Source: an uncultured Rhodobacteraceae bacterium
Lineage (GTDB): Bacteria > Pseudomonadota > Alphaproteobacteria > Rhodobacterales > Rhodobacteraceae
Direction: 5' to 3'
Length of the DNA stretch: 64,000 bases
Assembly (NCBI GenBank): GCA_937883775.1
Contig: CAKZXZ010000178.1
Span: 22,223 to 86,222, forward strand
Shown: piece after piece, positions 1-64,000 of the stretch
Layout: each line of letters starts with the position of its first letter
Position numbering within the stretch: the first letter of the stretch is position 1
Made by a program: the position numbers and the translations under genes
Notes under the pieces: generated by a model
The model's database searches: none
What the model saw: the letters and a program-made list of their open reading frames with translations, nothing else
What the model was told of the DNA's origin: nothing

Positions 1-798
1 TGATCTTGGGGTGAAAGGGAGCTTATCCTGCCAAGGAATAGCGCTTTGTACGGCGGGCCGATCAAAAAGGACCCCCGGACGGTTGCCTGCCAAGTCTTCG
101 AGCGTTTCTTCGACGTTCAGGGTGTAAGGCCGCGCCGTCCAAGGCAGGTGCGGAGTGAAGATCCAGTTTGCCTCAGCTGCGCCAAGATCGATGCGTCCGG
201 GTACTAGCTCGCCATCCGCATCTATCACCCGCAAACGGAACGCGAGAGACAGGTGGTCATGTGCTGTTCCAAGACCGACGTCCAAGGGTTCACGCGTGCC
301 TGCGGTGGGTCCGTTAAGCGTCCATTCACTCGGGTTAGGTGGCGTGACGTCAGCATGACCGACGGTGAACTGAAACGTGGTCGTCGTACCGAGTGGGCAG
401 TCATTTCTATCTACCGCAAGTGCTGGTACCTCAAAGGTGTACGCTTGACCAACCATCAAAACCGGACCGAGAGTCTCACTTGCGATTAAACCGGTTTTGA
501 TACGGCCAGGATCCAACAGCAGTGTTAGCCGGCGGCGGTCCGGTGACCAAAGTTCCTCTCGCGTTGGGAGAAATGCACCTTCAACAACCACTCCCTCCGC
601 GTCCAACAAACGCACATTTGCAAACCCCTCGCCAAAAGCCATCGGGCGGGGGTAATACACGTAAATCCGCAGCAGGTTCTCAGGCAAGACGTTTGCAGTT
701 GGATAGATATCGACATGCCCAAGCTCGGGCGCAGGGCATGATGCAAAGGTTGCCGTCGCCCCGCTGAGTGAGGCGACGACCGCGAGAGCGCGCAACAT
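1..798 (-). CDS. exported hypothetical protein (partial; 3' end runs off window start)
   Basis: Absent from the ORF track because it has no stop inside the window. Hand translation of the minus strand from ATG 798-796 gives MLRALAVVASLSGATATFASCPAPELGHVDIYPTANVLPENLLRIYVYYP... The codons I translated and every TAA/TAG/TGA-prone spot I spot-checked down to base 1 are open; the frame was not translated codon by codon in full. Signal/lipobox-like N-terminus (FASC). Start overlaps the upstream stop by 1 nt (TGATG). Confidence 0.55.
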   Translation of the reverse strand, partial: MLRALAVVASLSGATATFASCPAPELGHVDIYPTANVLPENLLRIYVYYPRPMAFGEGFANVRLLDAEGVVVEGAFLPTREELWSPDRRRLTLLLDPGRIKTGLIASETLGPVLMVGQAYTFEVPALAVDRNDCPLGTTTTFQFTVGHADVTPPNPSEWTLNGPTAGTREPLDVGLGTAHDHLSLAFRLRVIDADGELVPGRIDLGAAEANWIFTPHLPWTARPYTLNVEETLEDLAGNRPGVLFDRPAVQSAIPWQDKLPFTPRS

Positions 799-2066
799 CA
801 TTGGCGAATTTGTCCTGGGAAACCTTCGTCCGCCTTCAGCAGGTTCTGGAACATGCGTGTGCCGGTCGACATTTCATCATCCGCATAGGCGTAGTCTGGG
901 AAGTTGTATTCGCTGATGAAATCGCTGAGGCGGAAAAACGACCCCTTGCGGAACGACACAAGCTCCATCGCGCCTGTGTCTAGATCGCGGCGCAGCGCTA
1001 GCAAAAATTGCCCATCTTGGTCTGCTATGTGGACAACGCCGGACAAAGGCAGCGGAACGGTTTGCACCCCGGACGTCGCACCCAGATAAGGAACAGGTTC
1101 AGAGAGCCCCGGTCCAGCAGCCGCACTGGTCAGGTTTTCCATTGAGATCAGATCAGCGTCCATTTCCCGATTGACGACAAGCACATAGCTGGACACTTCG
1201 CCCTGAAAATTGGCCGCTTGGAAGGAGATAACATCCAGCGGTGTGTTACCATAGCCAAGCTCTGCGATGGTCTTGCCTGTCACGTGGGCACCGTCCTCCA
1301 ATGCATCCACTGGGATGGTGACCAGGGGGGTACAAGTATATGCCGCGACCGCCGTGGCCGTACCGTCAATGTCGACCACTGCCATCGCACGGATTGGCGC
1401 GCGTGTTTCGTTCTGATTGTGGGCTGCGTGATAGATCTCAATGCTTGTGGATGTCGACGCATCAGCAAAGGGATACGGTACTCGGCGCAGCGTCGATGCG
1501 AATTCGCCTGTTGAGACGCCTGAGACAAACAGCTCACCATTTGCGAAATCCAGATCCGTGATTGTCAAAGACGGTGCCGGGATGTCGCGCCAAAACGTAA
1601 CGCTGGCGTCCGCAGGGGCATCCAACATGAACTTTGTTGACGGCATTTCCTCAAGATCGAGAACACGTGCGGTGCCGTCCCGCGAAACGGCAACCACTGC
1701 GCCCACGTCCGCGCTGTCAGCTGTCGCCGTCACAGAGGCATAGGCTTCTCGCGTTACGGGATGCACAGCCAAGTCGCTGTAGACGAGCCGCCCCGTCGCA
1801 CCTAACGCATCCGCTACGAGCTGATCCACATCTAGTAGATTGAATGCAGCATCCTGTTCAGGAGCGGTGCCGTCCGCAGGAAGCGTGTAAGCATGGATCG
1901 CGCCAGCGGTAGAGTCCGCGACAAACAACGTGTTGTCGGGGCCAAATTCCAAAATCCCAAAGGATTGCGGCATGTCGGCGGCTGCAGATCCTGTAGACAG
2001 GGCAATGGCGCCAAGGACTGCAAGTGGTTTGAGTGCGGTCATATGTTGTTTCCTTTGATGGATCAT
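798..2066 (-). CDS. secreted hypothetical protein (beta-rich, no recognised domain)
   Basis: 422-aa ORF. The true start is probably the internal M of MTALKPLAVLGAIALSTGSAAA (about 2042), which reads as a signal peptide. Coupled to the downstream gene at 798. Confidence 0.6.
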   Translation of the reverse strand: MIHQRKQHMTALKPLAVLGAIALSTGSAAADMPQSFGILEFGPDNTLFVADSTAGAIHAYTLPADGTAPEQDAAFNLLDVDQLVADALGATGRLVYSDLAVHPVTREAYASVTATADSADVGAVVAVSRDGTARVLDLEEMPSTKFMLDAPADASVTFWRDIPAPSLTITDLDFANGELFVSGVSTGEFASTLRRVPYPFADASTSTSIEIYHAAHNQNETRAPIRAMAVVDIDGTATAVAAYTCTPLVTIPVDALEDGAHVTGKTIAELGYGNTPLDVISFQAANFQGEVSSYVLVVNREMDADLISMENLTSAAAGPGLSEPVPYLGATSGVQTVPLPLSGVVHIADQDGQFLLALRRDLDTGAMELVSFRKGSFFRLSDFISEYNFPDYAYADDEMSTGTRMFQNLLKADEGFPGQIRQ

Positions 2067-2120
2067 CAGGTAACGCAGAATTTCGGTTGCTATAGGTTGA
2101 GGCGTGTGGCGTTTGTGGGA

Positions 2121-2492
2121 TCAAGCAGAGCCAAAGTGGGCGAGGATTGTTCGGATGCGCTTGCGGTCAAGCCATATCAACACGGCACACAACGCCGCTA
2201 GAACCAGCGCGGGTACCGCAGAGGGGCCGATGACAAACACGTGGAAAAGCGCCCCACAGATCATCGTAGCAAACAAGAGGCCTGCGCCAACGACTTGCAT
2301 GTCCTGGACCCACAGCAATGCAGCCGATCCGATTTCCACCACCGCAGTGACATAGCGAAACCATTGGCCCCAACCTATCGCTTCAAAGGTCTCAACCATC
2401 ATTGCAACGCCAAAAAGCTTGGCGCTGCCTGCCGCCAGAAAAACTATTGAGAGCAATACTCGCAGCGCTAACGACGCGTAAAACATTTTCAT
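2121..2492 (-). CDS. DoxX family membrane protein
   Basis: MKMFYASLALRVLLSIVFLAAGSAKLFG... with four hydrophobic helices typical of DoxX. Start placed at the internal ATG (2492) because the long ORF would overlap the upstream gene. Confidence 0.75.
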   Translation of the reverse strand: MKMFYASLALRVLLSIVFLAAGSAKLFGVAMMVETFEAIGWGQWFRYVTAVVEIGSAALLWVQDMQVVGAGLLFATMICGALFHVFVIGPSAVPALVLAALCAVLIWLDRKRIRTILAHFGSA

Positions 2493-2556
2493 TCCGTTCT
2501 TGTGAAACCGACTGGTTTGAGGTTCGCCCGCATTTCGAAAAAAGCGGGCAAAAGGC

Positions 2557-4467
2557 TTAGTAGCTTTGAGGATCAAGGGGGTCGGTGGCCGCTTCTTTTT
2601 CGGCCATATCGTCTATGCCATCCCCGTCAGAGTCCGCCTTGTAGGGGAAAGTGCCACCGGCCAATTCCGTCGCGTTGTCCATTCCATCGCCATCGATGTC
2701 GCTGTCGAGCGCGTCTTCAATGCCGTCGCGATCTGTATCCGCCCACCGGCTCGGGTCATCTGGGAAGCCGTCGAAATGATCTTCGACACCGTCACCGTCG
2801 GTATCGATGGCAGGTGGTGTGAATACGCCGTTCCATTCCGATGCAGCATCCGGAACCTTTCCGGTGTTTATCTCAGAAAATAGCAAACTCGCCAGTTCGC
2901 TCATATGATAAGGCCGCTGTTCGCTGGGAAGACCAAGGTGCACACCGGGCTTCCAACCAAGGGGGCCGAGGGTTCGAAGAGTCCAGGACATGCTGAGTTG
3001 GTCTGTCACGACAGCGACGGACTGCATGGAGCCGGAGAGCCAGGAGGTCACCACAGGGATCGCGATAATCTCTTGCACCTGACGGTCCGAATAGTGGCGC
3101 CTCAGTTCTTCGATATGGGCGGCGGTGACCCGCGTCGGTAAACGTCCGGCATCTCGCACAAACCGCATTGCGGCCTTAAGGCCTGGTTCATCGGCCAGAA
3201 ATTCGGAGCGTTCGAAATCCATGAGCGACCTAATGTACGCGATGAGAGGCGCTTTTTCTTCCTCGGGGATTTCTGCCCTGAAGTTGTCTGCTTCGGTGTA
3301 GTCCCAGATGCCGAAGGCGCCGTGGGCCTGACAGTGAACACATCCGGAGGCGAGCTGGTATACGAAGAAGAGCGACCAGATCTCGGGGAAGTCCATCGAG
3401 CGTTCTCTTTGGAGGAGATACTCGTCCATAGCCAAGGTGCCAAAGGCAGCGCCGCGGTCCCAGAACGTGTCGAACATATTGCGGGCGCTGTAAGGTACAG
3501 TCGATGTCACTTCTGGCGGACCGGTGTAGTAGTCGTAGTCATAGGCTGCCACGTCAAAGGCAGGTGTGCTTTCCGACGGGAGGTTGGCCGCAACTGCTTC
3601 GTCAGCCTGCCACTTCAAGAGTGTACTTGGGAAAGCGTCAAAAGGCTGTTCTATCCCGTCGCCATCCCCATCGAATGTGACGATGGGCACATCATAACCG
3701 GTCACGAAATTGAGCCAATCTGTCTCAAGAACTGGATCTACAGCGCCGTAGTCATCCCGCACCCAAGACGCGTCGATCTCAGCGACGAAGCTAGTCAGCG
3801 CTTCTCCTACGAAGGGATTTGCGCGCTGTTCTGTGTCGGAGCTCGGTGCATTGTGGCCGATCTCCCATCCGACTGACGAAAGGTTCTTAGTTGCCCAATC
3901 CACGGTCTCTTGGTCGGTAACGATCGGCAAGACGGCGTCATGGGTCGCCGATGCGTGGTTGATTGCCCCCAGTTGCATCAATTCGGCAATCGCTCGGTCG
4001 GTGTAGTTCCTGCGCAAGAGCGCATGGACATCGGCTGAGGATGTAATGGGGTATCGACCCATGACATCGATATAGGTGAAGGCCGCTTTCAGGCGCGGGT
4101 CGTCCAGCTTGTCGACGTAGTCCGGGTCAAAGACTGCCTGGATATCCTGCAGAGGCACGTCCATGAGCGAGAGCTGGTAGGCGCTGCGCGCCGTGTGGTG
4201 CCAGCTTTCTGATAGGAGCATCTGGCGCAGCGTCAGCATCCATTTTGTGGTGCTGTCGAAGAAGGCGTCGCGATGGATCATCGCATCGGCTGTCATGAGA
4301 CCCTCGTAGAAGTCCCGCAGATTGCTGATGTCGATCTTGTCGCGGTCGTAAAATGGCATCGCAGTGTCCGATGCAGGCGGCGCGGGCGCGACATCGGCGA
4401 GAGCAAAGGAAGACGCGAGCGTCACGGTCAAAATTGCCGTGCTCGTCAAGAAGGGTTTGAGGCGCAT
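2557..4467 (-). CDS. secreted protein: two AhpD/carboxymuconolactone-decarboxylase-like domains plus thrombospondin type-3 (Ca-binding) repeats
   Basis: Start at MRLKPFLTSTAILTVTLASSFALA (signal peptide). The second CMD-like region has ASGCVHCQAHG (CxxC..H). C-terminus is DTDGDGVEDHFDGFPDD..DTDRDGIEDALDSDIDGDGMDN..DSDGDGIDD, plus an internal FDGDGDGIEQPFD. Confidence 0.65.
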   Translation of the reverse strand: MRLKPFLTSTAILTVTLASSFALADVAPAPPASDTAMPFYDRDKIDISNLRDFYEGLMTADAMIHRDAFFDSTTKWMLTLRQMLLSESWHHTARSAYQLSLMDVPLQDIQAVFDPDYVDKLDDPRLKAAFTYIDVMGRYPITSSADVHALLRRNYTDRAIAELMQLGAINHASATHDAVLPIVTDQETVDWATKNLSSVGWEIGHNAPSSDTEQRANPFVGEALTSFVAEIDASWVRDDYGAVDPVLETDWLNFVTGYDVPIVTFDGDGDGIEQPFDAFPSTLLKWQADEAVAANLPSESTPAFDVAAYDYDYYTGPPEVTSTVPYSARNMFDTFWDRGAAFGTLAMDEYLLQRERSMDFPEIWSLFFVYQLASGCVHCQAHGAFGIWDYTEADNFRAEIPEEEKAPLIAYIRSLMDFERSEFLADEPGLKAAMRFVRDAGRLPTRVTAAHIEELRRHYSDRQVQEIIAIPVVTSWLSGSMQSVAVVTDQLSMSWTLRTLGPLGWKPGVHLGLPSEQRPYHMSELASLLFSEINTGKVPDAASEWNGVFTPPAIDTDGDGVEDHFDGFPDDPSRWADTDRDGIEDALDSDIDGDGMDNATELAGGTFPYKADSDGDGIDDMAEKEAATDPLDPQSY

Positions 4468-4480
4468 GGACAGGGTCTCC

Positions 4481-5077
4481 TTATTTGGCGAGCAGGAACA
4501 TCGTGTTCGGATTTGGCGAATGGGACGGCACGTTCTGGAGGACGTCCCAGTGCTCTTCCAAGAGCCCGGTCTTTGCATCAAATCGGTACATATCGACCGC
4601 TGCGATGCCGAGATCACGGGGGTCGTCGTGATCTAGGTTGCGGAAATTCACATGGGCAAAAGCATAATTGCCCGAGACAATGATCCGGTGGATGTCGATG
4701 GAGATATCACGTTCTTCGACCGATCCGCCAAAGAGCGCCGCCAAGGGCGCCCGGCCATTCGGCAGAAAAATGCTGTGTTGGATGTACTCATCCGAGATGT
4801 AGGGCGCGAGGTTCTCGTTCGTGGCGCCGGCCTCGAAAATCTCATAGATATCGATCACGCGTTGCACGATCTCGAGCTCTGCCTCGGTTTCGGCAAGTAT
4901 GTGAGTCTCAAAATTCGTGGGAACCGTGTTTTGATAGATCGCGCCCTGCTCCCAAGCTCGGGTGGGCGGTGCGAACGGATTACTGTCTTGGGCAAAGGCT
5001 GGTGCGGCCGAGACCAGCATAAGCGTCGTAAGGGCGGCACATGACATTTGGGATGGACTTAGTCTTGTGAGCAGCAT
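4481..5077 (-). CDS. secreted SnoaL-like / NTF2-fold protein
   Basis: Start at ATG 5077 with an AGGAGA SD. Signal peptide MLLTRLSPSQMSCAALTTLMLVSAAPAFA. Core YISDEYIQHS...GNYAFAHVNF...EHWDVLQ is typical of the SnoaL-like COG4922 family. Confidence 0.7.
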   Translation of the reverse strand: MLLTRLSPSQMSCAALTTLMLVSAAPAFAQDSNPFAPPTRAWEQGAIYQNTVPTNFETHILAETEAELEIVQRVIDIYEIFEAGATNENLAPYISDEYIQHSIFLPNGRAPLAALFGGSVEERDISIDIHRIIVSGNYAFAHVNFRNLDHDDPRDLGIAAVDMYRFDAKTGLLEEHWDVLQNVPSHSPNPNTMFLLAK

Positions 5078-5206
5078 CTTGTTCTCCTGACTTGGCAAAA
5101 GGCAAAGCGGTACCTGCGAAACCGACTGCTGTGTCGGTTTCCTGGTAGGGCGGCATTTGAGTTTGAAGGCGTGTCGACCTTTGCGGCCGACCATCAGATT
5201 TGAGGT

Positions 5207-6343
5207 TTAGTTCTTGGCGGGGAACTGATAGTTGACCGGATGCCAGAACACGGTGTTGGGCCTGTTCTTATGTCCGTTTTCAAACAGCTCTCGCGCTAGA
5301 TCGGCGACCATGTGCGGGTCCTCCGCGTGCAGAAAGTGGTTGGCACCCACAAGGGCAACACGCGCATCTGGAAGAATGTCGGCGGAGGTCATGTATTCCT
5401 CCGGTTTCTGGCCAGGGTCATGCGTGCCTTGGATAAAAAGCACAGGCATGGTCATTTCCTTGATCACATGCTCCATGCGAAACTCCAACTCGATGTCAAA
5501 GCTTGTCCCCTGGAACGTCCGTGCGGCCGCCTCTGGTATGCCTGGAAAGCTAAACTCCCAGTCAAGGCGTCTTAGAAAACGCTCGGGAAAATGCACTGAC
5601 CCATAATTGCTGTTGTAAGCGGTGCTTGCGAGATTTTCCTGGCTCTGGAATTGGACCGAAGCCATCGCTTCATGGGGAGGGCGGGGCAACCCATGGGGCT
5701 GGTCGAAGGATTGCTGCATCCGCACCCAAGCGGATACGCGCGCGCTGATGCCTGCATTCGTCAACAGCTTTTCGCTGACAATGCTCCCGCGATCATGGCT
5801 GATCAGGTTGAACTCGGAGACACCAATCTTTTCCAACAGCGTCACCAAGCTGGCGGCGGCTCCGGCATAACTCACGTCAATCTCAGGGCCCTTGTCCGAT
5901 TGTCCATAGCCCAAGACGTCCACCGCAATGACGTAGTAATCATCCGCCAACAGGGCCATCACTTCGGCATTGGCCCACCAGGTGTCCGGATAGCCATGGA
6001 CCATCAAGACGACATCGTCTGACGGATCGCCCGCCGTCACAAAGTGCCAAACGGGGCCGTCGGCATCTACGAACCAATGGGTGCCAAAGACGCCCATGCC
6101 CAGGTATTCAACCTCGCCGTGGTGGCTGACTTTGACTGTCTTTGGAGCCGCCTCGGGATAGCGTTCCACATCTTCTGAGATTCTTGCGAGAGGATACGGC
6201 TGATAGGAAAACTCTTCCCACGCGGGAAAGGCATCCTCCGCTGCGGCGGCTCCTGTGTGAACGATGCCTGCGATCATGAACACAGCGGTGCTCTTGATAA
6301 CGCGCGTTATAACGCGCGTTGAAAATTTGCTGGGTCTGATCAT
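5207..6343 (-). CDS. secreted alpha/beta hydrolase (epoxide hydrolase / haloalkane dehalogenase-like)
   Basis: HGYPDTWW oxyanion motif and SHDRGS (Asp nucleophile elbow). Hydrophobic N-terminal leader ending AAAAED. An alternative upstream start lies at 6385. Confidence 0.75.
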   Translation of the reverse strand: MIRPSKFSTRVITRVIKSTAVFMIAGIVHTGAAAAEDAFPAWEEFSYQPYPLARISEDVERYPEAAPKTVKVSHHGEVEYLGMGVFGTHWFVDADGPVWHFVTAGDPSDDVVLMVHGYPDTWWANAEVMALLADDYYVIAVDVLGYGQSDKGPEIDVSYAGAAASLVTLLEKIGVSEFNLISHDRGSIVSEKLLTNAGISARVSAWVRMQQSFDQPHGLPRPPHEAMASVQFQSQENLASTAYNSNYGSVHFPERFLRRLDWEFSFPGIPEAAARTFQGTSFDIELEFRMEHVIKEMTMPVLFIQGTHDPGQKPEEYMTSADILPDARVALVGANHFLHAEDPHMVADLARELFENGHKNRPNTVFWHPVNYQFPAKN

Positions 6344-6426
6344 AGCAAATCCTTGACTTACTGCGGTTGCGGCCAATGTAGTCAATTGCTTGTGTATTGC
6401 TCAAATTGATATTTTTAATATTGATC

Positions 6427-7338
6427 ATGGACATGAGAAATGTACGCGCGGCCGATCTGAACCTACTCCTAGTTTTTGAGGCCATCATGGCCGAGAGGAG
6501 TGTGACACGCGCTGGCGAACGAATTGGGCTTACCCAGCCCTCAATGAGCAACGCGCTGTCACGTCTTCGCGCCCTTTTTGGTGATGAGCTTTTTGTTCGG
6601 ACTCCCGAGGGCATGATCCCGACCCCCGTAGCGCTGCAGGCGTCCGAACACGTCAAGGCATCAATCTTTGCCGCGGAAGAGGCGCTGTCTGTTAACGGCG
6701 CGCTTTTTGCGCCACAAAACGCCGAAGGCACCATCACTCTCCTGACGAACGACCTGATCGAGTTTACGATTCTACCAGCAATCGTCAAAGCTCTTGCTCA
6801 GGAAGCACCAAAACTACGATTGCGCACGCGGCCCCTTCTGAAGGAAGCTTTCGAGCACGACCTCGACGCTGGCCTTGCCGATTTTGCCATTGCAGCACCT
6901 GCCAACGTACCAAAGCGGTTCGACTTCTATGACCTCTTTGACGAAGCGTTCGACGGAATAGCCCGCTTCGGGCACCCGATCCTTTCCGCAGCAATAACAC
7001 AAGAAACGTTCTTTTCGTTTAGACACGTTACCGTCTGCCATCGGTTCGGAGCCACCGGGGTCATCGAGTCGGCCCTAAGCGATATAGATAAGAAATTAGA
7101 CATTGCCGTAAGCGTGTCTAACCTCGCCTCGGTGCCGCCTTTAGTGTCAATGACTGATTTCATTTCTGTGGTTCCGAGGCGCCTTGCCGAAATCGGAACA
7201 AAAGAAGGACTGGTCGCTAAATTTGATTTGCCTTTGGAGGTACCGTCCATTCAGGCAAAACTTATTTGGGGCCGCGGCGCGGCGCGCTCACCGTTGTCAC
7301 TGTGGTTCAGAGATCTTATGGAGATGGTCGTGCGCTAA
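6427..7338 (+). CDS. LysR-family transcriptional regulator
   Basis: N-terminal HTH LNLLLVFEAIMAERSVTRAGERIGLTQPSMSNALSRLR. Divergent from the hydrolase gene. Confidence 0.85.
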   Translation: MDMRNVRAADLNLLLVFEAIMAERSVTRAGERIGLTQPSMSNALSRLRALFGDELFVRTPEGMIPTPVALQASEHVKASIFAAEEALSVNGALFAPQNAEGTITLLTNDLIEFTILPAIVKALAQEAPKLRLRTRPLLKEAFEHDLDAGLADFAIAAPANVPKRFDFYDLFDEAFDGIARFGHPILSAAITQETFFSFRHVTVCHRFGATGVIESALSDIDKKLDIAVSVSNLASVPPLVSMTDFISVVPRRLAEIGTKEGLVAKFDLPLEVPSIQAKLIWGRGAARSPLSLWFRDLMEMVVR

Positions 7339-7532
7339 GACTAGGCTCAGCTTCGCTTCATTGAGTTTGCCATCTCAAAATGGCTCAACTGTCAAATATA
7401 AAAGCCGATAGCATATTCGCTAAAAAACTACGGCGGGGCAAATGTGCATATATGAGCTCCCTTTAGTAATCATAACATCCAGTTCATGGCAGCTTCCTTA
7501 GGCTGTACCTCAACATTTGAGAACGATGTGCT

Positions 7533-7865
7533 CTACCGCTGTTTTGAGCCGTCACAACGAATATGAAAGGCGGCTTTTGGTGCATAGACGGACGCATGTC
7601 CGAAGGCGTAGATGACCAGGGCGGGCAGACCAATCCACAAGATCATCTGCACTGGCACAAATGGCAGCGCAGCAGTACCAGCGCCGACAAAGACAAGACC
7701 GACAAGCAACACGCTACGCTCCCCAAATGCCTTTGCCAGTGGCCCGATGGCGGCTTGTACCGCTGCCGTAGCGACCTTAATCAGCGTGAAGACATAGCCG
7801 ATCTGGACGGCGGTGAGGCCGAAGCGATCTCTAATTTGTCCTGAAAATCCTCGCTGCCCGGCGAA
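7533..7865 (-). pseudogene. C-terminal fragment of an MFS transporter
   Basis: Only ..GFSGQIRDRFGLTAVQIGYVFTLIKVATAAVQAAIGPLAKAFGERSVLLVGLVFVGAGTAALPFVPVQ.. looks MFS-like (a DRFG loop plus about 3 TM helices). The upstream part of the 192-aa ORF is not transporter-like. Confidence 0.45.
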
Positions 7866-8462
7866 CGAATGACAGCAATCCCTGCCGCCACGCAGCGCCC
7901 TGTACCGAGCATCTGCGGCGATTGCCGTGCTGCGAGCGCACGCAGCGAGAAATCGCGATGGCCGGGTTGGGCTCGCTACTGCCATTCGCTCAACCCATTG
8001 GCGCGGATCGCAAGCCTGGCCGGTCCCATCGGTGAGGATCAAGTGCAGCACAAAGACGCCATGCGGGCACGCCCATTTACAAGTGATCGCTGAAACCTCT
8101 CCGCCTACCACGATGCAGCATCACCAAATGGAGCGAAGCGGGTTGAGGCTCGAATACGAGCATTCGGCATGGAAAGTCTGATCCCGTTCGAGGGCCTGGA
8201 TCGAGCGCAGGACATATCGAACGCTAACAAGACTCGTCGGGAGGAAGCATTCTCGCATTGTCGGGAATGCTTGACGACGACCCCGCTCTGCGCCTTCCGC
8301 ACGCCCGAGCCTGTCTTTCTCCGATCGACATTGCCAGTGGATTGCCCGGGCCGACTGTAGCGGTCATCTCTCGTTCCGTGCCCTCGTCACCCGCATCCGT
8401 CACGGCCTCTCATTGGGCTGATCTGACCGGGATCGGCTGGCGCCTCGACCGCCTCAGCCGCA

Positions 8463-8549
8463 ACGCCGGGTTCGGACTTTCTTCCCCTGGGCTTCGCCCA
8501 TTCCTCGCGGGACGACCCTTAAGGGTCCAAGAAAGTCCGCCCCCGGCGT
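8463..8549. repeat. 87-nt nested inverted repeat (long interrupted stem plus inner 14-bp palindrome)
   Basis: ACGCCGGG (8463-8470) pairs with CCCGGCGT (8542-8549). GGACTTTCTT (8474-8483) pairs with AAGAAAGTCC (8529-8538). The inner perfect palindrome GACCCTTAAGGGTC lies at 8514-8527. About 110 nt upstream of the DUF736 gene. Confidence 0.6.
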
Positions 8550-8658
8550 CCTCCGCTGGCGCTTCGGGCCAAGGGCTGCGTCGGCGGATCGTCCCTGTCC
8601 TGACGATCGCCATCGAGACCGCGACGGGCGCGGGATCGAAAGCCAAAGGAGAAATGAC

Positions 8659-8994
8659 ATGGCCACCATCGGAACCTTCAAGAAGACCGGCAACGAATAC
8701 GTCGGAGAAATCGTCACCCTCAACGTGCAGGCGCAGAACGTCCGCATCGTTCCCGAGGACAGCACCTCCGGCGAGAACGCTCCCTCCCACCGGGTCTTCG
8801 TCGGCCGCGCCGAAATCGGCGCCGCCTGGTCCAAGACCTCGAACGAGAGCCGCGACTATCTGAGCCTCAAGCTGGACGATCCGAGCTTCACCCAGCCGAT
8901 CTACGCCAACCTCTTCGATGACACCGTCGTCGAAGGCGGCGAAGAGACCTTCAGCCTCATCTGGTCCCGGGCGCGCCGCAAGAACGGCGACTGA
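8659..8994 (+). CDS. DUF736 domain protein
   Basis: MATIGTFKKTGNEYVGEIVTLNVQAQNVRIVPE...APSHRVFVGRAEIGAAWSKTS...DYLSLKLDDPSF is the hallmark DUF736 sequence of alphaproteobacterial ICEs and plasmids. Confidence 0.85.
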   Translation: MATIGTFKKTGNEYVGEIVTLNVQAQNVRIVPEDSTSGENAPSHRVFVGRAEIGAAWSKTSNESRDYLSLKLDDPSFTQPIYANLFDDTVVEGGEETFSLIWSRARRKNGD

Positions 8995-9006
8995 GTCCGC
9001 GACTTC

Positions 9007-9034
9007 AGCCCCGTCCGGGAGACCGGGCGGGGCT
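9007..9034 (+). terminator. GC-rich hairpin downstream of DUF736 gene
   Basis: AGCCCCGTCCGG-GAGA-CCGGGCGGGGCT forms a 12-bp stem with one G:U. No clear U-tail follows. Confidence 0.35.
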
Positions 9035-9124
9035 TACGCGCGCTTCGAACTTGAACCAAAGCCGACGCCGACGCCGACTTCGTAACGAAGTACACGGCAC
9101 GGTGCCGTGTGATATACCTTCGCT

Positions 9125-9748
9125 ATGATGATCTCGGATATCGAAGACTACTTCGCAAAAGGCTGCGGGCGGTGCGCACGCTTCAATACCCCTGACTGCT
9201 CCACGAAGACCTGGGAAAAAGGTCTGTCAAAGCTGCGGAATATCTGTCTCCAGACAGACTTGGTGGAGACGGTCGAATGGGGCCATCCCTGCTACATGCA
9301 CGCAGACCGCAACATCGTTATTGTCGGAGCGCTGAAAGACAATTTCCGTCTCAGCTTCTTCAACGCGGCACTCATGAAAGACCCGAACGGCATCCTTGAA
9401 AAGCAGGGGCCGAACACCCAGCAACCGGACATGATCCGCTTCATGTCTAATGACGGACCTGCGGAGAAGGAAAAAGCTATCCTCGCTTATCTGGAGGAAG
9501 CGAAGTCCTACGCCGAAGCTGGAAAGAAACCCCCAAAGGACGACGGCGCTCTCGATCTTCCCGAAGAGCTTGTCGAAGCGCTTGATGCGGACCCAGAGCT
9601 ATCGGAGGCGTTCCACGCCCTGACGCGCGGGCGGCAGAAAAGCTACGTAATCAATCTCAACGGTGCAAAGAAACCGGAGACGAGAATGAACCGCATCGAG
9701 AAGTTTCGGGACAAGATTATCGACGGCAAAGGGGCGACCGAACGGTAA
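9125..9748 (+). CDS. YdeI/OmpD-associated (DUF1801-type) protein
   Basis: CGRCARF..C..K Zn-ribbon-like N-terminus and a C-terminal ...LTRGRQKSYVINLNGAKKPETRMNRIEKFRDKI. GC is visibly lower than the flanks. Confidence 0.7.
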   Translation: MMISDIEDYFAKGCGRCARFNTPDCSTKTWEKGLSKLRNICLQTDLVETVEWGHPCYMHADRNIVIVGALKDNFRLSFFNAALMKDPNGILEKQGPNTQQPDMIRFMSNDGPAEKEKAILAYLEEAKSYAEAGKKPPKDDGALDLPEELVEALDADPELSEAFHALTRGRQKSYVINLNGAKKPETRMNRIEKFRDKIIDGKGATER

Positions 9749-9815
9749 AGGCTGACGTCCGGCGAGCGGCAGGGTCGTGCTGCAAAGCGGTCGAACGTGC
9801 AATTTCAAGCGAACT

Positions 9816-10034
9816 CTAATCCGATACGTTTTCTTCCAACAGAGCAGCTGGCTGTACATCCAGTGCCTGCGCCACATGCCAGAGCGTGACGATCGTGACG
9901 TTCTGCTGTCCGCGCTCCATCGCGCTCACATGCGCGCGGTCGATGCCCATTTTCACCGCGAGCGCAGCCTGGCTCATGTTCGCTTGGGTCCGATAATGCT
10001 TGAGATTGTTACCAAATGTGTGACGGATATCCAT
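9816..10034 (-). CDS. XRE-family HTH regulator (QseC/controller-protein-like)
   Basis: FGNNLKHYRTQANMSQAALAVKMGIDRAHVSAMERGQQNVTIVTLWHVAQAL. Alternative ATG at 10046. Divergent from the small DUF2285 gene. Confidence 0.75.
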   Translation of the reverse strand: MDIRHTFGNNLKHYRTQANMSQAALAVKMGIDRAHVSAMERGQQNVTIVTLWHVAQALDVQPAALLEENVSD

Positions 10035-10050
10035 CCGCCAACACATGCCT

Positions 10051-10087
10051 ATCGCGTATTTTAGTGCGACGCGCTATAATACGCGGT
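10051..10087. promoter_or_regulatory. 37-bp imperfect palindrome (candidate operator) with -10-like hexamers on both strands
   Basis: CGCGTATT (10053-10060) and AATACGCG (10078-10085) flank TAGTGCG-AC-GCGCTA. TATAAT lies on the plus strand at 10075-10080. TAAAAT lies on the minus strand (10063-10058), only about 12 nt before ATG 10046. Confidence 0.5.
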
Positions 10088-10209
10088 CGTGCTCGTTCAA
10101 GCATCGTCTGACAGCAGAAAATCGACCGTTCAACTGTCGGATGCTTGCCAGCGAGGCCGCGAATGAGGCATTAACCATTCTTGCCTAGGAACGCGTTGGG
10201 GGGACACAA

Positions 10210-10473
10210 ATGACAGAAAAAGTTGCCGCAAACTTTGCCGATGTTCCCCCAGAAAACGACTTCGTGACTGACTATGATCGCCAGCATTTGAAGCTCTATG
10301 CGCGGCTCCTCGACGCCGAAGCGGACGGCGCGCCCCTTGCCGACATCGTCAAGATCCTGTTCGGAATCGACGCCGAGAATGAGCCGGAACGCGCACGCAG
10401 ATTGCATGCTGGACATCTCGGGCGCGCCCATTGGATGGCCGAAAACGGCTACCGCAACCTCATCGCTGGCTGA
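10210..10473 (+). CDS. small DUF2285-like protein (QseM-like putative antiactivator)
   Basis: 87 aa. LYARLLDAEADGAPLADIVKILFGIDAENEPERARRLHAGHLGRAHWMAENGYRNL parallels the C-terminal DUF2285 region of the next gene (ALRTDDARRSGAALRDIATVYFG...ARLARYGEHLTSTGYRQIL). Confidence 0.6.
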   Translation: MTEKVAANFADVPPENDFVTDYDRQHLKLYARLLDAEADGAPLADIVKILFGIDAENEPERARRLHAGHLGRAHWMAENGYRNLIAG

Positions 10474-10485
10474 CCAAAACATGTT

Positions 10486-10511
10486 CGATGCGTGATGCGT
10501 TTCACGCATCG
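10486..10511 (+). promoter_or_regulatory. perfect 10-bp inverted repeat, 6-nt spacer
   Basis: CGATGCGTGA-TGCGTT-TCACGCATCG, 13 nt after the stop of the QseM-like gene and 100 nt before the FseA-like ATG. Confidence 0.35.
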
Positions 10512-10610
10512 CTCTATGCCTTTGATCCCACTACGCATTCCCGCAAAACGGGAGAATACTTCCGGGTTACCGGTCGCTATCACGCGCCGGACTATCGTGG
10601 GAGTGCAATC

Positions 10611-11343
10611 ATGCCTGGTAACTGGCGCAATGAATCCGACTACGATTACTTCGACACACTCGATCTTGGCGGCCTCGCCTGGGAATGCTTGAGACGCAAT
10701 GCGCGCTACCGCGCTGCATATCCGGCGATGTCCAGGCGCCGCGCGCTGACATGGGGGTTGCGATTTCCCTGTCGATCCAGAGCGCGACGCGACCAGCGCG
10801 ACGGTGCTCTGGACGCCCGCGGCGGCTCCGGCAGTCGCGACCGTCATCACCGAGCCTCCGGCCGAAGCACGCACCGACAGTGCCGTCCTGCGCAGCGGAT
10901 CTGCCCTCCCAGATAAATCGAGCCAGGACGGATGGCAGGTGCTGGTTGGCGGCATCGTCGCGGTCTCGACAGCCTCCGAAGACACCGATCACGCCATCGC
11001 AATTGTCATCCCGGTCGACGATGACTGGCACGTCCGGCTCAAAGCCGCTCAGCACTTGCGCGACATCCTGATCTGTAAACAACCAAAAAGGCGGCTCACG
11101 CAGCAACGCCGAACGCGCATCGCGCGAGCGCTTCGGACCGATGATGCGCGGCGATCCGGGGCCGCCTTACGCGACATCGCAACCGTCTATTTCGGGCAGG
11201 TTCGCGTCGCCGAGGAGCCGTGGAAAACAAGTGCCCTTAAAGCGCAAACAGCGCGTCTCGCCCGCTATGGCGAGCACCTGACCAGCACCGGGTATCGGCA
11301 AATCCTGCGCGGTGAGACTGCGAGCCGACCGCGCCTTCGCTGA
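10611..11343 (+). CDS. FseA-like activator (N-terminal DUF6499-type plus C-terminal DUF2285), needs a +1 frame change near 10767-10771
   Basis: Frame 0 from ATG 10611 (GGGAG SD) reads MPGNWRNESDYDYFDTLDLGGLAWECLRRNARYRAAYPAMSRRRALTWGLRFP. The +1 frame from 10771 reads VDPERDATSATVLWTPAAAP...RALRTDDARRSGAALRDIATVYFG...GYRQILRGE and stops at 11343. Confidence 0.6.
10764..10773 (+). other. putative +1 frameshift site TTT CCC T GTC
   Basis: The 0-frame reads TTT CCC TGT CGA. The +1 frame reads (CCC)T GTC GAT CCA GAG. The +1 frame is open only from 10750, after TGA 10747-10749. The 0-frame continues with Arg/Ser-rich nonsense to 10916. Confidence 0.5.
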
Positions 11344-11507
11344 CATCATCTTCTCGTTTTCCCTGCGCATCTCACATCACTTCAATGGGGGTGACGATTT
11401 CTTACCGAAATCTTCGTCATCCCTCCCGGGCGCTCTTCTCCGCTTCTCTGGCCGCGAGCCGTCCCTCGCATCCCGCGACGGACCCGCGATGACCAGAGGA
11501 GCCCCCG

Positions 11508-11792
11508 ATGCCCGATCCCAATGCCGGCCTGCCGCCGCGCTATCTCAGAACCCCCGAAGCCGCCCGCTTTCTCGGCCTGTCCGGTCGCACGCTGGAGAAG
11601 CACCGCACCTACGGCACTGGCCCAAAGTATTCCAAGATCGGCGGACGTGTCGTTTACGCGGTCGATGATTTGCAAGCCTGGGTCGGCCGCGGCGAGAAAC
11701 ACTCGACCTCGGACGACACCGGCGACACCGTGCTTCCCGCCAAACGGCATGCCGCCATTTCGCCAGCCTATAGTGGCGAGAAGCGCTCATGA
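11508..11792 (+). CDS. excisionase-family HTH protein (RdfS-like recombination directionality factor)
   Basis: RYLRTPEAARFLGLSGRTLEKHRTYGTGPKYSKIGGRVVYAVDDLQAWV is a MerR/excisionase-type HTH. First gene of the traF-relaxase cluster; ATGA overlap with the next gene. Confidence 0.7.
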   Translation: MPDPNAGLPPRYLRTPEAARFLGLSGRTLEKHRTYGTGPKYSKIGGRVVYAVDDLQAWVGRGEKHSTSDDTGDTVLPAKRHAAISPAYSGEKRS

Positions 11793-12253
11793 GGGGGCGC
11801 ACGACCATCGAACTCACGTGGATCGAAGGCCGCATCGAGCGCTGGCTGCGCTTCGGTCGCATTGTTCAGGAGACGATTCTGAGCCGGTCCGTCCGGGTCG
11901 TCGGTGTCGATTCCAGCAGCATATTTGCCTTCGTCCGTTGGGCCGCGAACGACTACGGCACGGTCGAGAGCCGCATCGACATTCTGCAAGCCGTCCGCCC
12001 CGGCGACCGCTATTCGACGGTGCCGTTTGTCACGCCCGGTGGCGCATCGCTTTTGCGGCTTTCTGGCTGGACGAAGGTCGAGGCTGTGCTGCTCGCCATC
12101 GACCAGATCGAGGCCGAAAACATCGCACCGGAGGACGTCTGTCCCGACCACTGGCGGCACGTCCACAACCGCATCAGCTGCAATCTCGAGCCGCGTCCTT
12201 ACACGCCTTTCCGGCATGACGCTTGGCTCAAACGTCGGGCGCTGGCGGCATGA
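11789..12253 (+). CDS. DUF2840 domain protein
   Basis: ELTWIEGRIERWLRFG...FAFVRWAANDYGTVESRIDILQAVRPG...PDHWRHVHNRI are conserved DUF2840 motifs. Confidence 0.75.
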   Translation: MRGRTTIELTWIEGRIERWLRFGRIVQETILSRSVRVVGVDSSSIFAFVRWAANDYGTVESRIDILQAVRPGDRYSTVPFVTPGGASLLRLSGWTKVEAVLLAIDQIEAENIAPEDVCPDHWRHVHNRISCNLEPRPYTPFRHDAWLKRRALAA

Positions 12254-12762
12254 AACGCGCGCGCGCCTCGCTTCTCATCGGCAGCGCCGGTATCGCCTTG
12301 ATCGCGTTCTCCGCGATCGTCCGCGCCAACCCGATCTTGGTCTGGAACGCATCCGCCAGCGTGCCGATCGGCTTCTACGCCGTGCAGCCGCTCGACGGGC
12401 CAAGTGTTGGCGATCTCGTTGTCTTAGAGCCGCCGTTACCGCTCGGCGACTGGCTCCTGGAGCACGGCTACCTCGGTGCCGACGTGCCGCTCATCAAACA
12501 CGTCGCCGCACTTCCCGGACAGCGTGTCTGCCGTGTCGGCGTCACGGTCAGCATCGACGGCGAGACCGTCGCGACCGCAAAAGAGCGCGACCGCTTCGAC
12601 CGTCCACTGCCCGTCTGGCAGGGCTGCCTACGGCTCACCGACGACCAGATATTCTTCCTCAATCCCGACACCGGGGCGAGCCTCGACGGACGGTATTTCG
12701 AGCCGCTGCCGCGCAAAACGATCATTGGCCGCGCCGTCCCGATCTGGATACGGGAGGGCTGA
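12250..12762 (+). CDS. traF: conjugative transfer signal peptidase TraF (S26 family)
   Basis: Start at the ATGA overlap (12250). TM leader, then LVWNASASVPIGFY...KHVAALPGQRV...LNPDTGASLDGRYFEPLP. Confidence 0.85.
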   Translation: MKRARASLLIGSAGIALIAFSAIVRANPILVWNASASVPIGFYAVQPLDGPSVGDLVVLEPPLPLGDWLLEHGYLGADVPLIKHVAALPGQRVCRVGVTVSIDGETVATAKERDRFDRPLPVWQGCLRLTDDQIFFLNPDTGASLDGRYFEPLPRKTIIGRAVPIWIREG

Positions 12763-12766
12763 TCGG

Positions 12767-13516
12767 ATGGCCTTCCTTCACACTTCAGGCCGTTGCTTCG
12801 TCACCGCGTCCGCGATCCTGATCACGCTTTCCGGTTGCGCCAATCCGCCCTCCGCCGACGCACAAGACACGGTCTTGCGCTCAGCAGAGACCGCCGCGCC
12901 GACGTCCGTTGTCGACGCTTACATTGCAGAAGCGGCGCAACGCTTCCGCATCCCCGAGCGCTGGATACGCGCCGTCATGCAAGCCGAAAGCGCGGGCGAT
13001 GCGCGCGCCGTCAGCAGCGCCGGTGCGATGGGTCTCATGCAGATCATGCCCGGCACTTGGACCGAGCTTCGTACAGCCCATGGCCTTGGCGCGGACCCGT
13101 TCGATCGACGCGAGAACATCCTCGCGGGCGCGGCCTATCTGCGCCAGATGTATGACCAGTTCGGAGCGCCGGGGTTTTTGGCTGCCTACAATGCCGGACC
13201 CGGACGGTACGCCGAGCACCTGCGCACCGGGCGCAGCTTGCCGCGTGAAACGCGCCGCTATGTTGCAGCACTTTCGCAAGAGCTCGGTTTTTCGGATGCA
13301 GTGCCGTTGCAGCCGATCCGCACCATTTCTGCCGCCCGATGGCAAGCCGCGCCACTCTTTGCGCCTGTTTCCGCGTCGCGTGAACCGCAGCGTACTGCAG
13401 AGCCAGACCGCACATCGGCCAGTGTTCCGACTACCAAAGAACCTAACCTGCTGGGTTCACAGAACAGCCAACCGAACCCGCTGTTCGTCACCAGAACCGG
13501 GGAGCCAGACCGATGA
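12767..13516 (+). CDS. lytic transglycosylase (SLT domain) lipoprotein
   Basis: ATG 12767. Lipobox LSGC. IPERWIRAVMQAESAGDARAVSSAGAMGLMQIMPGTW...AYNAGPGRY are the SLT catalytic motifs. Confidence 0.85.
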   Translation: MAFLHTSGRCFVTASAILITLSGCANPPSADAQDTVLRSAETAAPTSVVDAYIAEAAQRFRIPERWIRAVMQAESAGDARAVSSAGAMGLMQIMPGTWTELRTAHGLGADPFDRRENILAGAAYLRQMYDQFGAPGFLAAYNAGPGRYAEHLRTGRSLPRETRRYVAALSQELGFSDAVPLQPIRTISAARWQAAPLFAPVSASREPQRTAEPDRTSASVPTTKEPNLLGSQNSQPNPLFVTRTGEPDR

Positions 13517-13763
13517 TCGCGGCGATCCGGCTCCGCCCCGTTCTGTCGTGCGGCTTCGTATGGAATGCGGCAGACGGTGGATTTCCACCAATATCAACGA
13601 CGAGAGGGCAAGATAAAAGGCCGGACGCGCAAGGCGTCTACGGCGTTGTTGTTGTTGGGTTTTCTGCGTGCTGCGCACTTGGTCACAGTGCTACACTTAC
13701 GGCTATCTCTCTGATTACGCTCCGCTTTCACCGTGCCACACCTGATTTTGTGGTCGCCTGCAC

Positions 13764-15509
13764 ATGAGCGGGCGCGAGAATGACATCCGCATCAAGCCCG
13801 GGCGCATTCGCGACAAAGGTCCATCGGCCAAGCGCGCGCAAAGCTTCGTCGGTCAGGTTATGCAGGCCTCCCGGAAGGCGGGACATACCGGCTATCGCTT
13901 CAACGGACCCAAGGGCAGCTCGCGCTTCTGGCGCGGGAAATTCGTCCGTACTGCACGGGGCCTGTCCAATGCGAGGCGGCGTGTTGTCGTCAAGGCCCGA
14001 GTAGTCAGACATCGCGGCCAGAAGTTCCGGTCCGCACCACTCGCCAAGCATCTCGACTATCTGAAGCGGGAGGGCGTCACCAGGGACGGCCGGGATGCGG
14101 CCATGTTCGACAAGGAGCTTGAACAGGTCGACGACCGCGCCTTCGCCGCCAGCACCGAAGACGACCGGCATCACTTCCGCTTCATCGTCTCGCCGGAAGA
14201 CGCCGGGCAGATGGAAGACCTGCGCGCCTTCATCCGCGACCTCATAGCTCAGGCCGAGCGCGATCTCGGCACCGAACTCGAATGGGTCGCAGTCGATCAT
14301 TGGAACACCGACAATCCGCATGTCCATGTGCTGGTGCGCGGCAAGGCGGATGACGGGAAAGACCTCGTCATCTCGCGCGACTATATCAGCTGCGGTCTGC
14401 GCGCACGCGCCGAAGAGCTCGTCGAGCTCGAACTCGGACCGCGCAGCGAGAAGGAGATCGCCACCGGACTCGATGCAGAGGTGAAGGCCGAGCGCTGGAC
14501 GGGTCTGGATCGGGCCTTGCGGTCCTATGCCGATGACACGCTCGGTGTCGCCGACTTGCGGCCCGGCGCGCCCGACCTCGACGACAAAGAGCTGAAGCGT
14601 CGAATGATCGGGCGTGCGCAGACCTTGGAACGGTTCGGCCTTGCCGAAAAGCTCGTGCCGTCTGTCTGGCAGCTGAAACCGGGAATGGAAGACACTCTGC
14701 GCGAGATGGCCACGCGCGGCGATATCATCAAAACGATGCATCGGGCGATGGGCGGCCACACCCGCGCGCCATCCGACTTCGCCATTGAGGGACAGCCGGA
14801 AAGCCCGATCCTCGGCAAGCTCGTCGATCGCGGGCTACACAACGAACTCTCCGGCGAGGCCTACGCAATCATCGACGGCGTCGATGGGCGCCTCCATCAC
14901 CTGCGCTTCCGCGATCTCGATCTCACCGGCGATACGCCGGTCGGCGGGATCGTCGAGACGCGGAGCTGGGCCGGGAAGGATGGAGGAGCGCGACGCTTGG
15001 CTTTGGTCGGGCGGTCGGACATCTCGCTCGACAAACAGGTGGATGCGGATGGTGCGACCTGGGTCGATCGATTGGCGCTCGCCAAGACACACGCGCCGCT
15101 GGCGCAGAGCGGGTTCGGAGCCGAGGTCCGCGACGCTTTGGAGAAGCGTGCAGAGCATCTGGTCGGCCAGGGTCTCGCGACGCACCGAGGTCAGCGCGTC
15201 ACCTTCGCGCGCGATCTCCTGCAAGCGCTGCGCCAGCGCGATCTCGATAGAGCTGCAAGCAAGATCGCAGACGATACTGGACTGCCATTCCGAAAGTCCG
15301 GAGACGGCGAGACCGTGGCTGGCACTTACCGCCAACGCCACGACCTCGCCTCGGGACGTTTCGCCATGATCGATGACGGCATGGGCTTCGAACTCGTGCC
15401 CTGGAAACCCCAGCTCGAAAAGCATCTCGGCCAGACCGTCTCGGGAACGGTCACGGCGGGCGGTGGCATCGACTGGTCGCTCGGCCGCAAGCGCGGCCTC
15501 TCGATCTGA
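13764..15509 (+). CDS. relaxase/mobilisation nuclease with DUF3363 (RlxS-like)
   Basis: IRIKPGRIRDKG...HWNTDNPHVHVLVRG is the His-triad of MOB relaxases. 581 aa. Confidence 0.85.
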   Translation: MSGRENDIRIKPGRIRDKGPSAKRAQSFVGQVMQASRKAGHTGYRFNGPKGSSRFWRGKFVRTARGLSNARRRVVVKARVVRHRGQKFRSAPLAKHLDYLKREGVTRDGRDAAMFDKELEQVDDRAFAASTEDDRHHFRFIVSPEDAGQMEDLRAFIRDLIAQAERDLGTELEWVAVDHWNTDNPHVHVLVRGKADDGKDLVISRDYISCGLRARAEELVELELGPRSEKEIATGLDAEVKAERWTGLDRALRSYADDTLGVADLRPGAPDLDDKELKRRMIGRAQTLERFGLAEKLVPSVWQLKPGMEDTLREMATRGDIIKTMHRAMGGHTRAPSDFAIEGQPESPILGKLVDRGLHNELSGEAYAIIDGVDGRLHHLRFRDLDLTGDTPVGGIVETRSWAGKDGGARRLALVGRSDISLDKQVDADGATWVDRLALAKTHAPLAQSGFGAEVRDALEKRAEHLVGQGLATHRGQRVTFARDLLQALRQRDLDRAASKIADDTGLPFRKSGDGETVAGTYRQRHDLASGRFAMIDDGMGFELVPWKPQLEKHLGQTVSGTVTAGGGIDWSLGRKRGLSI

Positions 15510-15524
15510 GCACCGGAGCATTTG

Positions 15525-17519
15525 ATGACCTCGAAGAAACACGCATCGCCCGCCACCGCCATCCTCTGGGGCCAGATCTTCATCGTCTCGACGGTCGCGC
15601 TGCTCTTCGTCTGGGCGGCGACGCAATGGGTAGCGTTCCGGCTCGGCTTCCAATCCGAGCTCGGCGAGCCGATGACGACAATCCTCGGTCTACCGATCTA
15701 CGCGCCTTGGAATGTCTTCGTCTGGTGGTACTGGTACGACGCTTATGCCCCGCGCGTCTTCATGGAAGGCGCGATCATCGCCGGCGCGGGTGGCATCGCT
15801 TCTGTTGGCGTCGCGATCTTTCTCTCCGTCCTGCGCGCCCGCGAAGCGAGCAATGTCACGACCTATGGCTCCGCCCGGTGGGGCACCGAGAAGGATATAC
15901 GCGACGCCGGATTGTTCGTGAACGATGGTGTCGTGCTCGGGCGCTACCAGTCCCGCTATCTCCGCCACGACGGACCCGAGCACGTGCTGTGCTTCGCCCC
16001 GACGCGCTCGGGCAAGGGCGTCGGGTTAGTGGTCCCGTCGCTCCTGACCTGGCCGGGCTCCGCCATCGTCCACGACATCAAGGGCGAGAACTGGCAGCTC
16101 ACGGCGAACTATCGTTCGCGCTTCAGCCGCGTGCTGCTCTTCGATCCGACCGATCCGACCTCGGCCGCCTACAATCCGCTGCTCGAAGTGCGCCGGGGCG
16201 ACAGCGAAGTGCGCGACGTCCAGAACGTTGCCGACATCCTGGTCGATCCCGAAGGCCTACTCGAACGACGGAACCATTGGGAGAAGACGAGCCACTCGCT
16301 GCTGGTCGGTGCGATCCTGCACGTCCTCTACGCCGAGGCCGACAAGACGCTGGCTGGTGTCGCGGCCTTTCTCTCCGATCCGAAGCGTTCGATCGAGTCG
16401 ACATTGGCGGCGATGATGCGCACGCCGCATATCGGCGATCACCCGCATCCCGTCGTCGCGCAGGCCGCGCGCGAGCTTCTGAACAAGTCCGAGAACGAAC
16501 GATCGGGAGTCCTTTCCACCGCGATGAGTTTCCTCGGGCTCTATCGCGATCCGGTCGTGGCCAAAGTCACGCGCCGCTGCGATTGGCGGATCGATGATCT
16601 GGCGACAGGCGACAGACCAGTAACGCTCTATCTCGTGGTGCCGCCGTCCGACATCTCGCGGACCAAGCCGCTTATCCGGCTCGTGCTCAATCAAATCGGC
16701 CGCCGTCTCACCGAGGACCTGCACGCGAAGCGCAGCCACCGCATGCTGCTCATGCTCGACGAGTTCCCGGCGCTCGGACGCCTCGACTTCTTCGAGAGCC
16801 AGCTGGCCTTCATGGCCGGCTATGGGATCAAAGCATTCCTGATCGCGCAATCGCTCAACCACATCGAGAAGGCCTACGGGCAGAACAATGCCATCCTCGA
16901 CAATTGCCATGTGCGCATCGCCTTCGCGACGAATGACGAGCGCACCGCGAAGCGGGTGTCCGACGCGCTCGGCACGGCAACCGAGATGCGGGCGATGAAG
17001 AACTATGCCGGTCATCGGCTCTCGCCCTGGCTGGGGCATCTTATGGTCTCGCGGCAAGAGACGGCGCGACCGTTGCTGACACCCGGCGAGATGATGCAGC
17101 TTCCGCCGACGGACGAGATTGTACTCGTCTCAGGCGCACCGCCGGTCCGCGCGGAGAAGGCGCGCTACTACACCGATCCACAGTTCAAAGCACGGATTGG
17201 TCCTCCGCCGCATCATAATGCGCAAGCCGGAGTGGTCGGCAGCATGACGGACGATTGGAGCCACCGCGGACCTATCGCCGCGCCCCCGCCCAAAAAACGG
17301 AAGGGATCGAGCGACGATGCCGATGGCGGCATCCGGCGGCAACCCGATCTCCCGGAACATGAAGACATCGCGCCCGAACCCGCTCCGGCACGGAGCGAGT
17401 TTGCCGATCTCGACGACGAACCGGACGATGATGCACAACGCCCAAAGGCCATGCGCGACCGGTTCGGCACGGTCGCGCGGCAGGCCTCGCTCGATCCCGA
17501 TGACGGGATCGAGCTCTAG
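15525..17519 (+). CDS. traG: type IV coupling protein TraG (VirD4 family)
   Basis: Two N-terminal TM helices. Walker A FAPTRSGKGVGLVVPS. LMLDEFPALGR (Walker B). 664 aa from ATG 15525. Confidence 0.9.
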   Translation: MTSKKHASPATAILWGQIFIVSTVALLFVWAATQWVAFRLGFQSELGEPMTTILGLPIYAPWNVFVWWYWYDAYAPRVFMEGAIIAGAGGIASVGVAIFLSVLRAREASNVTTYGSARWGTEKDIRDAGLFVNDGVVLGRYQSRYLRHDGPEHVLCFAPTRSGKGVGLVVPSLLTWPGSAIVHDIKGENWQLTANYRSRFSRVLLFDPTDPTSAAYNPLLEVRRGDSEVRDVQNVADILVDPEGLLERRNHWEKTSHSLLVGAILHVLYAEADKTLAGVAAFLSDPKRSIESTLAAMMRTPHIGDHPHPVVAQAARELLNKSENERSGVLSTAMSFLGLYRDPVVAKVTRRCDWRIDDLATGDRPVTLYLVVPPSDISRTKPLIRLVLNQIGRRLTEDLHAKRSHRMLLMLDEFPALGRLDFFESQLAFMAGYGIKAFLIAQSLNHIEKAYGQNNAILDNCHVRIAFATNDERTAKRVSDALGTATEMRAMKNYAGHRLSPWLGHLMVSRQETARPLLTPGEMMQLPPTDEIVLVSGAPPVRAEKARYYTDPQFKARIGPPPHHNAQAGVVGSMTDDWSHRGPIAAPPPKKRKGSSDDADGGIRRQPDLPEHEDIAPEPAPARSEFADLDDEPDDDAQRPKAMRDRFGTVARQASLDPDDGIEL

Positions 17520-17528
17520 GAGACGACC

Positions 17529-17948
17529 GTGAAGAAAGAGCGCCTAAACGTGTATTTCGATCCGGCTCTGTCGGGCGAACTGGAGGCGCTGGCCGCCCGG
17601 CGGAAGGTCTCCAAATCGCAGATCGTGGAAGCGGCGCTCGCCACATTCCTGTCGCCCGATGGCGCCGATCAGCGGGAGGCCGCCATCGTTCGTCGCCTGG
17701 ATCGACTGACGCGGGCCGTCGAGCGCTTGGAACGAGATCAGTCTATCGGCAACGAAGCGATGGCGCTGTTCGTGAAGTTTTGGCTGACGACCACGCCGCC
17801 ATTACCCGACGAGATGCGCGAGGCTGCACAGGCATCGGGCAAGGAGCGCTATGACGGGTTTATCGAAGCGCTCGGGCGGCGATTGGCAAAAGGGAAAACG
17901 CTTACCAAGGAAGTCTCGGAAGATCTGAGTATGAAAGCCTTGGAATGA
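17529..17948 (+). CDS. CopG/ribbon-helix-helix family protein
   Basis: GTG start. KERLNVYFDPALSGELEALAARRKVSKSQIVEAALATFL is an RHH N-terminus. It sits in the conserved position between traG and trbB. Confidence 0.7.
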   Translation: MKKERLNVYFDPALSGELEALAARRKVSKSQIVEAALATFLSPDGADQREAAIVRRLDRLTRAVERLERDQSIGNEAMALFVKFWLTTTPPLPDEMREAAQASGKERYDGFIEALGRRLAKGKTLTKEVSEDLSMKALE

Positions 17949-18009
17949 CCGTAGAGATGCGCTTGCAGACACCCAATTAAAGATGTGCATCTAATTGCGG
18001 ACATTCAGC

Positions 18010-18741
18010 TCAGTGCACGGCGACTGGACGTAGTTCATCATCCGTGTCGAGACTGAATGTCTTCTGCCAGAGCGGTGTTTTTGTATAAATCGTCCGGTCC
18101 GAGGATGGATGCCGTCCGTCGAGTTCAGCTGCCTCCAGGTAACCAAGCCAGCTGAGCGGTTTCAGCACGTGCCACACTAGAAACGAGCAATGATCCCAAA
18201 ATTCGCGGTCTCCCGCACCAGAGCATTCAACGCCATAAAAGGTCTTTAGCAGTGCTGCTTCGCTTACTCCGCTGTGCGCCTCGACATTGATGACGTTGAG
18301 CCAAACGTCCCAGTTACCTGGGGCAATAAAGGGGAAGCGCTGCAAGCGACAATGATCGAACTCGAACAAAAATCCCTTTGTCAGTGCAGTTTGCAGGACG
18401 CCGGGCGTTTGAACCAAGGCCTCCGCCTTCTTGCTGAATTGCCACTTGCCTTTGACATGACGCCCGAGCCTCATAGAGATCATCAGCTCGTGCAAAGCCA
18501 AGACGGGGATGACGTCTTCTTCGTTCAGTACCTTTTGGATGCGCAGGAGCTTTTCAGCTGAGTATTCAGGCCAGTTGAAATTCTCAGCTGCCCAAGTTGC
18601 AACCTTTCGGTTGAATGCCTTGCCTTTCGTCAGGCCGATTCCGTCATTTTCCTGAGCGAAACCAACCGTTTTCCTCACTGCGTCAAGCAACTTGGAGCTG
18701 CCAAGCAATGGATCGGAATCATCAAGCGTTCTAACTTCCAA
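18010..18741 (-). CDS. hypothetical protein, no recognisable domain (orphan inside ICE backbone)
   Basis: 243-aa ORF with clean coding appearance and GC clearly lower than the neighbours. No motif I can name. Confidence 0.6.
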   Translation of the reverse strand: MEVRTLDDSDPLLGSSKLLDAVRKTVGFAQENDGIGLTKGKAFNRKVATWAAENFNWPEYSAEKLLRIQKVLNEEDVIPVLALHELMISMRLGRHVKGKWQFSKKAEALVQTPGVLQTALTKGFLFEFDHCRLQRFPFIAPGNWDVWLNVINVEAHSGVSEAALLKTFYGVECSGAGDREFWDHCSFLVWHVLKPLSWLGYLEAAELDGRHPSSDRTIYTKTPLWQKTFSLDTDDELRPVAVH

Positions 18742-18921
18742 GGATACCTTCCGGCCTCTGGTTCACGATATTACCTTCTCAACCGATATAAAGGGTTTGA
18801 GACGCTACTGTGAAGTCATTCGCTCGCGAGAAGCAGTCACTAAGCTGAGGCGTAGCGAAACCGGAAACGAGCCCGATGTGACAGATGCCGCAATAAGAAC
18901 GAATGGCCGTTTTCAATTTCA

Positions 18922-19569
18922 TCAGGTGGCGCTGAGCCTTGGCACTAGGCGCGGAGTACGACTGGCGTAAGCGTCCCATTCAGAGCCAAATTGATCAGCC
19001 ATCATTTGCTCCTCCTTTCCAACCCGCAACGCATAGAGCAGCGCGAAAAGAACAAGGCCAATGAGGCCAGCGATCCAGTTGGTCAAAAGTAGCGCCTGTG
19101 CCAGTGTGATCAAAAAGATCGCCGAATACATAGGGTGCCGCATATGACTGTAGATGCCGCACGTCACAAGAGCGTGCCCCTTTCGTAGCTCCAGATGCGC
19201 TGACCAGAACGCCCCAAGATCGCGATGAGAGCAATAGAAGACGAACGAACCGGCGATCCATACAACGCCACCAAAAATGTACTGTGCTGGCAGAGCCGGA
19301 TAGGCCGCAAAATCGAGCAATGGTGTGGCTAGCGCAAGAAGTGGAACGACAACCATTCCGATCCCAACCACGAAGGCGAGTGCACGCTCACGGCTTCTAC
19401 CTGTCTCTTGCGTAACTTCAAGCGGTTGAGAGTCTGTCAGACACATCCGGATGGTGTACCAAGAGGCCATAAATGCGATGAACAATATCGTCGCGTAGGG
19501 AGCTTCGCGCCATAGGGCGATGCTGCTGACAACAGCCATAATTGCGTAGGGAACGAATTTGCCGAACAT
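18922..19569 (-). CDS. isoprenylcysteine carboxyl methyltransferase (ICMT/PEMT-like) family membrane protein
   Basis: Multi-TM protein. C-terminal HALVTCGIYSHMRHPMYSAIFL...EEQMMADQFGSEWDAY is typical of the ICMT family. Confidence 0.75.
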   Translation of the reverse strand: MFGKFVPYAIMAVVSSIALWREAPYATILFIAFMASWYTIRMCLTDSQPLEVTQETGRSRERALAFVVGIGMVVVPLLALATPLLDFAAYPALPAQYIFGGVVWIAGSFVFYCSHRDLGAFWSAHLELRKGHALVTCGIYSHMRHPMYSAIFLITLAQALLLTNWIAGLIGLVLFALLYALRVGKEEQMMADQFGSEWDAYASRTPRLVPRLSAT

Positions 19570-19639
19570 AGCACATCTCGCTTCTGATTGCGGTTTCAGT
19601 CGCGGGCATGAAAGCTAGCTGTGGTACGTATTTTGAACT

Positions 19640-19662
19640 AGTTGCGAATGATTCGCAACTAT
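19640..19662. promoter_or_regulatory. perfect 10-bp inverted repeat TAGTTGCGAA-TGA-TTCGCAACTA
   Basis: Lies 71 nt upstream of the ICMT start. On the plus strand it is followed by T-rich TTTCAATTTTC. Operator or terminator-like. Confidence 0.45.
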
Positions 19663-19951
19663 TTCAATTTTCATTGGCCGACGTCAAGTCCGGCCATTTG
19701 CCGAGAAAGCAGCCGTTGTAGTATTCGAAGCGAAGGTAGGGATTGTCCCGCGTCTTTCCAGTTGATGCGCGATGCCGCGAAAGGCAGCTGGTTCTAGACC
19801 TGTCGTTCGTGCGTCGTGCGGCGAAGGTGTCGAAAGAGCCAAAAATGCATGATGCTGCAACTTGGATGAATGGCCGCTGCGCGGGCGGGCTGCCGGGACG
19901 TGGAAAGCTCCGTGTCCCTGCAAAACAATTGCTTCGACCGCTGGGCGCAAC

Positions 19952-20452
19952 CTAGTTGTTAGCGTCTTCCGGGCCAAGGGGTCGACCAAACGCAACCGCT
20001 GCCGTCACCGGGTTAAAGTACTCGGTGATCTCGACAATGCGACCGTCCTCAAAATCCAAGCGCCAGACATAGAGGTTCCCGTAAGGCCGTCCGTCCGCGA
20101 GAACCATATCACCTCGATTTTCGACAAAAGCCGTCTCCCCATCAAGGGACAGGGTGATCTCGGCCTCGACGAACGACACGGTCGGAATGAACTGGCCCGC
20201 ACTTTCAAAGTAGGCCATCACCTCTTCCTTGCCGGTGAAAACCCGAAAGGCGTCCGGTGTGGTCGATCCGCTCGCCGAAAAAGGCAACGTGTTGACGACG
20301 TCATCGGACATAAGTGCCGCGAGAATTTCAAAATCACCCTGCTCCAATGCCCCAAAGAAAGCTTTGGTGCTTTCGCGGGTCGTGTCGGCGTCAGCCGATG
20401 CTATTGTTGCCGTTGCCCCGACGAGGGCGATGGTGGAGAGAATTTTGCGCAT
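19952..20452 (-). CDS. secreted NTF2/SnoaL-like protein
   Basis: Signal peptide MRKILSTIALVGATATIASA. FFGALEQGDFEILAALMSDDVV...YVWRLDFEDGRIVEITEYFN is the NTF2-fold pattern. Confidence 0.7.
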   Translation of the reverse strand: MRKILSTIALVGATATIASADADTTRESTKAFFGALEQGDFEILAALMSDDVVNTLPFSASGSTTPDAFRVFTGKEEVMAYFESAGQFIPTVSFVEAEITLSLDGETAFVENRGDMVLADGRPYGNLYVWRLDFEDGRIVEITEYFNPVTAAVAFGRPLGPEDANN

Positions 20453-20561
20453 GAGGATGCCTTTCTGATTGCCTGACGGTATTGATCTCGTTGTTTAAAT
20501 CGGGCGATATGGCATAGTTTCCAGACTATGAAACGATAAGTTCGATAGGTAGGAGCTATCA

Positions 20562-21428
20562 GTGGGTAAACTGGATTTGGCGGACTATCGCGCCATCGTC
20601 GCAATCCTTTCCCACAGGCACTTTGGTCGTGCGGCGGAACATCTGGGTATCAGCCAACCGTCACTCACATCCCGGCTGAAACGTATGGAGGATCGCCTTG
20701 GCGCGCGCTTTTTTGAACGAGACCGCAAAGGGGTCGAGCCGACGGCAGTCGGTCTTGCCTTGTTTGATGCCGCCGAAGACGTCCTGATGTCGGCTGAAAC
20801 TGCAGAGCTTGCGGCAAGCGACGCGGCACAAGGGCGCGGGCAAATCATCAAGGTCGGTTTCACGCAGATCGCGGCACAAACGGTTCTGGTTGGTCCGCTT
20901 TCCGCGATCCGCTTGCATCATCCCAAAGTGAGATTGCGGCTCATCGAAGCATCCAGTGCACAGCTCGAACGTGCATTGGAGGCGCGCGCGATGGATCTCG
21001 CATTTCTTCATCCGCCAACTCAGGTCACGGGTCTGCGGCAAAAGGTGGTCCATGTGTGTTCCGGTGTTCGCCTACAGCTCTGCCCCGAAGGCGTGGACGA
21101 CACGGTGATCGGCTATCCCAACGCGGACGCGCCTGTTTTGATGAGCGCCTTGGCCGAGCAGCTCGAAGAAGAGGCATCGGGCGAAGAGTTCGTCAGTGTT
21201 GCGGATACGGTGTTGGGTGCGATTGCGCTTTCGCGAGCCGGATACGGACAAGCTGTAACACCGCTTGGCTACGACCACCCTTTAATCTCCGATGCGCCCC
21301 GGCGGCGCGAGGCCGCCGTTGCATTGACGTTGCAGACCGCAATCGCCACCCGTGCAACAGACCGGCGTCCATTGATCACAGAATTGTTCGACCTCGCCAT
21401 TGGGGCGACCCAATCGACCAAAAGTTGA
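20562..21428 (+). CDS. LysR-family transcriptional regulator
   Basis: HTH YRAIVAILSHRHFGRAAEHLGISQPSLTSRLKRMEDRLG. Divergent from the NTF2-like gene. Confidence 0.85.
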   Translation: MGKLDLADYRAIVAILSHRHFGRAAEHLGISQPSLTSRLKRMEDRLGARFFERDRKGVEPTAVGLALFDAAEDVLMSAETAELAASDAAQGRGQIIKVGFTQIAAQTVLVGPLSAIRLHHPKVRLRLIEASSAQLERALEARAMDLAFLHPPTQVTGLRQKVVHVCSGVRLQLCPEGVDDTVIGYPNADAPVLMSALAEQLEEEASGEEFVSVADTVLGAIALSRAGYGQAVTPLGYDHPLISDAPRRREAAVALTLQTAIATRATDRRPLITELFDLAIGATQSTKS

Positions 21429-21788
21429 CCTTGGAGCGATCGCAGCAAAAGCTAACAAAGTCCCGCACTTCGATGGTCCGACGAGGATGCGGCGAAGAGA
21501 CAATCTCGGTGCGAGCAAAATTGACGGCCGCCAACGACCAGAATGACGACCTGTACTATGCCGCAGCGCTCAACGTCCGGCCTGCACGAAGAAATGCTGC
21601 GTCAGCGAAGCGGCAAAATCCAAAGTCGGCAAAGTGCGCCAACCTGACCTCTCCTTTCAAAGCATAGAGCGCCGCCAGCACATTCGCCTGCCTTTCCACG
21701 CCACCACACTACTACGCCGTCAAACCTGTTGCCGATCACTTATTAAAGGTCTTCTTGATCGACCCCGTAACCAATTGCGGGGCCGCGA

Positions 21789-22772
21789 ATGACCGTCCAC
21801 ACACTCAAATCAGCAGCGATCGAGCGCGGTTCCCGCATGCTCCGCACGGCGCTTGGCGCGGATATCGCGGCGTGGCTCGACGAAGACGCCGTTGTCGAAG
21901 TCATGCTCAACCCGTGCGGCCGCCTCTGGGTCGACCGGCTCGGTGACGGCCTCTGCGATACGGGGACCGTTCTGTCGGCAGAAGACGGCGAGCGGATCAT
22001 TCGCCTCGTCGCCCATCATGTCGGCGCCGAAGTCCATGCGGATGCGCCGCGCGTCTCCGCCGAGTTGCCCGGAACGGGCGAACGCTTTGAGGGATTACTG
22101 CCGCCTGTCGTCGCAGCCCCGACCTTTGCAATCCGCAAACCGGCCGTCGCCGTCTTCACCCTCGACGACTACGTCCGCGCCGGAATCATGGACGGTACCG
22201 CCGCTGAGGCGCTCCGTGAGGCGGTCGCATCGCGTGCCAACATCCTCGTCGCCGGCGGTACATCCACGGGCAAGACGACGCTCACCAACGCGCTGCTCGC
22301 CGAGATTGCCAAGACGTCCGACCGTGTCGTCCTCATCGAAGACACCCGCGAGCTGCAATGCACCACGCCCAACCTGGTCGCGCTGCGCACCAAGGATGGC
22401 GTCGCGACGCTCTCCGACCTGGTCCGCTCATCGCTCCGCCTGCGCCCGGATCGCATCCCGATCGGCGAGGTGCGCGGGGCCGAAGCGCTCGATCTCCTCA
22501 AAGCCTGGGGCACGGGACATCCCGGCGGGATCGGGACCATCCACGCGGGCTCCGCTATCGGCGCGTTGCGCCGACTCGAACAGCTCATCAAGGAAGCCGT
22601 CGTCACCGTCCCGCGCGCCCTGATCGCGGAGACGATCGACGTGCTCGCGATCCTTCAGGGGCGCGGCAGCGATCGTCGCCTCGCCGACCTCGCGCGCGTT
22701 ACCGGCCTGACTGCCGATGGCGACTACGCGCTTCAACCCCTTCTCACCAACCCGAAAGGACCCGCCACATGA
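21789..22772 (+). CDS. trbB: P-type conjugative transfer ATPase TrbB (VirB11 family)
   Basis: Walker [25 protein letters not shown], and [11 protein letters not shown] (His box). Confidence 0.9.
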
Positions 22773-23104
22773 CCACTAGGCTCAATCTCCTCTATCCCCG
22801 CTGGCCCATCTATGTCAGCGCCGCCGCGATCGGCTTTCTGTTGGCCGCCGGACAGGCCGAGGCCGCAGGGTCCGGCATGCCTTGGGAAGCGCCGCTTCAG
22901 GCGATCTTGGAGTCGATCGAAGGGCCGGTTGCCAAGATCGTCGCGGTCATGATCATCATCATCACCGGCCTGACGCTTGCGTTTGGCGACACCTCGGGTG
23001 GCGCGCGTCGGCTTGTCCAGATTGTGTTCGGCCTGTCGATCGCCTTCGCCGCATCGAGCTTCTTCCTGTCCTTCTTCTCCTTCGGCGGCGGCGCACTGGT
23101 ATGA
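22769..23104 (+). CDS. trbC: TrbC/VirB2 pilin
   Basis: ATGA overlap with trbB. Signal peptide plus two TM helices: MPWEAPLQAILESIEGPVAKIVAVMIIIITGLTLAFG. Confidence 0.85.
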   Translation: MTTRLNLLYPRWPIYVSAAAIGFLLAAGQAEAAGSGMPWEAPLQAILESIEGPVAKIVAVMIIIITGLTLAFGDTSGGARRLVQIVFGLSIAFAASSFFLSFFSFGGGALV

Positions 23105-23370
23105 GCGATCCGACCGACATCCCCGGCTTCACCGCACCCGTGCATCGCGCGCTCACGGAGCCGATCCTGCTTGGCGGCGCGCCACGGACCATCGCAATCG
23201 CCAACGGCACCATTGCGGCCGCTGTGGGTCTGGGCCTCCGGCTTTGGCTGGTCGGGCTCGCTCTCTGGGCCATCGGTCACATGCTGGCAGTCTACGCCGC
23301 CAAGCGCGATCCGCAGATCGCCGATGTCGCGCGCCGTCACCTCCGCTACCCGACCTGGATGGGGGTGTGA
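23101..23370 (+). CDS. trbD: TrbD (VirB3 family)
   Basis: ATGA overlap with trbC. VHRALTEPILLGGAPRTIAIANG...AKRDPQ. Confidence 0.85.
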   Translation: MSDPTDIPGFTAPVHRALTEPILLGGAPRTIAIANGTIAAAVGLGLRLWLVGLALWAIGHMLAVYAAKRDPQIADVARRHLRYPTWMGV

Positions 23371-23377
23371 TCCGTTG

Positions 23378-25873
23378 ATGCGCCTCGCCGAATACCGCTC
23401 CAAAGCCGCGCTGCTCGCCGATTTCCTGCCCTGGGCCGCAATGATCGGCGAGGGCGTGATCCTGAACAAGGACGGCAGTTTCCAGCGCTCGGCGCGGTTC
23501 CGCGGTCCCGATCTCGACTCCGCGACGCCTGCCGAGCTGGTCGCGACAGCCGCGAGGCTCAACAGTGCATTGCGCCGCCTCGGCTCGAGATGGGCGGTCT
23601 TCGTCGAGGCGCAGCGCATCCCGGCGCGTGACTATCCGCTCTCCGAGTTTCCCGATCCCATCTCCACGCTGATCGACGCGGAGCGGCGCGCGCAATTCGA
23701 AGAAGCCTCATCCCACTATGAGAGTCGATATTTCCTGACGCTGACCTGGATGCCGCCCGCCGACGATACGAACCGGGCAAGTAGCTGGCTGTTCGAGGAT
23801 GCGCCGAGCAAAGGTGCCAATCCCAAAGAACACCTAGCGGCGTTCCGGTCACGCTCGGACCGCCTGCTCGATCTCTTCGAGGGCTTCATGCCCGAGACCG
23901 CCTGGCTCGATGACGCGGAGACGCTGTCTTATCTGCATTCGACGATCTCGACACGGGCACAGTCCGTCCGCGTGCCCGAGACGCCGATGCATCTCGACGC
24001 CTATCTGGCGGACGAGCCGCTAGTTGCCGGGCTCGCGCCAAAGCTCGGCGAGGCGCATCTGCGCACGCTCTCCATCGTCGGCTTCCCGACCTCGACCTGG
24101 CCAGGACTTCTCGACGAACTCAACGCACAAGCCTTCGAGTATCGCTGGGCAACGCGTGCCATCTGCCTCGACAAGACCGACGCGACCAAGCTCTTCACAC
24201 GCATCCGACGCCAATGGTTCGCGAAGCGCAAATCTGTCGCCGCGATCCTGAAGGAGGTGATGACCAACGAGGCCTCGACGCTTCTGGATTCCGACGCCGA
24301 TAACAAAGCGCTCGACGCCGACGAGGCTCTACAGGAACTCGGAAGCGACATCGTCGGCGCGGCCTATGTCACCGCGACGATCACGGTCTGGGACGCTGAC
24401 GAACGCGCGGCAGACGCCAAGATCAAGCTAACCGAGAAGGTTGTGCAGGGCCGCGACTTCACCTGTATCCCGGAAACGCTCAACGCCATCGAGGCCTGGC
24501 TCGGATCCTTGCCGGGGCATCTCTACGCGAATGTCCGGCAACCGCCGATCTCGACGCTCAATCTCGCGCATATGATTCCGATCTCGGCGGTCTGGGCCGG
24601 ACCAGCGCTCAACGAACATCTGGGCGGTCCGCCACTTTTCTATGCCGAGACCCAAGGCGCGACGCCCTTCCGCTTCTCGACCCATGTCGGCGATGTCGGC
24701 CACACGCTCGTTGTCGGCCCAACCGGTGCGGGCAAATCCGTGCTGCTGGCGCTCATGGCGCTGCAGTTCCGCCGCTATGACGACGCACAGATCTTCGCCT
24801 TCGATTTCGGGGGCTCGATCCGCTGCGCGACGCTGGCCTGCGGCGGGGATTGGGAAGATCTCGGTCTCGCGCTGTCTGACGAAGACGACGCGGTCCAGTT
24901 GCAGCCGCTCGCGCGGATCCACGATGCTGCGGAACGCAGCTGGGCGCAGGACTGGCTCGCAGGGCTGCTCGCCCGTGAAGGGGTGACGGTCGACCCGATA
25001 GCGCGGGACCATCTCTGGTCGGCGCTGACCTCGCTTGCCTCGGCGCCAGTCGAAGAACGCACGCTGACGGGCCTTTCAGTCCTGCTGCAATCGAACGATC
25101 TCAAACGTGCGCTCGCCCCGTTCTGTCTCGGCGGACCCTTCGGACGTCTTCTCGACGCCGAAAGCGAAGCGCTCGGCAGCGCCGACTTCCAGGCCTTCGA
25201 GACGGAGGGGCTGATCGGCTCCGCCGCTGCGCCAGCCGTTCTCGCCTATCTCTTCCATCGGATCGAGGCGCGCCTCGACGGGCGGCCGAGCCTCATCATT
25301 GTCGACGAGGGCTGGCTCGCACTCGACGACGCCACCTTCGGCTCGCAGCTGCGCGAATGGCTGAAGACGCTGCGCAAGAAAAACGCGAGCGTCATCTTCG
25401 CCACCCAATCGCTGGCCGATATCGACGGCTCGGACATCGCGCCCGCCATCGTCGAGAGCTGTCCGACCCGCATCTTCCTGCCCAACGAGCGAGCCTTCGA
25501 GCCGCAGATCGCCGCCACCTACCGCAGCTTCGGGCTCAACGACCGGCAGATCGAGATCGTCGCAAGGGCGACGCCCAAACGCGACTATTACTGCCAGTCG
25601 CGCCGCGGCAACCGGCTCTTCGCGCTCGGTCTCGGCGAGGTCGCGCTCGCCTTTACCGCCGCGTCTTCGAAATCTGATCACGCCGCCATTGATACAATCC
25701 TCGAAAAGCACGGACGCCAGGGCTTCGCCGCCGCCTGGCTCGCCCGTCGTGATCTCGGCTGGGCGACCGAACTGCTCGGTCCCTCCGATGCCGTAATCGA
25801 AGCCACCCCATCCGCAACCCCTGAAGCAAACGACGACAAGGAGAAGACTGATGCTCAGAACCAAGACACGTAA
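23378..25873 (+). CDS. trbE: conjugal transfer ATPase TrbE (VirB4 family)
   Basis: MRLAEYRSKAALLADFLPWA...VILNKDGSFQRS. Walker A VVGPTGAGKSVLL. Walker B SLIIVDEGW. Confidence 0.9.
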   Translation: MRLAEYRSKAALLADFLPWAAMIGEGVILNKDGSFQRSARFRGPDLDSATPAELVATAARLNSALRRLGSRWAVFVEAQRIPARDYPLSEFPDPISTLIDAERRAQFEEASSHYESRYFLTLTWMPPADDTNRASSWLFEDAPSKGANPKEHLAAFRSRSDRLLDLFEGFMPETAWLDDAETLSYLHSTISTRAQSVRVPETPMHLDAYLADEPLVAGLAPKLGEAHLRTLSIVGFPTSTWPGLLDELNAQAFEYRWATRAICLDKTDATKLFTRIRRQWFAKRKSVAAILKEVMTNEASTLLDSDADNKALDADEALQELGSDIVGAAYVTATITVWDADERAADAKIKLTEKVVQGRDFTCIPETLNAIEAWLGSLPGHLYANVRQPPISTLNLAHMIPISAVWAGPALNEHLGGPPLFYAETQGATPFRFSTHVGDVGHTLVVGPTGAGKSVLLALMALQFRRYDDAQIFAFDFGGSIRCATLACGGDWEDLGLALSDEDDAVQLQPLARIHDAAERSWAQDWLAGLLAREGVTVDPIARDHLWSALTSLASAPVEERTLTGLSVLLQSNDLKRALAPFCLGGPFGRLLDAESEALGSADFQAFETEGLIGSAAAPAVLAYLFHRIEARLDGRPSLIIVDEGWLALDDATFGSQLREWLKTLRKKNASVIFATQSLADIDGSDIAPAIVESCPTRIFLPNERAFEPQIAATYRSFGLNDRQIEIVARATPKRDYYCQSRRGNRLFALGLGEVALAFTAASSKSDHAAIDTILEKHGRQGFAAAWLARRDLGWATELLGPSDAVIEATPSATPEANDDKEKTDAQNQDT

Positions 25874-26630
25874 ACTCGCCGGACGCGCTGCCGCGGCCTT
25901 GCTGCTGTCGAGCGCGATCGCGCTTTCACCGGCAACCGCCCCGCCTGCCCATGCGCTCTTCGGCGGCGGGTTTGGCGGAATCGTCTACGATCCGACCAAC
26001 CACGCCGAGAACCTGCTGACCGCCGCGCGAACGCTGGAGCAGATCAACAACCAGATCGCCCAGCTCCAGAACGAGGCGCAGATGCTGGTCAACCAAGCCC
26101 GCAATCTCGCGAGTCTGCCGTATTCTTCGCTCTCACGCCTGCAGTCCTCCGTGCAGCAGACCCAGCAGCTCTTGGGCGAAGCGCAGCGGATCGCCCATAA
26201 CGTGGCGACGATCGATGAGGCCTTTACGCAGGACTACGGGGCCGTCGCCGCGCGGGGCGATTTCGACGATATGATCGCGGGCGCTCAGGATCGCTGGCGC
26301 ACCTCCGTTGCTGGGTTTGAAGATGCGCTCAAGGTTCAGGCCGGCGTCGTAGGCAATATCGAAACCGCCCGCGCCGAGATGCAGGCGCTCGTCGGCCGCA
26401 GCCAGGCCGCGACCGGCGCCTTACAGGCGACCCAGGCCGGTAATCAACTCCTCGCGCTCCAGAGCCAGCAGATTTCGGACCTGACGGCCGCGATCGCCGC
26501 GCAGAACCGCGCACAATCGCTTGAAGCTGCGCGAGTCGCGACGGCCGAAGCGCAAGCGCGCGAGAACCTCACCCGCTTCCTCGACTACGGTTCCAGCTAT
26601 GAGCCGACCACCGTGCGGATGTTCCGGTAG
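25851..26630 (+). CDS. trbJ: TrbJ (VirB5-like)
   Basis: Signal peptide, then VYDPTNHAENLLTAARTLEQINNQIAQLQNEAQML, a coiled-coil typical of TrbJ. Confidence 0.85.
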   Translation: MLRTKTRKLAGRAAAALLLSSAIALSPATAPPAHALFGGGFGGIVYDPTNHAENLLTAARTLEQINNQIAQLQNEAQMLVNQARNLASLPYSSLSRLQSSVQQTQQLLGEAQRIAHNVATIDEAFTQDYGAVAARGDFDDMIAGAQDRWRTSVAGFEDALKVQAGVVGNIETARAEMQALVGRSQAATGALQATQAGNQLLALQSQQISDLTAAIAAQNRAQSLEAARVATAEAQARENLTRFLDYGSSYEPTTVRMFR

Positions 26631-26636
26631 GCCGCG

Positions 26637-26915
26637 GTGAAACTGACCGCCGAGACCATTCTGAAAGGGATCGCCATCGCCTTGGGCACCATCGCCGCGC
26701 TTATGGCGGCGGTGGAACTTCATCGCGCGCTTGAGGATGAGCGTTCGGCAGAGCCCTCCGCCGTAGTCTCGGACGATCCGCTCCGGGAGACCTTGCAGCG
26801 CTGCCGCTCGCTGACCTCGGAAGCGCTGGAAGCCGACACCCAGTGTCAGGCCGCCTGGGAAGAGAACCGCCGCCGGTTCTTCGGCACGTCCACCGACAAT
26901 TCGGACACGGAGTAG
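26637..26915 (+). CDS. TrbK-alt-like putative entry-exclusion protein
   Basis: GTG start, one TM helix, and C..L....A..D.QCQAAWEENRRRFFG. Sits between trbJ and trbL. Confidence 0.6.
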   Translation: MKLTAETILKGIAIALGTIAALMAAVELHRALEDERSAEPSAVVSDDPLRETLQRCRSLTSEALEADTQCQAAWEENRRRFFGTSTDNSDTE

Positions 26916-26918
26916 GCC

Positions 26919-28208
26919 ATGGACGGCGTCGGCGTCATCGATCGGTTCCTGGAGGTCTTCACGACCTATATCGACAGCGGATTCGGGGTGCTCGGCGGCG
27001 ATGTCGCCTTCCTAGCGACCACGCTGATCGTCATCGACGTCACGCTGGCAGCGCTCTTCTGGGCCTGGGGCGCGGATGACGACATCATCGGACGGCTCGT
27101 CAAGAAGACGCTCTTCGTCGGCATCTTCGCCTACATCATTAGCAACTGGAACACGCTCGCGCGCATCGTCTTCGAGAGCTTCGCTGGGCTTGGGCTTGTG
27201 GCAACTGGCGGCGCGATCGGCGCGGGCGAGCTCCTGCAGCCTGGCCGCATCGCCGCCGTCGGGCTGGAGGCCGGGCAACCGATCCTCGAATCCATCGCCG
27301 ATCTGATGGGCTTCGTCTCCTTCTTCGAGAACTTCATCCAGATCTCGATCCTGCTCTTCGCCTGGATCGTGGTCCTGCTCTCCTTCTTCATCCTCGCGAT
27401 CCAGCTCTTCGTTACCCTGATCGAGTTCAAGCTGGCGACGCTCGCGGGCTTCATCCTCGTGCCCTTCGGGCTCTTCAACAAGACCGCCTTCATGGCCGAG
27501 CGCGTGCTGGGCCTTGTGATCTCCTCGGGCGTGAAGGTGCTCGTGCTTGCCGTCATCGTTGGCATCGGCTCGACCATCTTCGGCGAGTTCACCGCCGGGT
27601 TCACAGGCGAGCCGACCATCGAGGATGCGATGGCTGTGGTCCTGGCAGCCTTGTCACTGCTCGCGCTCGGCATCTTCGGCCCCGGCATCGCCAACGGCAT
27701 CGTCTCGGGCGGACCGCAGCTTGGCGCAGGTGCGGCTGTCGGAGCCGGTCTCGCGGCTGGCGGCGTGGTCGCAGGCGGCCTCGCGGGCGCCAAGATGGCC
27801 GGGGCTGCTGGTGGGGCCACGTTGCGCGGCGGGTCTGCCGTCGCAGGTGGCGCCTCCACCGCGTTCCAGATCGGTGCCGCGTCCGGATCGACAACGGCCG
27901 GAAAGGCCGCAAGCGGGATGGCCGCCGTAGGCCAAGCGGGCGCATCTGCCGCCATCAGCCCGCTCAAGCGCGCCGTCGGTGACAGCTACCGCTCCGGTTC
28001 GCGCGCTGCCTTCGAGGCCACCGGCGGCAAGTTCAGTAATTCCCCGTCTTCCATGCCGACCCCAGCGAATGACGGGCCGCCCGCCTGGGCGCGCCGGATG
28101 AAACGCCAGCAGAGCCTGCAACACGGCACCGCCGTCGCCGCCCATGCGATCCGTTCCGGCGATGGCGGCGGCGCGGGCACGACCATCAGCCTTTCGGAGA
28201 GATCATGA
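26919..28208 (+). CDS. trbL: TrbL (VirB6 family)
   Basis: Polytopic membrane protein with a Gly/Ala-rich C-terminal tail, in the conserved position. Confidence 0.9.
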   Translation: MDGVGVIDRFLEVFTTYIDSGFGVLGGDVAFLATTLIVIDVTLAALFWAWGADDDIIGRLVKKTLFVGIFAYIISNWNTLARIVFESFAGLGLVATGGAIGAGELLQPGRIAAVGLEAGQPILESIADLMGFVSFFENFIQISILLFAWIVVLLSFFILAIQLFVTLIEFKLATLAGFILVPFGLFNKTAFMAERVLGLVISSGVKVLVLAVIVGIGSTIFGEFTAGFTGEPTIEDAMAVVLAALSLLALGIFGPGIANGIVSGGPQLGAGAAVGAGLAAGGVVAGGLAGAKMAGAAGGATLRGGSAVAGGASTAFQIGAASGSTTAGKAASGMAAVGQAGASAAISPLKRAVGDSYRSGSRAAFEATGGKFSNSPSSMPTPANDGPPAWARRMKRQQSLQHGTAVAAHAIRSGDGGGAGTTISLSERS

Positions 28209-28891
28209 GATTCAAGCGACCCAGCGTGCGATACGCCAAGACCCCTGAACCGGTGACCCCCTACCAGAAGGCCGCCCAGGTCTGGGACGACCGCATGGGT
28301 TCTGCCCGCGTCCAGGCCCGTAACTGGCGGCTCATGGCGATCGGGTGTCTGGCGACGACAGCGACCTTCGGCCTCGCGCTGGTCTGGCAGTCCACCCAGG
28401 GCACCATCGTGCCCTATGTGGTCGAGGTTGACCGGCTTGGTGCGGCCCAGGCCGTCGCGCCCGCAACCGCGAATTATCGCCCGACCGATCCGCAGATCGC
28501 CTTCCACCTCGCGCGCTTCATCGAGAACGTCCGCCAGGTTCCCGCCGATCCGATCGTGCTTCGTGAGAACTGGCTCAGAGCCTACGACTTCACCACCGAT
28601 CGTGGCTCCGTCGCGCTCAACGACTTTGCCCGTGAGAATGACCCCTTCGCCCGCGTCGGCGAGGTCCAGGTCACCGCCGAAATCTCCAGCGTCATTCGCG
28701 CCTCAGACAACAGCTTTCGCGTCGCCTGGACCGAACGCCGATACGTCAACGGACAGCTCGCCGTCACCGAGCGCTGGACCGGTATCCTCAGCGTCGTCAT
28801 TCAACCACCCCGCGATGCCGACCGCCTCCGCAAGAATCCCCTCGGCGTCTTCGTCCACGCCATCAACTGGTCAAGGGAGACCGCCCAATGA
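28205..28891 (+). CDS. trbF: TrbF (VirB8 family)
   Basis: ATGA overlap. PYQKAAQVWDDRMGSARVQARNWRLMA..VPYVVEVDRLG. Confidence 0.9.
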   Translation: MRFKRPSVRYAKTPEPVTPYQKAAQVWDDRMGSARVQARNWRLMAIGCLATTATFGLALVWQSTQGTIVPYVVEVDRLGAAQAVAPATANYRPTDPQIAFHLARFIENVRQVPADPIVLRENWLRAYDFTTDRGSVALNDFARENDPFARVGEVQVTAEISSVIRASDNSFRVAWTERRYVNGQLAVTERWTGILSVVIQPPRDADRLRKNPLGVFVHAINWSRETAQ

Positions 28892-29946
28892 ATGATTGCA
28901 TCACACGCCAAATCTGCATGTCAGCCAGACTGTCCATCACGACACTCCTTGCCGGCTCGATGTTGGCCGGGTGCGCGACCTTCAAACCGCCCGAGATCAG
29001 CTATGACGACCCGGTCGCCGCAACGCTGATCGCGGAACCGGCGCGGCCTGTTCGGATTGTCGAGACACCCGAGCCCTTGCCGCTGCCCGGCCAGCTCATG
29101 CGGGTCGATGCCGACGATCGTCCGTCAGAGGCAGCTGAGCCGACTGAGCGGGTGACCAACGCCAACGCGGCGGCCCGGATCGAACCAGTTCGCGATGGCT
29201 TCATCAACGCAGTGCAGCTTTACCCTTACAGCTCGGGTGCGCTTTATCAGATCTACACGTCGCCAGGCCAGGTCACGGACATCGCCCTCCAAGCAGGCGA
29301 GAGCCTCGTCGGCTCCGGACCGATCGCAGCGGGTGATACCGCACGCTGGATCATCGGCGACACCGAAAGTGGCTCCGGTGACAGCCGACGCATCCATGTC
29401 CTCGTGAAGCCGACACGTCCCGATCTCGTGACCAATCTCGTCATCAACACCGACCGCCGCACCTATCATCTGGAGCTACGCGCCACGCCGCAGGCCTATA
29501 TGGCCTCCGTCTCTTGGCAGTATCCCGAAGACGAGCTCATCGCGCTCCGACGTCAGAACGATCGCGCGGAGGCTAGCCTGCCTATCAGGCGCAACGTCGA
29601 TCTCGACGATCTCAACTTCCGTTACCGGATCAGCGGCGACCGCGCGCCCTGGCGGCCGCGCCGCGCCTTCGACGACGGGCGGCAGGTCTTCATCGAGTTC
29701 CCGCGCGGGATCGGCCAGGGCGAGATGCCGCCGCTCTTCGTGATCGGACCGGACGGGGACGGGCAGCTCGTCAATTACCGCATCCGGCGCAACTACATGA
29801 TCGTCGACCGGCTCTTCGCCGCCGCCGAGCTCCGCCTCGGAGACCGCCAGCGCGTCGTTCGTATCGTGCGGACGGATGGGGTCCGGCGAAGCACTCAGCG
29901 CGAAGAGCGCGTGGTTTCTACCTGGCGTCCCGATGAGGACCGCTGA
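28888..29946 (+). CDS. trbG: TrbG (VirB9 family) lipoprotein
   Basis: Lipobox LAGC. YPYSSGALYQIYTSPGQVTDIAL...ARWIIGDT...RTYHLEL. Confidence 0.9.
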   Translation: MNDCITRQICMSARLSITTLLAGSMLAGCATFKPPEISYDDPVAATLIAEPARPVRIVETPEPLPLPGQLMRVDADDRPSEAAEPTERVTNANAAARIEPVRDGFINAVQLYPYSSGALYQIYTSPGQVTDIALQAGESLVGSGPIAAGDTARWIIGDTESGSGDSRRIHVLVKPTRPDLVTNLVINTDRRTYHLELRATPQAYMASVSWQYPEDELIALRRQNDRAEASLPIRRNVDLDDLNFRYRISGDRAPWRPRRAFDDGRQVFIEFPRGIGQGEMPPLFVIGPDGDGQLVNYRIRRNYMIVDRLFAAAELRLGDRQRVVRIVRTDGVRRSTQREERVVSTWRPDEDR

Positions 29947-29949
29947 GCC

Positions 29950-31173
29950 ATGACCGGGACCGAGGACCGGCAACCGGAAGAACGCCGCGAGGACGCGCCG
30001 CGCTCGGAACAGGATATCGCCAGAGAACTCCGCCTGCGGCCCGACCCGCCGCGCGTCATGCGCCTCTCACACAAGGCCATAACGGTCCTTGCCGTCGCAG
30101 GGGGGCTCGGCATCGGGGCGATCCTGATCGTCGCCTTGCAAGGATCAGAACCAAGCGACGGACCGTCCGAACTGTTTTCGACCGAACGCGTCCAGCAGGC
30201 TGAGGGCCTTTTGGGTCTGCCGCGCGACTACGCATCGATCCCACAGCTCGGGCCACCGCTTCCGGGAGAACTCGGGCGGCCGGTCCTGTCTGCGCAGCGG
30301 CGGGGTGAGCCCGTGCCGGTTGTGCCCGCGACCGGTCCTGCGGCCAATCCGGAGGAACAACTTCGCTTGCAGGAAGCTGAAGCGGCGCGATTGGCGGCAC
30401 TCTTCGCGGATGCGCGGTCGAGCGGTGCCAGTGGTTCGCGCCCACAGGCCGTTCCCGCAACATCTCCTGCGCCCGGGCTACAGAGTCTGTTTCCCGCCTC
30501 TGCTGCGCAGACAGGGCAATCGGATAGGACAGAACGACAGGAGCCATTCTTGGATCGCGAGGTCGACCGAAGGACCACCGCCGCGGATCGGCTCCAAGCG
30601 CCGCCGAGCCCTTACGTTCTGCAGGCCGGCTCGGTGATCGAAGCCGCACTGCTGACTGGGCTGCGCTCCGACCTTCCAGGACAGATCACCGCGCAGGTCA
30701 CCGCCAATGTCTATGACAGCCCCACTGGGCAGTTGCTGCTCATACCACAGGGCGCGCGGCTGCTTGGCGAGTACGACAGCCGCGTAGAAACCGGTCAGCG
30801 ACGCGTCCTCTTGGCGTGGACCCGGCTGATCCTGCCCGATGGCCGCTCCATCGTCCTCGAACGTCAGCCCGGAACCGATCAGGCCGGATATGCCGGGCTC
30901 GAAGACGGCGTCGACAACCAATGGGGCCAGCTATTCCGCGCCGCTGGTCTTGCGACGATCCTCAATATCGGCCTTGAGACCGGCGAGGACGGTGGTGACG
31001 AGATCGCCGAAGCGATCCGCGACGGCACCCAGGACACGATCGGCCGCGTGGGCGAGGCCATCGTCCAGCGCCAGCTTCAGATTCCGCCGACGCTGACGAT
31101 CCGGCCAGGCTTCCCGGTGCGCGCGATGGTGACGCGCGACCTCGTACTCGAACCGCAGGGAGATGCACGATGA
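29950..31173 (+). CDS. trbI: TrbI (VirB10 family)
   Basis: TM helix plus Pro-rich linker. C-terminal GSVIEAALLTGLRSDLPGQITAQVTANVYDS...GYAGLEDGVDNQWG. Confidence 0.9.
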   Translation: MTGTEDRQPEERREDAPRSEQDIARELRLRPDPPRVMRLSHKAITVLAVAGGLGIGAILIVALQGSEPSDGPSELFSTERVQQAEGLLGLPRDYASIPQLGPPLPGELGRPVLSAQRRGEPVPVVPATGPAANPEEQLRLQEAEAARLAALFADARSSGASGSRPQAVPATSPAPGLQSLFPASAAQTGQSDRTERQEPFLDREVDRRTTAADRLQAPPSPYVLQAGSVIEAALLTGLRSDLPGQITAQVTANVYDSPTGQLLLIPQGARLLGEYDSRVETGQRRVLLAWTRLILPDGRSIVLERQPGTDQAGYAGLEDGVDNQWGQLFRAAGLATILNIGLETGEDGGDEIAEAIRDGTQDTIGRVGEAIVQRQLQIPPTLTIRPGFPVRAMVTRDLVLEPQGDAR

Positions 31174-31427
31174 GCAAGCTGAAGCTGGGCGATATTTTTG
31201 ACGACAAGCCAGTCAAGTTGAACGTGGAACTGCCAGCGCAAGTGCATCGCGATCTCACCGCCTATGCGGAAATCCTTGGCGCGACGAACGGGCAAAGCCT
31301 CGAACCGGCCAAGCTTATCGCGCCGATGCTGGAGCGGTTCATGAAGACCGATCGCGGGTTTGCAAAGCTCAGGAAAGCGCGCCGTTCTCCTGTGCCTCGA
31401 TCCGCGCCAGGCTCAGAAACCGCCTGA
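31170..31427 (+). CDS. DUF2274 domain protein
   Basis: MSKLKLGDIFDDKPVKLNVELPAQVHRDLTAYAEIL... ATGA overlap with trbI. The last ~15 codons overlap the convergent LysR gene. Confidence 0.8.
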   Translation: MSKLKLGDIFDDKPVKLNVELPAQVHRDLTAYAEILGATNGQSLEPAKLIAPMLERFMKTDRGFAKLRKARRSPVPRSAPGSETA

Positions 31428-32364
31428 GGGCCGGGTTGTCATTCTCGGCACGCCACGTCAGCGAGAACGCGACTCTCTCGTCTGCATCGCCCACCGGAAC
31501 GAAAGTCACATTCGGATAGCGTACGCCGCGCCAATGGTCGGCCACGAGACTGACACCGAGAGTCAAACCGACAAGTGTCATGATCCCTTCGCGTCCAAGA
31601 CGGTGGCGCCGCACGTTCGCCGTTCGGCCGAGGTCCGTGACCTTGCGAATTATGTAATCGTGTATCTCCGGCCCTGGCTCGCGCGCACTCACTATGAACC
31701 GCCGGGTCGCCACCTCCGCCCAGCTTAGCCGAAGCGACTCCGATAAAGCATCCGACGTCGGAACCGCCAAAAAGATCGGTTCGCGTGCTAGTATGAAGCT
31801 GTCTCCGATCTCCGGCGGCGGTTCACCTGCTGCGATCACCGCATCGAGCCGACGATGGTTGAGCTCAGTGAATAGCTGTCTGAGATGCGCTTCGACAAAA
31901 CAGACGTCCACCTGCGGATGCTTGTGCTTAAATTCTCCAACGATCTTACGAAATGATCTTTTGGAGAGCGACGCGACCAAACCGATACGCAGATGGCCGT
32001 TTTCGCCAGTCCCAGCTGATTGCGCAGTCTCAATTGCGGACGTGAGATCATCGAGCACGGTATGCGCACGTGCGAAGAATGCGCGTCCGGCAGCCGTCAA
32101 TTGAGCACCGGTCGTCCGTCGTTCAAAAAGCGAGACGCCGAGGACATCTTCGAGCTTGCGAATGCGCCTGGAAATCGCTGACTGACCGACATCAATCTGG
32201 GCGCTTGCCTTCCGAAAACTGCTGGCTTCGGCGACCGCGATCAGGGTTTGGAGATCGCTGACATCGATCTGGCTCAAGGCGCGGGTTCTAGGACTCTCCA
32301 CGGCTTCATTCCCCCGGTGGGGCTTTAGGCTGCTTCGATCTCTTCCGGTCTTGCGCACCGACAA
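31369..32364 (-). CDS. LysR-family transcriptional regulator
   Basis: HTH LQTLIAVAEASSFRKASAQIDVGQSAISRRIRKLEDVLG. The start is uncertain: GTG at 32301 would avoid overlapping the MFS gene. Confidence 0.8.
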   Translation of the reverse strand: MSVRKTGRDRSSLKPHRGNEAVESPRTRALSQIDVSDLQTLIAVAEASSFRKASAQIDVGQSAISRRIRKLEDVLGVSLFERRTTGAQLTAAGRAFFARAHTVLDDLTSAIETAQSAGTGENGHLRIGLVASLSKRSFRKIVGEFKHKHPQVDVCFVEAHLRQLFTELNHRRLDAVIAAGEPPPEIGDSFILAREPIFLAVPTSDALSESLRLSWAEVATRRFIVSAREPGPEIHDYIIRKVTDLGRTANVRRHRLGREGIMTLVGLTLGVSLVADHWRGVRYPNVTFVPVGDADERVAFSLTWRAENDNPALRRFLSLARIEAQENGALS

Positions 32365-33553
32365 CCGCCAACAGCACGCCAGCGAGCACGATCAGAACAA
32401 TAGCTGAGACAACAAACGATCCCCTCAGTCCGACAATCAGGACCACCGGAGCCAGAACGATGGGAGACATGAATTGACCGAAGAAGGTGATCGAACTGAG
32501 TCCGCCAACGACGCGTCCACGCGCCTCATCGGTAACTGCTCCAACGATCCAGGATTGAATGTTTGGCATCATAACGCCGCCTGCCATTCCGGCAAACGCC
32601 ATCACGAAGAAGAGCAGCGGTCCTTCGATCTGCGACAGCAGGATATAGGCAAGGCCTGTTCCACCAAATCCGACGGCAAACAGGGCGAGGCGCGACATCC
32701 GCTTGCGCAACCGGCTGAAGTTCAACGCCGTGAGAGCAGCAAAAAGCGTCTGCGTGGCGATCAATGCACCGGTCAATGTGGCGGCTCCGCTTTCAAACGA
32801 GGATGCAACGACAAAAGGAAGCTGCGTCGGTAGCATGTAGAAGGCTATCTGATTGAGAAAGGCGACGATGTAGAGGAAAACGATCACATGCGGCCGCGTC
32901 GCCTCCATCGGAGTCGGAACGGCTTCATACTCACTTGATAAGGCTGACGATGGTGAGCGCGGGAGCGCTATGAAAGCGAGCGGCGCGACCAGAAACGCGA
33001 GGCCGTAGACAAGAAACGGACCTCGCCAGGAAATCTCCGCCAGCACTCCGCCGCCCAGCATGAACACGATGCCACCTCCGGCCATCGCAGCGGATTGTAG
33101 CCCGACAAAGCGATCGCGCTCTTCACCGCGGAAGAAATCGCCGACCAGCGTTGTCGCCACTGTCATAGTTACTGCGACAGCGGCGCCAAGGAGTGCGCGG
33201 CTGGCGAGCAAAGCAACCAAATTGTCGAGCCAGAGGCCGGCTGTCCCGGCGAGACCGTAGAGCAAGGCCGCGGCAATCAGCATTGGTTTGCGGCCCACAC
33301 GGTCGATCAGCAGACCGCCAAGTGGGGCCACAATAGCAATCGCGAGGCCATGGGTCGTCAAAAGCACGCGCGACAGGACATCCGCGTTCGGGACATTAGC
33401 GAAATGCGCTTGCAGGTCCGGTAGACCCGGCGCGATCGTCGCCCCAGCCATGACGGTGAGCGAAGCTGCAGCCAGGATCGACCAGTTCCGCAAGGCGTTC
33501 TGCCCTGTCAAAAGGGGCGTGGCAGCCCTCTTCGGTTCCGGTCTCTCCCTCAT
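32306..33553 (-). CDS. MFS transporter
   Basis: 12-TM pattern with motif A GGLLIDRVGRKPML. Confidence 0.85.
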   Translation of the reverse strand: MRERPEPKRAATPLLTGQNALRNWSILAAASLTVMAGATIAPGLPDLQAHFANVPNADVLSRVLLTTHGLAIAIVAPLGGLLIDRVGRKPMLIAAALLYGLAGTAGLWLDNLVALLASRALLGAAVAVTMTVATTLVGDFFRGEERDRFVGLQSAAMAGGGIVFMLGGGVLAEISWRGPFLVYGLAFLVAPLAFIALPRSPSSALSSEYEAVPTPMEATRPHVIVFLYIVAFLNQIAFYMLPTQLPFVVASSFESGAATLTGALIATQTLFAALTALNFSRLRKRMSRLALFAVGFGGTGLAYILLSQIEGPLLFFVMAFAGMAGGVMMPNIQSWIVGAVTDEARGRVVGGLSSITFFGQFMSPIVLAPVVLIVGLRGSFVVSAIVLIVLAGVLLAVVGAQDRKRSKQPKAPPGE

Positions 33554-33571
33554 CGCGTCATCCCAAGACCA

Positions 33572-34498
33572 TCACGTTGCCCTCATGGACAGCACAAGCT
33601 TGCCTGCGTGTTCGGCTTCACCTATCGCATGCGCGCGCGCCACGTCCGGCATGTCGAAGGGTGTTACACGCGGGATAGGCAACGTGCCGGCAACGAACAG
33701 ATCGCCAAGTTCCTTGAGCGCCGCGGCATCGGATACGACTTGCAGCATTTCACCCGTGATCTCCTGCGCGCGGGAAACGTCTGGCGGCTGCACCGTCGAG
33801 ACTAAGCGTCCGCCCGGCCGAACGAACGTGATCGCAGTCTCCAGCACCTCGCCGCCGACCGTGTCGATCAGGACATCGATCGCAAGCGCCCCTCGCGAGG
33901 GTGGTGCCTTATCGACGGCAAGCAGCGTCACCTCGCTTGGCCAGTCCACGCGATCCAGATCGGCTTTCTTTCCGGCGGCAATCACCTGCGCACCATCGTG
34001 CTGCGCGAGCGCCACGCACAAGCGCCCAACGTTCCCGGCTGCCCCGAGCACAAGGACCGTCTGACCGGGCTCCACAGGGGTTTGCCCGCGCACGAGCTGA
34101 TACGCCGCGAGGCCGACAACAGGGATCGCGGCGGCTTCGTTCGGCGCGAGCGCCTGCGGCTTCGAAGCGAGAGCCGATGCTGGGATGACGGCTTTCTCCG
34201 CATAGGCGCCCGTCGCGCCGATGGGGATCATCCCAAAGACGGCGTTGCCGGGCATAAAACCCCTGACATTCTCGCCCACCGACGCAATGGTCCCGGCGAC
34301 GTCCCAGCCGAGTATGAAGGGCAGCGGCAAGGGCATAAGCTGCGCCAACGCGCCTGACCGGATTTTCCAGTCGAGAGGATTAACCCCCGCCGCGTCAACA
34401 TCGAGCAGGACATCGTCTGGGCCAATTGCGGGAGCCTGAACCTCCTCCACACGAAGAACGTCGGGACCACCATAGGCATGAAACCGGACCGCTCTCAT
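33572..34498 (-). CDS. NADPH:quinone oxidoreductase / zeta-crystallin-like MDR
   Basis: MRAVRFHAYGGPDVLRVEEV...AAGVNPLDWKIRSG...VLVLGAAGNVG. Confidence 0.85.
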   Translation of the reverse strand: MRAVRFHAYGGPDVLRVEEVQAPAIGPDDVLLDVDAAGVNPLDWKIRSGALAQLMPLPLPFILGWDVAGTIASVGENVRGFMPGNAVFGMIPIGATGAYAEKAVIPASALASKPQALAPNEAAAIPVVGLAAYQLVRGQTPVEPGQTVLVLGAAGNVGRLCVALAQHDGAQVIAAGKKADLDRVDWPSEVTLLAVDKAPPSRGALAIDVLIDTVGGEVLETAITFVRPGGRLVSTVQPPDVSRAQEITGEMLQVVSDAAALKELGDLFVAGTLPIPRVTPFDMPDVARAHAIGEAEHAGKLVLSMRAT

Positions 34499-35595
34499 TG
34501 CGCCGCCTCCCGGCCTTCCGAAGTGCGATACGCCGGGAAATCAGTATAGCTTGTCGGGCCTTCGCCATACCATTGATCATGGCTGACTTCTGCTAGCGGC
34601 CAGCCGTTTTGGAGGCGCGTCACGAGATCTGGATTTGCGATGAACGGCACGCCGAACGCCACAAGATCGGCGACACCGTCGTCGATCAGTGCTCGGGCGC
34701 CCTCCAGATCCAAACCGCCATTGGCAATGAGCTTGGTCCCGACGAAAGGGCGAAGGCTTCGTGCAACCGCCTGCATCGGAGCCGTGTCTTCAGATCCGGC
34801 AGGTGGCTCCATCAGGTGAATGTATGCGATCCCCAGATCCGACAGGCGTTCGCAAGCAAAGGCGAAGAGCTTCTCAGCGTCGCTATCGCCCATGCCATAG
34901 AAAGTGTTCCCGGGTGACAGCTTCACACCGACCCGCTGCGGTTCCCAGGCGTCGATCGCCGCTTGTACGGCTTCGAGCAGAAACCGACAGCGGTTCGGGA
35001 CCGAACCACCGAAAATATCGTCGCGGTGATTGCTGACGTCCTGCAGAAATTGATCGATCAGGTAGCCGAACGCGCCATGAAGTTCGACGCCGTCGAACCC
35101 GGCCGCTCGCGCCCTTCTGGTGGCGTGTCCGAACGTGGCTGCAATCGGCAGGACTTCAGAGGTCTCCAACGATCGGGGCGTCTCAAACCCGACGTAACCA
35201 TCAGGCGTGAAGATCTGCCCGCCGGCAGCCAGCGCGGATGGGGCGACCGCCAATGCACCGTCGCGAAACGATGAATGCGCCACGCGCCCGCAATGCCAGA
35301 TTTGCAGGAAGATCTTTCCACCCGCCGCGTGGACTGCGTCCGTTACGCGTTGCCAACCACCGACATGTGCATCCGTCGCAATCCCGGGAGACCGGATAAT
35401 GCCGCAGCCCTGTTCGCTGATCCAGGTGCAGTCTGTGACGATAAGCCCAGCAGAGGCGCGTTGTGCGAAGTAGTCCGCCATCAAATCGGTTGGCACGCCA
35501 TCGTCTTGGGCGCGGGTCCGGGTCATCGGAGCCATGACGATGCGGTTGGCGAATTCCAGATCTGCCAAATGATAGGGTGAGAAGAGTTCTGTCAT
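34495..35595 (-). CDS. Old Yellow Enzyme family alkene reductase (NemA-like NADH:flavin oxidoreductase)
   Basis: Start ATG 35595. FANRIVMAPMTRTRA...GFDGVELHGAFGYLIDQFL. Confidence 0.9.
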   Translation of the reverse strand: MTELFSPYHLADLEFANRIVMAPMTRTRAQDDGVPTDLMADYFAQRASAGLIVTDCTWISEQGCGIIRSPGIATDAHVGGWQRVTDAVHAAGGKIFLQIWHCGRVAHSSFRDGALAVAPSALAAGGQIFTPDGYVGFETPRSLETSEVLPIAATFGHATRRARAAGFDGVELHGAFGYLIDQFLQDVSNHRDDIFGGSVPNRCRFLLEAVQAAIDAWEPQRVGVKLSPGNTFYGMGDSDAEKLFAFACERLSDLGIAYIHLMEPPAGSEDTAPMQAVARSLRPFVGTKLIANGGLDLEGARALIDDGVADLVAFGVPFIANPDLVTRLQNGWPLAEVSHDQWYGEGPTSYTDFPAYRTSEGREAAQ

Positions 35596-35656
35596 GGCTT
35601 GTTTCCAATCGATCAGTGAGAATGGCGAGCGGCGAGCCCGCTCGCCGCATGCCGGG

Positions 35657-36847
35657 TCAGGCGGCAGCGCTCTGGCCTGCGATCCCGTCGCCGGTAAGCG
35701 CCCGCCGGAACAGCGCCTGCATCTCTTCGACCGTCGCGACCCTTGGGTTCGTTGCGGCGCAGGGATCAGCCAATGCATAGTCCGCCAGATGCGGCACGTC
35801 CTCGTCTTTGACGCCCATCTCGCCGAGATTGGCCGGTACGCCGAGGACATCGTTGAAGTGCAGGATCTTCTCGATCAAAGCCGAGACCACGGCATCCGTG
35901 GAACGCCCGGTCGTTTTGACACCGAGATACTCCGCAATCTCCGCGTATCGTTCGCCAGCGGTCACAGCATTCCAGGTGATGACATGCGGCATCAGGACTG
36001 AGTTGATCACGCCATGGGCGAGGTTGTGATACATGCCGCCAACCTGGTGTGACATGGCGTGCACATAGCCAAGGCTCGCATTGTTGAAGGCCATGCCAGC
36101 GAGGAACTCCGCATAGGTCATATCGGACCTGGCCGCCTCGTCATGTCCGTCGCGAAATGCATTGATCAAGGACCGGTCGATCAGTTCCACGGCTCGAAGG
36201 GCTCCCGGATCGGTCAGATGGCTTGCAGCCGTCGAGACATAGGCCTCGAGCGCATGGCTTAGAGCATCCATTCCTGTGGCCGCTGTCAGTCCGGGGGGCA
36301 TGCCTTCCATGAGCTTTGGATCGTCGACCGAGACGCTTGGCGTGCACCGCCAGTCGACAACGGGAAACTTCGAGCGGGCCTCTTCGTCGGTGATGATCGC
36401 GAAACGGGTGATTTCACTCGCCGTCCCAGACGTCGTGTTGACGGCGAACATCGGCGCCATCTTCACTTTCATCTGGTCGACGCCGGCATAGTCACGGATC
36501 GACCCGCCATTGGTGGCGACGATACCGATGCCCTTGCAGCAGTCATGCGGCGAGCCGCCGCCGAACGAGATCAGAAAATCGCAGTTCTCATCCGCAAACA
36601 GAACCGCACCTTCATCGCATTCCGCGACCGTCGGGTTCGGTGTCACCTTGTCGTAAACGACATAGCCGATCCCTTTGGCGTTGAGGCGGTCCAGAAGCGG
36701 CTTTGTTGCGTGGACCTGTTTGTGCAACGGCTCGTCGGTAACAATGAGCGCTTTGGCAAACCCTTGGGACGCCATCTGGTCAACGGCGGCATCAAGGGCG
36801 CCGTCACCGGCGATGTTCATGGGTGGGAGGAAGAAGAAGTCGGGCAT
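35657..36847 (-). CDS. iron-containing alcohol dehydrogenase
   Basis: Start ATG 36847. ISFGGGSPHDCCKGIG. HAMSHQVGGMYHNLAHG is the metal-binding His cluster. Confidence 0.9.
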   Translation of the reverse strand: MPDFFFLPPMNIAGDGALDAAVDQMASQGFAKALIVTDEPLHKQVHATKPLLDRLNAKGIGYVVYDKVTPNPTVAECDEGAVLFADENCDFLISFGGGSPHDCCKGIGIVATNGGSIRDYAGVDQMKVKMAPMFAVNTTSGTASEITRFAIITDEEARSKFPVVDWRCTPSVSVDDPKLMEGMPPGLTAATGMDALSHALEAYVSTAASHLTDPGALRAVELIDRSLINAFRDGHDEAARSDMTYAEFLAGMAFNNASLGYVHAMSHQVGGMYHNLAHGVINSVLMPHVITWNAVTAGERYAEIAEYLGVKTTGRSTDAVVSALIEKILHFNDVLGVPANLGEMGVKDEDVPHLADYALADPCAATNPRVATVEEMQALFRRALTGDGIAGQSAAA

Positions 36848-37002
36848 GATAAAGCTCCTGTTCTCTGAGTTGCGGGCGATCCAAAAAAAGTGAGGCCGGG
36901 CGGACCGCGTCATTGAGAGACGCGGTCGCGGGTGGACTTGGGGGGACAAACCACACCGCCGGTTGGGGCAGGATGCGCCCGGCCTCAGTCGGGGAGGACC
37001 GA

Positions 37003-38517
37003 TCAGTTCAGCTTGACATAGACGGCCTTGGTCTCGGTGAAGGCCTCGAATGCCTGGCGCCCACGGTTGCGCCCCCAGCCGGACTGCTTGTAGCCGCCGA
37101 ACGGCATGGCCGCGTCGAAGACGTTGTAGCAATTCACAAACACCGTCCCGGCACGGATGGCTGACGCCACTTGGTGGGTCTTGCGCACGTCTGTCGTCCA
37201 GATGCCTGAACCGAGGCCGTAATCGGTATCGTTCGCGCGGCGGATGACATCATCGACATCCGAAAACCGCTCAATCGTCGCGACCGGCCCGAAGATCTCC
37301 TCGCGGACAATAGACATGTCCGGATCGACATCCGTGAACAGCGTCGGCTGCACGAAGAAGCCTTTTTCGCCAGCCCGCGCGCCACCGACGGCGACGGTCG
37401 CACCATCGGACTTGCCAGCCTCGACATAGCCCATGACCGTATCGAACTGGTTCTGTGAGACGAGCGGTCCCATGTCGGTGGCAGAGTCCTGTCCGGATCC
37501 AAGACGGATTTTCTCGGCCGCAGCGACCATTCCGGCGACGACCTGGTCATAGACCTTGTCTTCGACGTAAATCCGGGTGCCTGCGCAGCAGCATTCGCCC
37601 TGGTTGAAGAAGACGCCCATGGCGACCCCCTCGATGGCGGCGTCGAGGTCGGCGTCGGCGAAGATAATGTCGGGGGACTTCCCGCCAAGCTCAAGCGTGA
37701 CCTTCTTGAGGTTCGAGTCCGCAACCGACTTGAGCAGTCCGCGACCTGTGCGGGTCGAGCCGGTAAAGCCGATCTTGTCGACTTGCGGATGCTCCACGAG
37801 CCGCGCGCCGGCGTCACCGCCATACCCTTGAACGATGTTGACCACACCGGGCGGGATACCTGCTTCGAGCGCCAGTTCACCGAACCGGGTGATCGACAGG
37901 GGTGTGACCTCTGACGGTTTGAGGACAATGGTATTGCCCGCCGCAAGCGCGCCAGCCATCTGCCAGCCTGCTGCGATCAGAAGCGGATAGTTCCACGGCG
38001 TGATAAGGCCGACCACGCCAACGGGTTCTTCCACGGTGTAGGCGTGAAACTCCGCGCCGGGTATTGCGAAATCGGAGGTTGGCACGACGTGTCCCTCGCG
38101 GGTGCGCGCATGGGCGGCCATGTAGTGAAACAGATCAGCCGTCAGCGGAATGTCGGCGACCTGCGCCACCTGCACGGGTTTGCCGTTGTCGAGACTTTCG
38201 ATCCAGGCAAGTTCTTCGCAGTTCTCTTCGATCAGATCGCCGAGTTTTTGCAAGATGCGCTGGCGTTCCGCAGGCATCATGCGTGGCCAAGGTCCTTCGT
38301 CGAAGGCTTTGCGGGCAGCAGCCACTGCAGCGTCGATATCGGCTGCGCCGCCAAGCGCCACCGAGGTGATCGCTTCTTCGTTCGCCGGGTTGATGGTTTC
38401 AAAAGTCTCGCCTGATTTGGCGTTCACCCATTTGCCGTCGATCAAAAGACGGTGGTCTTTCTTCAGAAAGGCTTCAGCGGGTCCGAAGGTTGTCTTTATG
38501 GGGGTTATCACATTCAT
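37003..38517 (-). CDS. NAD(P)+ aldehyde dehydrogenase
   Basis: FTGSTRTGR, LELGGKSP, catalytic FFNQGECCCAGTR, and EEIFGPV. Confidence 0.9.
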   Translation of the reverse strand: MNVITPIKTTFGPAEAFLKKDHRLLIDGKWVNAKSGETFETINPANEEAITSVALGGAADIDAAVAAARKAFDEGPWPRMMPAERQRILQKLGDLIEENCEELAWIESLDNGKPVQVAQVADIPLTADLFHYMAAHARTREGHVVPTSDFAIPGAEFHAYTVEEPVGVVGLITPWNYPLLIAAGWQMAGALAAGNTIVLKPSEVTPLSITRFGELALEAGIPPGVVNIVQGYGGDAGARLVEHPQVDKIGFTGSTRTGRGLLKSVADSNLKKVTLELGGKSPDIIFADADLDAAIEGVAMGVFFNQGECCCAGTRIYVEDKVYDQVVAGMVAAAEKIRLGSGQDSATDMGPLVSQNQFDTVMGYVEAGKSDGATVAVGGARAGEKGFFVQPTLFTDVDPDMSIVREEIFGPVATIERFSDVDDVIRRANDTDYGLGSGIWTTDVRKTHQVASAIRAGTVFVNCYNVFDAAMPFGGYKQSGWGRNRGRQAFEAFTETKAVYVKLN

Positions 38518-38632
38518 ATCTCAGCTCCTTCCAGATGCGGGTTGATGCAACTGGCCCGGAGCGAGAAGGCCCGCTTCCGAACCTTCTCCAGATTTACGGG
38601 ACTTGCGCCGATCCGTATTCTGGCTGCCACTG

Positions 38633-38698
38633 CGCGATTCTGGATTCGTTAACCTCGGCTGCGCTGATGCTGAAATTGACGAAAGAATCCAGAACGCG
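38633..38698. promoter_or_regulatory. inverted repeat CGCGATTCTGGATTC ... GAATCCAGAACGCG in the ALDH / Dps-like divergent promoter region
   Basis: Arms at 38633-38647 and 38685-38698, with one indel. A related string GCGATTCTGAAT recurs at 43090-43101. Confidence 0.4.
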
Positions 38699-38770
38699 AA
38701 TGGGAAATTCAGAATAACTTCCGCCGCTGTTTCGGTCACAGTGTAGTACTGCCCCAAGCTAGGAGCACTC

Positions 38771-39241
38771 ATGCCATCGGAACCGCGAGAGGTGATCTCA
38801 GGCGGCCTGCTTCGCCTTCTCGCCGACACCTTTGTTTTGCTCTACAAGGCGCGGCATCTTTCTTGGCGCGTGAATGGCGATGTTAGTGAGGGTGTTCGCG
38901 CGATTATCAAGCAGGATCACAGGGATCTGGATGATGCCGCCGACAAGATCGCACGTCATGTCATCGCGCTCGGTCGAGAGCTCGCACCCAGTTACAGCGA
39001 CCTGATCGGCAGTTCATCGATCAACCAGGAACTGGCGCTGCGATCCGAAATGGATATGATCCGGCAGATCGAAGCAGACCACGCTCAGATCCTGGCGGAT
39101 ATCGACACGTTGGAGGCTGCGCTGCCTTTGCAAGAAGATGAGGATTCGCAGCGACTTCTGCAGCACTTGCGGGATTGCCACGAAAACTGCCGCGTTAGCT
39201 TGTCCGCGTTACTGCCCGCCGAAGGGCAACAGAAGCACTAA
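38771..39241 (+). CDS. Dps/ferritin-like protein, apparently degenerate ferroxidase site
   Basis: LLRLLADTFVLLYKARHLSWRVNGD...DLDDAADKIARHVIALG aligns by eye to the Dps H-W-x-V-x-G...D-x-x-A-E-R region, but with R in place of the Glu. Confidence 0.55.
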   Translation: MPSEPREVISGGLLRLLADTFVLLYKARHLSWRVNGDVSEGVRAIIKQDHRDLDDAADKIARHVIALGRELAPSYSDLIGSSSINQELALRSEMDMIRQIEADHAQILADIDTLEAALPLQEDEDSQRLLQHLRDCHENCRVSLSALLPAEGQQKH

Positions 39242-39255
39242 AGCGAAAAGACTTT

Positions 39256-39420
39256 TTAGTCTTGCACTTCTTTCCGATACCGCCCCGGGGTAACGCCGAG
39301 CTTCTGGCGGAAGACATCGGTCATGTGGCTTTGCGAGGCGAAGCCGCACGCATAAGCGACCTCAGCAAGGGGCATCGTCCCGACCGCGAGAAGTTCTTGA
39401 GCCCGCGCGATGCGACGGGA
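39256..39420. repeat. conserved 3'-end module of AraC array, copy A
   Basis: ..TTCCGATACCGCCCCGG.GT.ACGCCGAGCTTCTGGCGGAAGACATCGGTCATGTGGCT.TGCGAGGCGAAGCCGCA.. By-eye estimate of roughly 90% identity to copy B over about 160 nt; no alignment was run. Confidence 0.7.
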
Positions 39421-40151
39421 GAGGACGTACTGATGCGGCGTCTGGCCGAAGGTGGATTTGAACGCCTGCGCGAACGGAGCTTCCGGCTGATCGACCAGGG
39501 TTGCGAGATCGCGCATTCCCAGATTCTGATCAAGATGAGCCTCGATGTGGTCATCGATCTGTGTCCTCAGCCGATCGACAAGGGGGTTTTTGGCGGCGCC
39601 ATGCCCGCGTGGAGATGTCCCGTCTCGAAGACGAAGCAGCGTCGCTGCAATGGCGATCAGCGCGCCATCGGCGAAGAGATCTCCGTGCGGATTGCCAGCT
39701 TCGCTCTCCCGCCAAAGCTGGAGACAAAGCTGCTCTAAGAAAAAATCACGAAATGACCCAGCATAAAGCTGGCCGAAATCACCGTCTATACGGCAGCCTG
39801 CCTCTTCCGATACATCCCGGATCCAGATGAACGGCAAAACGAAGCCCGTAGTTCATGATTTCCTTCAGCCAAAATATGACTGGTTGTCTCCGGCGCCTGT
39901 ACTTCAAACTCTCCAAATCGTTGATGGGATCGCAGGCGACCTGCACCACGATCTCTCGTGATCGGAGCATCAGCGCTGAGAATCTGAGTAAGAACGATAT
40001 CAGGGTGGGCAGGGTCAGAGAAATCGCCCTCCGGCTGTGCGGCGTGAAACATGCGCACGGGGTCTGTCCCAGCAGAGCGGGTCTCTGTCACGAATGGAGC
40101 TTAGGGACCGCGTGTATAGAAATCGAAGAAGTCTGCATACAAATCGCTCAT
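39256..40151 (-). pseudogene. AraC-family regulator, decayed paralog of 41017..41913
   Basis: In-frame TAA at codon 17 (40103-40101; MSDLYADFFDFYTRGP*, where the paralog has GPY). One frameshift near 39855 (HELR|GFVLPFIWIRDV). The C-terminal HTH is intact in sequence. Confidence 0.65.
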
Positions 40152-40312
40152 CCCCGCACCTCCTTCCGATACCGCCCCGGCGTGACGCCGAGCTTCTGGC
40201 GGAAGACATCGGTCATGTGGCTCTGCGAGGCGAAGCCGCAGGCATAGGCGATTTCAGCAATGGGCATCGTCCCGACCGCAAGAAGTTCTTGAGCCCGCGC
40301 GATGCGTCGGGA
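40148..40312. repeat. conserved 3'-end module of AraC array, copy B
   Basis: See copy A. About 7 mismatches to copy C over the first ~105 nt, counted by eye. Confidence 0.7.
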
Positions 40313-41020
40313 GAGAACAAATCTGTACGGAGTTTGGCCGGTCGTGACACTAAACGCTCGCAAGAAGGCCGAAGCAGGCATGTCAGCCAGCGCGGCGAGA
40401 TCCTCTGTGCTGAAATTTAAGTCCAGAGACTGCTCCACGAGGTCTGTGACGGATTCAAGGTGCGATGGCGACAGTCTGATATCGCCTCTTGGTTCAGTGC
40501 GACCAAGGTGTTCGAGAACGACGCCTGCGACAAGCAAGACCAAACCTTCGAAAAAGAGTTTATCGGATTTTGCGTTGTTTTCTGACCTGGATAGTTGAGT
40601 GGCGATCTGGCCAAATACCCAGGTCGTACGAGGGTCTACGGAACCGACCAGAGATCGGTGCTCCGCACCAGTCTGTCCCGAGTGGTCTCGGGAAAGTGCG
40701 GTCAATCCTTTCGAGAACTCGATGACGAGGGGGGCCGCGACTGGCTCGACACCGTTCTCTCTGATGTGGGTCCCCGCCGGATGATACGACCAACTCAGCT
40801 TGGGCCAAACCGCACTACTGACGCGGTCCGAATTCAGTGCAAAATTGCTGCGTCCGCCTTCTGTGTTGAAAACAAGGAAATCTGACTCAAAGGCCGAATC
40901 AACTTCCCAATGCTCACCGAGGTCCCCAACATCCGCCTCATAGACACGCCAAATCGGGCTCGAGAGGTAGTTGGTGATCGTAGGACGCTTGGAGAAGGCG
41001 TCGAAAAGATCTGGGTTCAT
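40148..41020 (-). CDS. AraC-family transcriptional regulator
   Basis: C-terminal dual HTH ..YRFVLSRRIARAQELLAVGTMPIAEIAYACGFASQSHMTDVFRQKLGVTPGRYRKEVRG. ATGA overlaps at both ends. Confidence 0.8.
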   Translation of the reverse strand: MNPDLFDAFSKRPTITNYLSSPIWRVYEADVGDLGEHWEVDSAFESDFLVFNTEGGRSNFALNSDRVSSAVWPKLSWSYHPAGTHIRENGVEPVAAPLVIEFSKGLTALSRDHSGQTGAEHRSLVGSVDPRTTWVFGQIATQLSRSENNAKSDKLFFEGLVLLVAGVVLEHLGRTEPRGDIRLSPSHLESVTDLVEQSLDLNFSTEDLAALADMPASAFLRAFSVTTGQTPYRFVLSRRIARAQELLAVGTMPIAEIAYACGFASQSHMTDVFRQKLGVTPGRYRKEVRG

Positions 41021-41125
41021 CCCCGCACCTCCTTCCGATACCGCCCCGGCGCGACGCCGAGTTTCTGGCGGAAGACGTCTGTCATGTGGCTCTGCGAGGC
41101 GAAGCCGCAGGTATAGGCGACTTCC
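41017..41125. repeat. conserved 3'-end module of AraC array, copy C
   Basis: TCATCCCCGCACCTCCTTCCGATACCGCCCCGGCG... is identical to copy B for the first 34 nt. Confidence 0.7.
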
Positions 41126-41913
41126 GCAAGCGGCAACTCGCCAGTGGCGAGCAACTCCTGTGCCCGCGCGATGCGGCGGGCCAAGACATATTGGTGCGGA
41201 GTTTGGCCATATACGGCCTTGAACGCCTGCGCGAAGGCAGCTTCCGGCTGATCGACTAAGGCGGCAAGATCGCGCATGCCGAAGCTTTGGTCGAGATGCG
41301 CATCGATGTAATGGTCGATCTGTGTCCTCAGCCGATCAACCAGTGGATTGGTGGCGGGAGCAGGCGCTGCTGCAAAGGCTGCGCCCTGAAGTCGGAGAAG
41401 GGTTGCGGCGATACCGATCAGTGCACCGTCGGCAAAAAGATCTCCATGCGGGTTGCCAGCCTCGCTCTCAAGCCAGAGGCGCTGGCAAAGCTGTTCGAGG
41501 AAGAAGTCACGGAACGGCGCGGCATGAAGCTGGCCGAAATCTCCGTCAGCACGATGCCCGGAACTCTCTAGGACATCGTGAATACGACTGAAGGGAAGCA
41601 CGAAGACGCGCAGTTCGTGATCGCCTTCTGACAAGATCGTACTTGGTACATTTGGCGCTTGCACCTCGAAGTCACCGAACCTTTGGAGCGACCGCACGCG
41701 GCCTGCCCCATAGTCTCGGGTTATGGGCGCTTCGGCGCCGAGGATTTGTACAAGCATAACGTCATTATGGGCCGGGTCGGAGAAATCGCCCTCCGTCTGG
41801 GCAGCATGGATCATCCGCACCGGCTCCGTTCCAGCCGAGCGGGTTTCCGTCGCGAATGGCGCATAGGGTCCGCGCGTGTAAAAATCGAAGTAGTCCAAGT
41901 ACGTCTCGTTCAC
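41017..41913 (-). CDS. AraC-family transcriptional regulator
   Basis: GTG start overlapping the upstream stop (GTGA). C-terminal HTH ..AEVAYTCGFASQSHMTDVFRQKLGVAPGRYRKEVRG. Confidence 0.85.
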   Translation of the reverse strand: MNETYLDYFDFYTRGPYAPFATETRSAGTEPVRMIHAAQTEGDFSDPAHNDVMLVQILGAEAPITRDYGAGRVRSLQRFGDFEVQAPNVPSTILSEGDHELRVFVLPFSRIHDVLESSGHRADGDFGQLHAAPFRDFFLEQLCQRLWLESEAGNPHGDLFADGALIGIAATLLRLQGAAFAAAPAPATNPLVDRLRTQIDHYIDAHLDQSFGMRDLAALVDQPEAAFAQAFKAVYGQTPHQYVLARRIARAQELLATGELPLAEVAYTCGFASQSHMTDVFRQKLGVAPGRYRKEVRG

Positions 41914-42015
41914 CCCTGCACCTCCTTCCGATACCGCCCAGGTGTGACGCCGAGCTTCTGGCGGAAGACACCGGTCATGTGGCTCTGCGAGGCGAAGCCG
42001 CAGGCATACGCGACC
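41910..42015. repeat. conserved 3'-end module of AraC array, copy D
   Basis: TCACCCCTGCACCTCCTTCCGATACCGCCCAGGTGTGACGCCGAGCTTCTGGCGGAAGACACCGGTCATGTGGCTCTGCGAGGCGAAGCCGCAGG. Confidence 0.7.
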
Positions 42016-42779
42016 TCGGCAAGAGATATGTCGCCCGCCGCAAGTATCTCCTGAGCGCGTGCGATGCGATTGACCAAGACAAACTGGTAGGGCGTGTGGC
42101 CTGTCTCCGCCTTGAACATGTCTCGCAAACGCACCGACGGCATCGCCACATGCGCGGCGACGCTTTCGAGAGACAAGGACTCCGACAGGTTGCCCAAAAG
42201 GTACTCCTTCGCTTTCCTGACAGAGGCTCTGTCTACCACAATTCTAGGTTTTTTTGAACAAACCGGGTGAGCGCCAAGCGCTGTGGTGTATGTCCGCACG
42301 AAATGACGCGCGAGTACATGATAGAAACTATCCAACAAAAAGTAGTCCTTTGGAGTAGCTCTGCAAACCTCTTCAAACAATGCCCGCGCAATTTGCGACA
42401 GAAATGGGTCTGCACGACCGAGTGCGCAGTTTATAAAAACGGACGACGATGGTATCTCCATCTCGCGTTCAACGAACTCTGATAGCTTCCCGCTATCAAA
42501 ATAGATGTGAAGTACATCAACCAATCGGGGGGCGCGCCAGGACGTCTCTTGCCCCCTCTGGATCACGGTCACCGCGTTGGGTCGATCGACCGCGCCTGCG
42601 AGACGGCCATGGTGATACTTTTCGACAGCGAAACTCCCGCCCATACTGATGTTTAGAGTGTGGTCGCGAGGCGGTTCCATATCCATACGCTCCGGAAAGC
42701 GCTGCAACAAACGCGTGACTGCGAACCGTTCAGAATAGTAGCATCCGAGTTCGTAGACGCTTTCGAACCGTTCTTCCAT
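41910..42779 (-). CDS. AraC-family transcriptional regulator
   Basis: Start chosen at MEERFESVYELGCYY by analogy with the paralog N-termini; longer alternatives reach 42941. C-terminal ..AEVAYACGFASQSHMTGVFRQKLGVTPGRYRKEVQG. Confidence 0.7.
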   Translation of the reverse strand: MEERFESVYELGCYYSERFAVTRLLQRFPERMDMEPPRDHTLNISMGGSFAVEKYHHGRLAGAVDRPNAVTVIQRGQETSWRAPRLVDVLHIYFDSGKLSEFVEREMEIPSSSVFINCALGRADPFLSQIARALFEEVCRATPKDYFLLDSFYHVLARHFVRTYTTALGAHPVCSKKPRIVVDRASVRKAKEYLLGNLSESLSLESVAAHVAMPSVRLRDMFKAETGHTPYQFVLVNRIARAQEILAAGDISLAEVAYACGFASQSHMTGVFRQKLGVTPGRYRKEVQG

Positions 42780-43080
42780 TATGGCGCGAGACCGCTTGAA
42801 CGGAAGACCGCCCGGAGGCGTCGCCGCAGTCATGGGCTCCCTCCTGGACTTGTAGAACCCTCCGAAAGACCGCTGCACCGGCCCAGTGCGCTTCGACCAC
42901 GAAAACGCCCCGCAGCCGAGCTGGACGTCAGGAAACGCCATCCTTCCGTATCGAAACTCTTGGTCCTCACCTCTATGTCACCTAGTTTTCTCACTTCCGG
43001 CTGCCTGTACATCCATGCCGAGCTCCACACCGAAACATTTAAACGGGCAACTTATAGCCTCGGCGGCAGGTGTATTCTGA

Positions 43081-43138
43081 AATCTCCCCGCGATTCTGAA
43101 TTTCCATTTCACAGACGAAATCCTGAATCTCCCCGCGA
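43081..43138. promoter_or_regulatory. direct repeat AATCTCCCCGCGA x2 (45-nt period) between AraC array and isochorismatase gene
   Basis: Copies at 43081-43093 and 43126-43138, each preceded by CTGAA. Candidate AraC-type half sites. Confidence 0.4.
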
Positions 43139-43203
43139 AATGCAGAATACTCGAGCCAATTTCCCCTTCACCCTGACAAAAACGTCTTGTTCCGGACAGG
43201 GGA

Positions 43204-43800
43204 ATGCCAATGGCAACGCACTTTACGCCAGAAAACACCGCGCTGCTTCTGATCGACCATCAGATTGGCACGATGCAACTGATCAAGAACATCGCTGTGG
43301 ATGACGCCAAGCGAAACGCCATCGCGCTGGCGAAGATGGCGCAGATTTTTGACATGCCGGTGATCCTGACATCGAGCCAGGAGGATCGGGTCCAAGGCCC
43401 GCTGATATCCGAGCTTGAAGAGCTTCACCCCAAGGCGTTCGCAGCCAGGATCAAGCGGCCCGGCGTGGTGAATGCTTGGGCGTACGCGCCATTCAAGGAG
43501 GCGGTCGAAGCGACGGGCAAGAAAAACCTGATCATGGCCGGAGTAACGACCGATGTCTGTCTGGTCTTTCCAGCAATTGATGCTGCTCATGACGGCTACG
43601 GTGTTCAAACCGTGATGGACGCCTCCGGCTCTCCGTTCGATTTGTCCGAGGACATGTCGCGTCGGCGCATGGAACGAGCGGGCGTGGTTCTAACGGCGAC
43701 CAATACGCTGATCGCAGAACTCGCACAGGATTGGTCCACGGCGGAAGGGCAACAGCTCATCCAACTCCTTTTCTCTGACGTTATTCCAGCGATCGGATGA
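43204..43800 (+). CDS. isochorismatase-family cysteine hydrolase (YcaC-like)
   Basis: ALLLIDHQ...LIMAGVTTDVCLVFPA, which contains the catalytic Cys. Confidence 0.85.
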   Translation: MPMATHFTPENTALLLIDHQIGTMQLIKNIAVDDAKRNAIALAKMAQIFDMPVILTSSQEDRVQGPLISELEELHPKAFAARIKRPGVVNAWAYAPFKEAVEATGKKNLIMAGVTTDVCLVFPAIDAAHDGYGVQTVMDASGSPFDLSEDMSRRRMERAGVVLTATNTLIAELAQDWSTAEGQQLIQLLFSDVIPAIG

Positions 43801-43809
43801 AGCAGTCCA

Positions 43810-44544
43810 ATGCCCGATCCAAAGACCCACCACATGCTCGACGAAGCGCTTGACGAGAGCTTTCCTGCCTCCGATCCCTTGCCCGTGTCTCCCGGCACAG
43901 ACGAACCCAAGCCATTGCTGCACTTCATGCCGGGCACCTGTGCGTTGGGTGTGCACATCGCGCTGGAGTGGAGTAACGCGCCTTATGACACGCGCGAAGT
44001 AAGGCGAACACAACTGACATCGCCAGCCTATCTCAAACTGAACCCGGCCGGTGTTGTTCCGACCCTGGAATTCGAGAACAGCGTTCTCACAGAGGCGTCC
44101 GCCATCATGCTGCATTTGGCGCGGCGCTATCCCTTGCTTGGTCTTGATGACGAAACGCTCACAGACCGGCGCTTCCACTTCGAACGCCTCGTGATTTTCT
44201 TGGGCGGCTCTCTACATCCCCATTTTTGGCCTTGGTTCGTGCCTGAGCGCTACGGCGCGACGACCAATGTTGAGAAAGCGCGCGTGAAGCGGGCAGCCGA
44301 AATTCTTATAGCCGCCGCTCTTGACCGATTGGAGGCTGATCTCGGCGAGCGTGCATTCTTCATTGGAGATCGGCCGAGCGTTATTGATGCCTATGCGTTT
44401 CCAATGCTGCGTTGGGGGTATCAACTCGACAAGCCAACCTCGGCCTATCCCAATCTCGACCGCCTGATGCGAAGCCTCTCGACCGATCCCGGGGTCCAAA
44501 AGGCGATGACTTCGCAGGGTCTGCCACCCCTCTTTGCGGATTGA
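43810..44544 (+). CDS. glutathione S-transferase with ~35-aa N-terminal extension
   Basis: GST core LLHFMPGTCALGVHIALEW...LKLNPAGVVPTLEF...SAIMLHLARRYP. The extension is MPDPKTHHMLDEALDESFPASDPLPVSPGTDEPK. Confidence 0.8.
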   Translation: MPDPKTHHMLDEALDESFPASDPLPVSPGTDEPKPLLHFMPGTCALGVHIALEWSNAPYDTREVRRTQLTSPAYLKLNPAGVVPTLEFENSVLTEASAIMLHLARRYPLLGLDDETLTDRRFHFERLVIFLGGSLHPHFWPWFVPERYGATTNVEKARVKRAAEILIAAALDRLEADLGERAFFIGDRPSVIDAYAFPMLRWGYQLDKPTSAYPNLDRLMRSLSTDPGVQKAMTSQGLPPLFAD

Positions 44545-44558
44545 CGAAAGGACCCACC

Positions 44559-45032
44559 ATGCACCCGACCAAGAACGATCTCGCAGATAACGTCCGGGCG
44601 GCGTCTATAGAACTCCTGCAAGCGCGCCTCTCCGACGCCATCGATCTGACAACCCAGACAAAACAAGCCCACTGGAATGTTAAGGGGCCGAGCTTCATCG
44701 CGCTCCACGAGCTATTCGATCAAATCCACGGAGAGATGGAAGAGCATGTCGATACGATCGCTGAGCGCTTGGTGTCCATTGGCGGTCAGGCCTATGGTAC
44801 CGCTAGAACCGCTGCGGAGCGATCCACCCTCCCTGAATACCCGCTCGATATCAACGAAGGGTCGGCACACATCGACGCCCTATCGTCGGCGATGGCCTCG
44901 TTTGCAAAGTCAACGCGAGAAGCCATCGACGAGGCGTCCGAAATCGGCGACGAAGACACTGCAGATGTCTTCACGGGGGTCTCGCGCGCCATCGACAAAT
45001 CGCTTTGGTTCGTCGAAGCGCACGCGGCATAA
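44559..45032 (+). CDS. dps: Dps (DNA starvation/stationary-phase protection protein)
   Basis: TKQAHWNVKGPSFIALHELFDQIHGEMEEHVDTIAERLVSIGG is the canonical ferroxidase-site pattern. Confidence 0.9.
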   Translation: MHPTKNDLADNVRAASIELLQARLSDAIDLTTQTKQAHWNVKGPSFIALHELFDQIHGEMEEHVDTIAERLVSIGGQAYGTARTAAERSTLPEYPLDINEGSAHIDALSSAMASFAKSTREAIDEASEIGDEDTADVFTGVSRAIDKSLWFVEAHAA

Positions 45033-45234
45033 TCATGAGGCACAGGGTTGCAACGCACACGTCGGTGCCTGAGGCAACCGGTCGAACGACACAGCTGCCG
45101 ACCGACTGCTTTCTGGCCGCACCCAGACCGATCCGATCCCGCCAGCTTGAGATCATCGCTGACACAGATCTCGATCTCGCAACATCGTTCTGAGCCGATG
45201 GGCTTGGGAACCGAACACGATCACCTTGACATAG

Positions 45235-46386
45235 GTGAGGTTCGCCAGAATGTCTCCGCCTGATCCATCACCGCAGCGTCACGCAACCTGGTTCGAACTC
45301 TTGTTTGATCTGGCATTCGTCTTGGCAATCGCAGCCCTGGCGCGCGATCATGCGGCCAGTTTTACCGTCACTGGCGCCCTGCAATTCGCGCTCCAATTCC
45401 TGATTGTTTGGCACCTTTGGACGGCTCACGCTTTCTGGGCCAGCCGCTTCGATGCCGACCGCATCGACCAACATTTGCTCGGCTTTGGGAAGATATTCGC
45501 AGTCTTAGCCATCGCCTACGGCGTATCGGGCGGCACTTATGCGGCAGTGGCATTTGCCGTGGGATCAGCCGCGTTCAAGTTTTTGCTGGCACTCGCATAT
45601 TTCAGGGACGCGGCTCGCGCAGGCCAAAGAGATGTCGGAACAGCTTTCGGTCTGTTCTATTCCGTGCAAGGCGCGAGTTGGGCGGTTACCGCCTTTTTGC
45701 CCGACGCGTTTCTTGTTGTTGCTTGGGTGATCCTGGCAGCCACAGACTTTGCTGTCCCGCTGATATTGTCGAACCACAGCCGACGTGCCCCACCTCATCA
45801 CGAACATCTGCCGGAACGCTTCGGTCTCTTCACGATCATCCTTTTGGGCGAAACCTTCGCTTCCGCACTACATGGGCTGAGCCACAACGATGGCTTGAAC
45901 ACGAATGCGATCGTGCTGAGCCTCGCATGCGCCGGATATGCCTGCCTGTTCTGGATCGGCTACTTCCATCACGCTCGCAGCGCTTCCGCACGAACCGCCG
46001 CGGCATGGGAGGAGAAATCCATTCGTTGGTGGGTCTTCGCACATTTGCCATTCTATCTCGGCTTGGCAGGGCTCAGCGCTGGAACCATCGCGATGGTGGG
46101 CCATGCCCATCAGGACCCAGCAACGGCCTGGATGCAGGCGATCGCAGCGACTACCGCGATGGCGGGTCTTACGTTTATCGGATTGCTCTCACCTCAGAAT
46201 ATCATAAGGCGCAATACCGCTGGACAACACTTTTTGTTAGCAAGTGGTGCACTTGTACTGGCATGGCTTGAACCTGCGTTTGGCCTTGCATTCTTCGCTC
46301 TGGGACTTCTCGGTCTGCTAACCCTACAAGTGGCCATGGCGGCCTTTGCACATGCGCGCGCGGAAGGGTCATCCATGTCGAGATGA
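45235..46386 (+). CDS. LtrA (low temperature requirement A) family membrane protein
   Basis: ATWFELLFDLAFVLAIAAL N-terminal signature, then a polytopic membrane protein. Confidence 0.75.
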   Translation: MRFARMSPPDPSPQRHATWFELLFDLAFVLAIAALARDHAASFTVTGALQFALQFLIVWHLWTAHAFWASRFDADRIDQHLLGFGKIFAVLAIAYGVSGGTYAAVAFAVGSAAFKFLLALAYFRDAARAGQRDVGTAFGLFYSVQGASWAVTAFLPDAFLVVAWVILAATDFAVPLILSNHSRRAPPHHEHLPERFGLFTIILLGETFASALHGLSHNDGLNTNAIVLSLACAGYACLFWIGYFHHARSASARTAAAWEEKSIRWWVFAHLPFYLGLAGLSAGTIAMVGHAHQDPATAWMQAIAATTAMAGLTFIGLLSPQNIIRRNTAGQHFLLASGALVLAWLEPAFGLAFFALGLLGLLTLQVAMAAFAHARAEGSSMSR

Positions 46387-46535
46387 AAACATACCCAGTT
46401 GCGGCACCGTCGCCAAACCTTCTTGATCGTTGGTTTTCAAACGGAGACTATGAAGTCAACATTCGATCGGGGGGATGCGATTGCTCGTTCGTCGGATTGC
46501 AAATGGCATAAAGGCTCCTTCGAACTGTAACTTAG

Positions 46536-46865
46536 TTGAAGAAAACCATGATCCTTCTCATCAATCCGTTCACTGTAGTTGAAAACCGTGAGCCAGAGTT
46601 TCTGCGACTTTGGGATCAAACCAACGCGATTTTTCAATCATGCCCTGGCTACATCAGCGCGCGCCTTGCCAAGGCAAGCGAACGGCAGGCCCCCGGTCAA
46701 GCTGCGCCATTCACCCATGTCAATGTCGCGGAATGGTCGTCGCGGGACACATACGCCGCGGCACTCAAGAACGGTCAGCTCGGGCGTCTCGTCCCGCTCT
46801 ATGACGAGGTCAGCACATTCAGCCCAGCCCTTTATCATATCATCCGGGAGACGATCAGCGAGTGA
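46536..46865 (+). CDS. antibiotic-biosynthesis-monooxygenase (ABM/Dabb-fold) like protein
   Basis: About 105 aa. ILLINPFTV...FLRLWDQTNAIFQSCPGYISARL...VNVAEWSSRDTYAAAL. The ATG at 46548 is an alternative start. Confidence 0.6.
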   Translation: MKKTMILLINPFTVVENREPEFLRLWDQTNAIFQSCPGYISARLAKASERQAPGQAAPFTHVNVAEWSSRDTYAAALKNGQLGRLVPLYDEVSTFSPALYHIIRETISE

Positions 46866-46889
46866 CTTTGTGGAGTCAGGGCGTAGTCG

Positions 46890-47516
46890 TCACGACAACG
46901 GTAGGGCCAGCATCGTCGCGATCGTGAAGAGCGCAAAGACCAGACTGCCGGCGCCCGTCAGCAGATATCCCCCAAACGGTGCCGGCGTGTAGCGCGCGAT
47001 CGCTGAAAACAGCACCGTCAGAAGCATCGGGTTTGCTACCAGCCAAAAGACCGGGGCACCGCCAATGATGCCCGCAATGAAGATCGCGATGCTGGTCACC
47101 AACGCCACCGGGTTCAAGAAAAGTTGGATGCGGCGCTTTTCCTTGGCGGCCGCTTCGACGCTGTCGGGAAATTGGCGATAGGCGATATCATAGAAGATGT
47201 AGGTGATGTGATACACAAGCGAGTAGCTGATCGTCAAAGTCAGACCCACAAGTGTGACCGCGGCCCAAAGAGAGGGCGCGTCCCGTAGCAAATATGCAAC
47301 CGGAAACAGCACGCAAAGCCACATCGGGATCGCGATCATGCCGATGTAAACTCCAAGCCTAACCGATCGCGCGGGCTTTTGGGCGATCAGCTCCATCTTG
47401 ATGTCACGCCCGGCAACCGGGAAGCCGAGAAGCAGCCAATCGCCGACGGCGTTTAGCAACGCGCCTGCAAGGGCAAACCAGCCGAGGAAGACGAATTGTT
47501 GAAGGTCAATCAGCAT
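46890..47516 (-). CDS. hypothetical polytopic membrane protein
   Basis: 208 aa, about 6 hydrophobic helices, no named motif. Confidence 0.55.
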   Translation of the reverse strand: MLIDLQQFVFLGWFALAGALLNAVGDWLLLGFPVAGRDIKMELIAQKPARSVRLGVYIGMIAIPMWLCVLFPVAYLLRDAPSLWAAVTLVGLTLTISYSLVYHITYIFYDIAYRQFPDSVEAAAKEKRRIQLFLNPVALVTSIAIFIAGIIGGAPVFWLVANPMLLTVLFSAIARYTPAPFGGYLLTGAGSLVFALFTIATMLALPLS

Positions 47517-47699
47517 GGCACGAATCCTTCACGACGCGGCGTCAGGTGGTGGATACAGAAGTCACTATTCATTAGGGAAATACTCAGGCTGGTTTTGAGC
47601 TCTTTTTCGATAGATCTAGTAAAACATGAATTCAAGGAACGTTGTGAGAGTGCAATCGTCATACACCTAAGGCGGAGGTGTAGATATGTCGGACCTTGT

Positions 47700-48094
47700 G
47701 GGACACATCCATTAATCTTCTATTTTGAGAAGGAGGATGTCTCCAATGAACCAGGATGAACGGGAGATACGCCGTAAAGGGGGCTCCGAAAGCCATCGGC
47801 ATCGCGGCGGCGGCCAGATAGCTTTCGGCGGCGGGGATCGGTGCCCACAGGTGTTCATCGACGACAAGGATTTCGGCGAAAGCGCCGTGATCTGCCGCGC
47901 ACGTAACGAAAAGGGGGCTGCGGCGTGCGCTGATGGGTCCCCGACACCGCCATGCGGTTGGCCGCGTTGACGCCCGCACAATACACCTTGATCCGAAATT
48001 GATGTCTGGCAAACGGCTTGCTCTCCAATTCTCCAAGCGCGACATCAGAGGGTCCGCCGAACGAATGAGCGATGATGGCGGAGTAGCGGCTCAT
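47700..48094 (-). pseudogene. fragmented MDR/quinone oxidoreductase
   Basis: MSRYSAIIAHSFGGPSDVALGELESKPFARHQFRIKVYCAGVNAANRMAV (ORF 47855..48094) continues in another frame as ..GAFAEILVVDEHLWAPIPAAESYLAAAAMPMAFG.. (ORF 47659..48045), then degenerates. Confidence 0.5.
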
Positions 48095-48420
48095 GTTATC
48101 GATTGCTTCGAACGGGCCGCGAGCGCGATGAGGCCATGGCCTTCAAGCGCCAAACCCAGCTCCGCAAAGTCAGTCATTCGCCGCCTGACGGCTTGGTTCA
48201 ATGCGAGCTTGGTGTAGCGGAGAACATGCACGGGACGCTTTGCGAGATCGTCCGCAAGTTCGCGGGCGCGCGAGAGCGCTGTGTCATGGGGCACGACCTC
48301 GCCAACGACACCGAGCCTCAGCGCATCCCGGGCGCCCAAAACTTGACCGGTCAACAAGAAATGCTTGGCGCGCACCGGACCCAATAACTCGAACCAAAGA
48401 CCCTGGATGCCGTCACCGGG
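48091..48420 (-). pseudogene. C-terminal fragment of enoyl-CoA hydratase/isomerase
   Basis: ..LLGPVRAKHFLLTGQVLGARDALRLGVVGEVVPHDTALSRARELADDLAKRPVHVLRYTKLALNQ. No N-terminal half is present. Confidence 0.5.
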
Positions 48421-48871
48421 CACGACGCTTGCAGGGAAATGGCGACGGGAGGTGCGGTCGTAAGCGGAGCGCGGCCAGGCGCCGTTTATCGTAGTACAAT
48501 GGCGAAGGAATAGTTCGCATTTCCATCGCGCATGGCCCAACATCACCCTCAATATCAGTCGGACCGCGATCCATCACGACATGCCGACCATCGGACAGAA
48601 CCTTGTGCCCGTTCGGTGTGACCATCGAGGTACTCCAGACCGAGAACTCTCCGTCTGGCGAGACTAGGAGAACCTGTCCCGCGAAAGGCAGAGACAAGAA
48701 CAGCCGACCTTGCTGGTCGAATGCGACGCCCTCACCGAAGCTCGGTATCTCCGCATGAACCACAACCGCTGAAGGCGCTGGACTGCTCAACGCTGGTTCG
48801 TCGCCAGCCTTGACCTGACTATCCAAGAGCAGACCGAGTGAGAGACACACCAGACCTAGGAAGGGGCGCAT
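48413..48871 (-). pseudogene. N-terminal fragment of SMP-30/gluconolactonase-like secreted protein
   Basis: Signal peptide plus ..FGEGVAFDQQGRLFLSLPFAGQVLLVSPDGEFSVWST..NGHKVLSDGRHVVMDRG, then nonsense sequence. Confidence 0.45.
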
Positions 48872-48882
48872 GGCGTCCTACC

Positions 48883-49833
48883 TCAACCCGTGTAACGCGC
48901 TGCCGCTCCGGCAGACACGTCGATTGAGGAACCTGTGATCATCGCTGCGGCCGGTGAGGCGAGGAAAACAGCCGATCCCGCAATATCTTCCGGCTGCAGA
49001 AGTCCGACATCGAGCTGGTGATAGTTCGCAGCTAGCCATTCGTTAGACCCGTCGATCTGCTCTTGCGTTCTGGGGCCACCGAACCCCGTTTGAACGGCTG
49101 TAGGCGAAACGGCGTTGACCGTGATGCCGCTCTTGCCGACCTCGATTGCCAGAGACTTCATCATGCCCATCGTGGCCCACTTTGACGCGATATAGGCTGG
49201 ATTGGACGCATTACCCTGACGCCCGAAAGTTGAACTGATCAGGATCACGCGACCAGCACCTCTTTCCGCCATGGCAGGGACGGTCGCCCGCAGTGTCGCC
49301 GCGGTGCCTTTCACATTCACGTCTGTCAGCACTTCCCAGTGCTGTTCCCATGCCGCCTCATCTTCAGTCAGAAAGCCGGCATTTGTGTTTACGCCGGCAT
49401 TTGCAACCACGATCCCTACTGGTCCGAGAGCGGCCTCCGCCTCGGCCACGGCGGCCCGTTGTGCTTCAAGGCTGCGGATGTCTCCCGCAAAGGACATGAA
49501 ACCGACACCCGCGGCCTCCACACCGGCCCTGGTTTCAGCCATGTCTGCCGGTGTCGCCATCGGAATTGGGAAACCGGGCAAATCTTCCAGTACGTCATAT
49601 GCAACCACGTTGGCTCCCGCTTCTGCCATTCCAACAGCAATCGCGCGTCCGATGCCCCGCGCGGCACCTGTGATGAACACGGTTTGACCGGCAAGCACCC
49701 CGGCGGCTTCGCTTTGTTGAGCAGACGCGGCAGTTGCGCCCAAGCTCATGGCAGCAGCGCCAGTCGCGATTGCAGCGCCTCCGGCGAGCGCAGCGCGTCT
49801 TGTCGGATCTTGCGGAGAATTTTCGTCGATCAT
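48883..49833 (-). CDS. SDR-family oxidoreductase with twin-arginine (Tat) signal peptide
   Basis: ATG 49833 with an AGGAAAGGA SD. TRRAALAGGAAIATGAAAMSLGATAASAQ, then VFITGAARGIGRAIA (Rossmann). YIASK active-site region. Confidence 0.8.
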   Translation of the reverse strand: MIDENSPQDPTRRAALAGGAAIATGAAAMSLGATAASAQQSEAAGVLAGQTVFITGAARGIGRAIAVGMAEAGANVVAYDVLEDLPGFPIPMATPADMAETRAGVEAAGVGFMSFAGDIRSLEAQRAAVAEAEAALGPVGIVVANAGVNTNAGFLTEDEAAWEQHWEVLTDVNVKGTAATLRATVPAMAERGAGRVILISSTFGRQGNASNPAYIASKWATMGMMKSLAIEVGKSGITVNAVSPTAVQTGFGGPRTQEQIDGSNEWLAANYHQLDVGLLQPEDIAGSAVFLASPAAAMITGSSIDVSAGAAARYTG

Positions 49834-49875
49834 CTCGTTTCCTTTCCTGTTGAGATCGTGAGGGTTTTGCGCCAC

Positions 49876-51030
<1,155 letters not shown>

Positions 51031-51071
51031 GCTAGTACTCCTGTCTTCTCTTGTTCTTTGGTTTGGCTCCC

Positions 51072-52052
51072 TCAGCCGCGAGGCGGCGCGAATGGGCCGG
51101 TCAACATGCCCATGGTGACGTCGAGGTCGGTGCCCTGAAGCGAGGATGCCGCGTCGGTGGCCAAAAACATGACCATGTCGGCCATCTCTTCAGGCGTGTT
51201 GGTGCGATGGCTCATGTTCGGTGCTTGCGCCGCATCAGGGTCCATCCCTTGCGCCTCAATCGACGCGCGGCGCATCGGCGTATCGACCCCGCCTGGCGCG
51301 ATGCCAACGATGCGGATGCCAAGCCTGCCATAGTCGTTCGCGCCGCCTCGTGTCAGCCCAAGCACCCCATGCTTGCTAACCGAATAGGGTCCGATCCCGG
51401 CAAACCCACCATGGGCTGAGACCGACGAATTGTTCACGATCACGCCGCGCAGGCCAAAGCGGCCCCACGGCTCGTTTTGCAGCATCGACGGCAGCTCGTG
51501 TTTCATCGAAAGGAACAGGCCGCGCGTATTGGTGGCCCATACATCGTCAAAATCCGCTGTCTCGATATCCGCAAGCGGCGCATTGCCGGTGAGCGAGCCG
51601 CGCCCAAACACAACGCCCGCATTATTGAAGGCGACGTGGATGTCACCAAAGGCTTCGCGCGCCGAGGCGACGAAACGGATGATCTGTTCTTCCTCGCGTA
51701 CGTCGGACTGAACATAGAGAGAGCGGCCGCCTGCATCGCGCGTGGTCTCATCGGAATTGATCGAGGCTTCGACGGAGCGCCCCAGTTCAGCCCGGCGACC
51801 ATTGAAGGCCACGTTTGCACCCTCGCGAGCAAAGGCTCGCGCTGTTGCTTCACCGATGCCCGACGTGGCCCCGGTGATCAGCACATGTCGGCGCGCGAAA
51901 CGACCTTCTGCCACGGTGCCCTGCGCCGACGCTGATCCTGGCACCAGACCTGCCGTTATTGATGCACCGACTGCTGCGGCCCCACCAAGAACCGCTCTCC
52001 TCGACGTGTTGATTTCGTTGTCTGGTTCAACGGATGCCTTATCATCGACCAT
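51072..52052 (-). CDS. SDR-family oxidoreductase with Tat signal peptide
   Basis: ATG 52052 with an AAAGGAAAAG SD. SRRAVLGGAAAVGASITAGLVPGSASAQ, then VLITGATSGIGEATA. YSVSK active site. Confidence 0.8.
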   Translation of the reverse strand: MVDDKASVEPDNEINTSRRAVLGGAAAVGASITAGLVPGSASAQGTVAEGRFARRHVLITGATSGIGEATARAFAREGANVAFNGRRAELGRSVEASINSDETTRDAGGRSLYVQSDVREEEQIIRFVASAREAFGDIHVAFNNAGVVFGRGSLTGNAPLADIETADFDDVWATNTRGLFLSMKHELPSMLQNEPWGRFGLRGVIVNNSSVSAHGGFAGIGPYSVSKHGVLGLTRGGANDYGRLGIRIVGIAPGGVDTPMRRASIEAQGMDPDAAQAPNMSHRTNTPEEMADMVMFLATDAASSLQGTDLDVTMGMLTGPFAPPRG

Positions 52053-52078
52053 GGTCTTTTCCTTTCTGAGTTTTGTTT

Positions 52079-52774
52079 TCACCAAGCGATCGGTTTACCG
52101 TCCCGAAAGAAGCCTGAAGTTGGTCCGTCTTTGGGAAGCGTTGCTGCCCAGACAATACCGGCAGCACCTTCTGCGACCGGCCTGCCGCCGCCGCCCATGT
52201 CCGTTGCGACCCAGCCGGGACAAATGGCATTGACCAGCGTGCCCTGAGGTTTGAGATCAGCCGCAAGTTGACGTGTCAGCGCGTTCAGTGCAGCTTTTGA
52301 CGTCGAATAGCCTGGCGTTCCTGCGCCCATGTCAAAGATTGACCCCGCGCCGGATGATACATTTACGATGGTTGAGTGTTGCTGCTCGGCAAGTAGCGGC
52401 GCAGCCGCAATTGACACACACCAGGCACCGAAAAAGTTCGTCTCGAAAATACCTCTCACGCGATTGAGATCAGCCGTCGCAACCCTCTGGTCGTTGTCAT
52501 AGTCGGCCCCGGCATTGTTGATGAGCGCGGACAAACCGTCTCCGGAAAGGCCCAGATCTTCGAATGCGACCTCAACGCTCTCGAACGAATGGACGTCAAT
52601 CTCAATCGGTCGCGCCATGTTGCCGAGTGAATGGCTCGCAACATCGGCCTTCTCCTGAGAGCGGGCAGACACCCAGACTGTCCAGCCCTCCTCAATCAGT
52701 TGCCGGGCCGTCTCGTATCCCAGGCCCCGATTGGCGCCTGTCACGAGGGCTGTTTTGATTGCGTCCGACGCCAT
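52079..52774 (-). CDS. SDR-family oxidoreductase (no signal peptide)
   Basis: ALVTGANRGLGYETARQL and YSTSKAALN. The start overlaps the upstream stop by 1 nt. Confidence 0.85.
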   Translation of the reverse strand: MASDAIKTALVTGANRGLGYETARQLIEEGWTVWVSARSQEKADVASHSLGNMARPIEIDVHSFESVEVAFEDLGLSGDGLSALINNAGADYDNDQRVATADLNRVRGIFETNFFGAWCVSIAAAPLLAEQQHSTIVNVSSGAGSIFDMGAGTPGYSTSKAALNALTRQLAADLKPQGTLVNAICPGWVATDMGGGGRPVAEGAAGIVWAATLPKDGPTSGFFRDGKPIAW

Positions 52775-53718
52775 CAGTCCGCCTCGCCGATAGCAAACGC
52801 GAATTGGAACGCGCGCGGATCGTAGTATTCACGGAACAACGTGATTTTTCCGGCCTCGTTAACATGAAAGAGACCACCGTAAATCTGGCGATACTCCCGA
52901 CCCGTGGGGACGATGTCGACGCGCCCACGAAACTCAACGAATACGGTTTGCGGATCACGCATGGGATAAAAGACAAGATGATCGGTGAAGTTCGGATTTC
53001 GTGCGTTGTCTGGCCAAGCGGCATAGAGTGCGATCAGTGCATCACGACCACTGACGCGGCGCGGTGTGCCTGCTGTGTTGAACGGCATGTCCTGCACCGC
53101 ATCTTCGGCCCAGACGCCATTCACTCGCTCCATGTCTTTGTCTTCGAGCCCTTCAAGAAAATCGAGCACCGCCTGACGCGTGCGCTGACGCGCGACATAC
53201 GAGGGTGGAGATGCGGCCGCAGCGGCCATCGCCGGCACAAAAACATCCCGCGAGCCGGTTTCTTCTTCGAGCGTGAAGGTCATCGAAGTGATGCGCCAAC
53301 CTTCTTCGTCGCGAATGAGTTCGTAGTCGTAGTGTCCCTTGACCTCCCAATAGGCGGTATCAATCCAATGGCCGGCGACGACATCGGCGCGAGCCGTGGC
53401 GTGATCGCCCGAAACTTTTGCCGCAACGTTCGACAGGGCATGACGCGTTCGGTCGAACCCAGGGAGCGTCGCCGACCATTCGGTCATAAGCGATGTAGGG
53501 CTCCTGAGTTCTGCTGGCTGGCCGGACAGTGACGAGTAGTCCACCATCACTTCATCCGCATAGAGCCTTTCCAGTGCCTCGAAATTACGCGTATCCGCGA
53601 GGATGACGACGCTCTCGACAATCGTTTCTATTGCGGCTTCGTCTGCCGAGCTGGCCTGGGCCGGTAATGCGGCGCTGGCGGCGATGGTCATCATCAATGC
53701 TCCTAAGATGCTTTTCAT
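52774..53718 (-). CDS. secreted protein with two NTF2/SnoaL-like domains
   Basis: Sec-type signal MKSILGALMMTIAASAALPAQA. Two repeats follow the pattern ..FEALERLYADEVMVDY.. and ..VNGVWAEDAVQDMPF.. Confidence 0.7.
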   Translation of the reverse strand: MKSILGALMMTIAASAALPAQASSADEAAIETIVESVVILADTRNFEALERLYADEVMVDYSSLSGQPAELRSPTSLMTEWSATLPGFDRTRHALSNVAAKVSGDHATARADVVAGHWIDTAYWEVKGHYDYELIRDEEGWRITSMTFTLEEETGSRDVFVPAMAAAAASPPSYVARQRTRQAVLDFLEGLEDKDMERVNGVWAEDAVQDMPFNTAGTPRRVSGRDALIALYAAWPDNARNPNFTDHLVFYPMRDPQTVFVEFRGRVDIVPTGREYRQIYGGLFHVNEAGKITLFREYYDPRAFQFAFAIGEAD

Positions 53719-53729
53719 GCGAACCGGTC

Positions 53730-54695
53730 CTATTGCAGGGTTTTCGCGAAATGTTCTGCGACCGCGTCGCTGGCGGTCGAGACCGCCGTCGCATCGTCGT
53801 AGAAATCGAACTGAGTGACGTCGTCGAGCCAGCGTTCGGCTCGAGGGCCAGCCAACAGCGCGCAGAAGGTGTGAGCACCCTCGGGGATGGCTGCAGCCTC
53901 CGAATGGACGATTTGCACTGGCGTTTCGGCCAGCGTCGGCGCCAGGGCAATCGCGTCATAGGTCAGCCAAGGCTCCCAAGAAGCCAGGTTGAACTCATTT
54001 ATGTATTCGGGGATCAGGCCGCGGTCGCGCTCTGTGTAATATGGCGCCTGATACATGATCGCCGTGTCATCGGTGACGCTCGCGGCCGGCACCATCCGCT
54101 GCTCGCCCGATTGCTCGAACGCAGTGTCTGCATCTCGACTGCTCGCGATCAGGCGTGAAACCGCATCGCTGCCGCCATAAGTCGCCTCAACGATCTCGCG
54201 ACTGTGCAGCCAAGGCGCAACAAGGGCGAGCGAGCGGATATTCACAGAGCGCGCCGTCGCATCGGCCACGTAACCCGAGCTCGCACAAATCCCAAGCCCG
54301 CCGATGCGCGTTGGATCAATTTCGGGGCGCGTCGCCAAATAAGCCGCTGCGGCGACGATGTCCTGCGTCTTACGCTCAGGATGCTCATATTGTCGCCGTT
54401 CGCCTTCGGACTGTCCCCAGCCGCGAAAATCGAACGTCATCGCGGCATAGCCGCGGTCGGCCATTTCAGCCGCGTAGACGCGCGCCATCTGCTCTTTGAC
54501 GGTCGTCCAGGCGCCAGTGACGATAACAACCGGAAGCCTGTCCCCGTCCTGATAGTCTTCGGGCAGATAGAGATCACCAATGAGACGGTCGCCACTGCTC
54601 TCGAACACGACGCGCTTGGATACCGCAGCCTCTGCCGTTCCGCCTAATGAAACAGCCATTTCGCCGACTGCAACTGACATGGATTTGAGTGACAT
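53730..54695 (-). CDS. alpha/beta hydrolase fold protein
   Basis: LPVVIVTGAWTTVKEQ...FDFRGWGQSEG...GGLGICASSGY (nucleophile elbow region). First gene of the operon. Confidence 0.7.
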   Translation of the reverse strand: MSLKSMSVAVGEMAVSLGGTAEAAVSKRVVFESSGDRLIGDLYLPEDYQDGDRLPVVIVTGAWTTVKEQMARVYAAEMADRGYAAMTFDFRGWGQSEGERRQYEHPERKTQDIVAAAAYLATRPEIDPTRIGGLGICASSGYVADATARSVNIRSLALVAPWLHSREIVEATYGGSDAVSRLIASSRDADTAFEQSGEQRMVPAASVTDDTAIMYQAPYYTERDRGLIPEYINEFNLASWEPWLTYDAIALAPTLAETPVQIVHSEAAAIPEGAHTFCALLAGPRAERWLDDVTQFDFYDDATAVSTASDAVAEHFAKTLQ

Positions 54696-54803
54696 ATCGC
54701 TCTCCTTCTGTCTGAAACAGATTAGGAGAAAGAGGCAGATTGCTCTTGCCGATGCCTCGGATGTTTTTGAACAATCCTGCTATCTTTGAACGAACGCGGC
54801 AAC

Positions 54804-55683
54804 TCAGGATGCGCTTTTTTGGAGGCTCTTGCGATAAGCGTTCGGAGTCTGGCCGGCAACACGCAAGAGCGTGCGCGAAAAATGCGGTTGGTCAGCGAAA
54901 CCGCAAGCCAGGGCAATGTCTATCATCGGCCGGTCGGGAATTGACAGCATCTCCCGGAGGCGTTCGATCCTAAAGCTCGTCAGATACTGATGTGGCGTTT
55001 CCCAGATGATTTCCTTGAACAGCCGCGAGAAGTGCGCCGCGCCCATTTCAGCCAGACGCGCAATCTCCTCTACAGAAATCGCATTACCATAGTTGGCGGG
55101 GAGATAGTCGAGCACCCGTCTGTAATGTCCCGCTGTAAATCCCGCTCCAAAGTCTCGCGCCGCACTGAGTTCATTGCCATAAGACTGAAAAAGTTTCACA
55201 ACAAAGACGCGCGCAAGCGACTCATACATCACCTCATAGCCGGGTCGGCTATCTTCCAGCACACATAGCAGCGTCATCGCAGCGGCGGTGAGATCTTCAT
55301 CTTCGAACTGTGGGTGGTCGCGAAGCTGTCTCTCCGTCCACAAAAGTTCGAGTTCTTGCTTACTGAAGCGATCAAGCGCTTCTGGCGATATCGTAACGAC
55401 GATGCATCGCGACGTGCCGTGCCACCGCCAACCGCTTTCGACGCCTGTTGCGTCACGACGACCTCATTCTTTCGGAAGGTGAAGTCGCGATGTGTCCCGT
55501 CACGCCAGTTTTCGACGCGGTGGCTCGTCCCGCAGATCGAACAGGATGCGGTGCTCGTCGAAAACAAGCGTGGGCATGTTCGCCGGTTCGGCCTCGAAAT
55601 ATTCGAGGCCGAGGATATCGGCGGCACGAAGTCGGTGCTGCGGATGTGCGGCGTTGAAGGGATATGTTTTGGTAGCGGTTCAT
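54804..55683 (-). pseudogene. AraC-family regulator with multiple frameshifts
   Basis: The C-terminal HTH half is intact (ORF 54804..55343). The N-terminal domain is readable only by hopping frames: ..TKTYPFNAAHPQHRLRAADILGLEYFEAEPANMPTLVFDEHRILFDLRDEPP / RVENWRDGTHRDFTFRKNEVVVT / ..IVVTISPEALDRFSKQELELLWTERQ. Confidence 0.55.
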
Positions 55684-55704
55684 GAGGCCGCCAGTCCCGC
55701 CGTG

Positions 55705-56601
55705 TCAGCGGCTCGCATCGCGGATATGGCCGGGTGTTGCGCCGAAATGCTTGGAGATCGCTCGGGTGAAGTGCGCCTGACTGGAGAAGCCGCAGCGGAA
55801 CGCAATCTCGATCAGCGGCAAATGCGTGGCGACCAGCATCTCCTTCACCCGAACACAGCGCCGCTCTTGCACATAGGCCCAGACGGGCGTGCCTACCGTC
55901 GCCTTAAAAATACGCGAGAAATGCGCTGGTGACAGGCAGGCTATACCGGCCAGCGTGCCAATATCGAAGGGTTCACCAATATGTGCCTCCACATAGTCGA
56001 TCACCCGCGCAATCCGCTCATCCTCGGGCCGTGCGCCGCCAAGCGGTGCCAGACCGCTCGCGTGCGTCATTACCGCAAGGAACTGCATTGCCAAACCGTC
56101 GACATAGAGATTGGCTGCAGGACCGGCGTCCGAAGTCGCGTGCCATATCCGGTCCATGAGAGAGGACGCCGCGACATTGTCCGACATCTTCGAGCAATAA
56201 CTGTCCAGAGACGAGAGGCTGCCACCCGCCTCTGCCATCAGGTCAGCGACCTTGTTACGATTAAGCGTGAGGATCGTAATACAGTGCGGAACTTCGACCC
56301 GGGTGCGCGCCTCGACGTCCGCAGGGTAATACACCAACGTCTTTCGATGGCCTTGCGATACGCTGACCCCGTCACCTAGGTCGAAGAGCACGTCGCCTAG
56401 ATCGTGCTCAGTACGCGCGAAAACGAGGTCAGGTACGGCCACATCAACAATGTCTATCGGCTCTTGATTAACATGCACCATGTGGAGACCGAATGAGCCG
56501 GATGATCGATGCTCCTGCGGAAACGCCGCGTACACCGAATTCTGGTAGAATTCGGTGTAGTTTGAATAGTCTCTTTCATATTCGGCGTGTTGTGTTTGCA
56601 T
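55705..56601 (-). CDS. AraC-family transcriptional regulator
   Basis: 298 aa. C-terminal ..IACLSPAHFSRIFKATVGTPVWAYVQERRCVRVKEMLVATHLPLIEIAFRCGFSSQAHFTRAISKHFGATPG. Confidence 0.8.
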   Translation of the reverse strand: MQTQHAEYERDYSNYTEFYQNSVYAAFPQEHRSSGSFGLHMVHVNQEPIDIVDVAVPDLVFARTEHDLGDVLFDLGDGVSVSQGHRKTLVYYPADVEARTRVEVPHCITILTLNRNKVADLMAEAGGSLSSLDSYCSKMSDNVAASSLMDRIWHATSDAGPAANLYVDGLAMQFLAVMTHASGLAPLGGARPEDERIARVIDYVEAHIGEPFDIGTLAGIACLSPAHFSRIFKATVGTPVWAYVQERRCVRVKEMLVATHLPLIEIAFRCGFSSQAHFTRAISKHFGATPGHIRDASR

Positions 56602-56842
56602 TCCGTTCTTCTCTAACCAGACGAGCGTCTGTGAGGGTGTCGGGTTTCAAGAACTGCTGCGGAACGGACAATTCTCCTCTGTGAATATAGTGAAAAGGGT
56701 TGTTTTTGCAAAGGAGCAGTGGCGAAATGCGCGTATTTTGCAAGAGAATGGTCGGATCCTACACAGCTCGCCCTTGGCAGCAGTGCAGCAAAGAAGGTGT
56801 CAACGCGACGCCTAGATAGGACCGAAAGGCGCATTCCGCTCT

Positions 56843-56862
56843 GCGTAAGCAGCGCGTAAGCA
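56843..56862. repeat. GCGTAAGCA x2 (left arm of inverted repeat bracketing tRNA-Arg)
   Basis: GCGTAAGCA at 56843-56851 and 56854-56862. The reverse complements TGCTTACGC lie at 57005-57013 and 57016-57024. Confidence 0.6.
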
Positions 56863-56913
56863 CAAATTCAACAACACGCCAAAGTTACAAGTCACTAACT
56901 TTCTTAGAAAAAA

Positions 56914-56990
56914 TGGCGCACCCGACAGGATTCGAACCTGTGACCTTCGGCTTCGGAGGCCGACACTCTATCCAGCTGAGCTACGGGTGC
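56914..56990 (-). tRNA. tRNA-Arg (anticodon CCG)
   Basis: Minus-strand GCACCCG-TA-GCTCAGCTGGATAGAGT-G-TCGGC-CTCCGAA-GCCGA-AGGTC-ACAGG-TTCGAAT-CCTGT-CGGGTGC-G-CCA. All four stems pair, and the 3' CCA is encoded. Confidence 0.9.
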
Positions 56991-57004
56991 ATACCGTTCG
57001 CGCG

Positions 57005-57024
57005 ATGCTTACGCCATGCTTACG
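57005..57024. repeat. TGCTTACGC x2 (right arm of inverted repeat bracketing tRNA-Arg)
   Basis: See 56843..56862. Confidence 0.6.
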
Positions 57025-57124
57025 CGAGATTTTTGGCTTCTTGAAGAGCGAATCCGATATCCGCTCAAGCCGTTGTTTAGTCACTTCTTTCTTCCAGCAC
57101 CTTTCGCCATCGCCAGACTTGACA

Positions 57125-57168
57125 TCCGCCTTCGGAGGGCAGCGCTCTATCCAGCTGAGCTATGGGAC
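57125..57168 (-). pseudogene. 5' half of a second tRNA-Arg(CCG)-like gene (no functional 3' half)
   Basis: GGTCCCA-TA-GCTCAGCTGGATAGAGC-G-CTGCC-CTCCGAA-GGCGG is a perfect acceptor-5'/D-arm/anticodon arm. The following ATGTCAAGTCTGGCGATGGCGAAAGGTGCTGG has no T-arm and no complement to GGTCCCA. Confidence 0.55.
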
Positions 57169-57215
57169 CGTCTGAATTTCTATAGCCGTGCCGCTTTAAC
57201 GCCGCAACGCACAAA

Positions 57216-58439
57216 TCACGAGAAAAGATCGTGGCACAGCTCAAGCGCATCGACCAATACGTCAACATCGTCGGTTGTGTTGTACATCGCAAAAGATGCA
57301 CGGCAGGTCGCGGGTATGCCCATATGCTCCATCAAAGGTTGCGCACAATGCTGCCCCGCCCGCACAGCAACGCCTTTTTTGTCAAGCACAGTCGAAATGT
57401 CATGGGCATGCGCAGCCCCTTCCAGCGTAAAGGAAAAGATCGCAGCCTTGTCGGCACTGCGCCCTTGAACCGATAGCCAATTCAACCCGTCAAGCTTGCT
57501 GCGCGCATAGTCTCGCAATGTGTCCTCGTAAGCTGCAATATTCTGCAGGCCAAGGCCCATCATATATTCAAGCGCGACGCCAAGACCGATCGTCTGAACG
57601 ATCCCTGGCGTTCCCGCTTCAAATTTCATCGGCGCGTCGTTGTAGATAACCTCGTCGCGATGCACATCGCGGATCATGTCACCGCCACCGATGAAAGGCT
57701 GCATCTCAGCCATGCGTTCCTTGCGCACGTAAATGGCGCCCGACCCGCTGGGCCCATAAAGCTTATGTCCGGTCACCGCATAAAAATCGACGCCCAGATC
57801 CTGCACATCGACCGGCATATGAACTGCAGCTTGGGAGCCATCGACCAGCACAGGCACACCCTTACTATGGGCCGCTTCAGCGATGGTTTTTACATCAACT
57901 TTGGTCCCCAACACATTGGAAAGATGGGAAATCGCCACAAGCTTGGTCTTGGGACCAATCGCGTCGATCACCTTTTGCGGATCCAGATCACCATTTGCGT
58001 CCACATCCACCCACTTCAGCACAACGCCCTGCCGCTCGCGCAGAAAATGCCATGGCACGATATTGGCGTGATGCTCCATGATCGACAAAACGATCTCATC
58101 ACCGGCTTCTAATCGTGGCATTGCCCAGCCATAGGCGACCATGTTGATCCCCTCGGTCGTGCCGGAATTCAGGATAATTTCATCCTCGGAGGCCGCATTC
58201 AGAAACTTTGCAACGACGCCCCGTACGCTTTCGTACTTTTCAGTCGCAACATTAGAAAGGTAATGCAAGCCTCTGTGAACATTAGAATATTCATGGCTGT
58301 AGGCATGACTAATTGCATCAATCACAACCTGTGGTTTTTGCGCCGATGCACCGCTGTCGAGATAGACCAGCGGCTTGCCGTTCACCTCGCGCGAAAGGAT
58401 TGGAAAATCGGCACGGACCGCGTTGACGTCAAAGCTCAT
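57216..58439 (-). CDS. sufS: cysteine desulfurase SufS
   Basis: FPILSREVNGKPLVYLDSGASAQKP...HKLYGPSGSGAIY (PLP Lys)...RAGQHCAQP (catalytic Cys). Confidence 0.9.
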   Translation of the reverse strand: MSFDVNAVRADFPILSREVNGKPLVYLDSGASAQKPQVVIDAISHAYSHEYSNVHRGLHYLSNVATEKYESVRGVVAKFLNAASEDEIILNSGTTEGINMVAYGWAMPRLEAGDEIVLSIMEHHANIVPWHFLRERQGVVLKWVDVDANGDLDPQKVIDAIGPKTKLVAISHLSNVLGTKVDVKTIAEAAHSKGVPVLVDGSQAAVHMPVDVQDLGVDFYAVTGHKLYGPSGSGAIYVRKERMAEMQPFIGGGDMIRDVHRDEVIYNDAPMKFEAGTPGIVQTIGLGVALEYMMGLGLQNIAAYEDTLRDYARSKLDGLNWLSVQGRSADKAAIFSFTLEGAAHAHDISTVLDKKGVAVRAGQHCAQPLMEHMGIPATCRASFAMYNTTDDVDVLVDALELCHDLFS

Positions 58440-59011
58440 GTGGTCGCCCCCGGTACGGAAATGCCCAAAATTGAAAAAATCATCCCAAGTCCCACTGACA
58501 AGCCCACAAGCGTCAAAAGCAGCAACACAGCCGCACGCGCGCGGGATTTGAAGTTATGCAGAACGTCGATGAAGTTAATCATCAGCCAAAGCGTGTAGCC
58601 AAAGGCCAGCAGGAATACGATACCCACCGCCCCGGGCGCCACCAACAGAACGATGTTCTGCATCGCCTGGATCAGCAACAAAACAACCTGCAGCCAGACC
58701 ATCAACACGATGGCGTCCGACAACTCTCCTGTCCCGCCAAAGGCGCGCCCCGCGTAATGCAAACCGATAGCAGTGCCCAGGATGACACCACCGATGGTGA
58801 TGGCCACCACACCGGGCGGCGGCCCCACGGTTTGCGGCACCAGCAATTGAAAAATGCCCGCCATAAGCGCGCTTAGCACCGCGACCGTGGCAACCATCAA
58901 AAAGAGCGCTGATCTTGGAACACCAAGGCTCAGCACCGCGTGGGCGCCTTCACGGGCGTCCTGAAATGTCAGGCGCAGCAAGGCAGAAAGTGTGTTGAGG
59001 GACAAATCCAT
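58436..59011 (-). CDS. Yip1-domain-like membrane protein
   Basis: 191 aa, about 5 TM helices. ATGA-type overlap with sufS. Confidence 0.55.
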   Translation of the reverse strand: MDLSLNTLSALLRLTFQDAREGAHAVLSLGVPRSALFLMVATVAVLSALMAGIFQLLVPQTVGPPPGVVAITIGGVILGTAIGLHYAGRAFGGTGELSDAIVLMVWLQVVLLLIQAMQNIVLLVAPGAVGIVFLLAFGYTLWLMINFIDVLHNFKSRARAAVLLLLTLVGLSVGLGMIFSILGISVPGATT

Positions 59012-59020
59012 ATGGCAGAC

Positions 59021-59524
59021 TTAGGGCGTCGCCACGTCCGGCTCAACCGCTGATTCAGCAACCCGCAGATTGATGAACCAGAAAGCGCCGAAAACAAGGA
59101 ACCATAGCAGACCAACAATCTGCAATTGCACACCGTCACCAACCAAACCAGCCACCAACCCATTCAACAACATCAGTGGGCTGGCCGCCAGAAACGACCA
59201 GAAAAGCGCAAGCCGCGCACCGTACCAGGTGCCCTTTCCGCCAAAGATCCGGGCAATGATATGCGTCACTGCAGCAATGCCGTAAAAGATAAGCGGCAGG
59301 AAAAAGAGACACGCAAACAAGGTGTTGGCCATCAAACCGGTTAGATCCTCACCCTGCAAATGTGCCTGACGCGACAGCTTGGGTAGCTGAAAAAGAAACG
59401 CCAGAAAGGCGCCTCCCATCAGGATCGCCAAGGCGCGATCTTCGCGCTGCCCATCTGCCAGTAACCGGCGCATCACCTGCGCCGGCTTGCGGTAGCTTTC
59501 ACGTATGTCGCGGGTGACCGGCAA
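59021..59524 (-). CDS. Yip1-domain membrane protein
   Basis: 167 aa, IRESYRKPAQVMRRLL... followed by 4-5 TM helices. Confidence 0.6.
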   Translation of the reverse strand: MPVTRDIRESYRKPAQVMRRLLADGQREDRALAILMGGAFLAFLFQLPKLSRQAHLQGEDLTGLMANTLFACLFFLPLIFYGIAAVTHIIARIFGGKGTWYGARLALFWSFLAASPLMLLNGLVAGLVGDGVQLQIVGLLWFLVFGAFWFINLRVAESAVEPDVATP

Positions 59525-59527
59525 GAC

Positions 59528-60814
59528 TTACCCGCGCCGCCGGGCCAGCCAGCCTTCAAGGCGGCTTAGGATGTCATCCGCGATGGCTTCGTCCTCGATC
59601 TCGTCGATGGCCTCGGCGAGAAAGGACAAGACCAGCAGATCCGTCGCAGGCCCTTCCGGCACACCGCGCGAGCGGAGGTAAAACAGCGCATCCTCATCAA
59701 TCGCGCCGGAGGTCGAACCGTGTGAGCACGCCACGTCATCGGCGTAAATCTCAAGCTCGGGCTTGGCAAGGAACTGGCTGTCATCGTCCAGCAAAAGCGA
59801 CTGACTGATCTGGTAGCCATCGGTCTTTTGCGCATCGGGCTGCACAAGGATCTTGCCTTGAAACACCCCTACAGCGCCGTTGCGCAGAACCTTCTTGAAC
59901 ACCTGACGGCTTTCGCAATTCACCGCATCATGAGTGATGAAAACCGTGTCGTCGTGATGAAAATCGCCGTCGCCAAGGGCGGCACCAGCTACATGGGCCT
60001 GTGCATCATCGCCGGTCAACTCAAGCACGACTTCATTACGCGTCAGGCGGCCATTAGCCGTCAAGGTGAAGCTTTTGAAAATGGATTCCGTGCCCAGACG
60101 CCCGAATATATGCGTGTTCGCACGGCGTTCATGGTCACGGCCCTGCGCCCGGACGTGATGAAACGCGCCCTTATCGGCGACGTCGACTTCCATCGCCTTG
60201 TTAAACCGCGCGGCGGCGGGGCCATTTTCCAGAACTGTCAGGTCTGCGCCTTCTTCGACACGGATCACGTGGTGCAGGATCGCATCGGATGTCGTGCTTT
60301 CGTGCTTGTAGATCAATGCGATGGGTTTGGAAGCCTGACCGGTGGCGCGGATGACAAGACCGTCGCTGGCATATGCCGTATTTAGCGCTGCGAGCGGACG
60401 TTCCACCGGGGTCTGACCACGGGCTTCAAGCACACCGTAAAGGTCTTTCGCCCAGTGGATATCCATCTCAAGGACATCCGCAAGACGCTCGATCTCGACC
60501 CCCTCAAGCGACAGATCATCGCTGGCGTCGGCATCAAAAACACCGTCCACGAAAACCACTTTGAGCCGATCAATACCATCATAAAGCGGCACTGAATCAT
60601 TGTCATGCAACGCAGCCTCGGGCGGGTTGGCCATCACCAGGTTCGCAGGATTGGTGTATTTCCAGTATTCATCGCGCGCTGTGGGCAGGCCCATGGCCTT
60701 GACCCGCGCCAAGGCGCTTTCACGGGCCGTGTTCGCCCAGACGCCACCATCCGACATTGTCATGTTGGCCAATCGCGCGTCCGTCGCGTCTTGGTTTAAA
60801 GCTGGTAAAACCAT
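59528..60814 (-). CDS. sufD: Fe-S cluster assembly protein SufD
   Basis: ..DEYWKYTN.. N-terminal region. C-terminal ..AKPELEIYADDVACSHGSTSGAIDEDALFYLRSRGV. Confidence 0.9.
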   Translation of the reverse strand: MVLPALNQDATDARLANMTMSDGGVWANTARESALARVKAMGLPTARDEYWKYTNPANLVMANPPEAALHDNDSVPLYDGIDRLKVVFVDGVFDADASDDLSLEGVEIERLADVLEMDIHWAKDLYGVLEARGQTPVERPLAALNTAYASDGLVIRATGQASKPIALIYKHESTTSDAILHHVIRVEEGADLTVLENGPAAARFNKAMEVDVADKGAFHHVRAQGRDHERRANTHIFGRLGTESIFKSFTLTANGRLTRNEVVLELTGDDAQAHVAGAALGDGDFHHDDTVFITHDAVNCESRQVFKKVLRNGAVGVFQGKILVQPDAQKTDGYQISQSLLLDDDSQFLAKPELEIYADDVACSHGSTSGAIDEDALFYLRSRGVPEGPATDLLVLSFLAEAIDEIEDEAIADDILSRLEGWLARRRG

Positions 60815-61569
60815 TAGGCCACCTCTGCCAGAATGTCGGCATACCCGTTGTTTTCAACTTCCAGCGCCAGCTCAGGGCCACCTGATTTCACGATGCGACC
60901 GTCCGCCATGATATGCACAACATCCGGCTTGATGTGATCGAGAAGACGCTGGTAATGCGTGATAACCAAAAAGGCGCGACCCTCGCTGCGCAGCGCATTC
61001 ACGCCTTCCGAGACCAGCTTCATCGCGTCCACATCCAGGCCCGAGTCAGTCTCGTCCAGAATGCACATCTTTGGCTCAAGCATCGCCATCTGGAGGATCT
61101 CATTGCGCTTTTTCTCACCGCCTGAAAAGCCGACATTGACCGGGCGCTTCAACATATCCGCATCAATCTTCAGGCTCTTTGCCTTTTCGCGCACGATCTT
61201 AAGGAAATCTCCGGCTGACAGTTCTTCTTCGCCCCGCGCCTTGCGCTGTGCATTCACAGCGGTGCGCAGAAAAGTCATATTGCCCACGCCCGGGATCTCG
61301 ATCGGGTATTGAAACGCAAGAAAAAGACCTGCGGCCGCACGCTCTTCGGGGTCCAGATCAAGAATATCTTCCCCTTCCAGCGTCGCCGCCCCGTCGGTGA
61401 CCTCGTACCCATCACGCCCTGACAACACGTAAGACAGGGTCGATTTGCCCGATCCGTTCGGCCCCATGATCGCATGTACGGTTCCCGGCTCCAAAGACAG
61501 GTCGACCCCTTTCAGGATCTGCTTGTCTTCTTCCTCAAGTTTGACGTGTAGGTTATTGATTTCCAACAT
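60814..61569 (-). CDS. sufC: Fe-S cluster assembly ATPase SufC
   Basis: MLEINNLHV...IMGPNGSGKSTL...GFSGGEKKRNEILQM...CILDETDSGLD. Confidence 0.95.
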   Translation of the reverse strand: MLEINNLHVKLEEEDKQILKGVDLSLEPGTVHAIMGPNGSGKSTLSYVLSGRDGYEVTDGAATLEGEDILDLDPEERAAAGLFLAFQYPIEIPGVGNMTFLRTAVNAQRKARGEEELSAGDFLKIVREKAKSLKIDADMLKRPVNVGFSGGEKKRNEILQMAMLEPKMCILDETDSGLDVDAMKLVSEGVNALRSEGRAFLVITHYQRLLDHIKPDVVHIMADGRIVKSGGPELALEVENNGYADILAEVA

Positions 61570-61586
61570 TTCTTTCGCTCCTCGGT

Positions 61587-62495
61587 TCAGCGGTGCCGCA
61601 TTTGGATAGGCAAGTTGTCAATATAGGTGTCGATATCGTTTGGATCGAAAGCATCGCGTTCGACCAGCAGATCCAGACACCGCAGGGCAAGATCAATGGA
61701 GTTGAAAACGCTATCGGCAAGCAGCGCCAAATGCGCGATCTGTGTGTCATCCATTCGTTCGGGATACGCGATATCGCGCACATAAATCGCATCCGCATCA
61801 ATCATCTGATTACGCGTGTAGGCCGGTTTCAGGCGTTCGATCCGCGATGAAATCAGCCGAAGGTTTGCACCCGGCAGGATCTTGTGCAGCATGAACCCCA
61901 TCAGCCGCAGTTGCTGGTCAACCGGACCCAGCATCGGCTCGTTCTCATACAGCTTGAAAAAGCGGACCTCAGGCATGATGACGACTGCACTCGACAGGGT
62001 TTTCATACCCCCTTCAAGGATCGCCAGCTCGGCGCCTTGCGTGTCCATCTTCAACATATCAGGTTTCGGCAGCGACTTGATCGAATCCAGCGACTTGGTC
62101 TTGATCTTGATCTTTTCTTTCACCTTCAAGGACGGGCCCCAATGGCCCAACGCCTTGATCTGGCGCAGATCAGGTTTGAACAGCGACGCCATCGAGCCGC
62201 CGACAGTGGCGTAAAACGTCCGCGAACTGCTCTTGCCGATTGCGTAAGGATGATAGCTTTCGTTTTCGCGCTTGTTCGCGATAAGCCGTCCAAACGCCTC
62301 TTCTCCGGGTTCGAACCCATGCACCTCTGCCAGACCGGCGTCGCGCAAGCCCGCATAGGCCGGCACGTTTGCGGGGTTCGCCCCTACGTCCATGATCCGC
62401 GTGTTCCGCGACAGGGCCAGACGATCGTAAAGAAACGCCGTATGAGGTGCGACCAGGCTCAGGTCCGGCATGGTCCTAACATCATCTGCAGGCAT
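61587..62495 (-). CDS. FkbM-family methyltransferase
   Basis: IMDVGANPANVPAYA...FEPGEEAF...MLKMDTQGAELAIL. Confidence 0.7.
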   Translation of the reverse strand: MPADDVRTMPDLSLVAPHTAFLYDRLALSRNTRIMDVGANPANVPAYAGLRDAGLAEVHGFEPGEEAFGRLIANKRENESYHPYAIGKSSSRTFYATVGGSMASLFKPDLRQIKALGHWGPSLKVKEKIKIKTKSLDSIKSLPKPDMLKMDTQGAELAILEGGMKTLSSAVVIMPEVRFFKLYENEPMLGPVDQQLRLMGFMLHKILPGANLRLISSRIERLKPAYTRNQMIDADAIYVRDIAYPERMDDTQIAHLALLADSVFNSIDLALRCLDLLVERDAFDPNDIDTYIDNLPIQMRHR

Positions 62496-62551
62496 GACAC
62501 CCGTCCTTCCGTGCGCGCAAAGCAGCGATATTTTTCGAAAAACAGCACATA

Positions 62552-62863
62552 TCAGATCGTCACAGCCGTGCCGGATGCCGACACCATCAACATCGAGTTT
62601 CCAACCACTTCGTAATCCAGATCGACGCCAACCACGGCATTCGCGCCCTTCTCGCGGGCGCGGTCTTCAAGTTCAGCCAGCGCAGTGTCACGGGCGTCTT
62701 GCAGCTTGCTTTCATAAACACCCGAGCGTCCGCCAACGATATCCGTGATTGAGGCAAAGACGTCGCGAACCACGTTGGCGCCCATGATCGCTTCCCCTAC
62801 GACCACGCCGTGATAGCTCTGGATCGGGCGCCCTTCCACACTGTTTGTCGTCGTTACAATCAT
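62552..62863 (-). CDS. YbjQ (UPF0145) family protein
   Basis: [48 protein letters not shown]...[11 protein letters not shown]. Confidence 0.85.
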
Positions 62864-63033
62864 CTTCTACTCCAAAGGATCGAGGCAACAAGACTGCCCA
62901 AAAATCCCGATAATCCACTGACTGCCAACACAGCCAGCTCCGAGAACTCGATCGCAATAAGCTGGATGCCATAGGCGAAAGCGGCGCAAAACCCGCCCGT
63001 TGTCAGGGCCGATATCCAGACCGAGCGCCCCAT
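62860..63033 (-). CDS. small (57 aa) two-TM membrane protein
   Basis: Below the ORF-track length cut-off. Hand translation gives [61 protein letters not shown] overlap with the YbjQ gene. Confidence 0.4.
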
Positions 63034-63034
63034 C

Positions 63035-63256
63035 TCACCCAGCCTTGCGGCGTCGCACCAAACTCCCAGCGACCATCAGACCAAAGACGCCCATCACGAT
63101 GCCAAAGACACAAGCGGCCAGAAAGCCCACCTGCTCCACAAGCTGCATCAGAACAGCGCCGGCAGTCAGCACAAAGCCCAGAACCAGCGCAACGGCTAAG
63201 CCAAGCAACTTGTAACGCAGCGGCGCCGTCAGCCCATCAAGCAACGCGCGTTTCAT
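63035..63256 (-). CDS. small (73 aa) two-TM membrane protein
   Basis: ORF-track entry; hydrophobic and tightly packed within the operon. Confidence 0.5.
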   Translation of the reverse strand: MKRALLDGLTAPLRYKLLGLAVALVLGFVLTAGAVLMQLVEQVGFLAACVFGIVMGVFGLMVAGSLVRRRKAG

Positions 63257-63570
63257 GGCGATGTCTCACCGTTATCAGTTTGGCGCGCGGCCTCTTTCAC
63301 AACGTCAAGCAACCGAACCGTCAAAGCGCCCCAGCACAAGAAAAGTGCCAAGCCGATCAGCAATTCGCAGCGCTCTGCAAACCCTGCAAGAAACCAGCCT
63401 TCGGCTACCATTTCTGCCACGATTTCGTCATGCGCCATCGCAATAAGAAACACCATCAAATGCGCAAGTAGCAGCATGGTGATCTGCCGCGTGTCAGGAT
63501 CCATCCGGGACGGATGCCCGAAACGCGGCGCGATCACATTTGATTTCTTATTGCGAAATGCGTCGACCAT
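63253..63570 (-). CDS. small membrane protein
   Basis: Start at ATG 63570, a 1-nt overlap with the sufB stop (TAATG). [47 protein letters not shown]... Confidence 0.5.
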   Translation of the reverse strand: MVDAFRNKKSNVIAPRFGHPSRMDPDTRQITMLLLAHLMVFLIAMAHDEIVAEMVAEGWFLAGFAERCELLIGLALFLCWGALTVRLLDVVKEAARQTDNGETSP

Positions 63571-64000
63571 TAGCCCACAGAGCCTTCCAGCGAAATCGCA
63601 ACAAGCGCTTGGGCTTCCATCGCGAACTCCATCGGCAGAGCTTGCAGGACTTCCTTGCAGAAGCCGTTGACGACGAGGGCGACAGCCTCTTCTTCGTCCA
63701 TGCCGCGTTGGCGGCAATAGAACATCTGGTCGTCATCCACTTTCGAGGTGGTCGCCTCATGCTCAACCCGAGACGAGTTATTCTTCACTTCGATGTAAGG
63801 CACCGTATGCGCGCCGCATTTATCGCCGATCAAAAGGCTGTCGCATTGGGTATAGTTGCGACTTTCCTTGGCCTTGGGGTGCATCGACACGAGGCCACGA
63901 TAGGTGTTCTGCGCTTTGCCCGCACTGATGCCCTTGGACACGATCCGCGACTTGGTGTTTTTGCCCAGATGCACCATCTTCGTGCCGGTGTCGGCCTGCT
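63570..64000 (-). CDS. sufB: Fe-S cluster assembly protein SufB (C-terminal part; 5' end outside window)
   Basis: ..[25 protein letters not shown]...[21 protein letters not shown]...[36 protein letters not shown]. Confidence 0.9.

Follow-up and report, generated by a model that had tools for sequence, protein, structure and literature searches.

Two overlapping reading frames of an FseA-type activator and a candidate +1 programmed frameshift in an uncultured Rhodobacteraceae bacterium

In a stretch of 64,000 nucleotides from an uncultured Rhodobacteraceae bacterium (hereafter the window, meaning the whole of the DNA analyzed), two overlapping open reading frames on the plus strand each encode a part of what appears to be one regulatory protein. 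This raises the question of whether the two parts are made as a single product and, if so, at which codon and by which mechanism they are joined. The frame-0 ORF starts at ATG 10611, with GGGAG located 8 nt upstream, and ends at TAA 10914-10916 after 101 aa that read MPGNW...LAWECLRRNARYR...LTWGLRFPCRSRARR.... A preliminary description of this DNA had recognized a DUF6499-type N-terminus in this frame, and the Pfam search confirmed it (PF20109, aa 4-53, 53.5 bits with a cutoff of 23.8). The remainder of the protein, including the DUF2285 region, was also correctly described as readable solely in the +1 frame, where PF10074 (DUF2285/RovC_DNA-bd) was matched with 85.6 bits (cutoff 26.4) in a product reading HGGCDFPVDPERDA...GYRQILRGETASRPRLR. 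As described earlier, the +1 frame opens at 10750, directly after a TGA at 10747-10749, and it stays open to TGA 11341-11343.

Conceptual joining of the two frames gives a protein of 243 aa in which both PF20109 and PF10074 are matched, and this combination of DUF6499 and DUF2285 domains supports the assignment of the gene as a putative FseA-type activator gene. The join falls inside TGG GGG TTG CGA TTT CCC TGT C (10752-10773). An AWECLRRN motif is found at aa 23-30 (nt 10677-10700); in the 74 unique relatives its W, E, L, R, R, and N do not vary, and Cys stands in the place of Phe throughout. The C-terminal 113 aa of the joined product have a pI of 11.4 and a net charge of +14. An AlphaFold model of the joined product was of moderate quality (pLDDT 63.6), being poor around the junction, with pLDDT values of 81-94 across residues ~160-230. 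The features of the locus are summarized in Table 1.

Table 1. Features of the fseA locus and of the genes surrounding it, with positions in the window.
Feature	Position	Strand	Basis
qseC-like HTH regulator of the XRE family, oriented divergently to the qseM-like gene	9816..10046	-	Pfam HTH_3, 48 bits; same relative position in 77/81 sequences
QseM homologue, 87 aa, DUF2285-only, putative FseA antiactivator	10210..10473	+	PF10074, 29.1 bits (cutoff 26.4)
fseA part 1: codons 1-52, DUF6499, ends at the slip codon TTT	10611..10766	+	PF20109, 53.5 bits; tblastn end at residue 52 in 81/81
Unshifted frame-0 ORF, Msi172-like, 101 aa: DUF6499 and 49-codon unconserved Arg/Ser-rich tail	10611..10916	+	ORF translation; tail length in relatives
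Candidate +1 frameshift cassette: G-rich Shine-Dalgarno-like tract, rare UUG and CGA, slippery UUU, skipped C	10752..10767	+	Conservation in 81 sequences; codon table; published msi172 site features
fseA part 2: +1 codons 53-243 and stop, with the middle domain and the DNA-binding DUF2285 domain	10768..11343	+	PF10074, 85.6 bits; +1-phase conservation
Candidate FseA box, inverted repeat GGGTGACGA-N16-TCGTCATCC, 89 nt 5′ of the rdfS-like ATG	11389..11422	.	Repeat search and conservation
rdfS-like excisionase (recombination directionality factor), presumed FseA target operon	11508..11792	+	Pfam HTH_17
DUF2840	11789-12253	+	Pfam
S26 peptidase TraF	12223-12762	+	Pfam
SLT lytic transglycosylase, probable start ATG 12767, end 13516	12767-13516	+	Pfam; internal ATG located
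Relaxase, DUF3363/MobA-VirD2	13764-15509	+	Pfam
TraG/VirD4 coupling protein	15522-17519	+	Pfam
trbB, trbC, trbE, trbL, VirB8-like, CagX-like, and TrbI genes (type IV secretion)	21789-31173		trb operon in the window

Relatives of the gene were collected by scanning one genome per species with a seed made from the C-terminal motif, a procedure that is blind to the state of the frame. This gave 80 loci from different genomes, alphaproteobacterial wherever a taxon was named and mostly marine, with protein identities of 37-92%. Counts given below for 81 sequences include these 80 relatives and the window, and the codon table was compiled from 74 unique joined genes. In all 80 relatives the +1 offset was found at the same residue, the N-terminal match stopping at ...WGLRF and the C-terminal match starting 1 nt later in the +1 frame. 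Close relatives with a single ORF and one base fewer, which had been named beforehand as evidence that would speak against a frameshift, were looked for, and each of the 80 was split instead. Past the site, frame 0 of the window continues as the Arg/Ser-rich junk previously noted, a tail of 49 codons; in the relatives this tail is 2-113 codons long and is hence unconserved. One homologue encoded by a single ORF (P0012) reads TGG GGC TTA CGT GTC at the same place, and the cassette is absent. With its domains in two frames, the offset shared by every relative, and a conserved cassette at the join, the locus is well accounted for by the earlier reading as a two-frame FseA-like activator with a candidate +1 programmed frameshift. 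That the frameshift would be a conserved device rather than decay also agrees with the split in 80 of 80 relatives, but this conclusion has already been published from 4,709 curated FseA homologues of alpha-, beta-, and gammaproteobacteria, of which ~61% are split at a conserved site (NAR 2023, PMC10359603).

At the nucleotide level, the junction reads TGG GGG TTR CGA TTT C in essentially every locus, with TGGGGGTTRCGATTTY invariant or nearly so. CGA and TTT are present in all 81 sequences and the G tract in 79-81 of them, and TTT is followed by C in 79 sequences and by T in two. The 16-nt cassette TGGGGGTTGCGATTTC has one exact match in the window, where ~0.04 matches are expected by chance even with two mismatches allowed. 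According to the codon table, synonymous sites are frozen at G49 (GGG in 70 of 72), R51 (CGA in 74 of 74), and F52 (TTT in 74 of 74), while the other columns with an invariant Arg, Gly, or Phe use two to six codons. For example, R28 is encoded by all six Arg codons, G21 by all four Gly codons, and F66 by TTC in 45 genes and TTT in two. In the genes of the window, CGA makes up 6.9% of the Arg codons and TTT 24.6% of the Phe codons, both being rare in the genome. The coding phase switches exactly past TTT-C, and third positions of the +1 phase vary from the first codon onward; P53 is encoded by CCG (39), CCC (10), CCT (9), and CCA (6), P56 is invariant (74/74) with four codons, and A63 is found in 73 of the 74 genes. 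At the cassette, the codon table thus shows selection at the level of the RNA rather than of the protein. In more distant plasmid homologues, TTT-C is kept and the flanking codons are changed, as in Mesorhizobium japonicum pMLb (TGG GGT TTG CAG TTT C, followed by GCC) and an Agrobacterium vitis plasmid (CAG TTT TTT C, followed by GTC). A. tumefaciens pAtK224b has the same cassette as the window.

A UUU followed by C permits re-pairing of tRNA-Phe from UUU to UUC, the G tract, a putative stimulator, lies 6 nt 5′ of the UUU, and the rare CGA, invariant in the family, would be in the E site. The frame-0 codon in the A site at the slip is CCC, which makes up 27.7% of the Pro codons in the genes of the window; it is not rare, no stop codon is involved, and the site is not obviously starved. 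This ordinary A-site codon and the distance of the G tract count against a frameshift, as do the lack of a conserved RNA fold downstream and the moderate quality of the AlphaFold model. The locus is very probably explained as a whole by a +1 frameshift of tRNA-Phe from UUU to UUC at this cassette, giving an FseA-type activator of transfer.

The preliminary description had placed the join one codon later, at CCC (10767-10769)/T/GTC, and had assigned the slip to peptidyl-tRNA-Pro moving from CCC to CCU (10768-10770), which would produce the same +1 shift and the same product. Both joins give the identical peptide ...WGLRF-PVDPER..., so that protein alignment of the locus has no power to discriminate between them. 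CCC-N is a known +1-prone sequence, the CCC-U of the window allows the re-pairing, and CCC follows TTT in most of the relatives. However, a slip on Pro is impossible in 17 of the 81 loci, where the codon after TTT is CGC (eight loci), CCT followed by T or G (seven), or TCC (two), whereas TTT is followed by C or T in every one of the 81 and a re-pairing of tRNA-Phe from UUU to UUY is possible everywhere. The next codon is also CGC or CGT in Mesorhizobium pMLb and the A. vitis plasmid, and the base after CCC (G in 44, T in 20, C in 10, and A in 7) behaves as a free wobble position of the +1 frame. Of the two features whose conservation was to be checked, the frame split is kept in all relatives (80/80), and of the UUU-CCC-U heptad TTT is kept throughout and CCC-U is not. 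The published site of msi172 is slippery UUUC, where tRNA-Phe moves from UUU to UUC with an efficiency of 4-13% and with a conserved G-rich region upstream (PMC4755241), and in the FseA family WG(L) is encoded by UGGGGG at the frameshift site (PMC10359603). A slip of tRNA-Pro is thus not the conserved mechanism. In the window it is chemically possible but disfavoured, and we regard it as improbable; the family evidence places the join at TTT (10764-10766)/C (10767)/CCT (10768-10770).

Still less probable is that no frameshift takes place and that a DUF6499 protein, translated from ATG 10611, acts jointly in trans with a separate DUF2285 protein of 179 aa that starts at GTG 10804. The databases annotate the genes in this way: the closest proteins found in the protein search are 179-aa 'DUF2285' ORFs with the same split from GTG, a few distant homologues being full-length, and there are plasmid records with separate DUF6499 and DUF2285 CDS. 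In addition, the two domains are in contact in the published FseA model (PMC10359603). Against this, the segment PVDPERDATSAT (10768-10803) lies 5′ of GTG 10804 and yet is conserved in amino acids with synonymous variation, as seen for P56 and A63. A search of the +1 frame of the window for ATG, GTG, or TTG between 10750 and the junction found none, GTG 10804 being the first. In 56 of the 81 loci there is likewise no possible +1-frame start 5′ of the conserved PVDP segment, and the first downstream start lies 1-63 codons past the junction at a position that is not conserved. Independent initiation therefore cannot give the conserved protein. Separate translation would also leave the invariant CGA-TTT-C without a reason, relatives made as a single chain exist (RovC and P0012), and for msi172/msi171 it is the fused protein that is the activator (PMC4755241, PMC10359603).

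The extra base may also be suspected to have arisen in assembly, as a 1-nt error, or from an indel that recently inactivated the gene and left a pseudogene. Short C/T-rich stretches are places where a single base is typically gained by error or mutation, and one low-coverage contig encodes a variant without the junction segment (P0009). On the other hand, 80 independent assemblies with 37-92% protein identity share both the extra base and the codon at which it lies, the two halves of the gene are intact and under purifying selection, and the identical sequence was found on public contigs, the longest of ~99 kb. The split at the same codon in all 80 loci, taken together with the near-invariant cassette, excludes assembly error and decay as reasonable explanations, and we give them next to no weight. 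An equally faint chance is given to correction at the RNA level, in which RNA polymerase would slip on the G5 or T3C3 tract and yield mRNAs that have lost one base or gained two: short homopolymer runs do flank the join and a fused protein made in low yield would look alike, but productive transcriptional slippage normally requires longer A or T runs, the conserved rare CGA and the UUU followed by a pyrimidine fit re-pairing of a tRNA, and the authors of the msi172 study assign the event to ribosomal frameshifting (PMC4755241).

Based on these comparisons, the frameshift by tRNA-Phe can be set out as follows. Translation would begin at ATG 10611 and run through the DUF6499 domain, and at UGG GGG UUG CGA UUU C (10752-10767) a minority of the ribosomes, with peptidyl-tRNA-Phe on UUU (10764-10766), would slip onto UUC (10765-10767) and read CCU GUC GAU... 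in the +1 frame to the TGA ending at 11343. The predicted product of the slip is a 243-aa FseA-type activator in which the DUF6499 domain is followed by a middle domain and by a helix-turn-helix of the DUF2285 type. The unshifted ribosomes, which by homology would be most of them with a few per cent shifting, would stop at the TAA ending at 10916 and release a 101-aa protein with the DUF6499 domain only. Full-length FseA would then bind at 11389-11422, where the inverted repeat has a 6+16+6 layout, and turn on an rdfS-DUF2840-traF-transglycosylase operon, so that the element would be excised and transferred by conjugation. The QseM homologue, controlled by the divergent qseC-like repressor, would sequester the DUF6499 domain and so block activation, and the frameshift itself may serve as a translational throttle that holds the level of the activator low.

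Downstream RNA structure was also considered as a stimulator of the slip. The fold of 10740-10860 had a z score of -1.35, giving no indication of a stimulator, and no shared fold was found in the 70 nt past the site among 58 distinct relative sequences. A local hairpin at 10776-10813 is strong, but it was rejected as a feature of the family, being present only in the window and in one relative (L001).

The surroundings of the gene are those of a transfer module. The product of 10210-10473 matches the 'Quorum sensing master protein' of PDB entry 7UQT over 76 residues (E=2e-17), and is acidic (pI 5.2, net charge -5); counting the window, 78 of 81 sequences have a homologue of this gene 5′ of fseA. 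The inverted repeat considered to be the FseA box was found with two mismatches or fewer in 73 of the 81 loci, with a spacer that is always 16 nt and variable in sequence. It is likened to the published FseA box, where a pair of inverted hexamers is separated by 15-16 bp, by its spacing and not by the hexamer sequence of R7A. The rdfS-like gene is 87-98% identical across the loci that have the full gene, the DUF2840, traF, and transglycosylase genes are syntenic in 67-71 loci, and 67-78 of the 81 sequences keep the gene order as a whole. The relaxase and TraG genes mark the element as conjugative. No integrase or att site was identified in the window, and a scan of 9700-11800 for sigma-70 promoters found nothing. 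Taken together, the gene content places the locus in a complete control and transfer module of an ICE, comparable to that of ICEMlSymR7A.

The left arm of the box, TGGGGGTGACGATTTC (11386-11401), is similar to the cassette TGGGGGTTGCGATTTC, and we considered whether FseA might bind its own frameshift site. This was rejected and the likeness is probably coincidental, since there is no right arm 16 nt 3′ of the cassette, a third similar 16-mer (8707-8722, minus strand) lies inside the coding sequence of a DUF736 gene, and excess fseA gene DNA failed to compete for FseA binding in a published EMSA.

A regex search identified a conserved palindrome, YGATGC-N7-GCATCR, ~120 nt 5′ of the fseA start codon, with the repeat of the window at 10486-10511. 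The long ORFs around the locus that were scanned with Pfam include no luxI/luxR (traI/traR) gene, with neither an autoinducer synthase nor a LuxR domain among their products; fseA directly follows qseM, and luxI/luxR genes with a tra box were not seen upstream of fseA. We tentatively suggest, as a possibility that is rather unlikely, that this mostly marine alphaproteobacterial ICE clade combines an extended 16-nt signal, UGGGGGUURCGAUUUC, in which CGA in the E site (I-A wobble) stimulates the slip, with an fseA that is wired not to quorum sensing but to a regulator acting on the palindrome. If so, the locus would be a regulatory variant of the FseA switch and not a copy of the Mesorhizobium one.

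The locus appears to be a further member of the known FseA frameshift family, in which we infer frameshifting from the sequence comparisons given above. Conservation of the frameshift across proteobacteria having already been published, no new question is opened, and the main value of the analysis lies in the annotation. The gene is best entered as a single CDS, fseA, whose two frames are joined by +1 programmed frameshifting at 10766/10768, in place of the 179-aa 'DUF2285 protein' from a spurious GTG and the unannotated or over-long DUF6499 ORF of the present public records. The analysis also identifies in the window a complete transfer switch of the FseA/QseM/QseC type on a conjugative element of an uncultured marine-type alphaproteobacterium.

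Among known systems, the frameshift in prfB, which encodes release factor 2, resembles the one proposed for fseA in being a +1 re-pairing of a P-site tRNA on an NUU-Y codon, with a G-rich SD-like element upstream and a role in dosage control. In prfB, however, a UGA stop codon is in the A site and the SD element lies 3 nt upstream, whereas fseA has the sense codon CCC in the A site and the G tract 6 nt upstream, and the autoregulation of prfB through release-factor levels is a logic that does not apply to fseA. RovC from Yersinia (PDB 6xz5), an activator of a T6SS, is the only solved full-length relative and carries the AWECLRRN motif and DUF2285 in one chain, matching the joined product at the N-terminal motif and in the C-terminal domain. 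It was also the top Foldseek match of the joined model, with a poor TM-score that lends weak support. Unlike fseA, rovC is a chromosomal single ORF without a frameshift, its product regulates a T6SS and not ICE transfer, and the identity is ~15%.

The closest known system is FseA of ICEMlSymR7A from Mesorhizobium japonicum/loti R7A, encoded by msi172/msi171, which has the same DUF6499 and DUF2285 architecture, is likewise split into two overlapping ORFs, and has its +1 join at WGL-x-F in UGGGG...UUUC. There too, a QseM antiactivator and a qseC-like repressor are encoded nearby, inverted hexamers 16 bp apart lie 5′ of rdfS, and rdfS, traF, transglycosylase, and relaxase genes follow downstream. 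The DNA-level comparison was made with the Mesorhizobium pMLb and Agrobacterium plasmid copies and not with R7A msi172/msi171 itself. Identity between the window and the homologues from Mesorhizobium, Bradyrhizobium, Sinorhizobium, and the A. vitis plasmid is below 40%, as measured on the C-terminal part alone. In the present family UUU is always preceded by CGA, compared with CAG at this place in the plasmid copies from Mesorhizobium and A. vitis. The motif reads AWECLRRN instead of the AWEFLRRN of the FseA family, and the distance from the box to the rdfS ATG is 89 nt, compared with 62-67 nt in the published logo. Furthermore, qseM lies directly 5′ of fseA on the same strand, while in R7A it is convergent with the traI2-msi172-msi171 operon (PMC4755241), and in place of luxI/luxR, absent from the scanned ORFs, the window has the conserved palindrome 5′ of fseA. 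These differences from the R7A archetype are modest.

Both fseA, the split gene encoding an FseA-like activator, and the qseM-like gene upstream of it are preceded by a palindrome. The coordinates are summarized in the table below. Upstream of fseA, 50 of 79 related loci carry the pattern YGATGC-N7-GCATCR at a fixed distance of ~120 nt 5' of the ATG; the background rate in random 200-nt windows is 2.3%. Across these loci the arms of the palindrome are conserved and the spacer is variable, and the element therefore resembles a protein operator more than it does an RNA hairpin. Perhaps fseA receives its regulatory input here, with the palindrome replacing the tra box of TraR. The second palindrome is a candidate operator for the XRE (QseC-like) repressor.

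Features of the window (window positions)
Feature	Position	Strand	Sequence	Location
DUF736 gene	8659-8994			
Palindrome, 16-nt arms 1 nt apart	10053-10085		CGCGTATTTTAGTGCG / CGCGCTATAATACGCG	qseC-like/qseM-like intergenic region
Perfect 10-bp palindrome	10486-10511		CGATGCGTGA-N6-TCACGCATCG	qseM-like/fseA intergenic region
tRNA-Arg(CCG)	56914-56990	minus		adjoins suf/cysteine desulfurase housekeeping genes

Downstream of the slip site, a strong local hairpin (10776-10813) with a 10-bp stem, UCCAGAGCGC...GUGCUCUGGA, begins 10 nt past the slip codon. The same hairpin is present in L001, a related locus of 91% identity, and folds of 58 distinct related sequences revealed no conservation of it in the family.

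The frameshift cassette, TGGGGGTTGCGATTTC (10752-10767), and the left arm of the FseA-box-like repeat, TGGGGGTGACGATTTC (11386-11401), agree at 14 of 16 positions, and a third similar 16-mer is found on the minus strand within the DUF736 gene (8707-8722), giving three cassette-like matches in the window where 0.04 were expected. A meaningful relationship between cassette and box was set aside, because no right arm follows the cassette, one of the copies lies in a coding region, and competition data in the literature speak against fseA DNA being bound by FseA; the likeness of the three 16-mers is thus probably coincidental. The RdfS-like excisionase encoded behind this repeat (11508-11792) shares 87-98% identity across loci in which FseA is just 37-63% identical (the window and the related loci L001-L080), a conservation that is unusually strong for a small ICE protein.

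In the remainder of the window (1-9800 and 17500-64000), the apparent cargo genes encode a hydrolase, LysR regulators, an MFS transporter, aldehyde and alcohol dehydrogenases, an OYE flavin oxidoreductase and LtrA, and the G+C content drops at 18-20 kb. An element boundary could lie at the tRNA gene and its adjoining housekeeping genes. Among the long ORFs scanned in the window, none was identified as an integrase.

Public annotation of the fseA family is inconsistent, as seen for three plasmid loci (L081-L083) and eight homologous proteins (P0001-P0008). The pMLb and A. vitis plasmid records list 'DUF6499' and 'DUF2285' as separate CDS, the pAtK224b record lists no feature at the fseA locus, and the entries of the closest relatives consist of a 179-aa DUF2285 ORF started at an internal GTG. 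One homologue, P0009 (218 aa, locus L085), is a single ORF that does not have any of the WGLRF-PVDP junction segment. It originates from an 854-nt contig with a coverage of ~1.5x, and is either a natural in-frame deletion fusing both frames or an assembly artefact.

The key motif of the DUF6499 domain (10677-10700) reads AWECLRRN, and its cysteine is present in 74 of 74 unique relatives. RovC, a single-chain relative from Yersinia, likewise has a cysteine at this position, whereas FseA of ICEMlSymR7A, with AWEFLRRN, has a phenylalanine; this residue, Phe34, has been described in a pocket that is contacted by DUF2285/QseM (PMC10359603).

Follow-up and report, generated by a model that had tools for sequence, protein, structure and literature searches.

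Tandem AraC/XylS genes with conserved 3′ ends and embedded Shine-Dalgarno sequences form a putative translationally coupled operon in an uncultured Rhodobacteraceae bacterium

The window, that is, the whole stretch of 64,000 nucleotides that was analyzed, derives from an uncultured Rhodobacteraceae bacterium. The ORF list and the sequence show four AraC/XylS genes abutting in tandem on the minus strand, in the order D, C, B and A (Table 1). The intergenic space is zero. At all three junctions the stop codon of one gene overlaps the start codon of the next within an RTGA sequence, as in translationally coupled operons: GTGA at 41910-41913 (D/C), ATGA at 41017-41020 (C/B) and ATGA at 40148-40151 (B/A). 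A first-pass annotation had described these four genes and their overlaps, which were confirmed, and its two further paralog-like AraC genes at 54.8-56.6 kb correspond to a gene pair at 54804-56601. Orthologues of B were found at 60-61% identity in loci L001 and L056. Since AGGAGG is located at 42840-42845, 6 nt upstream of the ATG at 42833, and the full-length D-type homologues have 307 aa in all but one case (318 aa), the start predicted for D is most likely at 42833 (307 aa) rather than at 42941.

Table 1. Features of the AraC array and its neighborhood (positions in the window).
Feature	Position	Strand	Remark
Iron-containing (type III) alcohol dehydrogenase (Fe-ADH)	35657-36874	-	Conserved neighbor
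Aldehyde dehydrogenase (ALDH)	37003-38517	-	Conserved neighbor, likely target
TTCWGRAT cluster	38638-38715		Divergent Dps-like/ALDH promoter region; putative shared operator
Dps/ferritin-like gene	38771-39241	+	Convergent with the array, conserved neighbor
Pseudogene A	39256-40151	-	C-type; ATG overlaps B stop; collinear with C apart from lesions
3′ module of A	39256-39357	-	Shine-Dalgarno degraded, tail changed (VQD*)
B-like conversion tract in A	39370-39423	-	Nt -168 to -115 from the end; partner tract in B, 40262-40315
Gene B	40148-41020	-	AraC/XylS regulator, B-type sensor, 290 aa; ATG overlaps C stop
3′ module of B	40148-40249	-	Closest copy to family consensus (1 synonymous difference in 81 nt)
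Shine-Dalgarno AAGGAGGTG for A	40157-40165	-	Within K-E-V codons of B
Gene C	41017-41913	-	AraC/XylS regulator, C-type sensor, 298 aa; GTG start overlaps D stop
3′ module of C	41017-41118	-	
Shine-Dalgarno AAGGAGGTG for B	41026-41034	-	Within K-E-V codons of C
Gene D	41910-42833	-	AraC/XylS regulator, D-type cupin sensor, 307 aa; longest ORF reaches 42941
3′ module of D	41910-42011	-	Encodes second HTH and last helix (peptide AYACGFASQSHMTGVFRQKLGVTPGRYRKEVQG)
Shine-Dalgarno AAGGAGGTG for C	41919-41927	-	Within K-E-V codons of D
TTCWGRAT cluster	43074-43127		Between D and the divergent YcaC-like gene; putative shared operator
YcaC-like isochorismatase-family hydrolase	43204-43800	+	Divergent from the array
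GST	43810-44544	+	Divergent from the array

The array is part of a conserved module, in which the YcaC-like hydrolase and GST genes are followed by the array, the Dps-like gene, ALDH and Fe-ADH. Related genomes contain arrays of two to four genes beside this same set of Dps-like, ALDH and Fe-ADH genes, and in L002 and L006 the arrays are also preceded by the pair of YcaC-like hydrolase and GST genes. The array layout recurs in at least four other genomes of marine Alphaproteobacteria. Thus, the rarity implied by the first-pass annotation was not borne out.

In the Pfam search, the AraC DNA-binding domain was the sole match in all four copies (HTH_18, E 1e-20 to 1e-21, plus HTH_AraC). The scores in D, C, B and the A fragment were 72-76 bits for HTH_18 (cut-off 33.6) and 45-59 bits for HTH_AraC (cut-off 26.6), and the N-terminal domains gave no Pfam match. 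The AlphaFold model of C (pLDDT 91) consists of a cupin, helices and a double helix-turn-helix (HTH), and its best PDB matches were ToxT, Rns, AraC and BgaR; the model of B (pLDDT 84) has the same architecture. The DNA-binding domains of both models superpose on those of AdpA, MarA, SoxS and AraC with an rmsd of 1.3-2.4 Å. B, C and D have homologous N-terminal domains by HHalign (89-97%; D against both C and B, 96-97%). Thus, the two hallmarks of the AraC/XylS family are present: a C-terminal DNA-binding domain that spans about 100 aa and contains two HTH motifs, and an N-terminal cupin domain for ligand binding and dimerization (C and B by model, D by HHalign). These results show that D, C, B and A are paralogous full-length AraC/XylS regulators, in which a cupin sensor/dimerization domain precedes a double-HTH domain. 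This is the arrangement of ToxT, Rns, CsvR, AraC and BgaR; however, sequence identity of C and B to these proteins is only 9-18%. None of the named AraC subfamilies in NCBIfam (FtrA, AraC, PocR, RhaS/RhaR, FeaR, GbdR, RclR and others) came near its cut-off. The best equivalog match was FtrA (61-72 bits against a cut-off of 425), and all matches were confined to the DNA-binding domain.

Between the copies, the second HTH is almost invariant (peptide CGFASQSHMTDVFRQKLGVTPGRYRKEV), whereas divergence is strong in the first HTH and in the cupin domains. The first-pass annotation had proposed that sensor cassettes are shuffled onto a common DNA-binding module. The divergence of the sensors was upheld, but their cupins are homologous and of one ancestry, within an ordinary AraC/ToxT architecture. 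Unrelated sensor cassettes were rejected because the N-termini of B, C and D are homologous and genomes differ by whole genes, not by domain chimeras.

At each internal junction, a perfect Shine-Dalgarno (SD) sequence lies 6 nt ahead of the overlapping start codon. It is dual-coding, because the R-K-E-V codons of the upstream gene also spell it. The terminal copy A carries AAAGAAGTG where the other copies carry AAGGAGGTG. In the RKEV subfamily, all internal junctions (the window, L056, L002, L005 and L006) read AAGGAGG(T/C)G-N6-RTGA, and the terminal or single genes have AAR GAA GTN or similar codons instead. The closest orthologue of D (72% aa) is a singleton, with AAA GAA ACT in place of the SD codons. 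AGGAGG or GGAGGT was found at 11 of 15 internal junctions and in none of 73 terminal genes (Fisher p = 4e-11), and the mean energy of the anti-SD duplex was -13.7 kcal/mol for internal and -4.1 kcal/mol for terminal junctions, the junctions in this comparison being phylogenetically non-independent. These comparisons show that the predicted SD is retained only where another cistron follows, and that it is replaced synonymously in terminal or single genes. The R-K-E-V codons would thus constitute a natural experiment on dual coding, spelling an SD if a cistron follows and drifting to synonymous non-SD codons otherwise.

A ribosome-binding site inside the upstream coding sequence is a further feature of coupled operons, and here its function is suggested by the comparative pattern. 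The scan for promoters and terminators inside the array gave no signal above chance. From these sequence features we infer that D-C-B-A would be one operon, with a single transcript and coupled translation. The polycistronic, translationally coupled expression proposed in the first-pass annotation is supported by the SDs, the lack of gaps, the result of the promoter and terminator scan and the conservation of the SD at internal junctions only. The end of each cistron would supply the SD and the overlapping RTGA for the start of the next regulator, and the codon switch makes translational coupling of the regulators directly testable.

Copy A aligns with C at 72% DNA identity with exactly two lesions: codon 17 (40101-40103) has changed from TAT to TAA, and a single base pair has been deleted near 39846. 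The dN/dS of A against C is 0.05-0.08, and no acceleration of the amino-acid rate in the A lineage was detected (relative-rate tests not significant). Disabling lesions on an otherwise purifying-selection history are the pattern of a recently inactivated pseudogene. The first-pass annotation had read the stop codon and the frameshift as recent inactivation; the low dN/dS, the unaccelerated amino-acid rate and the restriction to two lesions support this reading. For annotation, copy A is a pseudogene and the D start is to be set at 42833.

Copy A is also a mosaic. It resembles C upstream of about -200 and B at -168 to -115 from its end (both global p = 0.0002 in a GENECONV-like permutation), as is typical of gene conversion. 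At the conversion tract, 5 of 66 positions differ between A and B, versus about 20 for the other pairs, and the identity of B and A is 0.93 over nt -165 to -105. Thus, the recombination between copies suspected in the first-pass annotation, which had called for such a test, was detected in A.

Between genomes, whole genes have been gained, lost and reordered, so that the arrays vary in gene number and order. Copies 05_1 and 05_2 of L005 have four private synonymous variants in common, and FREKLGV is common to all six Jannaschia copies. At the sequence level, these results show that the arrays evolve by birth and loss of whole genes with occasional conversion tracts, such as the B-like tract in A. 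Mosaic tracts, genome-private variants, end-of-array pseudogenes and copy-number differences are also known from concerted and birth-and-death evolution of tandem families. Unlike in concerted evolution, homogenization of the array is patchy, and the 3′ identity is mostly family-wide, not genome-specific.

Over the last 105 nt, the identity is 0.94 between B and C (6 mismatches), 0.93 between D and B, 0.90 between D and C, and 0.84-0.88 for pairs with A. The first-pass count of about 7 mismatches in about 105 nt (B against C), for some 35 near-identical terminal codons, was therefore close. A 29-mer from the 3′ end occurs four times in the window against zero expected (up to three mismatches allowed; three exact, A with one mismatch). 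The core of B differs at 3/81 positions from copies in two other genomes of other genera, versus 4-5/81 from its own neighbors. Because copies from other genera are equally similar, the 3′ identity is read as mostly family-wide. At identical residues, codon identity in the core (codons -34 to -8) is 0.64 between genomes and 0.73 within them, compared with about 0.40 for the rest of the gene (N-terminal part, 0.40; segment -55 to -35, which is just as conserved, 0.42) and 0.39 predicted from codon usage. These comparisons show that the near-identity mainly reflects family-wide conservation of the peptide, its codons and the putative embedded SD, and not mainly recent local homogenization.

The first-pass annotation had taken the 3′ near-identity as a signal of homogenization within the array. 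Recent conversion or unequal crossing-over would homogenize the 3′ ends, and the module would shuffle sensors onto one DNA-binding domain. The B-like tract in A is real, the core of D is nearer to B (4/81) than to its nearest D orthologue (12/81), codon identity is slightly higher within genomes than between them, and the private variants of L005 and Jannaschia point in the same direction. However, B is as near to other genera as to its own neighbors. Apart from the SD region, no significant conversion tract was found in the last ~100 nt, where polymorphic sites are too few. Core dS is 0.17-0.9 whether the gene-body dS is 0.2 or saturated, and this constancy fits a stationary codon preference better. 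The homology of the sensors and the whole-gene differences between genomes also argue against homogenization, which we consider unlikely as the main cause. Near-identity of paralogue ends in one genome need not imply recent conversion.

Alternatively, the 81-nt core may be conserved for a second function in DNA or RNA, as a standby site or enhancer of re-initiation, an internal promoter or a homology box for gene swaps. The excess of synonymous conservation is limited to this segment. Internal genes (4.3 synonymous differences) are slightly nearer to the consensus than terminal genes (6.3; one-sided p = 0.04, uncorrected for phylogeny), an effect that is absent from the neighboring control segment, and array compositions differ between genomes exactly by units ending in the module. 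However, the internal/terminal effect is weak, and single genes (L003, L004, L007 and L064) also retain much of the consensus. Folding of the 81-nt HTH2 core gave no stable or shared RNA structure (z -0.8 to +2.0), the Rfam search of the module gave no match, and no promoter-like sites were detected within the 3′ modules. A second function is therefore a doubtful explanation. More speculative still, the near-invariant 81-100-nt module abutting the next start might be conserved at the nucleotide level as an in-register homology junction, and the array a shufflable library of ligand sensors for one operator, which we regard as improbable. If so, recombination between modules, whether inside one array, between loci that arose by duplication or with DNA from outside, would insert, remove or exchange whole sensor genes without disturbing the reading frame, SD or coupling.

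An invariant HTH peptide with saturated synonymous sites, carrying no nucleotide-level signal, would be a simpler explanation. The 3′ peptide of the RKEV subfamily is almost invariant, and most consensus codons of the core are the locally preferred, C-ending ones. The first-pass annotation had named this as grounds for abandoning its reading. However, the codon identity in the core contradicts it. Moreover, the non-preferred codons GGG, CGG and CGG are retained in 17 of 22 copies, and the SD codons change with the position of the gene in the array. This explanation is thus very unlikely. An artefact (collapse or chimerism of the repeats in assembly, or sequencing errors read as the A lesions) is hardly credible: repeated 3′ ends can mislead assemblers and the A frameshift is a single base, but the four copies are mutually different with unique sensor sequences in between, the layout is the same in independent assemblies, one of them a 5.39-Mb contig, the two lesions of A are independent and one is a substitution, and the codons in the tail of A follow the pattern of genuine terminal genes.

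We consider it probable that the locus combines a coupled AraC operon, a common candidate operator, turnover of whole genes and mainly family-wide conservation of the 3′ ends. A common operator is proposed because the second HTH is almost invariant while the first HTH and the cupins have diverged: the paralogues probably read a common element, for which TTCWGRAT is a candidate, and probably respond to different ligands. Of the 17 TTCWGRAT matches in the window (7.3 expected), eight lie in two stretches of less than 80 bp flanking the array. In alignments of the intergenic regions of five other loci the motif is conserved, and at positions homologous to the 43074-43127 cluster it is present in L002, L005, L006 and L056. 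The partial palindromy of TTCWGRAT is unusual for AraC sites, and the motif could belong to another regulator. As the first HTH differs between the paralogues, their full target sites may also differ. With a common operator, several inputs, perhaps via heterodimers, would converge on the Dps-like gene, ALDH, Fe-ADH, the YcaC-like hydrolase and GST. The sensors would be produced in a fixed order beside a conserved set of genes for aldehyde/alcohol oxidation and stress in marine Alphaproteobacteria. In a limited literature search, up to four AraC sensors with one DNA-reading helix from one mRNA appeared to be an undescribed design.

In Salmonella, HilD, HilC and RtsA are full-length AraC paralogues whose binding sites overlap at the promoters that they share; they assemble into homo- and heterodimers and are responsive to small ligands (PMC10696396). 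They are the closest functional analogy for paralogues with a common DNA-reading helix and different sensors, although for D, C and B the binding of common sites is a prediction. The hilD, hilC and rtsA genes are dispersed with their own promoters and are not known to form a translationally coupled array. Escherichia coli rhaSR consists of two adjacent, co-transcribed AraC paralogues beside the genes that they control, with different DNA specificities. The rhaSR promoter is mentioned in PMC9429829. To our knowledge, 4-nt overlaps with an embedded consensus SD, variation in copy number and a shared near-identical 3′ module are all absent from rhaSR. YqhC is an AraC regulator tied to the control of aldehyde/alcohol dehydrogenases. 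By context only, the array may be likened to FeaR, YqhC, PocR and GbdR, as AraC regulators beside ALDH and type III ADH genes. FeaR, PocR and GbdR were among the weak NCBIfam matches, with scores far under the cut-offs, but their sensors are unrelated in sequence to those of the array proteins.

The four tandem, overlapping AraC genes of the window (D, C, B and A) are real and were correctly described in the first-pass annotation, as the open reading frames, junctions and domains agreed with it. The genes are joined by GTGA at D/C (41910-41913) and by ATGA at C/B (41017-41020) and B/A (40148-40151). Above the Pfam thresholds, the AraC DNA-binding domain was the sole domain in all four copies. 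AGGAGG lies 6 nt 5' of an ATG at 42833 in gene D, and the protein has 307 residues in all full-length D-type homologues but one. By this comparison, the start of D is most likely 42833 (307 aa), which corrects the longest open reading frame. A reading frame in an alternative frame (MSSARSSA...), whose ATG arises from GAT-GTC codons in B and A, was rejected. Since most homologues have GAC at that place, this frame is not conserved.

Positions of the AraC genes, their 81-nt cores in the second helix-turn-helix (HTH2) and the TTCWGRAT clusters
Feature	Position	Strand	Remark
Gene D (longest ORF)	41910-42941	minus	AraC
Gene C	41017-41913	minus	GTG start
Gene B	40148-41020	minus	AraC
Gene A (disrupted fourth copy)	39256-40151	minus	AraC
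HTH2 core of D	42011-41931	minus	
HTH2 core of C	41118-41038	minus	
HTH2 core of B	40249-40169	minus	
HTH2 core of A	39357-39277	minus	
TTCWGRAT cluster	38638-38715		between Dps-like gene and ALDH
TTCWGRAT cluster	43074-43127		upstream of D; 8 of 17 window matches in the two clusters together

At all internal junctions of the subfamily, in the window and in four loci of other genomes (L056, L002, L005 and L006), AAGGAGG(T/C)G is followed after 6 bases by RTGA. This Shine-Dalgarno (SD) sequence is formed by the codons with which the upstream gene encodes K-E-V. In array-ending or solitary genes, the residues are identical or almost so, but the codons are AAR GAA GTN or similar. The tail of copy A carries AAAGAAGTG at the SD position, which is non-SD as in array-ending genes, and a singleton D orthologue has AAA GAA ACT there. 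Among all fetched loci, whose lineages are not independent, AGGAGG or GGAGGT was detected at 11 of the 15 internal junctions and in none of the 73 terminal genes (Fisher p = 4e-11). In the same loci, the mean predicted anti-SD pairing was -13.7 kcal/mol for internal and -4.1 kcal/mol for terminal genes. The switch between SD and non-SD codons occurred in several separate clades. Since no intergenic space separates the array genes and consensus scans inside the array gave nothing above chance, this SD pattern makes one transcript with coupled translation the best-supported reading. The coupling claimed in the first-pass annotation is thus strengthened by an SD that is kept at internal junctions and replaced in terminal genes. 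An mRNA hairpin that hides the SD, or that explains the synonymous conservation, was rejected, as eight junction and tail sequences gave z values from -0.8 to +2.0 and had no common structure. Tandem arrays of two or three genes with ATGA overlaps are also formed in L042, L044 and L045 by a more distantly related AraC subfamily (ending ..PGKWRKAVR), which carries a weaker SD-like AAGGCGGTG where the window-type arrays have their SD.

The last 105 nt of the copies were 84-94% identical, with six mismatches between B and C. Upstream of this segment, identity was 30-50%, with the exceptions of A-C (about 79%, nt -330 to -220 counted back from the gene 3' end) and B-A (93%, nt -165 to -105). The window has four occurrences of a 29-mer from the 3' end, of which three are exact and that of copy A has one mismatch; none was expected. 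The similarity exceeds that expected from protein conservation with saturated synonymous sites. Codon identity at identical residues was 0.40 between genomes and 0.41 within genomes in the N-terminal part, 0.42 and 0.48 at codons -55 to -35, and 0.64 and 0.73 at codons -34 to -8; the value predicted from local codon usage was 0.39.

The 81-nt core of B differs by 3 nt each from one copy in L056 and one in Jannaschia; its neighbours in the array differ from it by 4-5 nt. The dS of the core was 0.17-0.9, regardless of whether the gene bodies of a pair had a dS of 0.2 or were saturated. Judging from these comparisons, the excess synonymous conservation is family-wide, not array-specific, and fits a stationary site-specific codon preference, not fresh homogenisation in the array. 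Thus, the 3' identity does not stem mainly from local homogenisation by gene conversion, because B is as close to copies in other genomes. By codon comparison, part of the 3' constraint is the SD together with a G-rich run that precedes the next start, where the non-preferred codons GGG, CGG and CGG persist in 17 of 22 copies. As a cause of the remaining excess, no stable or shared RNA fold, Rfam match (38000-44000, E up to 1) or conserved overlapping open reading frame was detected. Synonymous differences from the consensus averaged 4.3 in internal and 6.3 in terminal genes (one-sided p = 0.04, uncorrected), and the adjacent control segment showed no difference between them. This gives a slight hint only that internal genes are closer to the core consensus.

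One conversion tract was nevertheless supported. Copy A resembles C upstream of about nt -200 and B at -168 to -115 (5/66 differences versus about 20 for other pairs), and a GENECONV-like permutation test gave a global p of 0.0002 for both tracts of A. In L005, adjacent D-type and F-type genes have four private synonymous variants in common. All six Jannaschia copies, which represent three sensor types on two contigs, have FREKLGV, with Q in other genomes. Two Jannaschia genes of different sensor types (06_1 and 02_1) have nearly identical 3' segments (2/66 differences). Because every gene ends in the module and is directly followed by the next start, crossing-over between modules would insert or delete entire genes in register; such gain and loss fits the differences between genomes.

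The 3' module corresponds to helices 5-7 of the DNA-binding domain (second HTH), and the peptide that it encodes hardly varies within the subfamily, whereas the sensors and the first HTH are different in each type. From this we infer that the paralogues have at least one DNA half-site in common and respond to different ligands. The first-pass annotation had suggested that sensor cassettes could be shuffled onto a common DNA-binding module. Thin alignments had indeed shown no similarity among the B, C and D sensors, but in deeper alignments these N-terminal domains were homologous and collinear (HHalign probability 89-97%, after one sequence common to two alignment sets was taken out), and the predicted folds agreed. 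Thus, shuffling of unrelated cassettes is not supported, and the sensors are diverged homologous cupins. For both C (pLDDT 91) and B (pLDDT 84), AlphaFold predicted the ordinary AraC architecture, in which a cupin and helices precede a double HTH; the best PDB matches of these models were ToxT, Rns, CsvR, AraC and BgaR. The N-terminal domains had no Pfam match at E up to 10, and the array proteins approached none of the named NCBIfam families.

TTCWGRAT was detected 17 times in the window versus 7.3 expected. It is conserved in aligned Dps/ALDH intergenic regions and also occurs 5' of the arrays in L056, L002, L005 and L006, where about 18 of 21 matches fall within the Dps/ALDH intergenic or array-upstream regions. 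By its distribution, TTCWGRAT is a reasonable candidate operator. HilD, HilC and RtsA bind overlapping sites and form heterodimers (PMC10696396). They are the closest functional analogy to the array, in which the binding of common sites is only inferred. To our knowledge, their genes are not arranged as a coupled array, unlike D-C-B-A.

The number and order of genes vary among arrays, in which at least five N-terminal sequence types (B to F) were distinguished. In contrast to D-C-B-A of the window, L056 (a 5.39-Mb ENA contig) has C-B-C-C, all intact and all with GTGA overlaps, and L005 (a Rhodobiaceae MAG) has D-F-C. One Jannaschia MAG carries the whole locus twice, as C-E-C-F (L002) and E-F (L006). 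B is alone in L001 (a Methyloceanibacter MAG), with a C-type gene beyond the ADH on the opposite strand, and D is alone in L057 (a TARA scaffold), which holds the closest D orthologue (72% aa). At L056 9936-10001, just 5' of the first array gene, ..FRQKLGVTP and a stop remain from an AraC 3' end, and this relic is evidence that a former upstream array member was lost. The array with a convergent Dps/ferritin-like gene, ALDH and type III Fe-ADH is found in the window and L056, and this layout recurs in L002, L005, L006 and at the B gene of L001. A YcaC-like hydrolase and GST are divergent from the first array gene in the window, L002 and L006. The duplicate Jannaschia modules comprise the YcaC-like hydrolase, GST, array (four genes in L002, two in L006), Dps-like gene, ALDH, Fe-ADH and an OYE-type reductase.

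Based on these comparisons, the feature is a real AraC paralogue array of variable copy number among genomes, and its genes would be translationally coupled. The copies have a common second HTH and diverged cupin sensors inside a conserved gene module of marine Alphaproteobacteria. Known kinds are combined here, namely AraC regulators, overlapping-gene operons, and tandem families with birth and death and patchy conversion. Limited literature searches gave no relevant record of AraC arrays, tandem or translationally coupled. The family is rare, with 70-150 proteins among 5.8 billion (E up to 1e-15 or 1e-20); most of these matched via the DNA-binding domain only, and almost all came from marine alphaproteobacterial MAGs. 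A metagenome scan with the exact junction pattern gave no match, and a codon-degenerate pattern for CGFASQSHMTDVFR gave seven, with 5-21 differences from copy B over 81 nt from the Y codon onward. In a plasmid collection (megablast), nothing relevant was detected; the sole match (241 nt, 75% identity, Cupriavidus) was to the YcaC-like gene near the query end.

Copy A aligned with C over its full length at 72% DNA identity. Its only two lesions are a TAT>TAA change at codon 17 and the deletion of 1 bp near 39846. The dN/dS of A-C was 0.05-0.08, and relative-rate tests with five outgroups showed no acceleration in the A lineage (e.g. 22 versus 16 unique changes, p = 0.33). The earlier claim of recent decay is thus borne out, and these data support an inactivation that is recent relative to the A-C split. 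Since the SD and start of A are intact, ribosomes would make a 16-residue peptide. Since the codons of its tail are already the non-SD ones typical of terminal genes, A stood at the end of the array before its inactivation.

The window contains another tandem AraC pair, from a different subfamily, at 54804-56601 on the minus strand. Its upstream gene (55705-56601) is intact, with 298 aa and a C/E-like N-terminus, and its downstream copy (54804 to about 55690) is disrupted in the cupin part by a frameshift and two in-frame stops. In both AraC arrays of the window, the decayed copy is the distal one. Two ferritin/Dps-like genes lie near D-C-B-A: the conserved convergent neighbour (38771-39241), and a classical Dps, judging by its translated sequence, at about 44412-45032, beyond the YcaC-like gene and GST. 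An AT-rich hairpin (AAGACUAAAAAGUCUU) at 39225-39262, where A and the Dps-like gene converge, begins 5 nt before the TAA of A, spans it and is followed by a U-rich run. It was not flagged by the consensus scan and may be a weak bidirectional terminator. The G+C content of the window ranges from 0.52 to 0.67 in multi-kb blocks (e.g. low at 18-21 kb, high at 22-31 kb), which suggests a mosaic origin for parts of it.
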